Source of the DNA: Camelus dromedarius
Lineage: Eukaryota
Assembly (NCBI RefSeq): GCF_036321535.1
Contig: NC_087436.1
Coordinates: 4,216,001-4,280,000, forward strand
Reading direction: 5' to 3'
Length of the DNA stretch: 64,000 bases
Part shown: piece by piece, positions 1 through 64,000 of the stretch
Layout of the letters: each line of letters begins with the position of its first letter
Position numbering within the stretch: the first letter of the stretch is position 1
Position numbers and translations under genes: made by a program
The notes under the pieces: generated by a model
What the model was told of the DNA's origin: nothing
Seen by the model: the letters and a program-made list of their open reading frames with translations, nothing else
The model's database searches: none

Positions 1-513
1 TCATGGAAGAGATTATGGTATTTGAAAAGGAGGCTGGTTTAGTTATCTTCTAAGACTTTATTATCCTTTGCTTTTCATGACATCAGACTCGCTCATCTTA
101 ACATTCGTCCTCCGGTCTTGGATGATGACACACCCCCCATCCAACTATTCAAGCTGTCTCTAGATCACTCTTCCTTCCATTTTCCGCCTATATTACCTTA
201 TCCAATCTATCACCAGAGTTATCTTGGAAATTATTTTCAAATCCGTCAATTTTTCACTAATCTTACTGCCAATTCCCTAACTTTCATTTTTAGTTATGTC
301 TCACCCTAGTCTCCTTTCTGCTTCATCCACTCCTCATTGAAGTGTGACATCACCCTTTGAGAACAACTCTAAACGGTGTACCTCCTCAGGTTTAAACTCT
401 CTGGTGGCTTCACGTCACTGCTGTCTCTGAAGCACCTCTTCATTCTCATCTCTTACTCCTTTCCTGGGACTCCTTAAGCCTCTCCCCTTCCGCCAGCACG
501 TACGTACGTAGTA

Positions 514-516
<3 letters not shown>

Positions 517-562
<46 letters not shown>
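517..562 (+). repeat. (CA)n microsatellite
   Basis: Perfect CA dinucleotide run, preceded by (CGTA)n. Confidence 0.95.
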
Positions 563-564
<2 letters not shown>

Positions 565-3500
565 CGCTCCCCTGAAGCTAACACACAGTCCCACTTACAG
601 TCAGACACGCTGTTTTCTGTCCTTTCCTTTGCCTGATGACTTCAGGTTTCAAAGGTTTCTCCTCTTTGTCTCACTCAATTGAAAGCTCTTTAAGGGCACA
701 AACTGCCATTTTTCTTGTGTATATAAAATACTCAATAAATGTCAAATGAATTTGTTCCATTCCTACTCTTAGCTGCCACACAGCTAATGCACTCTTCCTG
801 TCCACTCAATAAAATGTGTGAATAATTCTGATTTGATATTTAAATTAAGGTAGAGTCATGACTCTCATTTTTTATACTTAATGTCTTTTGCTCATATTTT
901 ATTCTGTTTCAGAGGGAAAAAAAGAGCCACTTTGTGGGGAAAATTATTACTGTGGAAATATCCAAATGTTAAACAACTGTATTACTTAACTTTCTGATGT
1001 ATATTGTTGTTTACCAAAAAGTAACCATTTCCTCATAAGTCATTGTGATAAAACAAAAACAAAAACAAAAACAAAAACAAAAGCCTTCTCTCATGACTGT
1101 GAGAAGGGAAAATCTAGCTTCCAGGCAGGTGATATGAATTTGATTAACAGAAGGAATCATACATATTTTATGTCTGTAAAATGTAAAATATGAAAAGTAA
1201 TTCAAAAGATAAAATACAAAAAAAAATCGGAAGTTTTAAACATCAGTCAGTATTATAAATGCATATTCCTGTAAGAGTTTCTGGGCATAGATGTCTACAA
1301 AGATATCCAAGTGACTAAACTGTCTGTGTATTCTAGGCACATAGTGTTTGGATATTTGAAGCCAAAAGTAGCTATTTACCCAACAATCCACTGTAGGAGT
1401 GGTTTTCTTCATACAAAAATTGGATCCTATCATTCTCCCACTTACTTTCTCAAGGTCTTCCCACAAAATATATAATATTCTACTTGTCTGGAATCTGAAA
1501 TCATTTCCTGGCACTCTACACCTCACTCTTCCTACTCCAGTTTGTAGTTTTCCAAACATGCTCTGCTGGCAGATTTTCTTTTCTTTCACTTCCTGTTACA
1601 TCTCCCCTACCTTTTTTCCCTCAGAAACAAGTAAATCTTATCTCAGAGTTCCCTCCCCCATGATTTTGACATTTCCAGACACCCAGGTTTTGCCTATCTT
1701 GTATGTCCATTGTACTTCCTAACAAAATGGGCATTAAATTTAATACTCACATTTTCATTGTTTGCTTGTATGCCTTTTTAACATATTCAAAAAAGCCCCA
1801 AAAAACTGAGCTCCTGCTTTGAGCACTGGAATTAAAATAATTAACAGAACAGATACAGCTTCTGATCTCTGCAAGCTTACAGACGGTTGGGAAAGATGGA
1901 CATTACGTAGAAGTAACAGTAAAATGCATGATTGAGTATTAAAGGCTTTACCAGAATGCACTGCAGTTGTCATGCCAAGTACAGGCATCAGAGAAGGCCT
2001 TTGGTAACAGTTTAGCTTGGAACGATAAGGGTAAGTAGAAGGAGAGTCTGTAACACACATGACTGCCACGTAGCAGGACGTGTAGCCAGCTCACAGCAAG
2101 TATTTGTTGAATGAACAAATAAATGATAAAGTAAAATTTTTCCTAATTTTCTATATAATTTCTGCAAACTTCTCAACCTCTTTTTAAAAAATAAACTGAA
2201 TGTTTAAAGGCTCAAGTTTTATCTAAGGATAAAAATATTTTTAATACAAATAATTAAGAGTCAGATCTTGTAATGACTGTGTCCCCTCTTGCCTTCCACC
2301 TCCCACCTCTAAGATACTGGTTATTAAAGCCAGAAGAATATGATATGTCGACTTCCCAGAACTATGCTAATTTCTAAAAACCAACTTTTAAGCTACGTTA
2401 TAGAAACAAAAGGTGCCAAGTATTTTTCAACTTGGCTAATAAATTTAATTAATCATGCTCATAAAGGCAAAGACACTTTTTCTATCTGAATTTTCCTAAA
2501 ATGCAATTACCTTTGTTGTCTGCATTCTTGACACAAAAAACCTGATCATCATCCACCTGCAAGACATATCATCCATCTTGTCATATGTCTGCAAAGATTC
2601 TTGAAACTTTTTTCCACTGACAAGTAACTCTATTTTGACACTCTATTTAAAGGAATGGAGCTAAAGTTTGCTTTAAGGAACTAAGTTGCTGCCACTCAGA
2701 GCTTGGGGAATTTTCTAACATAGTGCCTTAATATCTTTATTTGAGTATAATGTGGCCCATGCCTGAAATTCTTCGAAAGCACCAATTCAGTAAGCATATG
2801 TAATCTGCCAGCAGGGACTGAAAAAACACCCTAATAAATCTTATTATCTAAACAGTAGCAAAAATGACTGGGAGATGTGTCCATAGTACATAAAAATATT
2901 ATGCAGTGTATGACAGGCCACTTCTTGGAAGATGAAAAATAAGTAGTACAAGAAACTGTTATGCATTTGCTAATTCCATTTCCTGAACAGGGATTTTTTA
3001 AAAAAAAAATGCATTTTACTCTGCACTAGGACAAAACTGCCATGTATTGTTTTTGCTGAGGACAGAGATCTGGATGCTGCAGAATTGAAAAAGTATTAAT
3101 CCCTCACTTCATGGCTTCCTTCAGCAAGGTAAGTTCTCACAAAATCCTCAGTAATTTTGGAGGATCAACTTTGTTCTTCAAAATCTTGTATCCCCTATCT
3201 TTGTAGTTTAATTAGAAAGTAGGGGGACTTTGAAGACAGAAAGATCCTTTGAAATCTGGACTTCAGATTCCAACTCCACACTTACTCGTCTATAATTTAT
3301 ACTGCTCCGTTTCACCTCTCCCAGGCTGTTTCTCATTTGTAAATTAGGGTAGTATATGCCTTCATATTCTTTCCCTAGTTACATGGGTATAAGTGGCAGA
3401 GTTAGAATCTGAAATTCAATTTTTTTAAATCTTTCTGTCTTCTTATTACTACATTTTGATGAATCTCTAAATAAAGTTTATTATTAATAACAATTTACTG

Positions 3501-3619
3501 CTTACAACAAAATATTCAAAATTAAAATATAAATCAGATAATGAAAATGGTCATCAGGGGACTATTATTATTTATCAGATTACCAAATGATCGAATGTGA
3601 ATCCAGAGGTTTAACTTTA

Positions 3620-3734
3620 AATTTGGGGGGGGATAATTAGGTATTGATTGACTGATTGTAGGTGCTGGGGATTGAACCCAGGACCTTGTGTATGCTAGGC
3701 ATGCACTCTGCCACTAAGCTGCACCATCCACCCC
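3620..3734 (-). mobile_element. tRNA-derived SINE (camelid Vic-1-like)
   Basis: Minus strand reads GGGGTGGATGGTGCAGCTTAGTGGCAGAGTGCATGCCTAGCATACACAAGGTCCTGGGTTCAATCCCCAGCACC, with A- and B-box-like motifs. Imperfect flanking direct repeats at 3603-3619 and 3733-3749 (14/17). Confidence 0.85.
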
Positions 3735-5483
3735 AGATGTCTGACTTTATACAGCACATAACCACTTTGTTGTATAGTTCTCAAGTGATTTGCTAAGAAT
3801 TTATCTTTCTAAATGTAATCCCTGAGGGCAGTGATTATGTCTTAAAGCATATGATAGGATATTCTTTCTTTCTTAGTTTCAGATGAAACATTAATACAAT
3901 TGTTATAAAATACTAAAAAATTTTAGTATAGTATATAGTACTAAAAAACTATATATATATATAAATAGTATATAGTACTAAAAAAGGAAAGCAAATTTTA
4001 CTACAGAAACACTATCATTTACATGTCCTATATGTTACCTATCACCTTGAAAAGTTAAAGTAATAATAGTACTTACTTCTGTGGTTGTCATGAGAATTAA
4101 GGGAGATAATGTTTATAAAACACGTAACACAATGCTTACCAAATTACAGAGCAAACTCTTGAGTCCAGATGTTTGATTTCATAGTATCTTTTTTTTTAAA
4201 TCAATCTTTGATTGGGGCAAGATATTTACTGTATCATATTTTTGTGGGAACATTTTAATAGCTTGTATGTATGTGTGTATATATAAATATATGTAAACAT
4301 ATTAGTATTAAATGAAATCCAAGGTATTTTTCTAGTATAAAAAGAAAAGTACTTTTTGTCACTAAATTTTACGAGTTCTTGTCCTGGTTTAGCATGACTA
4401 GATTTTTTTTCAAATCTTAATCATGCTCTAAGGAGCTTAAAAGCACTTACTTCCACTTAATCCCCTCAGTTCACTGTTGGAATCTAAATTTTTGCCTTAC
4501 TGATGTCACTAACAGAGGGGTACAGAATGTTATAGCTGAAAAAAATAAAAGATTTTAGAGCTAATATGATCCAATCATCATATTTATAAATGAAAGTATT
4601 GGGTTCATAAAAGTCAGAGCTTATTTATTAGAAAGAAAAGAGAAGAGAGACATAACAACACAAACCAACCTCACTCCTTGGCAGAGACGTCGGCGTTCCC
4701 ACTTGGCATCCCATCCATTGTACTGCTTTAGCTATTCAGATTTTAAATACACCTGGACTGTATCCTGTGGCTCTAATTATAACTCAGTCTGGGATGGAAA
4801 CTGAGCATCACTACCATGTTTTTATAAGGACATTCTGACAAGCTGTTTTAATAATACACAGCATTATGCACCTGGAAATTCATGATGAAGAGCTGTCAGC
4901 CCTCTGGGAAGATGGTTTACTGAGCTGAGTGGAGGCTGAGAGGTCTGGAGGATGAAAACAGAACTCTCTGCCCTTTAAGAGAAACTTGCTGTTTTAAGCT
5001 GCTAAAGTCTGGTCAGAAAGAAGCAAGAAACTTCTAGATATAAGCTACCCTCAACTCTTATTTATATCTCCAATGCTTGGAGAGTTACATTATGCAATCA
5101 AATAAAACTTATTACTGATGGCTTTTTAAAACTCTTCATGAAAGTCAAGCATTGATATCTTAGAAAACCTTATTCACTATTCTTCAAAATGCCTAAAGCT
5201 GAACTCCTAATTAAGCCTTTCGGTTATCATCTGAGATACGCTTTTGCAATTTCCTTCAGCATGCACCAAAGTCATATAGAAAATATTTTTAGAAACAGTA
5301 AAAATACTAAATGTAAGAATTAAAAACAGGTGAGCAATTGATTTGCAGTTCTTTTACTTAAATTGGCAATAACTTAACATTTTGTAAATTACAGAAATAA
5401 TGTTACAGATCCACTAATATGTCATTTATAAAGAAATTTGTGCAAGGGGATCTAATTATAGAAAACTGAATACATATCCACTT

Positions 5484-6963
<1,480 letters not shown>

Positions 6964-7709
6964 TATCCACTTTAAATTTAAAACATGTTCAAATAACAAA
7001 GACTATTACTGTTATTGTTGTGGTTAGGAAATGCAGCTTAAAAATAATAATTGATTTCCTTCTCATATTCATTCCTGAGTAATAACTGAGAAATTCCCTA
7101 CACACTGGGATGTAAATCTTCCCCCTTGAGTGTGCTAAGCTGCATCTACCACAAGCTCTCTGGGCCAGGGGCTGAATAAACCACTTTAGCTCCGTGGGCT
7201 AATGAAGAAATAAGCTGGAATAAGGGGAGGAGTTTCTCCAGGAATAAACTGAAAAGAGCTGTTCTCCATAAACAATTAAAACCAGAACACAAAAGAGAAC
7301 ATCCACATGTATCAGAAAGTTCATTTTTTTTCCACAAAGACTTTGAGACCACATACATATTCTCCAGGAATAAAGAGGACGGCTCCTTTCTTATCCCTCT
7401 GGACTTTTCACTGATCTCACTCGTCATTCACCCCTTCAATACATATTTATGAATTACCTCTTATGTGTGAGGATCTAGACCAAGAAACAAGGTTGGATAA
7501 ATGTTTTCACAGTCCCATGAACTAGACAGATACATAAACAAGTCATTTCAATCATCAGTATTATCTACAATGTAGAAAATTATAGCATAAAAGTGATTAA
7601 TTCCTGAAGTCAGAGGAATACAGATGGTTGAAATGTTTCCCAGAAAAGAAATAAGCAAATTTTGATTCACACAGTGTGTAAGTTGGAATTGGCCAAAACA
7701 TAACAACAA

Positions 7710-7950
7710 TAGTTAGCATTCCCGATTGCTTGCTAGGTGCTGAGCACTGTGTTAAGCGCTTTACAAAAAGTAATCATCTCACTTAATCCTCATGACAACC
7801 ACTCATGACAGTAGGTGCCATTTTCTCAACTTCACAGGTAACAAACTGAGCCATAGAAAAGTTTAGAATTTTGCCCAAGGTCATGTAATGGCAAGTTGGA
7901 TTTGAATACAAGCCAAAAATCTCTGTCTGTTATACTCTGCTGCCCCACGA
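7710..7950 (-). mobile_element. MIR SINE fragment
   Basis: Typical MIR motifs: gcactgtgttaagcgctttac, cttaatcctcatgacaacc, aaactgag, ttgcccaaggtca. Confidence 0.7.
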
Positions 7951-10529
7951 GTAGAATGGAGAGGTGTCTCAGATAATAAATATTCAAGAGCCAGACATGC
8001 AAAACAGCACTGAGTAATTCAGCATGTGTGGAGCAAATGTTCTGTTTCAGGAGTGACAGGCATAGGACTGGGATAAAGGAAGCAGGGACCAGGCAAGGTA
8101 GACTGTGTACGCCATGCATATTGAGGATGGAATAAAAAAATACAAGGCTATAGGCCAGGAGATTGGATGGCAGATGACCACATTAGCCAACATGAAAGAC
8201 TAGTTGGTCTGAGGTTAAACAGCATCCATGTGGCAGTTGGTGATCGGCAAGAAGCTGAGGAGAAAGAGTAGGTAAGATCTGGAGAGGGACAGAATGTGGT
8301 GGATGCAGAAGGAAAGAACTAGAATGACTCAGGCATAGTACCTGGGTAGCGTGCTATAACGTGTGCCACCAGCCACAAGAGGAAGAAAGCTGTTTCCAAA
8401 GCTCCGGATCCTCAGGTTTACGGCCGTTAAGGATTCCATGTGCACCTTTAAGATAATGTATATGCCCAGTGAAAGCATCAGCTATTCACTAGATATTTCT
8501 CAAAGAATACAGCCCCTATTCCTTAATCCTTTGGGCAAAAATATATCATTTGGTTCTCTTCTGCAGTCCAAAAAAAACTATCTTCATCCCTAATTCTTGC
8601 AAACCTACAGGAAGAATCAGCTTTCATCTTTTCTTGTGTGACATTCAGATTGCTTTGCAGACGTCATCTCACCAATATTTACATTAGCTCCATAAGCTGT
8701 GCCAATTAAAAATGTATTCCTATATTTAAAGGGTAAAGAGAGGTTAAGTGACTCATCTGGGGAACAGGAAATAATAGCTCCCTCTCTGAATCCGCTCCTT
8801 ATGTGTAAGAGCAACTGGCAGATGGTTATTGATATTTCATGTGGCTTGAGTTGTTGGGGTCTTCATTTACTAGTAAACAAGGAGCTCAGGAGCAGAAGAG
8901 AAACTGAAGATGGCTTTTTCAATACAGCCACTTTTTTTCCTTAATCCTAGGCAAGCTTTTCCACTGACCTGTGAACTCAATAAATAAGAATTTCAAGGTG
9001 ATACTCAACATCAGTGAAATATCCATAGAAACATGGAGAGAAATGTTCACCACATATTTGATTTTTGCATCAAACATCAGATTGCAATCCAACCCAATAA
9101 AGTAACATGAAAATACATGTTACAAATTTCTACCACTGAATAAAGCTCTAAGTTTGGACTTGCTATACATTCTTTATTTCATGCAGGTAAGCAACTCTGA
9201 TGAAACACTGTGGTCCATTTTCCCAGTGAAGTAATTCATCAGTCCTGGGGAGAAAAAGCAAATGATTGCTTTCTCTTCCTTAAATCACCTTTTTCTTTGT
9301 GTGTTGGTTTCATGCGGTTTTTCAGGTTCCCATACTCACATGAATTTCTCCCCACATTTTGGCTCTTCTAAGTTTCCTTGGTGGATCTCTGCATTGTCTG
9401 ACCTTAAAACTTGGAAGTACCCTGAGATCCCTTCTCTCTTTTATCTATATTCACTCCCTATGGATGATTGAGGGGCCTATTAGATGTTAAAGTTTGAATA
9501 GTCTTTTTTAGAAAGTTTTAAAAATGAAATATAGTCAGTTTATAACGTGTCAATCTCTGGTGTACAACATAATAGTTCAGTCATACATATACATACATAT
9601 ATTCCTTTTCATATTCTTTTTCATTATATAGTGTCCTTATTAGAGTCAAAGAAGCAAAACCAGTACTAGTGATAGGGAATATGGACTTTATTTCAGGCAT
9701 TAGACCTTTCCCAATTACGGGCTCTGGTGAAGGAGTCTATGGAAGGCTACTACTTCTGAATCTGATGGTGAGCCTACTGTCCCACCAGGACACCAGGGCT
9801 GGCAGTCAGTGAGAATGCTGGAAGGGAAAGAAGGTGAGCAAGGAAAAGTAGAGCCCTCAAGAACAAGCCCAAACCTGCAAAACCAAACTGGACATGTGTG
9901 AACAAACTGAGACCCTGTCTATTTCTCACTGTCTCTGACTTCAGTAATGAGTGTGACCTGCAGAAAAAGCTGGTACTGTTCTCAATGGAGGTCCTGGTCC
10001 AGGACTGAGAGAAGCTGAAAGAGGAAACCCAGTGGGAGCTGAGGGCCCTGGAGCAACAAGCTGAGTGGCCGGCAATCAGTGCCTCTGAGCATGCACTGCA
10101 GCCTCGCTGACCCCTGCACTGACCTCCTGCAGTGCCTAAGGGCTGCTGTTTCTCTGCAGACATTGACATGGCATGCCTTTCCCTTCCCTTAAGGTTTCAT
10201 TTTTTTCTTGAGACATTCCCAGGCTTCCCCCTTTAACTGCAATCCCACTCTCACAAAAAGTCCTCATCCTGGATTTATTTTTGTCCTTACCACTTTTTAT
10301 TTTATTTTATAGTTTTTACCTATATATCTTAAAATTTTATCTGCTAGCAAGTAAAATTTATGAGAGTAGGTATATTGTCTACTCTGTTAAATAGTGTTTC
10401 CTAATTCTGGCACATGATAAGCATTAAATATTTGTTGTAGCAGTACTAGTTTTACAATTAAATAAAATGGCCTGAAATTGTATATATTATATTAATCAGG
10501 TTTTATGGAACTCCATCCAGAAAGAAAGG

Positions 10530-10760
10530 CTCATTGGGATTAACAGATTAACATTACTATATATAAAATAGATAAATAACAAGGACCTACTGTATAACAC
10601 AGGGAACTATATTCAATTTCTTATCATGAACTGTAACGGAAAAGAATCTGAAAAAAAATGTATGTATATGTATAACTGAATCGCTTTGCTATGCAGCTGA
10701 AACTAGCATTGTAAATTAACAACACTTCAATAAAAAACAAGTAATACATCAGAAAAAAAA
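10530..10760 (+). mobile_element. L1 3' end fragment
   Basis: aacaaggacctactgtataacacagggaactatattcaa..tataactgaatcgctttgct..acttcaataaaaaa, followed by an A-rich tail. Confidence 0.85.
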
Positions 10761-13700
10761 AGAATGGCTTATATATTGAGGTGTATCCTTAAAACAGCTG
10801 TGTGTTTTAACTTTTTGATTGAATCATATGAAATTTCTAATTTTTTATTATTTTTAACTTACAAAAATGACAGTTTTATATGGCTTAACTAATTTGTCAA
10901 CTACAATTCAAGAAAAATGACAAAAATTTGGAGAAATCTATAAATAAACTTGAATTGTGTGTATGTATGTGTGCTGATTAAGTTTCTTCTTTGCTTTCCT
11001 GAGGTTTACAAATATACTTCCCAATTCTGAAATCTACAAACTAACCAGATACCAGTAACTTCATAAAAAGGAAAAAACAAAGTAACAAAAAAAAAAAAGG
11101 GACTGTCAACAACCCAGAACACAACTACTTGTAAACTTAACTGTTTCTCTGCAGTTTCATGCAGTTTAAATGCTAGTACTCAGTATTTAGTGGGGAAAAC
11201 CATTTCTGTGGACTTCACTGCACTTTCACAGCATTTAACAGCTACTTTCCCCCCACTGTAAAAATATGAAAGAAAAATTCAGTATTTAAAACTTTGTATT
11301 TGATTATCTTACTGTGAAATTGCAAAGATGGAAACTTTAATAAAGAGTGATGAAATCATCAAAAACATTTTAAAAAGCAAGTCAAACTTCTCACTCACTC
11401 TCCTGCTTTATATGATTATAATTCATTTTTATATAGTGGTCACCTGACAAAATCCAACTACTTCACAGTGACACACACACACAAGCCACACACACATATA
11501 CAAAGACACAACACATGTAAGTAAAATTTAAAAATCTCTTTTGTCCCTTTTCACAAAGGAGAATAAAAAGAAAAAGTTAAAGTCCCTGATTTTAAGAAAG
11601 CTAATTATCACGTTTCTCCTCCATTATCCATGACCGACCTACTGTGGGAATCGACTGTACTATTCTTATGCAATCTGTTTCTTCCAAACACTTGAGTATT
11701 CACAGCTAAGGGGAGATGATGAAGGAAGAAAACATGTCCTTGGAATCTAAGGCGGCAGTTTCCGGTGAGAAGATACTAAAATGGGAACAGGAATGGGATG
11801 CTGACAGAGTGAAAGAAAACCACCTCATTGCCCACCTGTGCCCTGTCAGCAAAGTGCTAGTTTGCTTCCTCAGTAATCCACAAGACCCTTCTGACTCTAC
11901 ATTTGAATGACTTGATGGTTGTAAAATTTTTGAAGCCAGTATGCATTTTTAAATTTATTCACTTATTTGTTTGGTTTTATTTTGCATTTTGGCAAAAATA
12001 ATTTGAAACAGCTTTAGAATCACACATTTAATAAGTGATAGAGCTCACACGGAAACACAGCTCTCTCTGATACCAAGCTTTTGCTTTGCCAGCTGAACCA
12101 TACCATCCTTTCATAATATGAAAACTTACTAATGGCCAGGTGATACATTAAAAGGTTTGTATTTTCTCTTTCCAAAAGGACTGATTTCACTCATTTGCCA
12201 AAATAAAATGAAATGACTATAAACCATTAAAACAATTTCTCATCTATAATTTCAGCCATAGTAATTCTAATTAAATAGTATCTCTAGGAAAACTTCATAA
12301 AGAAAATATCTCTTTAGTAAAATCATCTTTTAGTTCTCTAGCACCCTGGCCATTTCTTCAGTGGTCATTTCTATAACTCAATAATATGTCAGAATTTATT
12401 TTGTGTCTTTCAATTTATTGATGGAAATTTCTACCAAGTCTGGTTCTGTCCTCTCATATTTTTCAACTTATATGTATGATTTCCAAGCCTATTGGGGGGG
12501 GGGGGAATCTCATGATTTTTAATGGAAAGGAAAATCCTATGTAAAAACATTTTTTGTGTGTAGATCTTTCTCAGCATATTTTTTATATAATTATTTGTTC
12601 AAACAGAGGGACTCCTTATATGTAGAATGTGACACTGAATGCTAACTGAACAAGCATATGCTCTCATGTATAGCTGGCTATATTGCAGTTGTTGTCATTT
12701 TATATAATTGATTACTCTGTACTGAAATACACACACATAGAATTTAAATTGAAAAAGCTTTTTTCTTGATTTTATAATTGATATCCAAGATTTGTTACAA
12801 TTGACTGTTAAGTACATCACAGGTAAAGTATTGTAGAAATCCAACCTCCTGGTGAGTGGTGGAGGCCAATTTACAAACACAGTTACATTTTACATTAGTG
12901 CATGAACCAGAGAGGTTTATTCCTGCAGTGTGCACAACAGAGTAATTCTATAGAAGATCTTTAATTAAATCAAGGTATTAGATTTTTAGCTTTGCATCCT
13001 AAAGCTTATCTACACTGGAGACTGTGACATTAGGCTTTTGGAATCAGAAGCTGGGTTTGAAACCTGCTGCTTCATCCTACAAATTGGCAGAAAAATAATT
13101 AAATTTTCTAAGCCTCATTTTGTGAGATAGTATCTACAGGAAAGACTATGTGAGTATTGAAATTTGCCAACCTTCAGAACTGAGTACACAGGAAATATAG
13201 GCAGAAGCTTAAATAAATACAAGATACATGTTAGTGACCTTCCCAGAGGCATGAGCTTAAACATTATTAGAATTTATACTGTCACAACATTGTAAAACAA
13301 CTATATTTCAATTAAACCCCCCCAAATTACTTGAACTCGTTGGGTTTAAGGACATTACTGGAGTACCTGTATTACTTGTCTCCATGGTTAACTTTTAAAT
13401 TTACAATTGGTGGTGATCATAAAGGTGAAAGGGCTGTATAAACTCTGAAAGATTTCAAAATATTCACTACTGTTTTTATTTCTATTTCCAGTATCTTAAG
13501 TTCTGCTTCACAACTAACCTACCTAATTGACAATGCAAAGTGTAATTAAGCTTCCTTAAAAAATCACACTTCAAAATAAAGAGTGAAGCAGATCCTATCT
13601 GATAACAGAGCTTTTCTTTCTCTTCTGACCTCAGCTCCATTTTCCAGGGCTCCGGTCAGTGTCGGGAGCCTGGACATCATAATGGGCTATAACCAAGGAG

Positions 13701-14308
13701 TGGCTGGGGTGGAGTATCTAGAGCACCGCTGTCTTCATTTTGGTCTGTGCTCTTTGAGGGATAGTCTGTTCACACTCCAATATGTTTAATAAAGTTATTA
13801 ATGAAATGCCTCTTTCAGTTTAATTTTTATTGTTTTGTTTTTAAGCCAACCTCTAGCCTTCAAGGAACTCCTACATGATTGGAGATTCCATAGAGGACTG
13901 GATAAGGGGCTTATCTTACCAGAGAGACCCTTCTGAGGAGAGGACCAAGGCTGTTTAATAGCCTGTCTGGGGTCACTTCTATATTCCAAAGTCTTGTTTC
14001 AGGAAACAAAGCTAAAGGAATAAAAGCTATTACATAAATTGTCAAAAACAATGAAGACATTATTAACAGGGTTATTAATAACTGCAAACCACATAATTTG
14101 GGTCCACTTTGCTTCACCCCTTTCTACGTACAACGGAAATGTTTTTAATGAACAAATTACTATCAATATGGACTTAATTTTCCTCATTTGTAAAAAGAAG
14201 CAATAGGATTTGGTCAGTGAAGTCCACACAGCAGCCTGATGCCATACAATGTTCCCATCATTTAAGAGTTTGATGGTCTAAATAGTTTGAGAAAATCTGC
14301 ATGACTTT

Positions 14309-14501
14309 GATGATGTGCTGATAAACAGGCTCTGGGAGTGATGAAGGCTGATTTATGACAGCTGCCAATTTCTGTGGTGTAAATATTCCCACAGTGCCCA
14401 ATGTCAAGCTACCAACAGCTTAATAACTGACTCATACAATTTCTGAATATTTGGCAATTAACTCTCACCAACCGGTAAGAGCCAGCTCCAGCATATCACT
14501 G
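14309..14501. mobile_element. hAT-type DNA transposon remnant (MER63-like)
   Basis: Degenerate terminal inverted repeats (tgatgtgctg ... cagcatatcactg) and internal ctgccaatttctgtggtgtaaatattcccac. Confidence 0.6.
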
Positions 14502-15509
14502 TGTTTCTATGCTGAAGCTACACAATCACAAATGATAGAAAAATAAAAGTCTTGGAATTTACCCTAGCTTTTTCCAAAATATTTTAGACTATTAAGTACT
14601 TTTTATAAATTAACACCTACTTAACACATATTTAAAGATCATCATGTTGGCCTGTCCATATCTTCTCACCTTAGTCTTTCCATGCAAGTCAATCCCACAC
14701 CTGAATCCCATCGCCCACATTTCTTTGCCGGGGAGGGGGGGGTGCTTTCTTCCAACGCACACTTTTCCTGCTTATATTGCAAGCTATGACTATCATGGAA
14801 TTTAGCTCCCTGGAATCAGCCTCAACCAACATCCAAGAGAAGTTTTTCAGTGTCATCTGAAAGTTTCCGTAGGATAATTAACTCCATCACTCTTAATTGT
14901 CCACCTTCCTTCTTTGTCTGTCTTCTCCATCTCCTGCCACTGTTGATAGTACTTCTCAAATAAAATACTTAGTTTTGGATTTTTGTCTCAGGGTCTGTTT
15001 CAGGAAAAATCCAAACGAAGACACATGGTTTGGAAAATGATGGGCTAGAAAATCTCAATGACCACTTTAGCTTTAATTATCAAAGATTAAAATAACATCC
15101 CCAGATTATTTCTGACATCTTCAGACTCCAGTCCCTTCTGTCACTGTGCCTGGCTTACATAAGCCACTTAATGAATGTGTGCTGAGCTAATTCTTTCTGG
15201 GAATAAAACCAAGATATGCTGATAAAGGGAAAAGTATAAAGTCAGGAGGTGACTGACTTTGTAGCACTAACCAGAGATTTCAGTTTTATCTGAATAGCCT
15301 GTATACCCACTGTTGCCTCACTTTGCCAACACTTGCCCTGCTTCTTTGCCTCCTCCATGGCACCTGCCTTGTGTGCAATTCGGTATCTCAATATCTTTCT
15401 CCAACCCCTTTAATCTTCCAAATTGCTTCATGATTAAGAAATGTGCGTTCCTCATAGGTTCTTCGCATTCACTCATCTACAAGTACGTAATGAAATTTTT
15501 TATATGGCC

Positions 15510-15875
15510 AAGTGAAGTAACCAGGAAGAGAAAGAAAAATGCCATATGATATCACTCATATGTGGAAGCTTAAAAAAAAATGATGTGAATGAATTTATTT
15601 ACAAAACAGAAACACACTCACAGACAAAGAAAATAAACTTACAGTTATGAGGGGAAGGGAGTGGGAAGAGATAAATTGGGAGTTCGAGATCTGCAATATT
15701 GACTGGTATATACAATACAAACAAGTTTATAGTGTATAGCATAAGGAATTATATTCACTATCTTGTAGCCTACAGTGAACAATATGAATACGAATATATG
15801 TATATCAATGTATGATGGAAGTTCTACAATAGAAATTGACACAACATTGCAAACTGACTATATTTTTTAAAACAA
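15510..15875 (+). mobile_element. L1 3' end fragment
   Basis: aagtgaagtaacca..aaatgccatatgatatcactcatatgtggaa..gggataaattgggagtt-like..gacacaacattgcaaactgactat. Confidence 0.9.
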
Positions 15876-16292
15876 CTTAAAAACAATTAACTAAATAGCT
15901 TAAAAAGCCACACATGAGTTGTGCTGCCTCTCTGTAATGTGGAGGGAACTTCTGGAATAAGACGTTTTTCTGTAGTAAATGGGACCCCAGAACAGGAAGC
16001 CCATACGGCCCTCCCCTGCCTGGAAGGCCTGGCATTGTGGGGGGCCCACTAGGGACTGCGGGCAATGCAGGACCACAGGAAGGAGAGGATGGGGGCCTGG
16101 AGGGAAGGGAAGGACACACAGCTGGGAATAAGGCCCAGGAGGACAGCAGGACTGCTATAGTGTCTGTACTTTGATTGGAGTCCTGGAGACATCCGCCCTC
16201 CTGCCCCCCAGTGCCATTATCCCACTGCCCAGCCCTCCTTCCCCGTCAGTCCTGTATGCGGGTCCAGTCACTGTCCACCTCCCTCCCACCAG

Positions 16293-17047
16293 CTGCTGCA
16301 TAAACAACTCCTGGACCTGAAGGAGGAGTCGGGTGTGCAGGCACCCACCAGTCACAGTGCAACCCACTTGGACTCAAGTCCTCGTGAGTCTGACGTCAGC
16401 CAAGATGACATGAAGCATGACCAAGGCCCCCAGCTAGGGGTCAGAGATGAAGACAGACAACCAGAGATTGATTCTGAGGAACATATAAGGCGTTATCGAA
16501 CAGACAGTGGCCCGTTCAGGCCCAAACCCTTTCTTCTCTCCAGGACATCAGCGTTTCCCTCCATCCTGGGCTGGACAGCCCCTCTCTCCTCCCCAGGGTC
16601 AAAGGTGCACTGCACCGAGCCTGGGACCCAGGGATGCCTCAGATCTCAGAGAGACCTCTCCTGCTAGGAAGGCCCCAGGACCAAAGGATGTGTCTGGTGA
16701 GGACAAGGAGGAGCCCCCCAGCCTGGACTTTATCTTGGCCTCTCAGAGCTCTGCCCCAGAGCCCTTGAGACTAGTCTGCCCTGGAGGTCGAGGGGCTCCC
16801 CAGGCCCCCTCCCCTCAGAGAATCGGCGTCAGCCCAGCTCCTCCACGAGCTGCCAAGTCTAGGACGTGGGCTCTGTGTGCAGGCCAGGTGTCTGCTGAGA
16901 AGCTGCCCCTGCCCAAGCCTGACCTCGGGATCTCTGGGAGGCCAGCCTGACTCTGGCGCTGGTTCACCCTCACAGCCAGAAAAGAGGAGGTGTGGCCCAC
17001 TTGTTGCAGGGAGGAGGAGGAGGAGGAAGAGGCACTGCAGTCAGTAG
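16293..17047 (+). pseudogene. NUT family member 2 (NUTM2)-like terminal exon, frameshifted and orphan
   Basis: After acceptor ccctcccaccAG (16291-16292): LLHKQLLDLKEE..A.HLDSSP..; then SPPQ..PSLDFILASQ..PQAPSPQRIGVSPAPP.AAKS..AEK; then SQPEKRRCGPLVAGRRRRRKRHCSQ* (TAG 17045-17047), the NUT-family C-terminus. Frameshifts near 16535 and 16948. AATAAA at 17284-17289. Confidence 0.85.
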
Positions 17048-18199
17048 GAAACAGCAGGCCAGCCCTCCAGTGCCAGCCCCCCAGGGGGCCGACAGGGCAG
17101 CTTAGCGGCTCCTCCTCATCCAGTGCTGATCTTGGGTGATGCAGGGGGCAGGGAGGGAGGGCAGGCGGGGAGGGTGGGACCAACAGGGCCATGTTGGAGG
17201 GGAGTGGGGAGTTACAGGGTGGGGGAGGTGGGTCTGGGTGGCTGTGGGTGGGAGCAGCACCTTGGGGGGATGTGTAAAATGTGAATAAAAACAGTTTTGT
17301 TTGGAAATGTTCTCAGGCCACTGTAGTCTTATTCATGTCTACCCTACTCCACAGAGAGGGGTCCTGAGAGGGAGGATGAGGAGGTCTCAGAAGCTATGGA
17401 TCCACAGGTGGCCGACTAGATCTTCCTCCACACTGACACGGGGTCCTCAGATGCTCCTGGGAGTCCCCAACACTCACTGTCCCCAGGAACCCCCGCATTG
17501 TCCTCTTCTCTCAACCCTGACTGGCCACGGGCCTGTGGGGCATCCCATCATCATCTGCATCCCTGAACAAACTAGGGACAGAGAGCTGTTTTTGTGTCTT
17601 TCAGGCCTCTGGACACTCACCAGTTCTCTAGACTGCAGCCTGGAGACAGCCCTGGTCTTTGGGGAGCTTCTCTCTGCTTCCCTGCAGTGGCCGGATGACA
17701 GGCCAGGGCTTCCAGTCTGGGTGTCCTGACCAGAGAGGAAGAGCCTGGGCCTGAGAGACAGGACTTTCTGCCCCTCTGCCCCGTTGCAGAGGGAGCCTCC
17801 TCTAGTCTCCTGGGATTCCTGCAACCTGGGGACTGGGGAGTGGTGCAGGCAGCTCCCTCTTAATCCCAAGGACACAAATGGAATGGGCTGAGAGGAAGTT
17901 CGTGGGGGACCTGTTAAAGGTGTGTAAAAGGGGAATGAAAGTAGGCGCTGCTGTGGGATTTGTGGGATTGCTGTGTGGGAGCATCTTGTCCAGCTGAGGG
18001 TTTCTAAGGTGCTGGGGTTTGAGCGCTGATTTGGGCACTGGTTAGTTTGCATGCATGTGTTTAGTCTGTAAGATTATAATATGTGCACTGTTCTGCATAT
18101 ATATTACACTTCAACTAAAGTCAAAAGTTAAAAAATAAACTTAAAAATTTAAAGTATAACATAAAAAGGAGAAAAGCAGAAAAGGGCAATTATCACAAA

Positions 18200-19220
18200 A
18201 CTGAGGATAGCGGTCACCTCTAGAAGGGGATTTGATAAGATACTTCTAAAGAACTAACAATATTCTATTCTACAATTTGCACAATAATTACATTATTAAT
18301 TTATTTTTTTAAAGGTATGTTTTGCATTTGTTTAAATATGTCAAATTGAAATTAGAAGTGGCAAAAAAATACTCCAATAAATGTAAAAACAAGTAAAATA
18401 AATACCTAGAAATATATATAAATTATCAAGAAGAAATAGAAAATATAAAATCAAGTAACGATTTGTTAAAAAATTTTTGAATCAGTAGTTTAACATGTTC
18501 CCATCAAAACAAACAAAATCCAGGTTCAGACTGCTTTACAAACAAGTTCTACCAAACTTTAAAGGACTCAATCATTCCAATTTTACAGAAACAGAAATAG
18601 TATACAAAAAAAGAAGGAACATCTCCTAACTAATTTTGTAAAGATGGTCTAATTTTGATACCAAAACCAGAGGAGAGCCTGAGAAAGGAAACACCACAGG
18701 ACGACGTCATTCATGAACACAAGGAGACAACCCCGAGCATCTATGAGCAAACCAAAGCCAGGGGCAGATGACAGCGATGGTCCCTCACGACCACGCTGGG
18801 CTTAACCCCAGGAACATAAAACTGATTCAGCATTAGAGAAACCTTTTAATGTTATCTGAAATTTGGAATAGATTAAAGAAGAAAAATCACATGAAAATTT
18901 CCAGAGAAGCAGTGAAAAAGCATTGCAGAAAATCAACAATCATTCAGGATTTTAAAAAACTTTGAAAAACTTGAAAATAAAAAATGAATAAGAAAAACTA
19001 TACTAACACCAAAAGAATGGACAGCCCTTCTCATCCAATTAAAGCTTTACTTTTAACATCAGCAATGCCCACTCTCACCACTGCTCTTAAGACAGGAAAA
19101 GAAAAAAAGTGTAAGTGATGAAAATAAACAAAATTGTCATGATTTTCAGATGATATGCTTGTCCTAAAAGAATTTCTGCACAATTTATTGGAATAAGACT
19201 TTATTACAGAAAAAAAAAAT
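18200..19220 (+). mobile_element. Old degenerate L1 (L1M-type) fragments, mostly ORF2
   Basis: ccaggttcagactgctttacaaacaagttctaccaaactttaaagga, ttgataccaaaaccag, tttcagatgatatg (FADD-like region). Confidence 0.75.
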
Positions 19221-22200
19221 CATGCCCTCCCCTTTCCACTCTCTGTCCTTTTAATCACATTTTGGTTTTCTTCACAGCACCTACGGGTAGCTGAAGCATC
19301 ATGTGTGCAGGACAGTCCACCTTCCCCGCTGAGAGTAAACTCCTGCAAGCACTGGGCCGGGTCTGGTCCCCAGGCTGCTCCAGTGCCCGCACAGTGGCCA
19401 GGGCACAGGGTATTCATGTTTGTTCAATAAGCTAACCTGCAGTCTCATTATGGTTTAAAATATAATCATTTACCATCCCCTCCCCTCAAAACACCCACAC
19501 ATCACTTGCCCACAGCAACTCTACCCCTGTGTACCCAAGAGAAGTGAAAATATATGTCTACCTAAGAACTTAGAGATGAATGTATACTGCAGAATCATTC
19601 ACAACAGACAACAGACAAAAACTGGAGACATTCCAAAAGTCCATAATCCAGTGAAGCCATCCAAGTAATTACTGTTTGATGACAAAAGGCAACATAAGTA
19701 CTTCTCCTGGTAATAACATGGATGAATCTCAAAATACTATATGAAAACACTAGATAAAAAACTTTTTGGAATGATGAAAATGTTCTAAAATGGGACTGTG
19801 GTGATGACTGCACAACTCTGTAAATCTGCAGTGAACTGAACATTTAAATTTTATACTATGTTGATACAGTCGTTTTAAAGTAGAAAACAAGGGACAGCCT
19901 CCTGTTGCTTGCTGTTTGGTCAATTTTTAAAAAACCAGTATGGTATAAAGAGTGGGATGAGCATTTTAAAGGAGTTTGTTAACATGAATTAATGAAGTCC
20001 AAACTGCAAGATGTGGGACCCTGACAGTTAGCAGCAGCTGCAGTCTCAAACTCTCTCCCTAAGCCCGGCCCCTCCAGTCTGCCTTAAAGGGAATTCTCAG
20101 AGTCTGCACTGGACCCCACCACCAGCATCCCCCCAGCAGCCAGGCAGGAGGCTCTGGGAGTACTCGGGCTTGGAAATACAAATCCATCAGTGCCAGCACT
20201 AAATGCAAACTACAGCGAAAAAGTTTGAATTTGTGTAGAAGATTCTGACTGGTTGAAAAAAAAAACTTAACTTTCTGGGTTAGGATGTGCCACCAACTTT
20301 TTTATTTCTCAACCATAGTTTTACATCTTACAACAGATTATGTAATTCTTAAATAGGGGGGACAATCATATTACAGCTTCAGAGTCTCAAAATTATTTTA
20401 TGGGGCATATGTAACAAAAAGAAAAGTATCTGCTAACTCCAGGAACTGCTCAGAGGTGGTTTAATCTTCATTTAATAACGATAAAAAGATTAACCCACTT
20501 TAAAAATAGGTTTGTGCATGAGCCACCTTTATCAGTTTTCCAAAGGCAGAAAAATAGGCAGTCACTTAAAATTAAATGACTTATGAATAACCTCTGAAAA
20601 AAAAGTATCTTAGACCTGTGTTTGTGATAAGTGCTATAACAAAGAGAAATAAAAGGAAACTCTTTAGAAGGAACCTAAAGCCAAGGCCTGACCAAGCCTT
20701 TTTAATCCTCTCTCCAAGCCAAGCATCCACCGACCACGAGCTGCCTCGGGACCTGGTGTTTTTTTCACTGAAGTAGCTGAACACCTAGTCTGTGTACTAG
20801 TGCACACACATACCACTTGCTGAATTAATTAGTAACTGGGAAGCCCAGGTGGAGTTAGCAGCTCTGTCCAGAATGATCTCCTATCAGTGTTTTCACAGAG
20901 TGACGCAGTAATCTATTTCCTTATCAGTCTGTCTCCAACAGGGCCTGCAGCATCCCTCAGGGAGGCCGGGAACGGGACCAGGGCCTGGCAGAGAAGATGC
21001 TCTGACTGTTAAATCTCACCAGGAGAGGGGGCTGCCCTAGACCACACAACTGTGTGACCCAAGTCTAGCAGTCTCACTTCCGCAGACTCTGCTTTGCACT
21101 CCAGGATAATGTCCAAGAGACAGGTGATGGACCCTGGCTCCGCCAGGCCCGCTCACTTCCAGGGAGTGACGACCAGAGCACTAGCCCGAGGCTAAGGGCT
21201 CAGCTCACCTACGTGTTTCACCCAATCCTCCCAACCCTGAGGTGGGTATCGCTACCCTCTCTCTACAGGACAGAAAAACAAGCTCAGGTCACAGATAGGT
21301 GTCCAGAGCCCACACTCTTACCTGCTGTACTGTACAGACTCCCAGCCATGGCCTCAGATAATCTGCTCTGAACTCAGTCAGTGTGTGGTGGGTTCTTGGG
21401 TGTTTACTGTTAGGCTGCATAACTCAGATGTTACATATGTATCCAATATTCAATGAATTGTAAAGAATGCCACCCAGTTTGGCTGCCACACCCACACTGC
21501 CAGAGACAGGAAGGCAGAAGGGCCCTGAAACCAACCCAAAGCCCCTCTCCTGCCTAAAAGACTTTGCCCTCCCCTTCTTTCCTCCCCCCCCCCCCCCAGT
21601 GCCCAACAGCAGGCCTCGGCCCAGCACAAGAAGAGCAGGGGAAGCAGCACCAAGAACTAACCTGGTAAGTCAGAGGTCAGCGGGAGACAGCTCATGACCA
21701 CCCCCACCTCACTGCGCCACCTTAGAGAGGCCCAGCCTTATCAAATGATGCCACCTGGGCCTCCGGTGCTCAGACCAGTGGTGGACACTGGCCCAAGCTG
21801 GATCAGATTCTCTCCCCCAGGAGTCAGAGTGCTCTGAAGACACATACCTCTGGGCAGCTAGGGTCAGCTCTCTTCTGCCAAGTGCATGGGGATGTGGTAA
21901 AAGAGAAGAAAACAGCTGTGCAGAGATGCAGGATGCAAGAAGATTTTGTAAATGTAAAGACGGAGGGGAGTAGCTGCCTTGGTCTAGTTTTCAGTTCCTG
22001 GTTACATCCATACCTGAAGCTTTAACTGCTCTTCCTGTCCCTGCAACACCATGAGAAATATCCCTGGATCTTAATCACAGACTCCCCAATTTCTACAGCC
22101 CATTTTCTACAAGTCGTGCCTGAAATGCTTTACCACCCTTCCCCACCTTTCACCCAGCTAGCCCCACGTCATTCTCCAGGTCCCAGCTTAAACAGTACTT

Positions 22201-25200
22201 CCTCCAGGAATCCCTCCCAGACTACTCTTCAATCCTTTGTTCTACCTTTGATGGGTATAAAAGGGAGCACTCTGCACCTCGTCATATTGAGTAAATGGGA
22301 TTACTTTCCTGTTAGGCTCTAAACACCAAAGTGTAAAAACTACTTCAATCCTACTGCTTAGCACATACGTCAGGTACGCGCTCAATAACGTTACGAAGCG
22401 AATGAAGCTCAAGAAACTGGTGGGGAACATAGGAGGAGTGAGAAGGATAAACACTGATGAACACCGTTCTGATAAAAATGAAGCTGCGTTGACCCTACCT
22501 CCCTCACCCCTTCCAAGTTTCTGGTTCCTCCCTCTTCCATCTCCACAACAGGCCCAAGTTGGTCATGACAATCATCATTTTATACTTTGGTGCCAACACA
22601 TTCAGGAACCCAGGCTGGTGGAAGCACATTTCAAGGTAACTTGCTGTAATAGAGGAAAGTCTACAGTAGTTCAGGAAAAAAAGAATTACATGTTTTGAGG
22701 TCTAGACAAATCTCAGTTCTGCTATACATTTACTGGCTGTGAACCTTAGACAAGGCACCTGAGACCTGGTTTCCTTATCTGTAAGGTTAAAAACAAACAA
22801 ACAAACCTCAAAGATGAGGATGAAAATGACCCTGAAACCATAGCATCTAAGGCAAGCCTGCAACTGTTAGTCAGCTGGTCTGCACCCCACCCCCAGCTCC
22901 TACCAGCCACGGCCGGCTTCAGAGCCCAGAGCCTGCCCTAAGACTGCCCATCTGAGGGACCCTGGAGAACATCTATCCTGCTGGCTTTCCAATGTATGGG
23001 AGCCCCAAGAAGTGAAAGAGAAAAGAAAACAAAAAGGAAGACAAAGCATCTCAGGGTTAGGAGGTGGGTGGGCAGAGCGGGCTGGACACGGGGTGGGGTA
23101 GCTCGAGATGTTTCTTGGGGAATCGGTTGTTTTCTACTTAGTAGGTACATTACTGCGAGCAAAGTAAGAAATAAACTATATATAGTTCCCGGAAAATTCA
23201 ACTTGGCCACTTTTCATAAAAATCTTTTTATTAATGCTTGAGAATTGAGAACATACAAATTAAATTCAGCAGAATGGCATATCAATTACAGCCAATTACA
23301 GCCAACCACCAGGAGTACATTACTAGGGATGTTACTAACATCAAAATGAATTTTGTTTGCATTTTACTTGTGCTCAAAACTGTTCAGAGACTCTGGATTT
23401 TCTGTTGCTCATGTAAGATGGTCTCCTCAAATCTTTGAGCTCCAAAAACCAAACAAGAGGCTTCTTTATTAAAAAGTTACATTAACTGTTAAGCCAGCAC
23501 AACTAGGAATCTGGTCTGGAGCGTCTGTAAAGGATTTATACTACTGCTGGTCCTGCCTTCCAAACAGGTGGTACCAAAACCCAGCAAAGTTCCAGGGAGG
23601 GGTGGGGAGAGTGCTAGAGCCGAGAGTAATAAGGACAAGGTCATGGAGGAGATGAAACTCAGAAGGAGGCAGGACCAGCCCAGGGCCCAGACTTTCTTGA
23701 GAATGGGCTGGAGGGAAACACCACTGGCATCTTAACAGGATGCTCCTCGGGTGCAGGGACTGACTGTGTGGCATGCGCACTGCATGCGGGTCATTTGGCA
23801 CGTCCACCTCCACCACATACACACCGAAGGCCAATAACACCTCCAATCAATGTAACAGCAAAAAGCAAAACAAAACCCACATACATTTTAAAATGCCCCT
23901 GGAGATAGGGAAAAAAATCACACCCACTGTGTGCCCTTAAATAAACAGAAAGAAGAGAGAACAAGCACGGTAGGTAGGAAGTCAAAGAGAGATGAGGGAA
24001 ACACAAAATTTGATGAGGAACCAGCAGAAAAAAGGCATCCTTCAATGACCTTCACCTACCAGGTCAAGTCCCAGCTGCTTAGAAAACAAAGTCCTTCAGA
24101 ACTCAGCCCGGCCCATCCCAGCTGCCTCCCCTCCAGCCCTCTCCCCAAGGTGCCCACCCACACCCTCCCTTCCCAGACAACTCTTGGTTTCCCTGACCGG
24201 ATGTGCCGCGCTCAGACCTCCGTGCCTTGTCATGTGCATTCTCCTCTACCTGGAGTGCACTTCTTAAGGCAAACTCCCAGTCATACATCCACACCCAGCG
24301 CCAAGGTTTGCGAAGCCAGACACAGGCAGCCCCACACCAGCCCAGCCTTTTGTCCCCAAAGCACTCCCCACGGGCCTTCTGTGCTCCCACCCAACTGCAC
24401 CCCACTGTCTGTAGCAGGAGCTACTGAAGGGCAGGCGCCCCTTGAGTCCTCGCAGGGAACTGGCGCTCAATGAATTCTAAGTGAATGACCCTGCATGAAA
24501 GGTTCTTGTAAAAGGCTAACAAAGCAAATCACACAGAAAGCAGACAATAGATATTTTCTACTATTGAAAGCATGTATTTTCTAAACTCTGATCTTTGGTT
24601 GAGTATCACTCAGGAACCAGACAGAGATGCTCTACCACTTCCTAGCTTGGTATCTGTGGGCAAATGAAGTAACCTCGCTGTGTCTCAAATTTCCACTTAG
24701 TGAAAGGAAACATCCCTGCAGTGTGGGTAAGAGGACTAATTGACATGCTTAAAAAAAAAAAAAAAAGAGGAAGTGTGCACTAAATGGCAGTTCTGACTAG
24801 CCTGCCGCAATCACAGACACCTTAACAGGACTGGATACTCTACCAGGAATGTGAGTACAACGAAATTTTGGTTAAAACTATGTTTTTAGGAGAGCTGAAA
24901 GTCAACAAATCCAACAGCTTGTCCTCCAGCTGCGCTGTGCTCTCTACAGTTCTCAGTACAGATCCCTAGTGACCACTATGTCCCCCGGCTCCGCTGACAA
25001 TGTGGACTCCCGGGTCTCTGGTCTCTGACCACACCTCCTCCTCTAGCTTGCCCATCATGGACACCTGAAGTCAGGCATTCCTTCGGCTCAGCTCACACAT
25101 TTTTTCTCATCTTGTGCCCTCTCAAGGCTTCAATTAAGATCTCTATGGAGATGACCCCACGACTTCTCAGTCACAGTCAGAAAACATTTCAAGCTGAATT

Positions 25201-26421
25201 TATCCAACATACTTACCTTAATTAGGTCATGAAGCATACAGCTTCAGCTTCTCTCATACCATTTTTTTTTCCTTTTCTCCTGAGTCTTATACATCACACC
25301 AGTCCTCAGCTTCCTCTTCTTTGCCCACCTCTTAAAACTACTTGCTTGTCACGGTTCCTTCTTTGCTCTTTCTGTTCTGTCTCCCTGGTTCTTAAACTCT
25401 CTGGGATAATGAATGCTTTGAAAATCTACTAAATGCTATGGATTATTTACTAAAAAGATAAACACACAGAATATATGCATGCAATTTCACCTAACCAATG
25501 ACCTCAAATAAGAATCTGTGTTCATCCACACGAGACTACCACTTACACAAATTTTCATCTAGATGCTATATCCCTTTCATTTTCAGGATGCTTCTAGATA
25601 TAGCCTAAAGGGCCTCATAAACTAGCATCATAAACTTAACGAGTCCAAACCAGAATGCAGTATTTCTCCTTAACAAACCTCCTCTGCCTACAGTATTCCT
25701 TCCACCATGCCCCCAAGCTAGAAGCCTTGGAATTAACAACCTTCCTCATACCACACAACCACGTCCTGTCTCAGGATCTCTCCCAAATCCAAATCCCACC
25801 TCTTCAGCCTCTTACCCTGTAAGACCTCATCATCCTTTGCTTCATCCCATACCTTCCATGATGAAAAGTCCACCACTCCTCTGATAGCCCCTTACTGACT
25901 CTAACATCTCCATTTCCCATGCCACTACATCACTTCACCTCTAGAAGGTCACACAGTCTGATTCTTCACCTCAGTTTTCTCATTTCCACCAGTGTTTATC
26001 TAGATTCTCCAAATATCTCAAAACTGATCGTGTGCCTGCCTCTTTTCAAATACTCTGATGCTTCTCCATTGCACAAATATAAAATTGAACTCTGTTCTGC
26101 CTACAGAGTCCTCCACAATTTGCCACCTAATTCCTTTTCCAGGATTGGATTCCACAGCTTAGACTGTCACTTGCACCTGTCTTCATATCAAAACCACACC
26201 CACTGGTAAAGGGCTCAATTCAAACTCCACTCTTTATATCCTCTATGGAACGATTAGGAAAGGACTTTGCACAGAAAAGGCAAATTCCTAATGAAAAGGT
26301 TCAGAAAATGAAAAAAAAAATCTTCCTTAAAATCGTTAAGTCTTTCGAGAAACATTAAGCTTTAAAAAATATCAGCTCCAGAAGTCTCCATCAGCACAAA
26401 ATACCACAGGTAGCTGGTTCT

Positions 26422-26459
<38 letters not shown>

Positions 26460-26799
26460 ACCCTCCCCGCATTCCATGAACTTTTCTGAGGGATCTGAAG
26501 CCAGACAAGGGAGCCTGCATGCGGTTCTGCAAGAACTCCATCAAGGCTGCATACATACTAAGCACTAAAGCAGTAACTGGAAAAGTCCACAGTCACGGTG
26601 CTAAAGCGTCTGAGTGCCCTTATGCTAGTACTGGAGCTCACGCGGGGCACAAGGGGAAAAAAGTCAAATTAGGCCCAACTCCAAATGACCCCTTAAGAAA
26701 TCATGACAGGAATACCAACTCAACCTTCCTGAAACGGGAACAGTACCAAAGTCCACTTTAAAACTTCAAGATTGAAACATTTCACACCAACACTGGTGC

Positions 26800-27770
26800 C
26801 GCTCATGCTTAGAAAGGCTGCGCAGGAGAGCAGCCCTGGCAGCACAGAAGGGGCTGAAGCAAAGCCGGCAGCGGAAAACGCAGGCGACGGGGGCAAACGA
26901 GATGATGATTTCGGGGCTGTGCACACACGCCGCTGCCGACCGCTTTCCAGACCACGGCCCCGCCGCGAGTATCTGAAGGACTTCGCAACTTCAGAGTCCG
27001 ACGTCAAGGGAAGGCCGCGAGGGGAGCGCCCGGGGATTGGGGCCCTGTTACCGTTCTGGGGGTCCCTGAGTGTCCGGGTCCCGGCCTCCACCTCCCCGAC
27101 TTCCCAATCCCCCACTCCCCGCGCCCAGCGACGGCCGGCCCGGGAAGTGCCGCGAGCATCGCCCCAGCGCGAGCCGCCCGGCCCCGCCCGAGACCCCCAG
27201 TGCGCGGACGGCGGGGCAGCCCTGCTGGGGTCGGGGCCGGGCTCGGGGTTGGGGTCGCGGGTCCGGGGGCCGACGCCGCAGCTGCGCCCGCCGAGGCCGG
27301 ACGGGGGGCCGCGAGGGCGGGCGCTGGCGGCACGCGGGGCGCGGACACTCACCACACCACGCCGGGGGAGCCCTCGCCGGTGTAGCAGCTTGCTGGAGCG
27401 CCGCCCACGTCGAACACATGCCCGCGGACCATCTCGGGGCCGCGCCGCTGCCGCCGCCGCGTTGAACAAGAAGCTCCGCGGCCGCCGCTCGGCCAGCCCC
27501 GCGCCTCCCGAAGGGACTGCGCTGCCGCCGCTGCTGCCGCTGCAGCTGGCTCGGGGGAGAAGGGCCGGCGCCGCCCGGGAGAACCGCAGAACCGCAGAAC
27601 CGCAGAACCGCCAGCTGCTCCGACAGCCTGCCGCCTGACTGCCTGACAAGCTGACCTTCGGGGGGGCAGAGGGAGGGGCGGGGCGGGGCGGAGGAGGGCG
27701 CCGGGGCGGGGCCTGGAAGCGTGCGCGCGGATTGGCTCTCGTGGCCCCGGGGGCGGGTCTGGTGTCCCCA
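26800..27770. promoter_or_regulatory. CpG island / MAPK1-derived promoter oriented to the minus strand
   Basis: Very high GC and CpG density. Several GGGCGG boxes (27676-27757) and a CCAAT box on the minus strand (attgg at 27731-27735) upstream of the exon 1 homolog. Confidence 0.85.
27353..27465 (-). pseudogene. MAPK1: Degenerate copy of MAPK1 (ERK2) coding exon 1, followed by intron sequence
   Basis: Reads (GCG)n..GPEMVRGHVFDVG......YTGEGSPGVV|gtgagtgtcc, versus ERK2 [40 protein letters not shown]. First ATG absent, internal ATG at 27432-27430 retained, donor GT at 27352-27351. No further MAPK1 exons recognised in the window. Confidence 0.9.
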
Positions 27771-27797
27771 TAGATTTGTAGCATTTTTGCCTATCAG

Positions 27798-29274
<1,477 letters not shown>

Positions 29275-31898
29275 TTAAAGCCAAAATTGTTCATTGTAAT
29301 TCTACTTGAACTTCATAGAAGAAAAAAACTAAAACAAAACTGGAGGAATTACCACATTTCAAATAAATATACCTTTGTCATGGGAAATATTTTTGCATAA
29401 AAGATCTCTATAAGGTACAAGAAGAGTTAGTGATAAATAAATAAACAAACAAACAGATAAATAAGTAAATAAATGAAATTATGAAATGCATTAAGAGGTT
29501 GTGAAATAAATTAAAGACATTATGTGTTTTCTAAACTCTGTGTTTCCAATTTAGTCATTATCTATTGAGTCTGTTTTGAAAATTTACAGATTCTCTTCTA
29601 CCACTGTTCTTCCCAACTCATATTTTGAATTGTTACATATATTTTAAAAACATTGTTCATGTTTACAATATTTCAAGTCTAGTTGGTGACTATAATTCCT
29701 ATGGTTTCTAAAAATTTGTTTCAAGTTTAGAACACATTCACAATTTAAAGGTAAAATAACAAAACGCTGTGCATTGAGAAGTTTCACTTCCACCCTTACG
29801 ACACCTTAGTTCCCCTACCATCATTAGATAACTAATTCGTTTCTTATATGATATTTCCAATGTTTCAGATACAAGCAAAAATGAAAATATACTTTATTTC
29901 CCACTGTTCTCACAATTATGTATTATATCATAAGGTTCTGCTGTGAACATTTGTATACAAGTTTTTGTGCGGAAATATGTTTTCATTTCTCATAGCTATA
30001 TACCTGAGATTGTCATGGCTGGGTTTTTATTCTTGAAGTAGTGAGAGGGCAAGGTTTACTTATTCAAGATTGCCTCCCTGCAGGAGGAAGGCTGGCCTTC
30101 CTCAAGACTTCATGGGCACGGACCATGGGCCGAGGCTCACAGCTGTCAAGGCTGGTAAGTGCTGCCCATTGACTCAGCCATGGGTCGGCTGAGCATTACA
30201 GCGGCGACCACAGCTTGTGCCAGCCCTGACCAGCAGGAGAGAGGCTGGTGCTTCCCTCATCTGGAGTGCTCATCCCGTGGAGAAGCTGGACCTGGGGCCT
30301 GCGTGTCACAGTGCTGGTTCCAGCCCCTGCCCACACTGGGCCTGGGCTTCTCTGATCATACTGTATAAAGCGTCTGCCTGCTTCTCCAATTCTCAGGGCG
30401 GTGGTTTGCCCTGTGACCTCAGTCCTCTGATGGGTCTAGGAAGAGTTGTTTCTTTTCGGTCTGTTCATCTTTTCTTGTTTTGAGGATGGGAGGGATGACT
30501 TCCAAGCTCCTCGCACCCTAGACTAGAAACTGGAAGCTTATGATTTTTGTTAGTTTCTTCTCCCCTCCGTAGCTTGTCTGTGTTTGACTTTGGCAATGAG
30601 CACCAGCAGCTCATGCCAGGGCACCATTTGGGAGGGCAGCGAGTCCCTGAAGACAGACCTTTCAAGTCTCTCTACCCACCAGTGACTTCAGTGACAGTCC
30701 AGGCCCCACTCCCAGGCTCACTGGCTCCTTCTGTCCCCTGCTTAGTCCTTTCCCTCCACCCCTACCTTAGTCTCTCTGTTCAGTAGTGGGCATCTGGGGT
30801 TTGCTCTTGGGACAGGTTAGAGTAAGCCTTCCCCAGGTGAAGAGGGGAAGTCAGACAGGGTAACAGGCATCTGGGTACAACATGCAGGAGTGAGAAGGAC
30901 AAAGACGTTCAAGTTCTCTCAAGAGAGATCAAGTTTTGAATTCCTGTTCCACTGCTTCCTACCTATGTCACCTCTGAAAAGCTACTTAAAACCTACTAGG
31001 CTTCAGTTTATCTTAAAAAAAAAAACAAAAACAAAAAAAAGACTAAACCAGGATAATAATACTAAGCACTAAGTTGGTTCCAGGCAATGGGGAAACTGAC
31101 TGGGCTGGAGCTGAAGTTTGGTCAGTGTGTTTTGCAGATAAGATATATATTGGGATCCCTTGGTTAGAGGCTAGAGCATACAGGATGGGCAGAGAATCAC
31201 CTAACTTCAGGAATAGGGTATATGAAGGCCAGGCCCCCAGTGCACAGCCAGCCCAGGTCTGCTGTGGTTGGGTGCAGAATAGGAGTTTAGGGCCAGTGGA
31301 ATAGCTACTACTGCGGCTGAACTGCCTGAGCTCCCCCGATCCAGTGGAGAGCGTGGGTGAACAAATGTCATCTCAGTAATTCACTGACATCCAGGGCCTG
31401 AACAACCCAGCCTGAGACCCCTATAACTGAGTTTACCACCAAGGGAGAGAATGTTTGTCTTCCCCCTTCCAGAGACACTGAGCTCTTAAGGACAGATGCT
31501 GGTGGTGGGCACATAGCTAGTCATAGTGGTACCTCAGTGGTAGAGCTCCAACTAGTCAGATGGCCAGAGATAGGACTGCTGGCAATGCCTAGATGGGTGT
31601 GGACACTGGGAAACCACTTTCTTGAGGCCTCCCAAGATTATCTTGGGAAGGGGGTTCCTGTGCACATTCCTGCTCAAGCCGGTGAGATCCCGGTGTCAAT
31701 GTGCATGTGCGTCCATTTGTGCCCACCTGCCAGTGAGGGTCCAGGACACCTGGGCAATGCCAGGACTGGAAGGAATCTGCACTGAATTGTTTGAATGTCA
31801 TCTGGTCCATACTGGATATGTGCTAAATGGGGACTTTGCCACATTATCATGGTTTCTAAGGGCTGGAATGAGTGCACTGAGGCCTCCTGGGATCTTCT

Positions 31899-34057
31899 TT
31901 TATTGTTTGTGTATATGTATATACATACATACATACACACACACACATATTATTGAAGGATAGTCAGTTCACAATGTTGTGTCAATTTCTGGTGCACAGC
32001 ACAATGCTTCAGTCATATATGAACATACATATATTTGTTTTCATATTCTTTTTCATCATAAGTTACTGCAATGTATCAGATATAGTTCCCTGCCAGATAC
32101 AGCATGAAATTGTTGTTTATCTATTCTATATGTATCAGTTAGTATCTGCAAATCTCTAGTTCCCAATTAATCCCTTCCCACCCCACCTCCCCCATGATAA
32201 CCACGTTTGTTCTCTATGTCTGAGAGTCTGTTTCTGTTTTGCAAATAACTTCATTTGTCTTTTTTTTTTTTTTTAAGATTCCACATATAAGTGATATCAT
32301 ATGGTATTTTTCTCTTTCTGGCTTATTTCTCTTATAATGACATTCTCCAGGTCCATCCCTCTTGCTGCAAATGGCATTATTTTATCACTTTTTATGGCTG
32401 AGTAGTATTCCATTGTATAAACATACCACCTCTTCTTTATCCAGTCATCTGTCAATGGACACTTTGGTTGTTTCCATGTCATGACTATTGTAAATAGTGC
32501 TGCTATGAACATTGAGGTGAATGTATCTTTTAGAATTAAGGTTCCCTCTGGATATATGCCCCAATGATTTCTGGATCATAAGGAAAGTCTATTTTTAGTC
32601 TTTTGAGGAATCTCCATACTGTTTTCTATAACAGCTACACCAAATGACATTCCACCAACAGCATAGGAGGGTTCCCTTTTCTCCGCAGCCTCTCCAGGAC
32701 TTATCCTATGTGTACTCCTGAATAACAGCCCTTCTGACTAGTGTGAGGTGATATCTCATTGTAGTTTTGATTTGCTTTTCTCTAATAATTAATGATGTTG
32801 AGCATTTTTTTCATGTGCCTATTGGCTATTTGTATATGTTCATTGGAGACTTGCTTGTTTAGGTCTTCTGCCCATTTTTGTATTGGGTTGTTTGTTTTTT
32901 TCTTACTAAGTTATATGAGCTGTTTATATATTCTGGAGATTAGGCCCTTGTCAGTCTCATGTTTTGCAAATATTTTCTCCCATTCTGCAGGTTGTCTTTT
33001 TGTTTTGCTTATGGTTTCCTTTGCCTTGTGAAAGCTTATAAGTTTAATCAGGTCCCATTTGTTTATTTTTGCTTTGTTTTTCTATTGCCTGGGTAGACTG
33101 CCCAAGGAGAACATTGCTGAGATTTGTGTCAGAGAATGTTTTGCCTATGTTTTCTTCTAAGAGGTTCATAGTGTCCTGTCTTATGTTTAAGTCTTTAAGC
33201 TATTTTGAGTTTATATTTGTGTATGGCATGGGGGAGTGTTCTAACTTCATTGATGTGCATACAGCTGTCCAGTTTTCCCAACACCATTTGCTGAAGAGAC
33301 TGTCTTTACGCCACTGTATGTATTTGACTCATTTGTCAAAGATTAATTGACCAAAAATTTGTGGATTTATTTCTGGGCTCTCTCTTCTGTTCCACTGATC
33401 CATATGTCTAGTTTTGTACCAATACCATGCTGTTTTGATGACTGTAGCTCTATAGTATTGTCTGAAGTCTGGGAGTTATTCCTACAGCTTCGTTCTTTTT
33501 CTTCAGTATTGCTTTGGCAATTCTGGGTCTTTTGTGATTCCATTTAAATTTTAGGATAAATTATTCTAGTTCTGTGAAAAGTGTCCTGGGTAATTTAATA
33601 TGAATGGCATTAAAACTGTAGATTGCTTTGTGTAGTATGGCCATCTTAACAATATTAATCCTTCCAATCTAAGAACATGGGATACTGTTCCATTTCTTTA
33701 AGTCATATTTAATTTCCTTAGTCAGTGTTTTGTACTTCTCCACATATGTCTTTCACTTCCTTGGTCAGATTTATTGCTAAATTTTTTTTTGAATGCAATT
33801 TTAAAAGGGATTGTTTCTTTACTTTCCTTTTCTGATATTTCATTGTTAGTGTAAAGAAACATCACTGATTTCTGTATGTTACGCTTGTATCCTGCTACTT
33901 TGCTGAATTCTTTCATCAGCTCTAGTAGTTTTTGTGTGGAGCCTTGAGGGTTTTCTCTATATAGTATCATGTCATCTGCATATAATGACAATTTTACCCA
34001 TCTCTTCCAATTTGGATCCCTTTCATCCTTTCATTGCTTTCTTTCTCTCTCTCTCTT

Positions 34058-34100
<43 letters not shown>

Positions 34101-34899
34101 TTTGTCTAATTGCTGTGGCCAGGACTTGCAATACTATATTGAATAGAAGTGGTGAGAGTGGGCATCCTTGTCTTCTTCCAGATGTTAGCAGGAAGGCGTT
34201 CAGCTTTTCACCATGGAGTGTTATGCTGGCAGTAGGTTTGTCATGAATAGCTTTCATTATGTTGAGATATGTTCCCTCTATACCCACTTTGGTTAGTTTT
34301 TTAATCATAAGTGGGTGTTCAATTTTATCAAATGGCTTTTCTGCACCTATTGAGATGCTCATGTGATTTTTGTCCTTTCTCTGTGGTGTTCACATTGATT
34401 CATTCGTGTATTTTGAACTATCCTTGTGTCCCGGGGATGCACCCAACTTGATCATGGTGTATGACCTTCTTTGTGTGTTGTTGGATTCTGTTTGCTAATT
34501 TTTCATTGAGGATTTCTGCATCTATGTACATCAACGATATTGGCCTATAGCTTTCTTTTTAGGTAGTGTCTTGGTCTGGCTTTGGTATCAGGGTGATGGT
34601 GGCTTCACAGAATGAGCTTGGAAGCATTCCCTCCTTTTCAACCTTTTGGAAGAGTTTGGGAAGGATTGGTATGAGCTCTTCTTGGTATGTTTGTTAAAAT
34701 TCCCCAGTGAAGCCATCTGGTCCTGGACTTTTGTTTGCAGGGAGGTGTTTTATTGTTGATTCTATTTCACTTCTAGTGATCAGTCTGTTCAAATGATCTA
34801 TATGTCCTTGGTTCAGTTTTGGTGGACAGTTTGTTTCTAGAAACTTGTCCATTTCTTCTAAGTTGTCCAGTTTTTTTTAATTGCCATACAGGTGTTCAT
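31899..34899 (-). mobile_element. 5'-truncated L1 (about 3 kb: ORF2 3' half plus 3' UTR)
   Basis: ORF2 peptides [51 protein letters not shown]. Candidate TSD CTGGGATC(C)TTCT at 31887-31898 and 34900-34912. Internal (TTTA)n near 34056-34103. Confidence 0.95.
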
Positions 34900-35520
34900 C
34901 TGGGATCCTTCTGGCTGCACAAGGACTGTGTGTCAGGCAGATGGGCAGGGAGAATGAGAACATTGCTTCAAGGCTTATTGCCAGGTTGCTAAGTTCTGAG
35001 TCAGCTAAGTAGAAAAGGAGAAATGAGGCTCCAACTCCTGGAGGTGTGTGAACAACTTGGGGGAGGATGACTTGGGTCCTTGGACAGAAGGGAGAAGGGT
35101 CAGGTGGGGCTGGGAGCTAGGAAGGTGGGCAGTGAGTTGGGCCCCTTCAGACAGGGGAGAGCAGGGCCATGAGGGCAGGTGAGGAAGGTGCTAGGAGTCA
35201 ACTCTAGGAGCAGAGGTCTGAGGACTGCCAGCCTGAACCCCAGCTCACAGCCTGGCCTTGGGCCTCCGCTGTCTGTTCCCACGCCATCTCCCAGACCCCT
35301 TCCATTCAAGAGCCCTCTACGCTGCAGGGTGGAGCCCTCTTCCTCACGGGCCGGGTCACGCACTCCAGTCCAGCTCAGTGGTCCTGCACCCTGGGAATCT
35401 CCCTCTACCTCCACAGGGAGTTGTTCTTACCTTTGCTAAACACCAGGGGTAATGTTTCTTTACTGTGAGAAAGCTGTTACTCCCCTGCACTGTAGTCACC
35501 TGGCAAAATGTCCAACTTCC

Positions 35521-35910
35521 TGTTATGGGCTGAACTGTGTCCCCCTAAATTCATATTCTGAAGTCCTAACCCCCAGTACTTCAGAATGTGACTTTATTTG
35601 GAGTAGAGCTTTTAAAGAGATAACTGAGTTAAAATGAGGTCGCTTGGGTGGGCCCTAATCCATTATGACTGGTGTCCTTATAAAAGGGGGTAATTTGGAC
35701 ACAGATATGCACAGAGGGAAAATGATGTGAGGACACGGGGGAAGATGACTGTCTATAAGCCAAGGAGTGAGGCCTCAGGGGGAATCATCCCTGCCTGCAC
35801 CTTAATCTCAGACTTCTGGGCCCCATCCGGAACTATGAGATGATAAATTCCTGTTGTTTAAGCCACATTGCCCGTGGTATTTGTTATAGTGGCTGGAGCT
35901 GACTGATACA
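35521..35910 (+). mobile_element. MaLR solo LTR (MLT1-type)
   Basis: tgttatgggctgaactgtgtcccc..gaagtcctaacccccagtac..ggtgggccctaatcc..ataaattcctgttgtttaagccac..gataca. Confidence 0.85.
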
Positions 35911-36321
35911 CTTCCTCTGAAGGCCTGTGCATTCCCATGGTAGGAGTGGAGTCTGCAAATGAACACATCATTCTCCTTCCCCAGCTGAACTCCTTCAGCA
36001 TCCTCACCCCTGTCTTCCTCCTGGGACAGTCTCTCTGCCAAGTCCTGCTTCTTTGTCCAGGGAGCCAGGCAACAGACCTCAAGGGAAGGGGTGAGTGCTG
36101 AGGATCGGGGGGCAGCAGGGCCAAAAGACAGGAGCAGGATAAGTCTTTCATTTGTTTTTATTTGATTTTTCAGGCTTGGTTTGGGGAGTGGCAGCTGTTG
36201 GACTGGAAAGCCAAGAAGGATCCACTGAAAGCTGATGGGGCTGGGGGAGGGGAGGGGTGGAAAATTCCAGCAAGGAGACTGGGGTCTGAGACAGAAGGAA
36301 GGAGCAGAGGGGCTTAGCGTG

Positions 36322-36639
36322 TCACCACAGGGCCTGCCGCGGGGCCTGGAGCAGGAACAGCAGCAGGGGCCAGGGTTGTGGGGGCACAAAGCCTGTGCCA
36401 GGCCCCAGTGAGCCAGCAGCTTGCAGAGGCTGGTGTGGAAACTGGGTCTGAGGAGGAGCAGACATGGTATCAGGGAGCGGTGTGAGCCTCTGGATCTCGT
36501 CGATCCAGTCAATGAAGTAGGAGACATTGGTGAAGACGCTGGGGTAGATGGGATGTCGGCAGTCCAAGCCCCAGCTGGCCAGCCCCACCAGAACCCAGAC
36601 GTCGGTAAGGTCACAGACAAGGGGTCCCCCGGAATCACC
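36322..36639 (-). CDS. PRSS47-like serine protease, exon 5 (catalytic Ser, hydrophobic C-terminal tail, stop)
   Basis: Acceptor ctctctttcctAG; GDSGGPLVCDLTDVWVLVGLASWGLDCRHPIYPSVFTNVSYFIDWI...PWPLLLFLLQAPRQALW*; phase 0. AATAAA (minus) at 36157-36162. Confidence 0.93.
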   Translation of the reverse strand, partial: GDSGGPLVCDLTDVWVLVGLASWGLDCRHPIYPSVFTNVSYFIDWIDEIQRLTPLPDTMSAPPQTQFPHQPLQAAGSLGPGTGFVPPQPWPLLLFLLQAPRQALW

Positions 36640-37785
36640 CTAGGAAAGAGAGGGGAGTCAGTGTGGGCGGCTGGGCCAGCGCTGAGAAGACCAGGTAGCA
36701 AGGCCGGGCTCATGAGTGTGTGGCATCCAGGCTCACTGAGGTGGACCTCTTTGAAAGTCCAAACACCAGTGTCCCCCTGCAGCCACAGTCATGCAGGCAG
36801 GCACTGGCATCACACTTCAGGAAGCTCCTGACTGACCCCCAGGATGGCTGTGGATTGAAATCTACAACACGTGGACACTTGCACCCAGGGAGGCCACTGT
36901 GGTCCAGGACAAGGCCGAGAAGGGACAGCTGCCCCAACAGGGCCCAGGAGGACTGGCCTGTGAGTGGAGCCTGGTCAGGTCAAGCCACTTCAGACCCCAG
37001 TTCTTGCAAAACCCTGTCCTGCAGCAACACATCCCCACCTGGATCCTCCCCCTTTCCATTCATTTAGGCCTTTGGCTTTCTCTCAACCTCTTGAGAGAAA
37101 AGAGAGATGCTCTTTCTGAGCAGCCTCAGAAAATGCTCGCCCCCAGGCCTGGCGGGGGCAGCCTGCATTGCTCAGGAAGTGGGAGGGGGTCCCCAGAAAT
37201 CTGCTGGGAATCACTGGAGTCCCAAAATACTGTCAGGGCAGGACCATCTGGTTGAAAATCCTCTCATGTCATCACCCAAAGGGAGGGTCTCACCCTTGGG
37301 CATGGGGGGAGTGGAGCGGGGCCACAGCCATGCCTGCCGCTCTTCCGCTCACCTGTCCACACGCACGTCAAGCATCCAGTGCAGCCTCTGCCCCCGGGCA
37401 TGGGGGTGAAAGGACAAGGCCCCTTCCCCATGGCACTTCTGTCACTAAGCCAGCTAGCCTGCTGTGGTCAGATGTGACGTGTAGAAATAAGCCATGGAAG
37501 GGACAGGACAGGCAGGGTGGGGGCACAAAGACTTCCTGAGCTGAGACTCTAAACAGGAAACAACCTAACTGTCTGATGCAGGAGCAGAGGGACCGGTAAG
37601 TGCAGGCAAGGAGAAGAGGGATGGGCCAGATGGCAGATGCGGGGAGCGGGCTGTGGCGCTGGGAAGGTGGATGGCTCTCGTCTGACTGCTCGCTTTGATG
37701 TTCTCAGTGAAATAAGAAGCAAGACCTCTAGCTGAGAGGGAGGGTGGGGGAAGCAGTGGCTTGAAGGAGAGAGAGGGGTACATCG

Positions 37786-38240
37786 CGTGGCCAGCCGAAA
37801 ATAACCCTCAGAGATGCCCATCTCTAGAGCCTGTGGTTATGTCACCTTATGTGGCAAAGGGACTCTGCAGATGTGGTGGGGTTGGGCATCTTGAAGTAGG
37901 AAGCTCATCTTGGATTACCTGGGTGGGCCCAAGGTAGTCCCAAGGGTCCTCATGGGGAAGGAGGGAGGTGGGAGTCCAGAGTCACATGAGGAGATGTGAT
38001 GACAGAAGCAGAGTTTGGAGTGATGTGCTTTGAGGCTGGAGGAAGGGGCCATGAACCAAGGAATGTGGGCAGCCCCTAAAAAGCCAGAAGAAAGGACACA
38101 TTCTCCCCTAGAGCCTCCAGAAGGAATGTGACTGGCCAGCACCTATGCTTTAGACCTTTGACCACCAGAAACCTAAGATAACAAATTACTGTCATTTTAA
38201 CCACCCACTTTGAGGTGGTTTGTCTCAGCAGCCCCAAGAA
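37786..38240 (+). mobile_element. MaLR LTR (MLT1D/E-like), intronic
   Basis: tatgtcaccttatgtggcaaagggactctgcagatgtg..gggccatgaaccaaggaatgtgggcagcc..ttctcccctagagcctccagaaggaa. Confidence 0.8.
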
Positions 38241-39589
38241 GTCATACATGGGGCTCCTTGGAGACAGGGAATGTGTTGTCATCCTCTCAGCTCCTCCCCC
38301 TGTGGTCCCTGCCTGGAGTGCCCTCGGCCTCCCCACCGTGTACCCACTCCTAGTTGCTCAAGGTCAGAAGAAGGCCTGGTCCTTGTCCACTGCAGGCCTC
38401 GAGGATTCACGCAGATGAGCCATGTGGTTGCCAATATTATGATGGGTTCTGGGCCAGTCTAGAGTAGATGAGAAGGGCTCCAATAGCCTCCTGGCCCTTA
38501 GGGAGCTCTCAGAAGGCAGAGGGAACCCCAACACTAGTATTTCCCATGAGAAGTGAGCTGTGGTTTGCAGTGCTGTAAAGACAGAGCCAACTGTGTGTGT
38601 GTGTGTGCATGCACAGACACACCTGCACGTGTGTGTTGAGTGGGGCCAGGCAGTGGAATCCACCTTGAGAGGAAGGTCTAAGACAGGCCCAGAACAGGTA
38701 CAATTAAGATAGAGGTGGGCAGACCAGGCCAGGAGAATGAAAGCCAGCACTTGTCAAGCACCTACTGAGTGCCAGACACAGCTCTCAAATTGTTATAGGA
38801 ACCTTATTAAGTGGAGGCTGTTAGCGACCCCATTTCATGGGTGAGGAAACTGAGCTGAGGCCACAATCCCCGTAAACAACAGATTAATGCCTGGAACCAG
38901 GTCTGTCCTGCCCCACAGTCTGAGTGCTGAGTGCCCCTGTGGCCCTTCTCTCCTCAGACCTGTTTCTGGGGGCCCTGTGCAGGGGGAGGGACACTTTAGG
39001 GGAGAGAAGAGAGCCCCCTGTTGGAGGGTGGGGGCCAGAGCAGGTGACATGGCAGAAGATGAATCTAGATGGAATCTCTCAGATGGGCTTGGGTGACTGA
39101 AAGGCTGAGAGAGGCAGGAGGGGGTCATCTGCTGGGACTCCTGGGTGTCCAGCTCAGTGGTGTCCTCAAGCTGGGGGGAGGGGGACTAGAGGTCAAGGGC
39201 ACTGTGCATGTCCGGTGGGCAAGCAAAGGGCTCCAGCCCTGCACTCAATGGGCATGACCTCTGCAGGGGAGGGCAGGTGGAGAACAAGGCTGGAAGTGGG
39301 GTCCAGAGTGACAGCCAGATGGGGACTTGGGAGGATGTGGGCTGAGCCCTTTGTTTCACCTCTGGGTGCAGCTGACTCTGTGAGAAGGACGGGCCAGGCC
39401 AGACAGTCAGAAAGTCCACACCATTGATTAGGGCCTGGGAACTGGGAAACCTGGGTCCACCTCCTACCAAGGGGGCAGGTGGCCAAGCTTCCCCCCTCGG
39501 GCTCAGCAGCTCACTGGGCCGTCATGGAACCTGCCATCAGCGCGGCCCTCCCATGGGCCAGGCGCACCTCACCCCTCCTGTGCGGGTCT

Positions 39590-39875
39590 CCTGGGGCTCC
39601 ACAGCATATCACCCCAAACTGAGTGACTCTGCAAACAACAGAAATGTGTCCCCTCACAGTTCCAGGAGCCAGAAGTCTGACATCGAGCATCTCTGTGTCT
39701 GTCTCTGTTCCTATAAGGACACAAGTCATTGGATTCAGGGCCCACGGTAAATTCAGAATGGTGTCGTCTTGAGATTCTTATCTAGTCACATCTGCAAAGC
39801 CTCTATTCCCAATTAAGGTCATATTCTGAGATTCCAAGTGGATACAAATTTAGGGGACACTATCCAACCCACTAC
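39590..39875 (-). mobile_element. MaLR LTR fragment (MLT1-type), intronic
   Basis: tcacagttccaggagccagaagtctga..tataaggacacaagtcattggatt..acatctgcaaag..aaggtcatattctgag. Confidence 0.75.
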
Positions 39876-41260
39876 ACCATCCTTTCCACAACGCCATGAA
39901 GGAGGCCTCAGAGTCCCACACTGCAAATGAGGACACAGGCTCAGGGGGTGAAAAGACCGCCAGAGGTCACAGGGCAGGGACACGTGGCAGAGCAGTGTCT
40001 CTAACTCGAGCCCAACACTCTCCCCTCCACCCCACGGTGCCATCTGTGTGAAAGATGTGATATCTGCTTGGGAGGCTGGGCCCTGCGGGGGAGGCAGTGG
40101 GTTTGGAGTCAGGTTGTACTGCCTTATATTAGGGTACAGCTTTCCCTCTCCGGGCCTGTCTGCCCACTTACAACATGGGGCATGACAAAGAGCAGAAAGA
40201 GAGCTCCACACTCCATATACCCAACAGCAGCCTCATATCTGGAATATAGAAAAATATACAAATATACCAAGAGCCCCTCAAGGAAAAGACAGACAACCCA
40301 AGAGGAAGATGAGAGGGGAAAGAACTGGGAGGGAAGCTTTACAGAAGAAGAGATCCAATGACAATAAACATACGAAAATACATTTAATTTATCATCAGGA
40401 AAATGAAGATTAAAACCACAATGAGACATCAAAATGAGAAAAGATGGAAAGTGCCAAGTGTGGGCGAGGACAGAGTCTCACCCACGGCTGGAACGGGGGC
40501 GTGTGGTGAGCAGTTTGGGGGCATCTGGTAGCATCTGCGAGAGCTGAACACACACATACCTTTTAATCCAACAGTTCTCCTCATGGGCTTGTATGAAATA
40601 GACTATGAAACATTTGGAAGCGAAATGAAACAGAAAGCTTGGGAACTGCTAGAATACCCATCAAAAGCAGAACGGACCACAGAACTCAGTGCCTCCAGCA
40701 GAGTCCTGGGAGGCGATGAGGATGAACAAACTCACTACAGGTGGCAGCAGGGATGCAGCTCACACACAGAAAGCGAGGCCACAGACTGACAACTGGAAAT
40801 AAATTCTACTTACAGAAAACCCATGATCTAAACTGAGGGGTTGCAAGTGAAGGTGGCGGTTTCCCCTGAGTGCTGGTGATGGGAAAGGGACACGAGTGGG
40901 GCCCCGGGGTGTTGGTCAAATGTTGTGTCACTATGTGAAGATTCGTCCACCCCACACCTATGAAAACACTATGAATATACTTTTTTGTAAGTATGTTACA
41001 CCTCAATCAAAACTGTAAAATATGCCTCAAAAACAGACGCTGTCTGAGGTCCTGCCAGTAAGGCTCTCAGGGACAATGGGCTTAGGAAGGGGCAGCTGGG
41101 GGGACGCTTCCAAGGGCTGGAGCCCGGGAAGACACAGAGAGGGAGGAAGCAGGACATCCCGGGGGTCTCCACAAGGAGAGCAGAGGCAACACCCCCACCC
41201 CCCCCAGGAAGCTGAGGCCCTGAAAACACGCAAGGGAGGAACAGAAATGGCCTCACTCAC

Positions 41261-41427
41261 ACGGCAGATGGCCTTTCCTGTCGAGAAGTCCCCAGCACAC
41301 AGCATCTCATCGTGCACAGAGTAGTTCCTGCCTTGGCCAACTCTTTGTTCATATAACATATTGCAGAACTTGTTCTCAATGAGGCCCACCTTTCCCTCCT
41401 GGAGACGGAAGGGCTCGAGCAGAGGCC
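41261..41427 (-). CDS. PRSS47-like serine protease, exon 4
   Basis: Acceptor cctccttgtcctcgcAG; PLLEPFRLQEGKVGLIENKFCNMLY..MLCAGDFSTGKAICR; donor GTgagt; 167 nt, phase 1 to 0. Confidence 0.93.
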
Positions 41428-41719
41428 CTGCGAGGACAAGGAGGACACGAGTGAAGTGCACTGCAGCTCAGCTCTGGGCCGCTCCACGCTCCCCGCTCCT
41501 CTGCCCTGCTCGCCGCTGCGCCCTGAGCCCGGGGTTGTCTCGGCACAGCTGCACTGCAGCGCTGTTCCAGTTCTACCTCTGCCTAAGAAGCCCCCTCCTG
41601 TTTGCTGAACTCCTCCAAACTCATCCTATTCCCTCCACCTCTCTCATGGCAACAGACCACACCTCTTTTATTCCGCAAATCCCACTGGCACATACCCTAC
41701 ACGGGTGCTCAGCAACCAT

Positions 41720-42050
41720 CCACCAGCCTACCTGCCCTTTCACAAACCATCCTATCCATTCTCCACTTGTCTATCATTAACCTTTCCTTCCACCCACCAA
41801 TCCTCCCTCCGTCTACCTAGCTCTCCTTTTGTCCTATTCACCCACTCACCCTTCCATCCATTTGCCCATCCACCCATCTTTTGACCCATCTCTCCATTCT
41901 CCCCTCCACCTACTGATGTGTCCACTCACTCCCATCTGTCTGCCCACCATCCTCTCACCTACGCACCCCCATCTTCCCTTCCCCTCACTCATCCTTCCCC
42001 TCCCCAATCGATCCTCTCATCTGCTCACTTACTTATTCATCTGTCCTTGT
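41720..42050 (+). repeat. Degenerate (CCAT/CCAC)n pyrimidine-rich low-complexity tract
   Basis: Repeated catcc/caccc units and almost no G. Confidence 0.75.
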
Positions 42051-43686
42051 GTTTAGTGTCTTTTAGACACTAGTGATACAGGGAACATACTCAGTTGGGG
42101 GAGACAGGGAAGTGAAGTGAATAGTAGAATGATTTTAGATCTAGTAAGTGGTGTAAAGGCAACAGGGAGCTGTGGTGTTAGGGGTTGTCTGTTTTAGCTC
42201 ATGTGATCCAGTAAAACTTCTCAGAGGAGGAGCTGAATTGTTCATGTAAAGAAATGAGACCTGCCAAGATGAGCAAGTCGTGCCCAGGAGAGCAGGCAGA
42301 GCAAGCGGGGCCGGGAGCCCAGCCACAGCGGCCGGCAGCCCGAGGCAGGTGGGGGTGCAGCACATTCACAGCAGGAAGGAGGCCGGTGGCTGGGCAGGCA
42401 TGAGTGAGGGACGCAGCAGGAGATAAGCACAGAGGGATGGAGGCCGTTATGCAGAGCCCAGGTAGGGCATCTGGACTTTTTTCAAAGCATAAGTGAGAAG
42501 GCACTGAGGGTAGTGAGCAGGGGACTGGCACTACCTCTGCTCTGAAGCACACATCCAGCTGTGTGGGGACTAAAGCAGAGCACACAGGGTGGAGCTGGGA
42601 GACCGGTCTGCAGGTGCAGGCAAGAAGTGACGGGCTCCAGGACCTGGGTGCAGCAGCAGAGCACCTGCCAGGGGCCAGGCCCTGGGCACAGGCTGGGATA
42701 TTAAACCAGCAAGACAGGGTCCCTGCCCTCAAGGAGAAAGCAGTCTCTGTGTGTATCTGCGGGTGTGAGTGTGGTGTGTTGTGTCCGTGTGAGTAATTCC
42801 TCTGTGTGTGTGTGAGTGTGTGTGTGGGGTGTGGGAATACTGGGGACCTGGTTGTCCTATGACAGGGAGACTAACTGACACACTAGCAGGTGCATCCTAC
42901 CCAGTGAAGATAGGGTCCATCCAAAATGCCTGCAGCACCTCTGCTGAGAAACACTGTACCAAATAATTACAAATATATATGCTTCTTCCACCTAATTTTG
43001 CACCATAAGCATTTCCCCAAACCATAAACATTCATTTCTTTAATAAAGACTTTTGCTCATAAGTCTTTGCCTACACTTCTCCTTTTTCAATCCTAAAAAA
43101 CACAAACTTTTTCCCGTATTATTCAGTTCACAGAATAAGCCTACAAAGTAGATAGTTGACCTGGGTGGGGAGAAGAGCACAGTGAGCTCAGAGAGGTCAA
43201 ACACTCTCAAGTCATAATTATTCTAACTTGATCCTGCAGGCTCAAAGGTCAGAGGTCAGAGTTCATAAATGTGTTTTCTCTCCACTTTTCCCAAGTTCCT
43301 CCCATGGCAATGGGAAATGGGGGTGTTTGTCAGTGGCCTGGAATGGACCAGGCCCCAACCATGACTTCTGAGTTGAATCAAGTCATCTGACATCCATGGT
43401 TGATTAAAATCCTGGAGTCAAGCCTTAGAAAGACTCCAAGAACCCAATTCTTGAGTCCAAAAGTCAAAGATTCCCAGACTTGCAGAGATCTGTACTCAGG
43501 GAGCACTGAAACTTTAGGATCACACACTTTCAGAACTAGAACTAGACTAGCCCGGTCCTCTGGAAACGAGGCACAGCTAGCCAAGGTCCAGCGGCCACTT
43601 TGCCTGGGGACCCCTCTGTCCTCCTCCCCTCCCTGCCCCTCCTCCCTGCCCTCATCCACCCTCCGGGTTCTCCCGTGCCCTCTTAC

Positions 43687-43964
43687 TTTCCTCACTGAGC
43701 ATCCCCCAGCCCGTTATCCAGCAGGACGAGTTACTGGGCAGCTGCATGCCAGGAGCTGGGAGGCAGGCGGGGATGATGTAGGAGGTGAAGTTCACAGGAA
43801 AGAGCAGCTGCAACATGGCTATGTCATTCCCAAAGGGATGAAATTTATCAAAGTCTGGGTACATGATAATCCGGCTCACGGGTATCTTCTGGGTGTGCCT
43901 GGTGTGCTGGTACAGCTGGGTGTTTCCTAACAAAACCCGGTAGTTCTCCAGGACGTGAGATTTT
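43687..43964 (-). CDS. PRSS47-like serine protease, exon 3 (catalytic Asp)
   Basis: Acceptor ccttcctcctccAG; KSHVLENYRVLLG..FGNDIAMLQL..IIPACLP..CWITGWGMLSEE; donor GTaaga; 278 nt, phase 2 to 1. Confidence 0.95.
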
Positions 43965-45397
43965 CTGGAGGAGGAAGGAGGCGTAGTCACCATCATCTCT
44001 GAGTGTGAGCCAGCTCTCTTTCCCTGTATCCTCATCTTACTGCCCACACCCCTCTGGACCCCTCTGCCCACCATGATGCCAGGCAGCTTTTGTCTCCCCA
44101 TTTCTAATGGTCAGGAGCCCTTCTTTCTTGAGGCTAATTGATACTCTACTTACAATGTCAGCATATGGCTTCTCCATCACACCCATGAATTGGAGGCGCA
44201 TTGAATCCTAGTGCTGGATGGTGGGGTAGGGGGGTCATCAAATGAAGGCCTTGTGATTGTACACAGGAGGAGTTCTGGTTCAGTCCCAGCTCTAACTTGA
44301 CCCTTCCCAAGGCTCCCTGCAGCCCACCTTCTGGCCCCCACACCTTTCCCGACCCCTCTTTAAGCATCTTCCTGCCCGAGGGCTGCTTATCCACTAGTTA
44401 TAAGCGCTCACAAAAGACTGTTAAATGAGCAAATGAGTGCAGGGAATGGAACCTTGCCTTGTTCCCTGAGTATGGGTGGTGAAACTTCCCACCTCCCTGA
44501 CCTTGAGTGGATGGCTCATCCACCCGGACACCCTCCCCCTCCCCCCCTCAGGAAGCCCCTCCCTCTCCACGCCCACTGGAGCACGGAGCTTCTCACTTGC
44601 CCCCCCACCATGTGGTCTGCTCTTCTTACCCAGGTTCGGCTTTCTCTTTGGACAAGATAGAGACACGGTGAGGTGGGGTCTTACCACCCCTGATGCCACA
44701 GAGGGGCGTGCATACAGCATGGCACAGAGTAGGTGCCGACAGGACTCTGGGTTCTCAAAGCTCCAGCTCCTGGCCCTGGGCTGTGATGCCCCTGCTCCCT
44801 GGAGACCCCTCCTCATGTGTTCAGAAGCTGGGAACTGGGCCAGGCCCAGGAGGGGCAGTGAGTTAGACTCCTCCACAGTCATGTCACTCTCCCAGGGAGC
44901 CCCACCTCCCACCTATGCAGCCTGGCAGCAGGGGTCCCCCCGCTCACACCAGTGACCACAGCTCCTCCTGGGAACTCAGTTTTGCACAAGTGAGCAGAAT
45001 GGCCCAACTGATGGCCATACACACAGTTCTAGTTCCTGCCTAGAGTCTGACACCCAGGAATGTGGGGACACTGAGAAAAAGCTCTGGTCTGAGGTTGGTC
45101 CACACCACATGGCAGCCAGGACCAACACTGCCACTCTCCTGGGGCACATCTGTGTTAGGGGACAGGCACAAGGGCTGAGGGCAGAGCATGAGGATCAGAC
45201 AGGTGAACAAGGAGGACAGTCCAGGTGGAGGGTACGCAGGTCAAAGGCAGGGATGACATGCGTTTGAAGGCCACAGACTGCCCCAGAGAAAAGCCCAGAG
45301 GACTGCTGTGGGATACCCATCACCCCTTTTCTCCCTCTCTCCTGCACCCCCCTCCCCAGCCAGCACCTCTGCTGGCAGCCGAGGCAGGAGGACTCAC

Positions 45398-45581
45398 TTG
45401 AGAAAGCAGTGGGCAGCAGAAACCAGCCAGCGGGAGTTGATGAGGGTGGCTCCACAGACATGCGTGCCCTGGTACAGCAGGCTGGCTTGCCATGGCCACT
45501 GGCCTGCCACCACGTCCCGGCCACCGTAGATCTTCCCTATCACCTTGGGTTTCCCGCATACAGTGGAGACGCCCCTGCCTC
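45398..45581 (-). CDS. PRSS47-like serine protease, exon 2 (activation site, catalytic His)
   Basis: Acceptor tgtgtctctgtcat[49 protein letters not shown]; donor GTgagt; 184 nt, phase 1 to 2. Confidence 0.93.
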
Positions 45582-46532
45582 CTATGACAGAGACACAGGT
45601 AGTGCCCAGGTGCCACTGCCAGGGAGGCCCCGTCCACTTCATAGATGGGAAAAACCAAGGCCAAGCGTCCAGAGGCCTAGCAAAATGACAGGGTGCCACT
45701 GAGAACTGGACAGCAGAGCACAACCCAGCAAGCCCCGTGGGGATGAGGGCTCAGTGGTCTGGTGGGTGGGTGGGGGGAACAAGGGCAGCCACAGCAGATG
45801 ACAGCAGCATCTCCAGGGTGACATCCCTGAGTGAGCCTGCCAAGGTCTGGGCTGTCACAGCCATTACTCCCTCACTTAGCACTCCTCAGTGCCTGCTCTG
45901 CAGAGCCAAGAACTGCAGGCCTCAGAAGCTGCCAATGTTATTTCTTCACAATCATGGTTGCTAAGGGCTTGTGCCCCCTCCACGTCATCCCAGTATCTCA
46001 GGGAAATAGGTTCACAGGCAGAGCTCTGTGGTGTTGTGTGACCTGAGGAAAGTCACTCCCCCTCTCTGACAGGATCCTCCATTTCTAAAGAGGGAGTGGA
46101 CTAATGAAGACAGCCCTGGCTTTAGGACCTACACTTGGGAGGGCAGGGGTGTGCCCAGGCCCCCTGAGAGTGGGGATGCCGGTCCAGGGCCTGTGCTCCC
46201 AGGGCCTCATGGAGGGAAGTGAGACCCCTGGGCCCCACACTAAGGGCCACTTATTCAGCAGTCCCGGAGCTTCCTTCCAGCCAGCCTCCTAGCGTCAGGG
46301 CCAGACCCTGCTACCTGCCCAGTTCACAGCCCCACAAAGCTCCTGGGTCGGTTCCCACCCAGAGACCCCACTGTGGGGGCCTCTGACCCACCTGTGTTGA
46401 GGTGATCTCTGGGCTGCCTGGCTGGAGGGAAGGGCAACAGAAGACGAGGCCCCCAGGCCCTGGTCACAGCCGCGCCCCCCTGAGGCCCTCCTGTGTAACC
46501 CAACCCAGCCTCGCACTGAGGCCTCAACGCAC

Positions 46533-46743
46533 CTGCGGCCCCCGGAGCCAACGGCTGCGCGTCAGGGGTCAGAGCGCCGCCGTCCTCCGGCCGCCCCGCG
46601 CCTGGGGCCCGGCCGGGCGCCACCGAGGCCCTGGCGGAGGACCCCCGCAGCTCTAGGGTGGCCGTTGGCGGCAGCAGCAGCAGCAGCCAGAGGAGGGCTG
46701 CAGGCTGGCCTCGGCCTTCGGGGAGCCACGCCCCCGTGCCCAT
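46533..46743 (-). CDS. PRSS47-like serine protease, probable exon 1 (signal peptide and pro-region)
   Basis: ATG at 46743; MGTGAWLPEGRGQPAALLWLLLLLPP.. hydrophobic signal; donor cagGTgcgt; 211 nt, phase 1, compatible with exon 2. Sits in a small CpG-rich patch. Confidence 0.75.
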
Positions 46744-46911
46744 TGTCAAGGTTGCTGACCCCCGCCTGACCCCTGTCTGACCCCCCACCTGACCCTGCCC
46801 TGACCCAGCCCTGAGTGGCCCCTGAGCCTGGGCCCTGACCCTGTCCGAGTCCATCCCTGATCCCATTCTGCCCTTATTAACTTTAAAGAGCTCTACTGAG
46901 TTGTTATTTAT

Positions 46912-48531
46912 TTATTTATTAACACTTTTTATTGATTTATAATCATTTTACAATGTTGTATCAAATTCCAGTGTACAGCACAATTTTTCAGTTATACATG
47001 AACATATATATATTCATTGTCACATTTTTTTCTCTGTGAGCTACCATAAGATTTTGTATAAATTTCCCTGTGCTATATACAGTATAATCCTGTTTACCTA
47101 TTCTACAATTTTGAAATCCCAGTCTCTCTTCCCACCCACCCACCCTCTTGGCAACCACAAGTTTGTATTCTATGTCTGTGAGTCTATTTCTGTTTTGTAT
47201 TTATGCTTTGTTTGTTTTTGTTTTTGTTTTTGTTTTTAGATTCCACATATGAGCAATCTCATATGGTATTTTTCTTTCTCTTTCTGGCTAACTTCACTTA
47301 GAATGAAAGTCTCCAGGAACAACCATGTTGCTGCAAATGGCGTTATGTTGTTGGTTTTTATGGCTGAGTAGTATTCCATTGTATAAACATACCACATCTT
47401 CTTTATCCAGTCATCTGTTGATGGACATTTAGGCAGTTTCCACGTCTTGGCTATTGTAAATAATGCTGCTATGAACACTGGGGTGCAGGTGTCATCCTGA
47501 AGTAGGGTTCCTTCTGGATATATGCCCAGGATTCAGAAAGGTAGCAGGTTACAAGATTAACATTCAAAAATCAGTTGCATTTCTTTACACTAATGATGAA
47601 TCAACAGAAAAAAAGTAAAGAAACAATCCCCTTTAAAATAGCACCCAAAGTAATAAAGTACCTAGGAATAAATCTAACCAAGGAGATGAAAGAATTATAC
47701 ACAGAAAACTATAAACCATTGATGAAGGAAATTAAAGAAGACTTTAAAAAATGGAAAGATATCCCATGCTCTTGGATTGGAAGAATCAATATTGTTAAAA
47801 CGGTCACACTGCCCAAGGCAATCTACAGATTTAATGCAATCCCTATCCAATTACCCAGGACATATTTCACAGAACTAGAAAAAATCATAATAAAATTCAT
47901 ATGGAACCATCAAAGACCTAGAATTGCCAAAGCATTACTGAAGAGAAAGAAAGAGGCTGGAGGAATAACTCTCCCAGACTTCAGACAATACTATAGAGCT
48001 ACAGTCATCAAGACAGCATGGTATTGGTACAAAAACAGACATATAGACCAATGGAACAGAAAATAGAGCCCAGAAATGAACCCACAAACTTTTGATCAAC
48101 TAATCTTTGACAAAGGAGGCAAGAATATACAATGGAATAAAGACAGTCTATTCAACAAATGGTGTTGGGAAAACTGAACAGCAGCATGTAAAAGAATGAA
48201 GCTAGAACACTCCCTTACACCATACACAAAAAAAACTCAAAATGGATCAAAGACTTAAACATAAGACAAGATACAATAAACCTCCTAGAGGAAAATACAG
48301 GCAAAACATTATCTGACATCTCAAAAATGTTCTCCTAGAACAGTCTACTCAAGCAATAGAAATAAAAGCAGGAATAAACAAATGGGACCTAATGAAACTT
48401 ACAAGCTTCTACAAAGCAAAGGAAACCATAAGTAAAACAAAAAGACAACCTACAGAATGGGAGAAAATTTTTTCAAATGAAACTGACAAAGGCTTGATCT
48501 CCAGAATATATAAGCAGCTCATATGACTTAA
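46912..48531 (-). mobile_element. 5'-inverted (twin-primed) truncated L1
   Basis: 3' part on the minus strand at 46912-47530, ORF2 piece on the plus strand at 47531-48531. TSD TACTGAG(T/G)TGTTATTTAT at 46894-46911 and 48532-48549. Confidence 0.92.
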
Positions 48532-48819
48532 TACTGAGGTGTTATTTATATACTATGAAGCTCACTTATTACAAAGGACAATTCAGTGATTTTCAGTACA
48601 TTTTTATTTCCTTTATTTTTATTTAAATACACTTTTTATTTTAGAATAGTTTGAGATACATGAAAAAGTTGCAAAGACAATGTAAAGAGTTCCCATATCC
48701 CTCTCACCCAGTTTCCCCTAATGTTAAGATCTTATATTACTATAGCCCATTGGTGAGCCAATAGTGACACATTAATATTAACTGAAGTCCATTCTTCCTC
48801 TCTTTTTCATTTTTTAAGG

Positions 48820-49270
48820 TTTGAAGTTTACATTGATGGAGAAATCAACAGCTTCACAGATAAACAAAAACTAAAATATTTCAGCGCCACCAAACCAGCT
48901 TTACAACAAATGTTAAAGGATCTTCTCTAGTCATCAAGCCATCAAAAAAGAGAACAAAAAAAGAAAGAGTAAAAAACAAGACCTACAAAAGATTGCTTTG
49001 GCTGTTTGGGATCTTTTGTGGTTCCTTGTGAATTTTGGAATTGTTTGTTCTAGTTCTGTGAGGAATGTCGTGAGTATTTTGATGGGGGTTGCGTTGGATC
49101 TGTGGGTTGCTTTGGGTGGTGTGGCCATTATGATAGTGCTGATTCTTCCAATCCAAGAGCACAAGAAATCTTTCCATTTCTTTGTGTCATTTTGGTTTTC
49201 AGAGTACAGGTAACCTCCTTGGTTAAGTTTATTTCTAGGTATTTTGCTGTTTTCGATGTAATGGAAATGT
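48820..49270. mobile_element. L1 shards: ORF1 C-terminus (+, about 48820-48930) and ORF2 piece (-, about 48990-49270)
   Basis: IDGEINSFTDKQKLKYFSATKPALQQMLKDLL* on +; KKWKDFLCSWIGRI..TELEQTIPKF on -. Confidence 0.8.
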
Positions 49271-49634
49271 TTATGCCGGTTATAAAATTCTGGTTTTTGA
49301 AGTGAAAAAAAAAAGTGAAAGAAGGGCAGCAAATGGCAAAATATCCTTCTTTCTTATGGGTGAGCTGTATTCCATTACATATATGTATGCTGCATCTTCA
49401 CTATCTGTTCAACTATTGACATGCACTTAGGATGCTTCCATATCTTGGCAATTATAAATAATGCTGCTGTTAATAGCAGGGTGTATGTATCTTTTTTTAA
49501 TTAATTCTTATTTTGTGGTTGGCTTTATTCCTTTGATAACTATGTAAGCTTAAAAAGAGAAAGTTCTAAACGTTCTTAGAAACAGTGAACAGTACATAGA
49601 TGTAAATTTAAAAAATATATATGCAGTAAAAAGA

Positions 49635-50150
49635 AAAAGAAATGAGCTACCAAATCATGAAAGACATGGAAGAAACTTAAAAGATGTATTACTGAATGAA
49701 AGAAGCCAGTCTGAAGAGGCTACAAACTGTACGATTCCAACCAAATGACCTTCTGGAAAAGGCACAGCTACAGGAACAATAAAAAGATCGTGGTTTCCAG
49801 GGGTTTGAGGAGAAGGAGGAAGAAATGAATAGATGGAGCACAACGGATTTTAGGGCAATGAAATTATTCTGTATGATACTATAGTGGTGGCTACATGTCA
49901 TTATGCATTTGTCAAAACCCATAGAATGTACAACATCAAGAGTGAACCCTAATGTAAACTATGGACTTTGGTTGATAATAATGTGCCCATGTTGGTTCAT
50001 CAGTTTTACCTAATATGCCACACTGATAAGAGATGCTGAGGGTAGGGGAGTATATATGTGTGGGAGGGGAGGGCTATGTGCAAACTCTGTATTTTCTGCT
50101 CAATTCTTCTGTGAACCTAAAACTGCTCTAAAATAATTCATCTATTAATA
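49635..50150 (+). mobile_element. L1MC-type 3' end
   Basis: gaaagaagccagtctgaagaggctaca..caagagtgaaccctaatgtaaactatggactttg..gtgaacctaaaactgctctaaaa. Confidence 0.8.
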
Positions 50151-50159
50151 AAATTTTTT

Positions 50160-51205
50160 TTAAAAGTTTAAGGTGTACAGCATAATGGGTTGACTTACAT
50201 ACATCATGAAATGATCATCACAATAAATTTAATGAACATCCATCAACTTTATAGGTACAAAATTAAAAAAAGAAAAGAATTCCTTGTGATAAGAACTCTT
50301 AGGATTTACTCTGACAACTTTCATATGTAACATACAGTAGTGTTAATTATGTTTATCACATTATACATTACATCCGTAATAATTATCTTATAACTGGGGA
50401 GTGTGTACCTTTGACTGCCATCATCCAGTTCCCTGCCCCCCCAGCCCCTGCCTCTGGTAACCACAAATCTAATCTCTTTTTCTATGTATTTGTTTTTGAA
50501 GTATAATTGACCTACAATGCTATGTTAGTTCCTGCTACACAGCAGAGTGATTCGGTATTTCTGTACATTTCAAAATGGTAACTGCAGTTATCATGTGTCA
50601 CCACACAAATCTATCACATAGTGATTGACTATACTCCCCACACTGTACATTTCATACTCATTTGTTTTGCAACTGGAAGTTTGTACCTCTTAATTCTTCC
50701 TCACCTGTTGCTTTCCTCCTCCCAAAACTCTCCCTTCTGGCAACCACGTGTTTGTTCTCTGTATCTATAACTCTGCTTCTGTTTTGTTATATTTGTTCAT
50801 TTGTTTTATTTTTTTAGATTCTGCAAATATGTGTAATCACACAGTATGTCTTTTCTGTTTTATTTCACTTAGTGCAATATCCTCTAGGTCTAGTCATGAT
50901 GTTGCAAATTACAAGATTTTATTCTTTATCAGGTACGTGATTTGCAGGATTTTCTCCAAGTCTGTGGCTTGTCTTTTCATTCTTTTAACAGGGATTTTGA
51001 AGAGCAAGAGTTTTTAATTTTGATCAAGTCAATTTACCAATTTTTTTCTTGTATAAATTATGCTTTTGATGTTATATTAAGAGGTTGTGAAGATTTCCTC
51101 CTATGTTTCCTTTGAGAAATGTAAAGTTGTTTTTTACATCTGGATCTATGATCAAGTTTTAGTTCATTTTTTTCTAGTCTGATATAAGTTTCTATTTCTT
51201 TGGGG

Positions 51206-51236
<31 letters not shown>

Positions 51237-51930
51237 GTTGCTTTTCTTGTGGGTGTCCATTTACTCCAGCACCTTTTCTTGATTAAAAAAAAAAAGGTTA
51301 GTCTTCCCATTGAATTGTCTTGGGACCATTGTTAAAAATAAATTCATAATAAAAAGTAAGGTTCTATTTCTGGATTTTTAATTCTTCACCATTGAACTGT
51401 GCTCCTATCCTTTTCCAAGAAGCCCAATGTTTAGATTAATACGTGTTACAGTAAAATTTGAAATCAGGTAGTGAAAGTTCTCCAGCTTTATTCTTTTGCC
51501 AAACCGCTTAGACTATTATGCATCCTTTGCATTTCCATATGAATTTTAGGATCGGTGGTCAGTTTCTACCCAAAAGAAATCGGCCAGAAGTTTTATAAGG
51601 ACTGCATTGAACTTTTAGATCAGTTTGAGGAAAGTTGCCTTCTTGATAATATGAAATCTCTTGATCCATGAAAATCTATTTCTCCATTTATTTAGATCTC
51701 TAATTTCTCTTAGCAATATTTTATAGTTTTTGGTATATAGATCTTACACATCTTTATTCAGTTTATTTCTAAGTATTTTATTCTTTTAAAAAGCTATTGT
51801 GAGTGAAATTATTTTGGTAATTTCCTTTTCATATTTTTGTACCTAATATATAGAAATGCAATTGATTTTCATAAGAAATATTGCTTCTTATTACCTTCCT
51901 AAACTTGTTTATTAGTTCTAGTCTGTTTTG
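50160..51930 (-). mobile_element. Nested older L1 fragments (3' UTR and ORF2)
   Basis: ttaaggtgtacagcataat..aagaactcttaggatttactct, plus degenerate antisense ORF2 (tccagcaccttttcttga, ttccatatgaattttaggat). Confidence 0.75.
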
Positions 51931-53844
51931 CTATCTGCCTTGCACAGGCTTTTATTCATATTTGTATACCCATGTCCAGTTTTCTATCAGTATGTACCAA
52001 ATAAAGGAGACACTCTGCAAGAGTTAATGGTTTGCACAAACTCTGGATTTTGCTGAATTTCAAACAGAAGGGATTGCCTTTGAATGTATATAGTCTGCAG
52101 ACTTTTAACCAATTGAGTAATAATTCTTTGAGAGCTGGAAAAATGTCCCCTAGCCCAGTAGAAATACAATTTCTGAGGCTTCAAGGAACCGCCTATGATA
52201 TATGAAAAGAAAAATACCTAAATGATGTTCATCATGGTCTTCACATGTAATCAAAAAAAAAAACCTAGCAACAGATTAAGAGTCCAACATTGAAAGTATG
52301 ATTTTAAAACTATCGTACACCCAAAAAAGAACTCATCAACCTTTAACAACCATTAATGTAGAAGAATGTTTATGATGTAGTGTTAACTGAAAAAAAATTC
52401 AACAGTTCAAAAATACAGATAAAACTTTGGAAAGATAGTCCTAAAAGTATTGAAAGTGATTGTTGTTGGTGTGTATTTCCTAATTCTTTTTTGTTTGTAT
52501 TTTTTATTTTTCTAAAATGAACCTGGGTATTATAATATTGAGAAAACTTAACGTTAAAAAAATTATTTCACCAAAAAAGCTTGTGTGGAAGGGTAATCAG
52601 TACTATCTAGGGTAGTTGCTGACATATAAACATTCAGTAAATACTTAAGAATAAATATTTATTCAATATTGGCATTGTTAATAGAATATAACACTTACAT
52701 AATATTCAGAATATTTCTTCACTCTGGAATGATAGGTAAATAAATTGGGTTCTGGTTTGGAAACCCTAAAAATATACTGAATATATAAATGGATGAATCT
52801 TAAGTCTGATAATAGTTTAAGGAAAACAATAAGTAGCAAGAAAAGCAATAAATAAAATTGCCTCCAAAATGGCAACTGTCTTTTTTAACATACACATTAA
52901 TACTGTGAATGAGTCTGTCTTATGAGCATATGAAAGCTGTATGAGAATCTTGTAGGGAAAATTATAGAGGAAAGACACTTAGAGGAAAGGAGGGAGAGGA
53001 AACAGAATGTCTGAATCCACTAATCTAACAGCAGGGACAGAGAAACAGACATTGAGCAAGATCTAGAGGAGAGACAAGCTACAGAAAAGACAGGCTAGGC
53101 TGCCTGGAAACTGAGCTGTGGGGACATTATCTGGGTTAGGCAGGGAGCAGTGCTTAAACGATGGCCAAATGACAAAGGTCTGTTCTTCAAATACTAACAG
53201 GCTAAAACAAAGAGCTAGTTCTGGAATTGATGGCATAATGTAGGATTAATGTACTGGTAAGGGAGTAAGTTGGAGAGTCAGGCAAGCCTCGTGCAGGCTC
53301 AAAAACTTACTAGTCGTGTGAATGTAGGCAAGTTATCTAACTTCTTTGAAATTAGTTTTCTCATCTTTCTGTTATTATCCCAATTTTATATTTGTGTAAT
53401 GTTCTTATAATGATGCCATAAGAATTAAATGAGACAGTGCATGTAGGGTGTTTAATACAGTGCCTGACATATAGTGAGCTCTGCGTTCATGTGTTAGGTA
53501 TTCTAATCCGGAAGAATGTGCAACTAAGGTTCAGAGCCTCATTGGAGAAAGGGCAATCTAATGGCTTTTTAATAAAGAGGAGGATAAGGGGAGCAGTGTC
53601 AAGAACACACTAGAAGGAATTACCGCTTTAACCATGTTCCCAGATACACAATGCTACAATTTAAAGCCATGTTAGTGGTTATGTCTCAAATATGCCAATA
53701 CATACTGTTTATACCTAAAATTCCCTCTGTTGGATTTGGTGTGCAAGAACAGGACATGCTATGCTGAATAGAGTGGAGAAAAGAGATGCTGCCAGAGGAC
53801 AAAAGATGCCAAAGAGACAGGACTCTCTTAACATTTGGGCCTTG

Positions 53845-54340
53845 AATGGGGGAACGGGGTGGGAAGGGGTAAGTTGGGAGTTTGAGAGATTCGCAGATAC
53901 TAACTAATATATATAAATTAGATAAACAACAAGCTTATACTGTATAGGCACAGGGAACTATATTCAATATCTTGCAGTAACTTATTGTGACAAAGAATAT
54001 GAAAACAAATTATGTTCATGTATAACTGAAGCACTGTGCTGTACACCAGAAATTGACACAACATTGTAAACTGACTATATACTTCAGTTAAAAAATATAT
54101 ATATATATACACAAAAAATGAAGAGACATTTCACTGAAGAAGTTATACAGAAGGCAAATTAGCACATCAAAAGATGTTCAAAAGCATTAGCCCTTAGAGA
54201 AATACAAGCCAAAACTATGATGAAATATCACTTCACACCTAGCAGAACGGCTAAAATAACAAATAATGATAACACCAAATGCTGGTAAAGATACAGAGAA
54301 AATATATCACCCATACATTGCTGGTGGAAATGTGGTACAG
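53845..54340 (+). mobile_element. L1 3' end plus adjacent older L1 ORF2 fragment
   Basis: aaacaacaagcttatactgtataggcacagggaactatattcaa..gacacaacattgtaaactgactatatacttc; then agacatttcactgaagaag. Confidence 0.8.
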
Positions 54341-55949
54341 AGGAGTTTGTAGATCAAAAGCCCTGAGAATGGCTGCGTTAGGAAAGAACTATTTTCCTTG
54401 AAAAACAAAAGCACGTGCATAGTAGTTGTATTTCTCTGAAACTATTGCTCCAAAGTATATGGTTGCAATCATTTGTATTAATAGTAACTTTTAACCAAAA
54501 TAGCTTTTATTTCACAAAAAACTAGAGGGTAAGTAATTGTGAATTTTATGATATACACTGACTTTTTAGCAGATGAGCAAAGCTTATGAATGCATGTAAC
54601 ACAACTTTCTACAGCTTCTAAGGGCTTCTCAAAGTTGCAAAAATAAGCACATTAATTAACAGACCCAAAGAAATAGCCTCTTTTTAGCATTTAAAATATA
54701 AAACAAAAGCATATAAACTGAAAAGTATGCTTAGTAACCAATGTTTCATTGTCATATCTTAGAAATGATTTAGGCATCCAATGAATACCTGAGAATTAAT
54801 TTAAGTCTAAGGTTTAAGTTACCTAAATATAGTCTTCAAGCTAACAAACTATAAAATGTAACTACTCTTGGAAATCAGAATAATAATTCGATTTGGTTGA
54901 GCACAAATTTACACTTTTTATAATCGTAAACATTCAATGGAGTTAATACTAGCTTATTTGCTCAATAAGCCAGTATACATTTAGGAAGAACATTCCCAAC
55001 TAGAGTGAGATACAGGCTTGCATTACTCTTAACACTGGGAAGTCAGGGCCACTAGTTCCAAGAACAGTTACCTAGGTCCACCTTTTGAGCAGGAGCCAGG
55101 ATGGGAGTGGTGGATGCAAAACATTGACTGGCATCTCCAGCATATGTCTATGGTCTATTTATACAACAGAAAATAAAACTTTTCATAGTAAAATCTATAA
55201 ATGTTTCCATTCAACCACCACAATCCTTTTAATTTTCAATCACACTTTAAATTTCATCAAAGGTGTCGATTCTAAGCTCAGTGGCCCTGGAAATACATTC
55301 AGCCAAACTGTATTTGAAGTATGTTTTTGTGAGAGCTGGAGGTTAATTTCACCTATTTGAAAATTAGATTCTTACTTTTTAAATTATGCAGTTATTTTTC
55401 TATAATAACTCATCATGAAAGAAGATAGGAACTTAGTATCTTATTATTTCTAAAAAAAATTCTTTTCAGTTTTTGGCTTCTCTCTGAATAGACGGTCTGT
55501 GCCAAGTGTTGAACTTATCTCTGTGTAGATTAAATGCCCCAGAGGGCACGTAAGGGGGGATAACCTGTGACTCTGTTGCTAGTCAGGAGACCTACTGAGT
55601 GGGATTTTTAAAATAGTACAACTTTTGTGTGTGCCCTAGGAAGATGGGCCACTTCAGATCTAGCTAGAGGAAAGAAGTGGAGATTTTCTAAGTCTCATAT
55701 TCAGACATAAAAAAGAACGACAGAAATCAAAGGAGGCTTCCAATTACTTATTATTTTGTAAGAGAATCACGAATTAAAACACAGGGACCTGGAAATAAGA
55801 ACTTTGTAAGACTTTGTAATCTTTGCAGGTCACTCCTGCTTGTGATTTTTGTTGCTCCTTAAAATCTTTTTTTAATTATTATTTTTGTGGGGGAGTGTGA
55901 TTAGGTTTATTTATTCTTTTTTTGTCTGCCTATTCTTTTTGTTTTTACT

Positions 55950-56236
55950 TTTTTAAATTGAGTTATAGTCATTTTATAATGTTGTGTCAAACTCCAGTGT
56001 AGAGCACAATTTTTCAGTTATACATGAACATACATATATTCATTGTCGCGTTTTTTTTTACTGTGAGCTACCACAAGATCTTGTATATATTTCCCTGTGC
56101 TATACAGTATAATCTTGTTTATCTATTCTACATACACCTGCCAGTATCTACAAATATCGAACTTCCAGTCTGTCCCTTCCCACCCTACTCCCCCTTGGCA
56201 ATCACAAGTTTGTATTCTATATCTATGAGTCTGTTT
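55950..56236 (-). mobile_element. L1 3' end fragment
   Basis: Closely similar to 46930-47190 (caatttttcagttatacatgaacat..gtgagctacca.aagat..ttccctgtgctatacag). Confidence 0.85.
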
Positions 56237-56567
56237 CTACACATATCAGTCCTGCAAACCTGGGGCAGCAGAGGCTGCCCCCAAGCCAGGCCACTGGGGA
56301 GATGGGAGTACACACAAGGACCTGCACAGGACAGCCCCACTCCCGCCACTGCTGCCCCCGCCCGCTTACCACACCACGCCAGCCTCCTGGGAGCACACTG
56401 ACCTAAAGACATGGGTGCACTGAACCTGGGGCAGCAGAGGCCACTCCCAGGTCAGGCCATGGGGAAGATGGGAGCAAATGACTGGCTCCCAAGGGGCAGC
56501 CCTCCTCCTCCCACCACTGCTACCTCTACCTTCCTCCCAAGCCCCCTGACCACACTGAGCCCAAGGT
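56237..56567 (+). repeat. Two GC-rich monomers (core ACCTGGGGCAGCAGAGGC..AGATGGGAG)
   Basis: Cores at 56258 and 56424, 166 bp apart. Confidence 0.85.
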
Positions 56568-58510
56568 CTTACTAAAGTGGGTAGAGATGGAACATATCTC
56601 AACATAATAAAAGCTATTTATGACAAACCTACAGCCAGCATAACACTCCTCAGCAAAAAGCTGAAAGTCTTTCCACTAAAATTGGGAACAAGACAAGGAT
56701 GGCCTCTCTCATCACTTCTATTCAACATAGAAAGTAGTGGAAGTCCTAGCCACAACAATTAGACAACAGAAGGAAATATAAAGGGATCTAAATTGGAAGA
56801 GAAGAGGTAACATTGTCATTATATGTGGATGACATGAAACTATATATAGAAAACCCTAAAGCCTCTGCATAAAAACAACTAGAGCTAATCGAACAACTCA
56901 GCCAGGCAGCAGAAGACAGTATCAACATACAGAAATCAGTGGCATTTCTTTACACGAAAGTAATAATCCCTTTTAAAACCGCATCCAAAAAATAAAATAC
57001 TTAGGAATACATCTGGCCCAGGAAGTGAAAGAATTCTATGTGGAGACCCACAAAACCCTGACTAAGGAAATGAAAGAGGACTTAAAGAAATGCAAAGACA
57101 TCCCGTGTTCTTGCACTGGAAGAATCCATAATGTCAAAATGGCCACGCTGCCCAAAGCGACCTACAGACTTAATGCTATCCCTATCACATTACCCAGGAC
57201 ATTTTTTCACAGAACTACAACAAACCATCCTAAAATTTATATGGAATCACAGAAGACCTGAAGTTACCAAAGCATTATTGAAGAAAAAGAACGAAGCTGG
57301 AGGAATAACCCTCCCAGGCTTCAGACAATACTACAGAGTTATAATCAAAACAGCACGTTATTGGTACAAAAACAGACATATGGGATCAATGGAACAGGAT
57401 AGATAGTCCAGAAATAAACCCACACACGTGTGGTCAATTAACCCATGATGAAGGAGGCAAGAACACACAGTGGAGGAAAGACAGTCTCTTCAATAAGTGG
57501 TGCTGGGAAAGCCAGACAGCTACCTGTAAAAGACTGACATTAGAACATTCTCCAACATCATGTACAAAAATAAACTCAAAATGGATTAAAGACCTCAATG
57601 TACAACCAGATACTGTAAAACTCCTAGGGGAAAACACAGGCAAAACACTCATGGACATACATTAATGCAGTGTATTTTTTAAACCAGCTCCTGGACTACT
57701 GGAAATAAAAGCAAAAATAAGCAAGTGGGATCTAATTAAACTCAGACTTCTGCACAACTAAGGATACCATTCACGAAACGAAAAGACAACCTACAGAATG
57801 GGAGAAAACCTTTGCAAATGATGTGACTGACAGGAGACCAATTTTCAAAACATACAAACAGCTCATACACCTTCATAGCAAAGAAACAAGCAACCCAATC
57901 CAAAAATGGGCAGAAGACCTAAACAAACAATTCGCCACAGAAGACATTCAAATGGCCAATAGGGCACATGAAAAAAAATGCTCAGCATCACTCATTGTCA
58001 GAGAAATGCAGATCAAAACTACAATGCGATATCACCTTACACCAGCCAGAATGGCCACCATTGAGAAGTCTACAAGTGACAGATGCTGAAGAGGGGGTGG
58101 AGAAAAGGGAACCCTTCGACATTGTGGGTGTGAGTGTAGATTGGTGCAGCCACGTTGGAGGACAGTATGGAGGTTCCTTAAAAAAATGAAAACAGACCTA
58201 TCACATTATCCAGCAATCCCACTCCTGGGAACATATCCAGAGAAAAATAAAATTCAATAACACACATGCACCCCAATGTTCACAGCAGCACTATTTACAA
58301 CAGCCAAGACATGGAAACAACCCAAATGTCCATCGACAGATGCCTAGATAAAGAAACCATGGTACATATATACAATGGAACACTACTCAGCCATAAAACC
58401 ATGCCACTTGCAGCAACATGGATGGACCTGAAGACTGTCATTCTAAGTGAAGTGGGCTGGAAAGAGAAAGAAAAATGCCATATGTTATTATTTATATGAG
58501 GAATCAAAAC
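56568..58510 (+). mobile_element. L1 3' half, copy A of the composite unit
   Basis: ORF2 peptides [37 protein letters not shown].., [13 protein letters not shown]; many disablements. Confidence 0.93.
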
Positions 58511-58839
58511 AATTATAACAATAATAATAAGGCTATAAATAGACTAGTTTTCATTTTGATTTCTTCAATATGTGTAAGCACATCTGACTGTCCTTTATGA
58601 TCGTATTACCATATTCTGTTGATTCTTATTTTGCAGTTGGCTTTAGTCCTTTGATAAATATGCAAGTTGAAAAACCTAATCTCTTCTTAGAAATGGTAAG
58701 TAGTACATTTATGTAAACTAAAAAAAAAAAGTGCAGTATACTGTATATACATATCTATATGCAATATAACATTTATGTGCAGTTGCACTGTAATAATTCT
58801 ACCTAATAAAACTGGAAAAGTTGGGGGGGTGGTGAGGGA

Positions 58840-59670
58840 ACAGACATACGGATCAAGGGAACAGAATATAGGGTCCAGAGAGAAAACCCACAAACTTCTG
58901 GTCAATTCATCTTCGATAAACAAGGCAGGAACAACATAGAGTGGAGTAAAGACAGTCTCTTCAGCAAATGACACAGGGGAAACGGGACAGCTGCATGGAA
59001 ATCAGTGAAATTAGAAGACTCCCTCACACCGTGCACAAAAATAAATTCAAAATCGCTTTAGGACTTAAACATAAGACAAGACATTACACGCCTCTTTCAA
59101 GAACACATACGCAAAACATCTGACACACACGTCAGCAACACTCTCCTAGGGCAGTCCACCCCAGCAAACAGACATGAAGGCACAGATACACAAACCAATG
59201 GGACCAAACTGAATTCATCAGCTTTTGCACAGCAAAGGAAACCATAAGCAACACAAAAGGACAACCTATGAGATGGGAGAAAATATTCGCAAAAGATGAG
59301 ACTGACAAGGGGTTAATTTCCAGAATATATAAACAGCTCATACAACTGAATAACCAAACATCAACCCAATCCAAAAATGGTCAGAACTAAACACACCTTT
59401 CTCCAGTGAAGACATACAAATGGTCAACAGGCATATGAAAAAAAATCCTCAGTATCACTAATTATCAGAGAAATGCAAATCAAAACTACAACGAAGTACA
59501 TCACCTCGCACCAGTCAGAAAGGCCGTCATTCAAAAGTCCACAAAGGAGAAATGCTGGAGAGGCTGCGGAGAAAAGGAAGCCTCTGACACTGCTGCTGGG
59601 AATGCAGTTTGGTGCAGCCATTGTGGGAAACAGTAGGGGCATTACTCAAAAGACTAAAAATAGACTTCTC
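58840..59670 (+). mobile_element. L1 ORF2 3' fragment
   Basis: agacagtctcttcagcaaatg..MQIKTTTKYITSHQ..; ends at actaaaaatagactt. Confidence 0.9.
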
Positions 59671-61109
59671 AAAAGCTTTTGATCTCTGTGGCAGGGTGAC
59701 CAGCTCCCAAAGGCCCAGGCCTCACCCCTTATTCTGCCTCAGGTCAACTGTGACACAGAAGGTCCAGGGTGGCCTCCACCGGCCAGGCTTGTCCACCTAC
59801 ACAGGAAGGCCACAACCTGAGGGCCAGTGGGAGGTGCTCCCTGGCTGTCCAGCTGCCTCCCACCTCCAGAAGTTGCACCCGCTTTCCCAAACCCGGGTAT
59901 AAGCGGCAGCAAAGACTACTAATGAGGGGGCTGGGGCACCACGAACCAGGGCGGGGGACCGGACCCGCCTCAGGGTCCTAACAGGACATGCGGCCTGGAT
60001 CTCACCCACACACCCCTCCCTGTGTGCCTCCCCAGCTGCACAGCCCAGGCCTCACCCGTAGGCTCCCTGACCTGCACGCCCCCACCAGCGCCCCCTTACC
60101 TGCCGGGTGAAGGCAGCAGAGGCCACAGAGGCGGCCCAGATCCGAGGCCGTGTTCCTCCACGGGTAGCTGGTCCAGGAGAACAGGGCTCCTGCCCAGTTT
60201 CCACTGCTCTGGGCGGGCTCAGACATCCAGGCTTGCATGCCTGCCCCGCCTCGCCTCTGCTGGACCACAGAGGGGAAGCTCAGGCTGGGGTTCCTGCAGT
60301 GTGGGACAAGGAGAGTGGGGCTGGGTGGGGCCGGGTGGGGAGGGCTGGTGGGGAGGGCCGAACCTGCGGCCCGCCCCTCCAGGTCCCCAGCCCCAACGCC
60401 CCCACCCTGCCACCGACTGGGTCCTGATACTCAACCAGTACCACCACGGGCCCTGGACCAGGCCACACCCCCAGCCGCACCCCCTGCTTGCAGTGCCCCA
60501 CCCAGTGACTGCCTCCTCACCTCTGGCCAGGCCTGGTCCCTGACCTGGACCCCCAAGACAAAGCTCCTTCTCCTTACACTGAGGTCCCTGCCCTCACACT
60601 CCCCACACACCAAACTGACCCCTCATGCCCCACCCGGGGTCCCCTCCACCATCTCAAGATGGTCCCCCTCACCTTTCACCCTGGGACTACCGCCCACCCC
60701 TCAGTGGGGTCCCCTCACTCCCAGCAGCCCTTCACCCCTCAGCCTTTCCCCCCTCGCCCCGAGTGCACCCCTAACCCAAGCTGACCCTCTCACCCCTCAC
60801 CCCGCGCGGGCAGGGCAGTCCAGCTCCAATCACCATGGTGACAGCCACCAAACAAGGATCCTGAGCGTGTGCGGGGTGCGCAGTCAGCTGTCCCAGGCTC
60901 AGGGCGCGGGCAGGCGGGGCTGGAGGCAGCTGCAATTCCTCAGCTTGCAAAGCACTTCTCCCTGTCAGCCTGCTCCTGAGAGGCAGGCGCGGGGCGGTTT
61001 AGGGGACTTGGCAGTGGCAACAGCAGGATTGGGGCTGCCACACGCTATAGTAGGTATCTGCTCCCATTTCTCACGTCACCGCTGCAGCCCCCAAACACTG
61101 AATGCACAG

Positions 61110-61650
61110 TGCCCGCCCCTCAGGAGCAGCATGACCTGAGGACAAGCCTCCAGGGAACCTGGGGCAGCAGAGGCCACCACCAGGCCAGGCCCCTGGGAAG
61201 ATGGGAGCAAACCCACAGGGAGGCACAGGGCAGCCCCCTTCTCCCGCCACCGAAGCTGCCTCCTCTCAGTCTTCCTCGCTCCCTAACCAAACTTCACAGG
61301 CCTCCAGAGAGCAGGCTGACCTACACATGTGAGTCCTGCAAACCTGGGGCAGCAGAGGCTGCCCCTAGGCCAGGCCACAGGGGAGATGGCACTAAATCCA
61401 AGGGCTTGCAGGGGGAAGCCACCCTCCCACCACCCCCGTCCCCTGACCACAGCATGTCAGCCTCCTAGGAGGTGACTGACCTAAAGACAAGGGTCCAGTG
61501 AACCTGGGGCAGCAGAGGCAGCTCCCAGCCCCGGCCACAGGGGAGATGGGAGCAAATGACTGGCTCCCGAGGGGCAGCCCCTCTCCTCCCACTGCCGCCG
61601 TTACCTCTGCTACCATTATCCTAGCCCCCTGAACGCACTGAGCCCGTGGT
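61110..61650 (+). repeat. Three GC-rich monomers (same family as 56237-56567)
   Basis: Cores ACCTGGGGCAGCAGAGGC at 61157, 61342 and 61502 (spacing 185 and 160 bp). Confidence 0.85.
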
Positions 61651-63778
61651 CTTACCAAAGTGGGTATACAGGAAACATATCTCAACATAATAAAACCTAT
61701 TTATAATAAACCCACAGCCAGCATAATACTCTACCAAAATACTCTGCCAAGAAAAGCTGAAAACCTTGCCACTAAAATCTGGAACAAGACAAAGATGCCC
61801 ACTCTCACTACTTCTATTCAATGTAGTATTGGAAGTCCTAGCCAGAGCAATAAGACAACAACAAGAACAACAACAAAAAAGAAATAAAAGGGATCTAAAT
61901 TGGAAGAGAAGAGGTAAAACTGTCATATGTGTGGATGACATGATACTATATATAGAAAACCCTAAAGGCTCCAAACAAAAACGACTAGAGCTAATAAAAC
62001 AATTCAGCAAGGTAGCAGGACACAACATCAACATACAGAGACCAGTGACATTCCTTACACGAAAGAAATAATTCCTTTTAAAACTGCATTCAAAAAAAAT
62101 AAAATACTTAGGAATAAATCTGGCCCAGGAAGTGAAAGACATAGGCAGAGACCTACAAACCACTAACTAAGGAAATTAAAGAAGACCTAAAGAAATGGAA
62201 AGCTACCCCATGTTCTTGCACTGGAAAAATTAATATGGTTAAAACGGCCATACTACCCGAAGCATTCTACAGATTTAATGTGATCCCTATCAAACCACCC
62301 AGGACATTTTTCACAGAATTAGAACAAATCATCCTAAAATTTATATGGATCACAAAAGACCCAGAATTACCAAAGCATAACTGAAGAAAAAGAATAAAGC
62401 TGGAGGAATAACCCTCCCAGACTTCAACAACACTACACAGCTACAAACAGAACAGCATGTACTGCTACAAAAACAGACCTACAGGATCCATGGAACAGAA
62501 TAGAGAGCCCAGAAGTAAACCCACAAACTTCTGGTCAATTAGTCTTTGACGAAGGAAGCAAGAATATACAATGGAGTAAAGACAGTCTCTTCAGCAAATG
62601 GTGTAGGGAAAACTGGACAGCTGCATGTAAGTCAATGAAGTTAGACTACTTCCTCCCACCTTACACAGAAATAAATTCAAAATGGCTTAAATACTTAAAC
62701 ATGTAGACAACACTATAAACCTCTTAGAAGAAAACAAAGGCAAAACATTATCTCACATACTTCTCAGTAATCTTCTCCTAGGGCAGTCTACTCAAGCAAC
62801 AGAAACAAAAGCACAAATAAACAAACAAATGGGACCTAACTGAGCTTATTTACAAGCTTTTGCACAGCAAAGGAAACCATAAGCAAAACAAAACGACAAA
62901 CTACAGAATGGGAGAAAACATTTGTAAATGATTCAACTGACAAAGACTTAATTTCCAGATTATATAATCAGCTCATAAAGCTTAATAACAAAAAACAAAG
63001 AATCCAATCCAACAATGGGCAGAAGATCTAAATAAGCATTTCTCCAATGAAGACATACGAATGACCAATAGGCACATGAAAAAATGCTCAGTATCACTAA
63101 TTATCAGAGAAATGCAAATCAAAACTACAATGAGGTATCTCCTCACATCAGTCAGAATGTCCATCACTTAAAAGTTCATGAAGATAAATGCTGGAGAGGG
63201 TGTGGAGAAAAGGGAACCCTCTTACACTGCTGGTGGGAATGTAGTTTGGTGTAGCCATTATGGGAAACAGTATGGTAATTCTTCAAAAAACTAAAAATAG
63301 ACTTACCCTATGATCCAGCAATTCCATTTCTGCTATATATCCAGAGGGAACTCAAATACAAAAAGATACCTGCACCACCATATACAATAGCCAAGACATG
63401 GAAGCAAGTTAACTGAATTTTCAGCAACAGATGACTGGATATAGATGTGGTATATTTATCCAATGGAATACTGCTCTGCCATAAAAAAGGATAAAATAAT
63501 GCCATTTGCAGCAACATGGTTTGACCTAGAGATCATCATTCTAAGTGAAGTGAGCCAGAAACAGAAAGAAAAATACTGTATGGTATCAGTTGTATGTGCA
63601 ATCTAAAAAAAAGACACTATGAACTCACCTACAAAACAGAAGCAGAGTTGCAGAGTTAGTAAACAATCTTACAGTTACCAGGGAAAGGGGTGGGGGGAGG
63701 ATAAATGTGGAAGTTTGAGATTTACAAATGTTAGTCACAGAAACCTACGTTCAGTATCTGATAATAACCTCTAATGGA
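61651..63778 (+). mobile_element. L1 3' half, copy B of the composite unit
   Basis: TYLNIIKPIYNKPTA, GTRQRCPLSLLLFNVVLEVLARAIRQ, DDMILYIENPK; continues into the 3' UTR and stops before a polyA tail. Confidence 0.93.
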
Positions 63779-63889
63779 AAAGCCACTACAGCCACCAACT
63801 GAGGAAGCAAGAGAAGAAAGGTAAGTGAGCTATCCTGGGCTATAGCCCAGTACTCCTAAAGTCCTGGGCCCGCTGCTGCACTGCCCCCC

Positions 63890-64000
63890 GACCACACGGC
63901 GCCCTCCTCCCAGGAGCAGATTGACGTGAAGATATGCGTCCTGCCAACCTGCGGCAGCACAGCCCGCCCCCAGGAGAGATGGGAGCAAGTCCACCTGCCC
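63890..64000 (+). repeat. Further diverged GC-rich monomer running off the window
   Basis: ccaggagcagattgacgtgaaga..cctgccaACCTGcGGCAGCAcAG..gagatgggagcaag; core at 63947. Confidence 0.75.

What the first reader, a model, noticed from the sequence alone, without database searches (positions are those of the whole stretch)
26800..27770. Relocated MAPK1/ERK2 promoter and exon 1: coding decayed, promoter and splice donor preserved, a possible co-opted first exon
Seen: the exon 1 homolog has lost the first ATG and carries many substitutions (GEGAYG loop is now [13 protein letters not shown] scrambled by small deletions totalling 3 nt). Yet the CpG island is still CpG-dense, GC boxes and CCAAT persist, the internal ATG (gagATGg, ERK2 Met13) is open to an intact GTGAGT donor, and the phase-2 junction is unchanged. 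Intron sequence follows, so this is a DNA-level duplicate rather than a retrocopy. Established: methylated, silent copies tend to lose CpG. Inference: the island has stayed unmethylated in the germ line and may drive a lineage-specific lncRNA or chimeric transcript starting MVRGHVFDVG..., transcribed leftwards.
Basis: partly seen in the sequence, partly recalled or inferred. Interest (0 to 1): 0.8.

Follow-up and report, generated by a model that had tools for sequence, protein, structure and literature searches.

The report
Amplified MAPK1 promoter–first-exon duplicon copy
This is one of at least 46 scattered copies of the start of the MAPK1 (ERK2) gene (core promoter, first exon, part of intron 1) in a mammalian genome; it no longer codes for kinase, but the family keeps its CpG island, CCAAT box and splice donor, so it probably still starts a spliced non-coding RNA.

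Summary
Window 27760-17988 (minus strand) is a DNA-level copy of the MAPK1 5' end: about 300 bp before the ATG, a decayed exon 1, and about 9.4 kb of intron 1. The intact parent exon 1 lies at C31:2.756 Mb and matches ERK2 at 37 of 37 residues.

It is not a lone relocated copy. At least 46 copies lie on 17 contigs, mostly near contig ends. They share one upstream breakpoint and shared derived changes, so they have a single origin.

In all deep clades the module sits tail-to-tail 4-15 kb beyond the 3' end of a NUTM2-type gene. In the window that partner is a dead fragment.

CpG o/e is 0.82-1.07 in 41 of 42 copies, against 0.20-0.34 in the adjoining ex-intron. CpG transitions are 1.8x other G/C transitions in the island and 6.7x in the ex-intron. 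This supports germline hypomethylation.

The most conserved elements of the module are the splice donor (0 changes in 10 columns, about 21 expected; present in 41 of 42) and the CCAAT box (40 of 42). No reading frame is conserved.

Best reading: a captured promoter and non-coding first exon. Transcription could not be tested because read laying failed.

The parts
26800..27770 (-). CpG island of the MAPK1-derived module (the span given in the finding)
   Evidence: GC 0.71 and CpG o/e 0.92. 41 genome matches including the window itself, at 70-87% identity.
27731..27735 (-). CCAAT box of the captured MAPK1 core promoter. Homology to the parent starts about 25 nt upstream, at about 27760.
   Evidence: Present in 40 of 42 copies and in the parent. 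Among the three most conserved 6-mers, kept in 24 of 26 non-redundant copies. The upstream breakpoint is shared by 11 of the 12 loci compared.
27353..27640 (-). Exon 1 homologue: former 5' UTR plus decayed coding part. The 5' end (TSS) is inferred, not mapped.
   Evidence: Alignment to parent exon 1. The last 60 exon columns average 1.47 changes per column, against 2.13 for the whole module.
27430..27432 (-). ATG homologous to the internal Met of ERK2. It opens a 26-codon frame that runs to the donor.
   Evidence: This ATG is kept only in the window's clade (7 of 8 members), and 8 of the 26 residues vary among them.
27347..27352 (-). 5' splice donor GTGAGT. The exon ends at 27353.
   Evidence: Present in 41 of 42 copies. 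The 10-mer GGTGAGTGTC has 0 parsimony changes against a mean of 21.3 per 10 columns, the lowest of all windows.
27580..27611 (-). Four exact copies of an 8-nt unit (GCGGTTCT on the minus strand) in the former 5' UTR
   Evidence: It lies in the least conserved stretch of the module, with majority-base conservation 0.48.
17988..26375 (-). Remainder of the MAPK1 intron 1-derived block. About 1.15 kb of parent sequence is missing at 26376.
   Evidence: 81.5% identity to C31:2753966-2748256. 83% identity to C31:2746770-2747562 and C31:2741599-2742816. CpG o/e 0.26.
26377..27346 (-). Start of the former intron 1, still inside the CpG island
15979..18000 (+). NUTM2-type duplicon abutting the MAPK1 block tail-to-tail. 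It carries a broken C-terminal NUT exon at 16161-16950.
   Evidence: Pfam NUT PF12881 at E 1.6e-16 and 2.5e-31 in two frames. Four in-frame stops. Nearest named relatives are NUT family member 2F/2G-like. The segment is multi-copy.
27801..29215 (-). Insertion just upstream of the promoter: 3' part of a RALGAPB processed pseudogene, with reading frames spanning 27920-29274
   Evidence: 92-93% identity to mammalian RALGAPB. The frames run on without introns but are frameshifted. The segment is absent from the copies on C5, C32, C20 and C29 and present at C31:1.317 Mb.

Best explanation
The element is one member of an old, amplified duplicon made from the 5' end of MAPK1.

Origin. One ancestral segmental duplication copied MAPK1 from just upstream of its CCAAT box (about 300 bp before the ATG), through exon 1, and at least 14 kb into intron 1. 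This piece became joined tail-to-tail to the 3' end of a NUTM2-type gene. The composite then spread to at least 46 copies, mostly near contig ends and partly as 3.8-kb tandem arrays.

Current state. The kinase coding sequence decayed at once and no reading frame is maintained. The captured core promoter stays a germline-unmethylated CpG island. Its CCAAT box and the first 5' splice site are under purifying selection across the family.

Most likely mechanism (inferred). The module still acts as an NF-Y/Sp1-type CpG-island promoter. It starts a non-coding RNA whose first exon ends at 27353. This RNA is spliced or at least bound by U1 at the conserved donor, and runs leftwards through the former intron towards, and antisense to, the NUTM2-type sequence.

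The window copy. It keeps all these parts. Its NUTM2 partner is a dead fragment, so its own transcript is probably a by-product and not a regulator.

Shown: origin, copy number, architecture, CpG behaviour, site-specific conservation. Inferred: transcription, splicing, antisense role.
For: Origin and parent:
- The parent exon 1 is intact at C31:2755965 and matches ERK2 at 37 of 37 residues, E 4e-19.
- The window is collinear with the parent from 27758 to 17988.

Copy number and single origin:
- 42 copies were aligned and 4 more were found later, giving 46 on 17 contigs.
- Of 12 loci compared with the parent, 11 end their upstream homology at parent 2756373-2756383 and the C10 locus ends at 2756335.
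- The family is monophyletic against the parent, behind a long stem branch with shared derived changes.

Link to NUTM2-type genes:
- 17 NUTM2-type 3' ends lie convergent to a module at 4-15 kb. They are on C8 (10 loci), C10 (2), C15 (2), C31, C29 and in the window.

Hypomethylation:
- Island CpG o/e is 0.82-1.07 in 41 of 42 copies; the parent is 1.05.
- The adjoining ex-intron has CpG o/e 0.20-0.34.
- CpG transitions per site are 1.8x non-CpG G/C transitions in the island and 6.7x in the ex-intron.

Site-specific conservation:
- The most conserved 6-, 9- and 13-mers among 26 non-redundant copies are the donor (25 of 26); CCAAT follows at 24 of 26. The mean 6-mer is kept in 10.4 of 26.
- The donor 10-mer has 0 changes where about 21 are expected. 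For CpG-free 10-mers the mean is 24.6.
- CCAAT is present in 40 of 42 copies and the donor in 41 of 42.
Against: - No transcript evidence was obtained. 
- No conserved downstream exon was found in the ex-intron block 23600-26375. The lowest 40-nt score was 7.5 against a mean of 25.7 and sd 12.
- Sequence downstream of the module differs between clades, so a common acceptor is not evident.
- Conservation elsewhere in the module is fairly flat, at 0.8-0.9.
- The island diverges faster than the ex-intron: 70% against 81.5% identity to the parent. Transversions are as frequent as transitions. Both are unexplained.
- Copies that lost CCAAT (L025, L039) or the donor (L006) still have CpG o/e 0.82-1.00, so the island state does not visibly depend on these sites.
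- The copy set was gathered by similarity to a CpG-rich query. Decayed copies may be under-sampled: only 40 of 53 candidates were scored in each search.
Confidence: 0.58

Rival explanations
1. Inert passenger. The MAPK1 5' fragment was co-amplified only because it lies next to NUTM2-type genes in duplication-prone regions near chromosome ends. Its CpG island stays unmethylated because of its sequence alone, or through GC-biased gene conversion at an open island. The conserved donor and CCAAT box then reflect low local mutability or survivorship of recognisable copies, not any use of a transcript.
For: - The window's NUT partner is a pseudogene with four in-frame stops.
- No common downstream exon was found.
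- Copies lacking CCAAT or the donor keep a high CpG o/e.
- The donor and CCAAT motifs are CpG-free.
- Only 40 of 53 candidates were scored in each search.
- No database protein carries the exon.
Against: - CpG-free 10-mers in the module average 24.6 changes, yet the donor has 0 and is the unique minimum.
- The two best-kept sites are exactly the two that a promoter plus first exon needs.
- Constraint persists along a tree of about 2.1 changes per site.
Confidence: 0.27
2. Chimeric protein-coding first exon. The exon supplies a start codon and an N-terminal peptide (MVRGHVFDVG... in the window) to a lineage-specific protein.
For: In the window's clade, 7 of 8 copies keep the ATG 80 nt before the donor in phase 2.
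Against: - 13 of 42 copies have no open ATG, and phases 0, 1 and 2 all occur.
- There is no 3-base periodicity of change: 1.47, 1.73 and 1.30 changes per column by codon position.
- 8 of the 26 residues vary within the young clade.
- No protein in 5.8 billion sequences matched at E up to 10.
Confidence: 0.05
3. Assembly artefact, or the only MAPK1 locus with sequence errors.
For: None was found. The region is a mosaic of duplications, and such regions are hard to assemble.
Against: - An intact exon 1 with its own promoter and intron lies at C31:2.756 Mb.
- The copies differ from each other by 13-30% and carry clade-specific deletions and insertions. That pattern means real, old paralogues.
Confidence: 0.01

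Closest known systems
Promoters captured by segmental duplication in primate core-duplicon families: LRRC37 promoters from BPTF and DND1 (PMC3371713, abstract read); NBPF promoter from EVI5 (PMC3429928, passages read, citing Vandepoele 2009, which I did not read)
   Same: The promoter region of an unrelated, broadly expressed gene was copied at DNA level into a duplication-prone region. It then spread with a multi-copy, testis-type gene family.
   Different: Here the captured promoter points towards the 3' end of the family gene (convergent). It therefore cannot serve as that gene's sense promoter. Activity has not been shown. The host is a non-primate mammal, and the copy number of the captured piece is at least 46.
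Human NUTM2A-AS1 and NUTM2B-AS1/LOC642361, non-coding RNAs at NUTM2 genes
   Same: PMC11236329 (passages read) describes LOC642361/NUTM2B-AS1 as bidirectionally transcribed long non-coding RNAs with a CGG/CCG repeat in overlapping non-coding exons, and its Figure 3 legend places exon 1 at that repeat. That their exon 1 is a GC-rich island lying beyond the 3' end of NUTM2B, antisense to it, is my recall only. The module here is GC-rich, carries GCG/GGC runs, and lies convergent to NUTM2-type genes.
   Different: Homology is not shown. No paper found links these loci to MAPK1. The two published human flanking primers match the module no better than shuffled primers. The human sequence itself could not be compared.
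Ordinary partial gene duplicates (truncated pseudogenes) in pericentromeric or subtelomeric duplication mosaics
   Same: The copy holds only the promoter, exon 1 and part of intron 1. The coding sequence has decayed. It lies among fragments of other genes: NUTM2-type, a RALGAPB retrocopy, LINEs.
   Different: Typical silent fragments lose their CpGs. Here 41 of 42 copies keep CpG o/e of 0.82 or more after up to 30% divergence, and the donor and CCAAT box are selectively kept.

Membership tests
Functional MAPK1/ERK2 gene copy | Intact exon 1 coding sequence (start codon, GEGAYG glycine loop) followed by the kinase exons | tested here: not met
   ATG1 is deleted, GEGAYG has become GEGSPG, and the family shares a 2-nt frameshift. 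The MAPK1 homology ends about 14 kb into intron 1, where it meets the NUTM2-type duplicon.
DNA-level segmental duplicate, as opposed to a retrocopy | Promoter and intron sequence are copied with the exon, and a parent locus exists elsewhere | tested here: met
   The window is collinear with C31:2756377-2741599, including about 9.4 kb of intron 1. The parent exon 1 is intact.
CpG island | Length over 200 bp, GC over 0.5, CpG observed/expected over 0.6 (criteria recalled) | tested here: met
   1091 nt, GC 0.708, o/e 0.92. The same criteria are met in all 42 copies, the lowest being 0.64.
Germline-hypomethylated island | No excess of CpG transitions compared with flanking methylated DNA | tested here: met
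   The CpG to non-CpG G/C transition ratio is 1.8 in the island and 6.7 in the ex-intron. Parsimony change ratios are 1.25 and 3.9. This is indirect evidence; no methylation data were used.
Captured promoter or first exon of a duplicon gene family (LRRC37 or NBPF type) | The promoter is derived from an unrelated gene by segmental duplication | tested here: met
Captured promoter or first exon of a duplicon gene family (LRRC37 or NBPF type) | The captured promoter drives the family gene in sense, and transcripts are shown | tested here: not met
   The orientation is convergent with the NUTM2-type gene in the window and at 16 other loci. Transcripts could not be examined.
NUTM2x-AS1-type antisense lncRNA locus | Lies beyond the 3' end of a NUTM2 gene and points back into it | tested here: met
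   17 NUTM2-type 3' ends have a convergent module at 4-15 kb.
NUTM2x-AS1-type antisense lncRNA locus | Sequence homology to the human NUTM2B-AS1/LOC642361 exon 1 region | tested here: inconclusive
   Only two published primers (19 and 23 nt) were available. Their best matches were no better than shuffled primers, and no primer pair was found in the window, the parent or 6 other loci. This is a weak test at this level of divergence.
Spliced first exon | A consensus 5' splice site maintained by selection | tested here: met
   G|GTGAGTGTC has 0 changes in 10 columns, the lowest in the module, and is present in 41 of 42 copies.
Spliced first exon | An observed exon-exon junction | not testable with these tools

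The most novel reading that the evidence does not exclude
The MAPK1-derived module may be the ancestral promoter and first exon of the antisense non-coding RNAs that accompany NUTM2 genes across placental mammals. These would include human NUTM2A-AS1 and NUTM2B-AS1/LOC642361. In that case the GC-rich, CGG/GCG-bearing first exon whose repeat expands in oculopharyngeal myopathy with leukoencephalopathy would descend from the 5' UTR and poly-alanine start of ERK2. The NUTM2 expansion would then have carried a housekeeping-kinase promoter with it for tens of millions of years under selection.
Probability: 0.12. Interest if true: 0.8.

Novelty: new member of a known kind. Interest (0 to 1): 0.55.

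Why it matters
The finding shows a housekeeping promoter outliving its gene. A 1-kb piece of the ERK2 gene start has been copied at least 46 times, has lost its coding role, and still keeps the marks of an active promoter and first exon. These marks are an unmethylated-type CpG island, a CCAAT box and a 5' splice site.

The family works as a natural replicate experiment. It can show which promoter-proximal elements selection keeps when only transcription matters, and which elements keep a CpG island free of methylation.

If the transcripts run antisense into NUTM2-type genes, the family would be a case of a regulatory RNA born by promoter capture. If the same module underlies the human NUTM2 antisense RNAs, it would give an evolutionary origin for a disease-linked CGG-repeat locus.

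For annotation, the practical message is that these copies are neither MAPK1 paralogues nor MAPK1-like coding genes.

Tried and rejected
1. Read laying. No depth, strand or junction data exist. The listing was never laid, so it cannot separate RNA from carried-over DNA. In it, RNA-labelled runs X1, X2, X4 and X6 of one study hold 0.27-0.49 of the sampled words, and X13 and X14 hold 0.11-0.12.

2. More parent intron and flanks. The lower end of the MAPK1 block therefore rests on search hits.

3. Human link. Searches for NUTM2B-AS1 or LOC642361 together with MAPK1, and for NUTM2 with MAPK1 and 'segmental duplication', found nothing relevant. Passages of PMC10351660, PMC12987736 (plus its held supplements) and PMC13023157 gave no usable sequence. 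Figures and some supplements were not visible. Primers from PMC11236329 did not match beyond chance.

4. Coding reading. It was rejected.

5. Conserved downstream exon in 23600-26375: none stood out.

6. My first recall of the retrocopy as RALGAPA was wrong; it is RALGAPB. The protein atlas gave no usable hit for it.

7. Pfam scans of flanking frames gave nothing for the module. Rfam found only a tRNA-like hit. The bacterial promoter and terminator scan is irrelevant here. AATAAA spacing was not informative.

8. Earlier findings of this scan: four look-ups returned nothing.

9. The search with window 37001-57000 scored only LINE copies.

Full report
**What is at the site**

On the minus strand of window 27760-27347 lie, in order:
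- a CCAAT box (27735-27731) and GC boxes;
- a GC-rich former 5' UTR;
- a decayed homologue of MAPK1 exon 1;
- a GTGAGT donor (27352-27347), followed by intron-like sequence.

The frame from ATG 27432 reads MVRGHVFDVGGAPASCYTGEGSPGVV and ends in phase 2 at 27353. The span has GC 0.71 and CpG o/e 0.92.

**The parent gene**

A degenerate pattern for the ERK glycine loop hit the 2.3-Gb genome once, at C31:2755965-2755987. There the exon reads [38 protein letters not shown] followed by GTGAGT. It matches solved ERK2 chains at 37 of 37 residues (E 4e-19); MAPK3 matches at only 5e-10. So an intact MAPK1 exon 1 exists elsewhere, and the window copy is not the sole locus.

The window is collinear with that locus in four blocks:

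| Window | Parent (C31) | Identity |
|---|---|---|
| 27758-26377 | 2756377-2755114 | 70% |
| 26375-20483 | 2753966-2748256 | 81.5% |
| 19200-20000 | 2746770-2747562 | 83% |
| 17988-19206 | 2741599-2742816 | 83% |

The copy therefore holds about 300 bp upstream of the ATG, exon 1 and about 9.4 kb of intron 1. It is a DNA-level duplicate. The 27-residue peptide alone is not significant against ERK2 (E about 0.9). The case rests on the DNA.

**Copy number and origin**

- Window 26800-27770 has 41 matches in the genome, counting itself, at 70-87% identity. Only 40 of 53 candidates were scored.
- Two more copies appeared with a longer query, and four more with a C8-type query.
- The total is at least 46 copies on 17 contigs: C1, C2, C4, C5, C7, C8, C10, C14, C15, C20, C21, C23, C27, C29, C31, C32 and C36.
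- Most lie within a few Mb of a contig end. C10 carries a tandem array with a period of about 3.83 kb at 8-24 kb from its start.
- None of the 42 aligned copies has the parental exon. All share derived changes, including a 2-nt deletion in the PRYTNLS segment.
- Of 12 loci compared with the parent, 11 end their upstream homology at parent 2756373-2756383. The C10 locus ends at 2756335.
- A FastTree tree rooted on the parent places the family behind one long stem branch.

This is one origin followed by spread. The window belongs to a young clade with copies on C31 (two), C5 (two), C32, C29 and C20. Ex-intron identity is about 81% to the parent and 83-91% among clades. By my inference from typical mammalian rates, which I recall and did not compute, that means an age of tens of millions of years.

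**Surroundings**

- Window 16161-16950 on the plus strand is a broken C-terminal exon of a NUT-family gene. Pfam PF12881 matches at E 2.5e-31 and 1.6e-16 in two frames. There are four in-frame stops.
- Its nearest named relatives are NUT family member 2F/2G-like proteins of laurasiatherian mammals.
- The segment 15979-18000 is itself multi-copy.
- A genome scan with the NUT model, combined with the module positions, shows 17 NUTM2-type 3' ends with a MAPK1 module 4-15 kb beyond them in convergent orientation. They lie on C8 (10 loci), C10 (2), C15 (2), C31, C29 and in the window.
- The C15 and C10 loci carry complete-looking NUT genes in mirror pairs.
- A separate complete NUT gene at C5:28.85 Mb, probably NUTM1, has no module nearby.
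- The pairing occurs in all deep clades, so the fusion predates the spread.

Just upstream of the window's promoter, 27801-29215 is an insertion: the 3' part of a RALGAPB processed pseudogene (92-93% identity). It is shared only with the copy at C31:1.317 Mb.

**Is the island kept?**

| Measure | Island (module) | Adjoining ex-intron |
|---|---|---|
| CpG o/e | 0.82-1.07 in 41 of 42 copies (one at 0.64; parent 1.05) | 0.20-0.34 in 11 sequences |
| CpG vs non-CpG columns, parsimony change ratio | 1.25 | 3.9 |
| CpG vs non-CpG G/C transitions per site (sister pairs polarised by an outgroup copy) | 0.040 vs 0.022, ratio 1.8 | 0.148 vs 0.022, ratio 6.7 |

This is what a germline-unmethylated island looks like.

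Two observations remain unexplained. The island diverges faster than the ex-intron (70% against 81.5% for the same copy). Transversions are as common as transitions in it. Slippage in GC-rich runs, alignment error, transcription- or recombination-linked mutation, and GC-biased conversion are all possible causes.

**Is anything selected?**

- Among 26 copies left after merging those at least 97% alike, conservation is fairly flat at 0.8-0.9.
- The best-kept 6-, 9- and 13-mers of about 1040 columns are the splice donor (25 of 26). The CCAAT box follows at 24 of 26. The mean 6-mer is kept in 10.4 of 26.
- On the tree, G|GTGAGTGTC has 0 changes in 10 columns. The mean is 21.3 for all 10-column windows and 24.6 for CpG-free ones, and the donor is the unique minimum.
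- The next-best windows lie in the last 60 nt of the exon, which average 1.47 changes per column against 2.13 overall.
- The donor is present in 41 of 42 copies and CCAAT in 40 of 42. The two copies lacking CCAAT are truncated at that point.

These are exactly the two elements that a promoter with a spliced first exon needs.

**Coding**

Coding is not kept.
- 13 of 42 copies have no ATG open to the donor, and phases 0, 1 and 2 all occur.
- Change shows no 3-base periodicity.
- Within the window's clade, 8 of the 26 residues vary.
- The 'unchanged phase 2' results from a clade-specific 1-nt deletion on top of the family-wide 2-nt deletion.
- A 60-residue in-frame query found no protein at E up to 10.

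**What could not be shown**

- Read laying failed, so transcription, strand, start site and junctions are untested.
- RNA-labelled runs from one study hold up to 0.49 of the sampled words of window 17801-27800. Most of that stretch is ex-intron. The signal fits either a long unspliced RNA or carried-over DNA.
- No conserved downstream exon stands out, and downstream sequence differs between clades.
- Copies without CCAAT or without the donor still have high CpG o/e. The copy set is also biased towards recognisable, CpG-rich members. A passenger or survivorship reading therefore stays open.

**Comparison with what is known**

The closest known kind is promoter capture by segmental duplication:
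- LRRC37 promoters came from BPTF and DND1 (PMC3371713, abstract read).
- The NBPF promoter came from EVI5 (PMC3429928, passages read).

The difference here is the convergent orientation to the family gene, which suggests an antisense non-coding RNA and not a new sense promoter.

That layout recalls human NUTM2A-AS1 and NUTM2B-AS1/LOC642361. PMC11236329 (passages read) describes the latter as bidirectionally transcribed non-coding RNAs with a CGG/CCG repeat in their overlapping exons. Their position relative to NUTM2B is my recall only. No paper found links them to MAPK1, and two published human primers do not match the module beyond chance. The link is an untested lead.

**Verdict**

The element is a new member of a known kind: a captured promoter and first exon in a segmental-duplication family. 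What is unusual is the number of copies, the age of the family, and the clean signal of selection on the donor and the CCAAT box. Interest is moderate. It would be high if the human NUTM2 antisense RNAs prove to be the same module.

Noticed in passing
window 27801-29215 (frames 27920-29274, minus strand): The 3' part of a RALGAPB processed pseudogene sits about 65 bp upstream of the CCAAT box. It has frameshifts, its own stop at 27920 and an AATAAA at 27831-27836. It is shared only with the C31:1.317 Mb copy, so it is a recent insertion into one sublineage.
   Followed up: yes
window 15979-18000, and G000 C8:8.86-9.82 Mb, C8:15.3-15.8 Mb, C10:0.03-0.17 Mb, C15:9.52 and 10.23 Mb, C36:0.43 Mb: A NUTM2-type gene family has at least 17 loci. 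Some look complete and lie in mirror pairs (C15, C10). Many on C8 hold only the last four or five exons. The window's copy is a fragment with four stops.
   Followed up: partly
G000 C10:8117-24441 (L052, L053) and C31:1313294-1317971 (L046): The MAPK1 module forms tandem arrays, with a unit of about 3.83 kb on C10 made of about 1 kb of module plus LINE fragments. Five near-identical units lie at the very start of contig C10. The structure resembles a macrosatellite built around a CpG island.
   Followed up: partly
window 5494-6650: A CpG-rich piece is 87-91% identical to C31:5878710-5881362, the same chromosome as MAPK1. It has a weak, sub-threshold Rhomboid-domain hit on the minus strand (E 0.003). 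It is probably another gene fragment moved into this mosaic.
   Followed up: no
window 43652-45750 (minus strand): Two frames match the Pfam Trypsin family (E 1.6e-15 and 9.9e-13). They look like exons of a trypsin-like serine protease gene inside the GC-rich stretch at 35-47 kb.
   Followed up: no
window 26377-27760 compared with 20483-26375: The island part of the duplicon is 70% identical to the parent, while the adjoining ex-intron is 81.5%. Transversions are as frequent as transitions in the island. The cause is unknown.
   Followed up: partly
window 26425-26458 and 26376: A run of 34 A lies next to the point where 1.15 kb of parental intron (C31:2753966-2755114) is missing in the window's clade. 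Other clades have different deletions (C31:2754411-2755555). The module edges seem to be rearrangement-prone.
   Followed up: partly
L040 (G000 C8:8873594-8874523): In this copy the GCG/GGC tract before the former start codon has grown into repeated GCGGCGGCGAC units. The tract is unstable within the family.
   Followed up: no
window 3657-3728 (minus strand): A tRNA-like Rfam hit just above threshold (30.7 bits against 29). By inference it is most likely a tRNA-derived SINE.
   Followed up: no

Follow-up and report, generated by a model that had tools for sequence, protein, structure and literature searches.

A GC-rich monomer head fused to L1 ORF2 in Camelus dromedarius: a candidate non-autonomous retroelement

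Two chimeric copies in the dromedary genome, A and B, switch from GC-rich monomers of 160–185 nt to L1 ORF2 at the identical base (56568 in A and 61651 in B), equivalent to ORF2 residue 617 of 1275, within RT. On balance, we lean towards an old non-autonomous element of camelids, in which ORF1, endonuclease and half of RT are missing and which would have been moved in trans by L1 proteins; the assemblage resembles a small family of hitch-hiking retroelements more than it does a satellite. The window analysed was a stretch of 64,000 nt (contig NC_087436.1, positions 4,216,001 to 4,280,000), and its features are collected in Table 1.

The fusion junction and the monomer head

An earlier note on this DNA had described one monomer-to-L1 junction in two copies, and this description held: at the equivalent point the ordinary L1 D still reads ORF2 upstream. 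The ORF2 deletion that it had reported as common to both copies and missing from the other L1s of the window was confirmed as 27 nt (A 56955 / B 62060), absent from D and from L1 E. A 3-nt deletion (A 57343 / B 62445) is likewise shared by A and B and not found in D or E, and a shared 1-nt insertion (A 57383 / B 62484) does not occur in fragment M, D or E. The A+B clade received 96% support across the first 462 comparable columns; past 57400, A and B no longer group. In both, ORF1, endonuclease and the N-terminal half of RT are missing; the junction is visible in 2 of the 2 copies able to show it. The proposal of an amplified unit survived in part. The fusion is common to A and B, but the shared block measures ~2.3 kb rather than 5.08 kb (56237–58512 versus 61321–63610; 77% identity), and the 2.6 kb between them is unrepeated, with no counterpart upstream of A. 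The further monomer noted after copy B was confirmed as block C, though more diverged.

Table 1. Features of the window (positions counted from its first nucleotide)
Feature	Position	Strand	Remarks
Ordinary L1 D	31.9-34.9 kb		begins at ORF2 residue 416
L1 E	47.5 kb		control for target-site duplication and 5'-inverted layout
Inverted L1 3' UTR with A-rich end, interpreted as the 3' portion of copy A	55939..56238	-	82% to the tail of E
Head of copy A: M2 (5'-cut), M3, tether of ~35 nt	56239..56567	+	M2 82% and M3 84% to their counterparts in B; profile matches; 85% aa to P0241
Copy A body: L1 ORF2 residues 617-1275, dead	56568..58505	+	7 stops, 7 frameshifts; common 27-, 3- and 1-nt indels
Tract in A of different, older-type L1 descent (by conversion or template switch)	57410..57790	+	A-B identity 66-72% here
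Fragment M: ORF2 residues 893-1167, closest to B	58836..59670	+	4-nt insertion common with B
GC-rich spacer, single copy in the window	59671..60915	.	no second copy
Inverted monomer block, 5' end of copy B, common to the C. ferus locus	60917..61075	-	profile E 4e-4 and 2e-3 (minus strand)
Copy B head: M1, M2, M3 and tether	61085..61650	+	monomer spacing 185 and 160 nt; 64% GC
Copy B body: ORF2 residues 617-1275, dead, and 3' UTR	61651..63780	+	5 stops, 18 frameshifts
Block C: diverged monomer reaching the window end	63830..64000	+	profile E 1.6e-17

The five monomers of A and B are mutually related: all 10 pairs scored z 11–30 against shuffles, at 67–84% identity. A profile search of the window (8 matches with E<0.01 among 14 listed) placed monomers only at 56.2–56.5, 60.9–61.6 and 63.9–64.0 kb. 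Block C most resembles the inverted block, with 73% identity across 110 nt (z 7). The monomers are CpG-poor (observed/expected 0–0.33), and their GC content of 62–66% is slightly higher than the 52–62% given for L1 5' UTRs (PMC5381506). Downstream of 55800, monomers included, the full YY1 motif had no match. The idea of a hairpin around a six-base palindrome near 61045 was rejected; the inverted block extends to about 61075. The earlier note had not recorded two inverted stretches, one of L1 tail to the left of A, the other of monomer sequence to the left of B.

A 19-nt monomer core gave no match in viral contigs, and its four matches in metagenomes were all attributable to chance, lying in unrelated GC-rich DNA. 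None of 245 candidates from a word-based protein search with the monomer frame matched, and Rfam and ARAGORN scans returned nothing within the A/B feature.

In SpIREs (spliced L1 retrocopies), an AG splice acceptor of the parent ORF2 precedes the junction. Splicing of this kind was rejected as the origin of the junction, as no AG occurs in the 39 nt upstream of the equivalent site in D, the sole copy checked.

Copies A and B, fragment M and a third locus in Camelus ferus

Judged from its sequence layout, copy A looks like a 5'-inverted (twin-primed) retro-insertion. Its sense part stops at position 124 of D and its inverted tail begins at 166, a gap of at most 41 nt, so that the two opposed segments are nearly contiguous in L1 coordinates; the tail meets the monomer with 2 nt of microhomology. 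None of the four other short tail fragments in the window begins in the 124–166 interval, and the profile search found no monomer sequence beyond the inverted tail. Control E shows this layout too, along with an 18-bp duplication. In human and chimpanzee, about 30% of L1 insertions are 5'-inverted (PMC2912911). The best candidate for a target-site duplication of A is 13 nt with 2 mismatches, equalled by 30 of 300 random flanks, compared with 1 of 300 for E.

The body of A is mosaic. Outgroup-type residues occupy positions 933, 943, 946, 975, 997 and 999, where B is of the window-L1 type, and the best 120 matches of the mid-ORF2 peptide of A were generic L1 at 65–77%, none near-identical. Since the tails of A and B are only 61% alike, B was rejected as the source of A. 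Copy B has an internally deleted 3' UTR and ends without poly(A); no target-site duplication was found for it, its 3' end being lost. Whether fragment M belongs to the element is uncertain: informative sites (11:7:1) favour B+M, and M is without the 1-nt insertion of A+B. The spacer showed no Pfam match in the four open frames tested, and the idea that it is a paralogue of a nearby protease gene was rejected for want of any match.

A third head-carrying locus exists, because the Camelus ferus gene model P0241 (XP_032327510.1) encodes the inverted block, M1, M2 and the start of M3 in the same order, including the inverted lead of B. The earlier note would have abandoned its proposal had the junction been confined to these two copies; for the head, this is not so. 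Residues 48–84 of P0241 matched the inverted block of B at 43 bits (shuffle maximum 19), and residues 1–50 gave no match to the spacer. The match to B ends at about 60920–60930, and no flank upstream of 60915 is held in common (12 bits against a shuffle mean of 12–13). The record carrying P0241 is 25.2 Mb, that of the window >70 Mb. Amino acid identities (A–P0241 85%, B–P0241 68%, A–B 64%) place P0241 as the sister of A, inside the A/B split, and its locus therefore probably inherited the junction. P0241 itself ends upstream of that point, and the junction is thus seen in A and B alone. The element accounts for at least one spurious gene model, LOC116660940.

P0241 was the one true match in a protein search of 1.84 billion representatives, which gave no sign of high copy number; the second phmmer match, P0242, was rejected as an unrelated repeat protein without a match in the window. 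In a search of sequencing runs, 14 of the 24 listed (DNA or unlabelled; two organisms) contained 0.47–0.67 of the spacer and head words. Six RNA or RNA-like runs contained 0.10–0.26 of them. Neither set of figures is evidence on expression or copy number.

Proposed retroposition and competing explanations

The earlier note had left two options, a macrosatellite or a non-autonomous chimeric retroelement. The latter is better supported, by the 5'-inverted layout of A and by the third locus with the same head. The element would have measured ~3 kb and consisted of a fixed inverted block, the GC-rich monomer head, ORF2 from residue 617, the L1 3' UTR and poly(A). The fusion of head and ORF2 in A and B is a single, shared one. 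In the simplest reading the head would be a 5' UTR taken from an extinct camelid L1, and the element an internal-deletion (bipartite) L1. The head, or a promoter upstream of it, may have driven a polyadenylated Pol II transcript, to be copied in trans by the proteins of intact L1s via target-primed reverse transcription. Copy A would then be a twin-primed insertion of a later subfamily, together with the C. ferus copy, and B an older, eroded one. The foreign tract in A and the differing tails suggest that the L1 body swapped pieces with other L1s over time. Any poly(A) RNA can be mobilised by L1 (PMC5786205), and mammalian L1 5' UTRs typically have tandem motifs and a high GC content (PMC5381506). 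Counting against retroposition are the lack of a significant target-site duplication for A or B, the missing poly(A) of B, and the need for a transcription start upstream of the inverted block if that block was retroposed. Further points against this reading are the junction being seen in two copies only, the single protein match, the loss of the A+B grouping past 57400 and, for the monomers, the missing YY1 motif, the low CpG and the GC content. No present function is implied, since every copy seen is dead.

A, M, B and C all lie within 8 kb and the remaining 55 kb of the window contains no such piece; this clustering suggests a local process. It would suit a single deleted L1, or an L1 beside a GC-rich minisatellite, spread by segmental duplication and gene conversion with no RNA stage. 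Such a history would agree with the missing target-site duplications and with simple inheritance of the inverted block, and conversion would fit both the mosaic L1 body and the doubled AT-to-GC substitution rate in A and M (0.10–0.12 versus 0.054–0.066; Fisher p 0.005 and 0.001). We nevertheless regard it as unlikely: no flank is common to A and B, nor to B and P0241, and the inverted tail of A fits twin priming, whereas a plain DNA inversion would leave monomer at the other end, where there is none. About as improbable, in our judgement, is an ordinary autonomous camelid L1 with the monomers as its 5' UTR. P0241 and C would then be normal element starts, and the junction would be limited to a single deleted element, represented by two or a few dead copies. 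P0241 does end before the junction, the sequence after C falls outside the window, and tandem motifs are common in mammalian L1 5' UTRs (PMC5381506). Yet P0241 is nearer to A than B is, which nests it among the junction carriers barring a second origin of the deletion or conversion of the head, and no fixed inverted block figures in the L1 5' UTRs that the consulted passages of that source describe.

A macrosatellite derived from L1, whether its unit measures about 5.08 kb or about 2.8 kb (B to C), is very improbable, for all that the sense parts share one orientation and C directly follows B. Related cases exist, in that L1-derived satellites are known from cetaceans (cited in PMC9659126) and primers for alpaca VpaSat01-3503 map to L1 ORF2 (PMC13751797). 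The satellite reading, which the earlier note had offered with the longer unit, fails because the spacer is unrepeated and A–B identity (79%) is no closer than that of other window L1s (A–D 79%, B–D 81%, B–E 83%, D–E 84%; pairs with D and E, 77–84%), a pattern without homogenisation. No long-period array occurs in the window. The lead into C is unlike the spacer (scores reached by 32 and 47 of 300 controls), and the 69.5% AT of VpaSat01 is hard to reconcile with a head of 64% GC.

If retroposition is accepted, a bolder proposal can be offered tentatively, with the odds somewhat against it: an uncatalogued, long-lived camelid family of ORF1-less bipartite L1s, in which 5' UTR monomers from an extinct L1 are joined to the dead 3' half of ORF2. 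Its fixed inverted lead may be a two-way promoter, and it would have spread in trans over millions of years as at least two subfamilies, its 3' end renewed from then-active L1s. Neither A nor B yielded a significant target-site duplication, so family membership is not established. If real, the family would allow tail exchange and promoter capture to be dated in a lineage with poorly curated repeats. Catalogued camelid repeats include L1-1_Vpa and L1-2_Vpa of Repbase (PMC6726744, PMC10362595).

Comparison with known systems

SVA/LAVA composite retrotransposons are primate-specific, mobilised by L1 and contain a GC-rich tandem repeat. The camelid element resembles them, by description only, in having such a repeat within a composite probably mobilised by L1, and is built of other parts. 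With L1-derived satellites such as the common cetacean satellite (PMC9659126) and VpaSat01-3503 (PMC13751797), it shares a core of L1 3' sequence, but the camelid window holds no homogeneous head-to-tail array of constant period. Monomer-bearing L1 5' UTRs, with monomers of ~200 bp in mouse and tandem motifs in horse, elephant and opossum (PMC5381506), also place GC-rich tandem monomers and a short tether upstream of L1 coding sequence. Unlike those described there, the camelid head is not followed by ORF1, has no full YY1 motif and is led by an inverted block. The opposed segments of A, nearly contiguous in RNA and with short microhomology, are like twin-primed L1-mediated insertions (PMC2912911); A differs in having no significant target-site duplication.

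L1 favours its own RNA, and the ORF1 kept by HAL1 is thought to aid HAL1. HAL1 (half-L1) is, like the camelid element, a mammalian non-autonomous L1 derivative, one that kept ORF1 and lost ORF2 (PMC5753468, PMC5786205). The camelid element is the opposite, as it has no ORF1 and retains the dead 3' half of ORF2, the head meeting residue 617 directly. If an ORF-less L1 derivative did amplify, it would follow that a promoter plus a poly(A) tail suffices.

A further close parallel is offered by the bipartite ORF-less non-autonomous LINEs, which include RIME, NARTc, Bov-A, WALLSI3 and Vingi derivatives and in which tail exchange is known (Kojima 2018, PMC5786205). These too combine a 5' head with a LINE 3' part, have no usable ORF and need an autonomous partner. 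The camelid 3' part comprises ORF2 residues 617–1275 and the 3' UTR, with an A-rich end in the inverted tail of A (the end of B being cut), and its ORF2 is disabled in both copies. Target-site duplications were not found around A and B, although control E was positive, and because of their absence we have not filed the element among these LINEs. The head of a bipartite LINE is the 5' end of its partner; that of the camelid element is only putatively so. Kojima 2018 records such LINEs for no clades besides RTE, Ingi, Vingi and R2; the camelid element derives from L1 and retains 2 kb of ORF2. If confirmed, it would add L1 to the four LINE clades for which PMC5786205 lists bipartite ORF-less derivatives, and a real and sizeable family would fill an empty slot in LINE biology. 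Most likely, the element works like a bipartite ORF-less non-autonomous LINE.

Junction and L1 body of the two copies

The switch from GC-rich monomer to L1 ORF2 occurs at the identical base in copies A and B, and at that point the comparison L1 D is uninterrupted ordinary ORF2. The monomer-to-L1 junction that the earlier note had described as common to both copies was hence borne out, as was its shared ORF2 deletion of ~25–30 nt, which measures 27 nt in A and B. With the 1275-residue dog ORF2 as the numbering reference, the junction was localized to residue 617, within the reverse transcriptase (RT); consequently, neither copy has ORF1 or the endonuclease, and half of RT is missing as well. 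A and B further share a deletion of 3 nt and an insertion of 1 nt; together with the 27-nt deletion, these changes fall within the initial 820 nt of the L1 part, where the two copies grouped with 96% support over 462 columns (informative sites 12 vs 7 vs 4). Many stops and frameshifts were observed in both. The composite is real, old and dead.

Features of the window
Feature	Coordinates	Strand	Remarks
Copy A, L1 part (ORF2) following the monomer head	56568–58505
Piece directly outside A's poly(A)	55865–55915		presumably resembles a camelid SINE tail without SINE head
Older-type (foreign) L1 tract in A	~57410–57790
Fragment M, ORF2 between A and B	58836–59670
Copy B, L1 part (ORF2) following the monomer head	61651–63780
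Block C, diverged monomer	63830–64000
D, comparison L1	31.9–34.9 kb	minus
E, control L1	46894–48549
GC-rich single-copy spacer, exon-like pieces (strand given for these)	59671–60915	minus	nothing matched in Pfam; by eye, sites resembling splice donors at about 60100 and about 60800
Multi-exon trypsin-family protease gene	35800–46900	minus	PF00089, E 1.6e-15 at 43655–44110
Intronless 160-aa frame	28542–29024	minus	no Pfam match; we take it to resemble RALGAPB; probably a retrocopy
Old 128-nt repeat	58619–58738 and 49501–49628		75% identity, pairwise match within window
tRNA-like match (SINE head)	3657–3728	minus	Rfam 30.7 bits

Past 57400 the A–B grouping is lost and B groups with M, as evidenced by a common 4-nt insertion and informative sites of 11:7:1; M lacks the 1-nt insertion common to A and B. 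In the older-type tract, the identity of A to B and D drops to 66–72%, and A carries outgroup-type residues at six positions (E has two of them), B being there of the type of the window L1s. AT-to-GC substitutions are twice as frequent in A and M as in B, D and E (against D+E, p was 0.005 and 0.001, compared with 0.90 for B), which fits either biased gene conversion at the locus or change accumulated in a source lineage. Over 56568–59670, CpG is raised in A and M and not in B, D or E.

Copy A as a probable retroposed sequence

An inverted L1 3' tail adjoins the cut monomer of A on the left. In D coordinates, the sense part of A stops at 124 and the inverted tail begins at 166. For comparison, the window has four further short tail fragments, with starts at 68, 206, 267 and 341. 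A monomer profile search of the window detected no monomer beyond this tail or at the right end of A. This speaks against the tail having been inserted into the array later, and equally against a simple inversion of the DNA. Copy A looks retroposed, in the twin-priming layout described for L1 insertions in PMC2912911. The control, E, is a textbook 5'-inverted L1 insertion with this layout and an 18-bp target-site duplication containing one mismatch. The best candidate duplication of A was matched by 30 of 300 random flanks (1 of 300 for E); at B, a duplication and poly(A) were both looked for and neither was present. The headless SINE-like piece just beyond the poly(A) of A could be the trace of a deletion at the target site. 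Since the tail of A is 82% identical to that of E and 61% to that of B, B was ruled out as its template.

Monomer head and a third locus in Camelus ferus

As delimited here, the monomers of A and B measure 152–186 nt with a GC content of 62–66%. The 5'-cut M2 and the M3 that form A's head are 82 and 84% identical to their counterparts in B, and monomers of different type 67–80%, which places the diversification of the array ahead of the A–B split. When the open monomer frame was run against 1.84 billion proteins in a full HMMER scan, two hits were obtained. One was a chance match; the other, P0241 (XP_032327510.1), is an uncharacterised C. ferus model forming a singleton cluster. Its record of 25,176,080 bp is presumably a whole chromosome; the sequence carrying the window exceeds 70 Mb.

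In P0241, an inverted monomer block is followed by M1, M2 and the beginning of M3, the order found in B; the locus has M1 at the place where A has the inverted tail. Its inverted block matches that of B at 43 bits (shuffle maximum 19) and reversed M1 at 18 bits. The match to B stops at ~60920–60930 while P0241 continues as inverted monomer; B is therefore truncated inside this block and the two have no common flank. Over residues 166–228, P0241 shows 85% identity with A and 68% with B, compared with 64% between A and B in the same frame; by simulation, 85% amino-acid identity corresponds to ~7% nucleotide difference (3–12%). Judged from sequence divergence, which is too great, the locus is not the orthologue of B. 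The head is present at at least three loci. The P0241 protein terminates ahead of the junction, which would be expected at this locus from its nesting with A under a rough clock. The gene model behind P0241, LOC116660940, very probably reflects an open frame that runs fortuitously across repeat monomers; its predicted structure has a model pLDDT of 0.41.

Origin of the composite and known relatives

Our leading interpretation, held at slightly better than even, is a non-autonomous element whose GC-rich head would have driven transcription of a poly(A) RNA, to be copied in trans by L1 proteins; at least two subfamilies would have arisen, and 3' parts would have been exchanged. The anatomy itself is directly observed, and transcription, movement in trans and the source of the head are inferred. 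The element is probably a small L1-derived family. Of the two options in the earlier note, the chimeric retroelement stands as the better reading, given the layout of A and the third locus with the head. This reading does not account for the fact that A, M, B and C lie together within 8 kb. A duplicon formed at the DNA level with conversion is unlikely. We consider it equally unlikely that the head is the 5' UTR of an ordinary L1, with the junction confined to a few copies. Mammalian L1 5' UTRs frequently contain tandem motifs, with 52–62% GC and a YY1 site at the start (PMC5381506); the YY1 motif in the monomers is a short core only.

The satellite option, a macrosatellite unit of ~5.08 kb, fails and is highly improbable. 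The repeated block of A and B is 2.3 kb at 77%, the spacer between them is single, with no counterpart before A, and Tandem Repeats Finder (periods up to 500) detected no array at A/B. Nor does the A–B L1 identity (79%) exceed that of pairs with D and E (A–D 79, B–D 81, B–E 83, D–E 84%). At a generic mammalian substitution rate, the ~10% change per branch in A and B would represent 40–50 million years. The camel rate quoted in PMC8605555 gives ~20 million years; the camel–llama split is placed at ~16.3 Ma (PMC12337305).

No published description of the composite was found in the literature searched; Repbase and Dfam were outside its scope, and an uncurated consensus may exist. A 2026 camelid satellite catalogue (PMC13751797) contains the alpaca VpaSat01-3503, whose forward primer has one mismatch to the foreign tract of A and four to six to the other window L1s. 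From the available part of its record, this satellite appears to be L1-derived, since the primers map to ORF2 and the initial 400 nt, inspected by eye, look like an L1 3' end; in the main text of the catalogue, 'transposable', 'retrotranspos' and 'interspersed' are all absent. We placed the composite in no known family because target-site duplications were sought at A and B and not found. The ORF-less bipartite LINEs listed in PMC5786205 all come from RTE, Ingi, Vingi and R2; the same paper gives HAL1 as the L1 derivative that retains ORF1, unlike the A/B composite, which is devoid of it.
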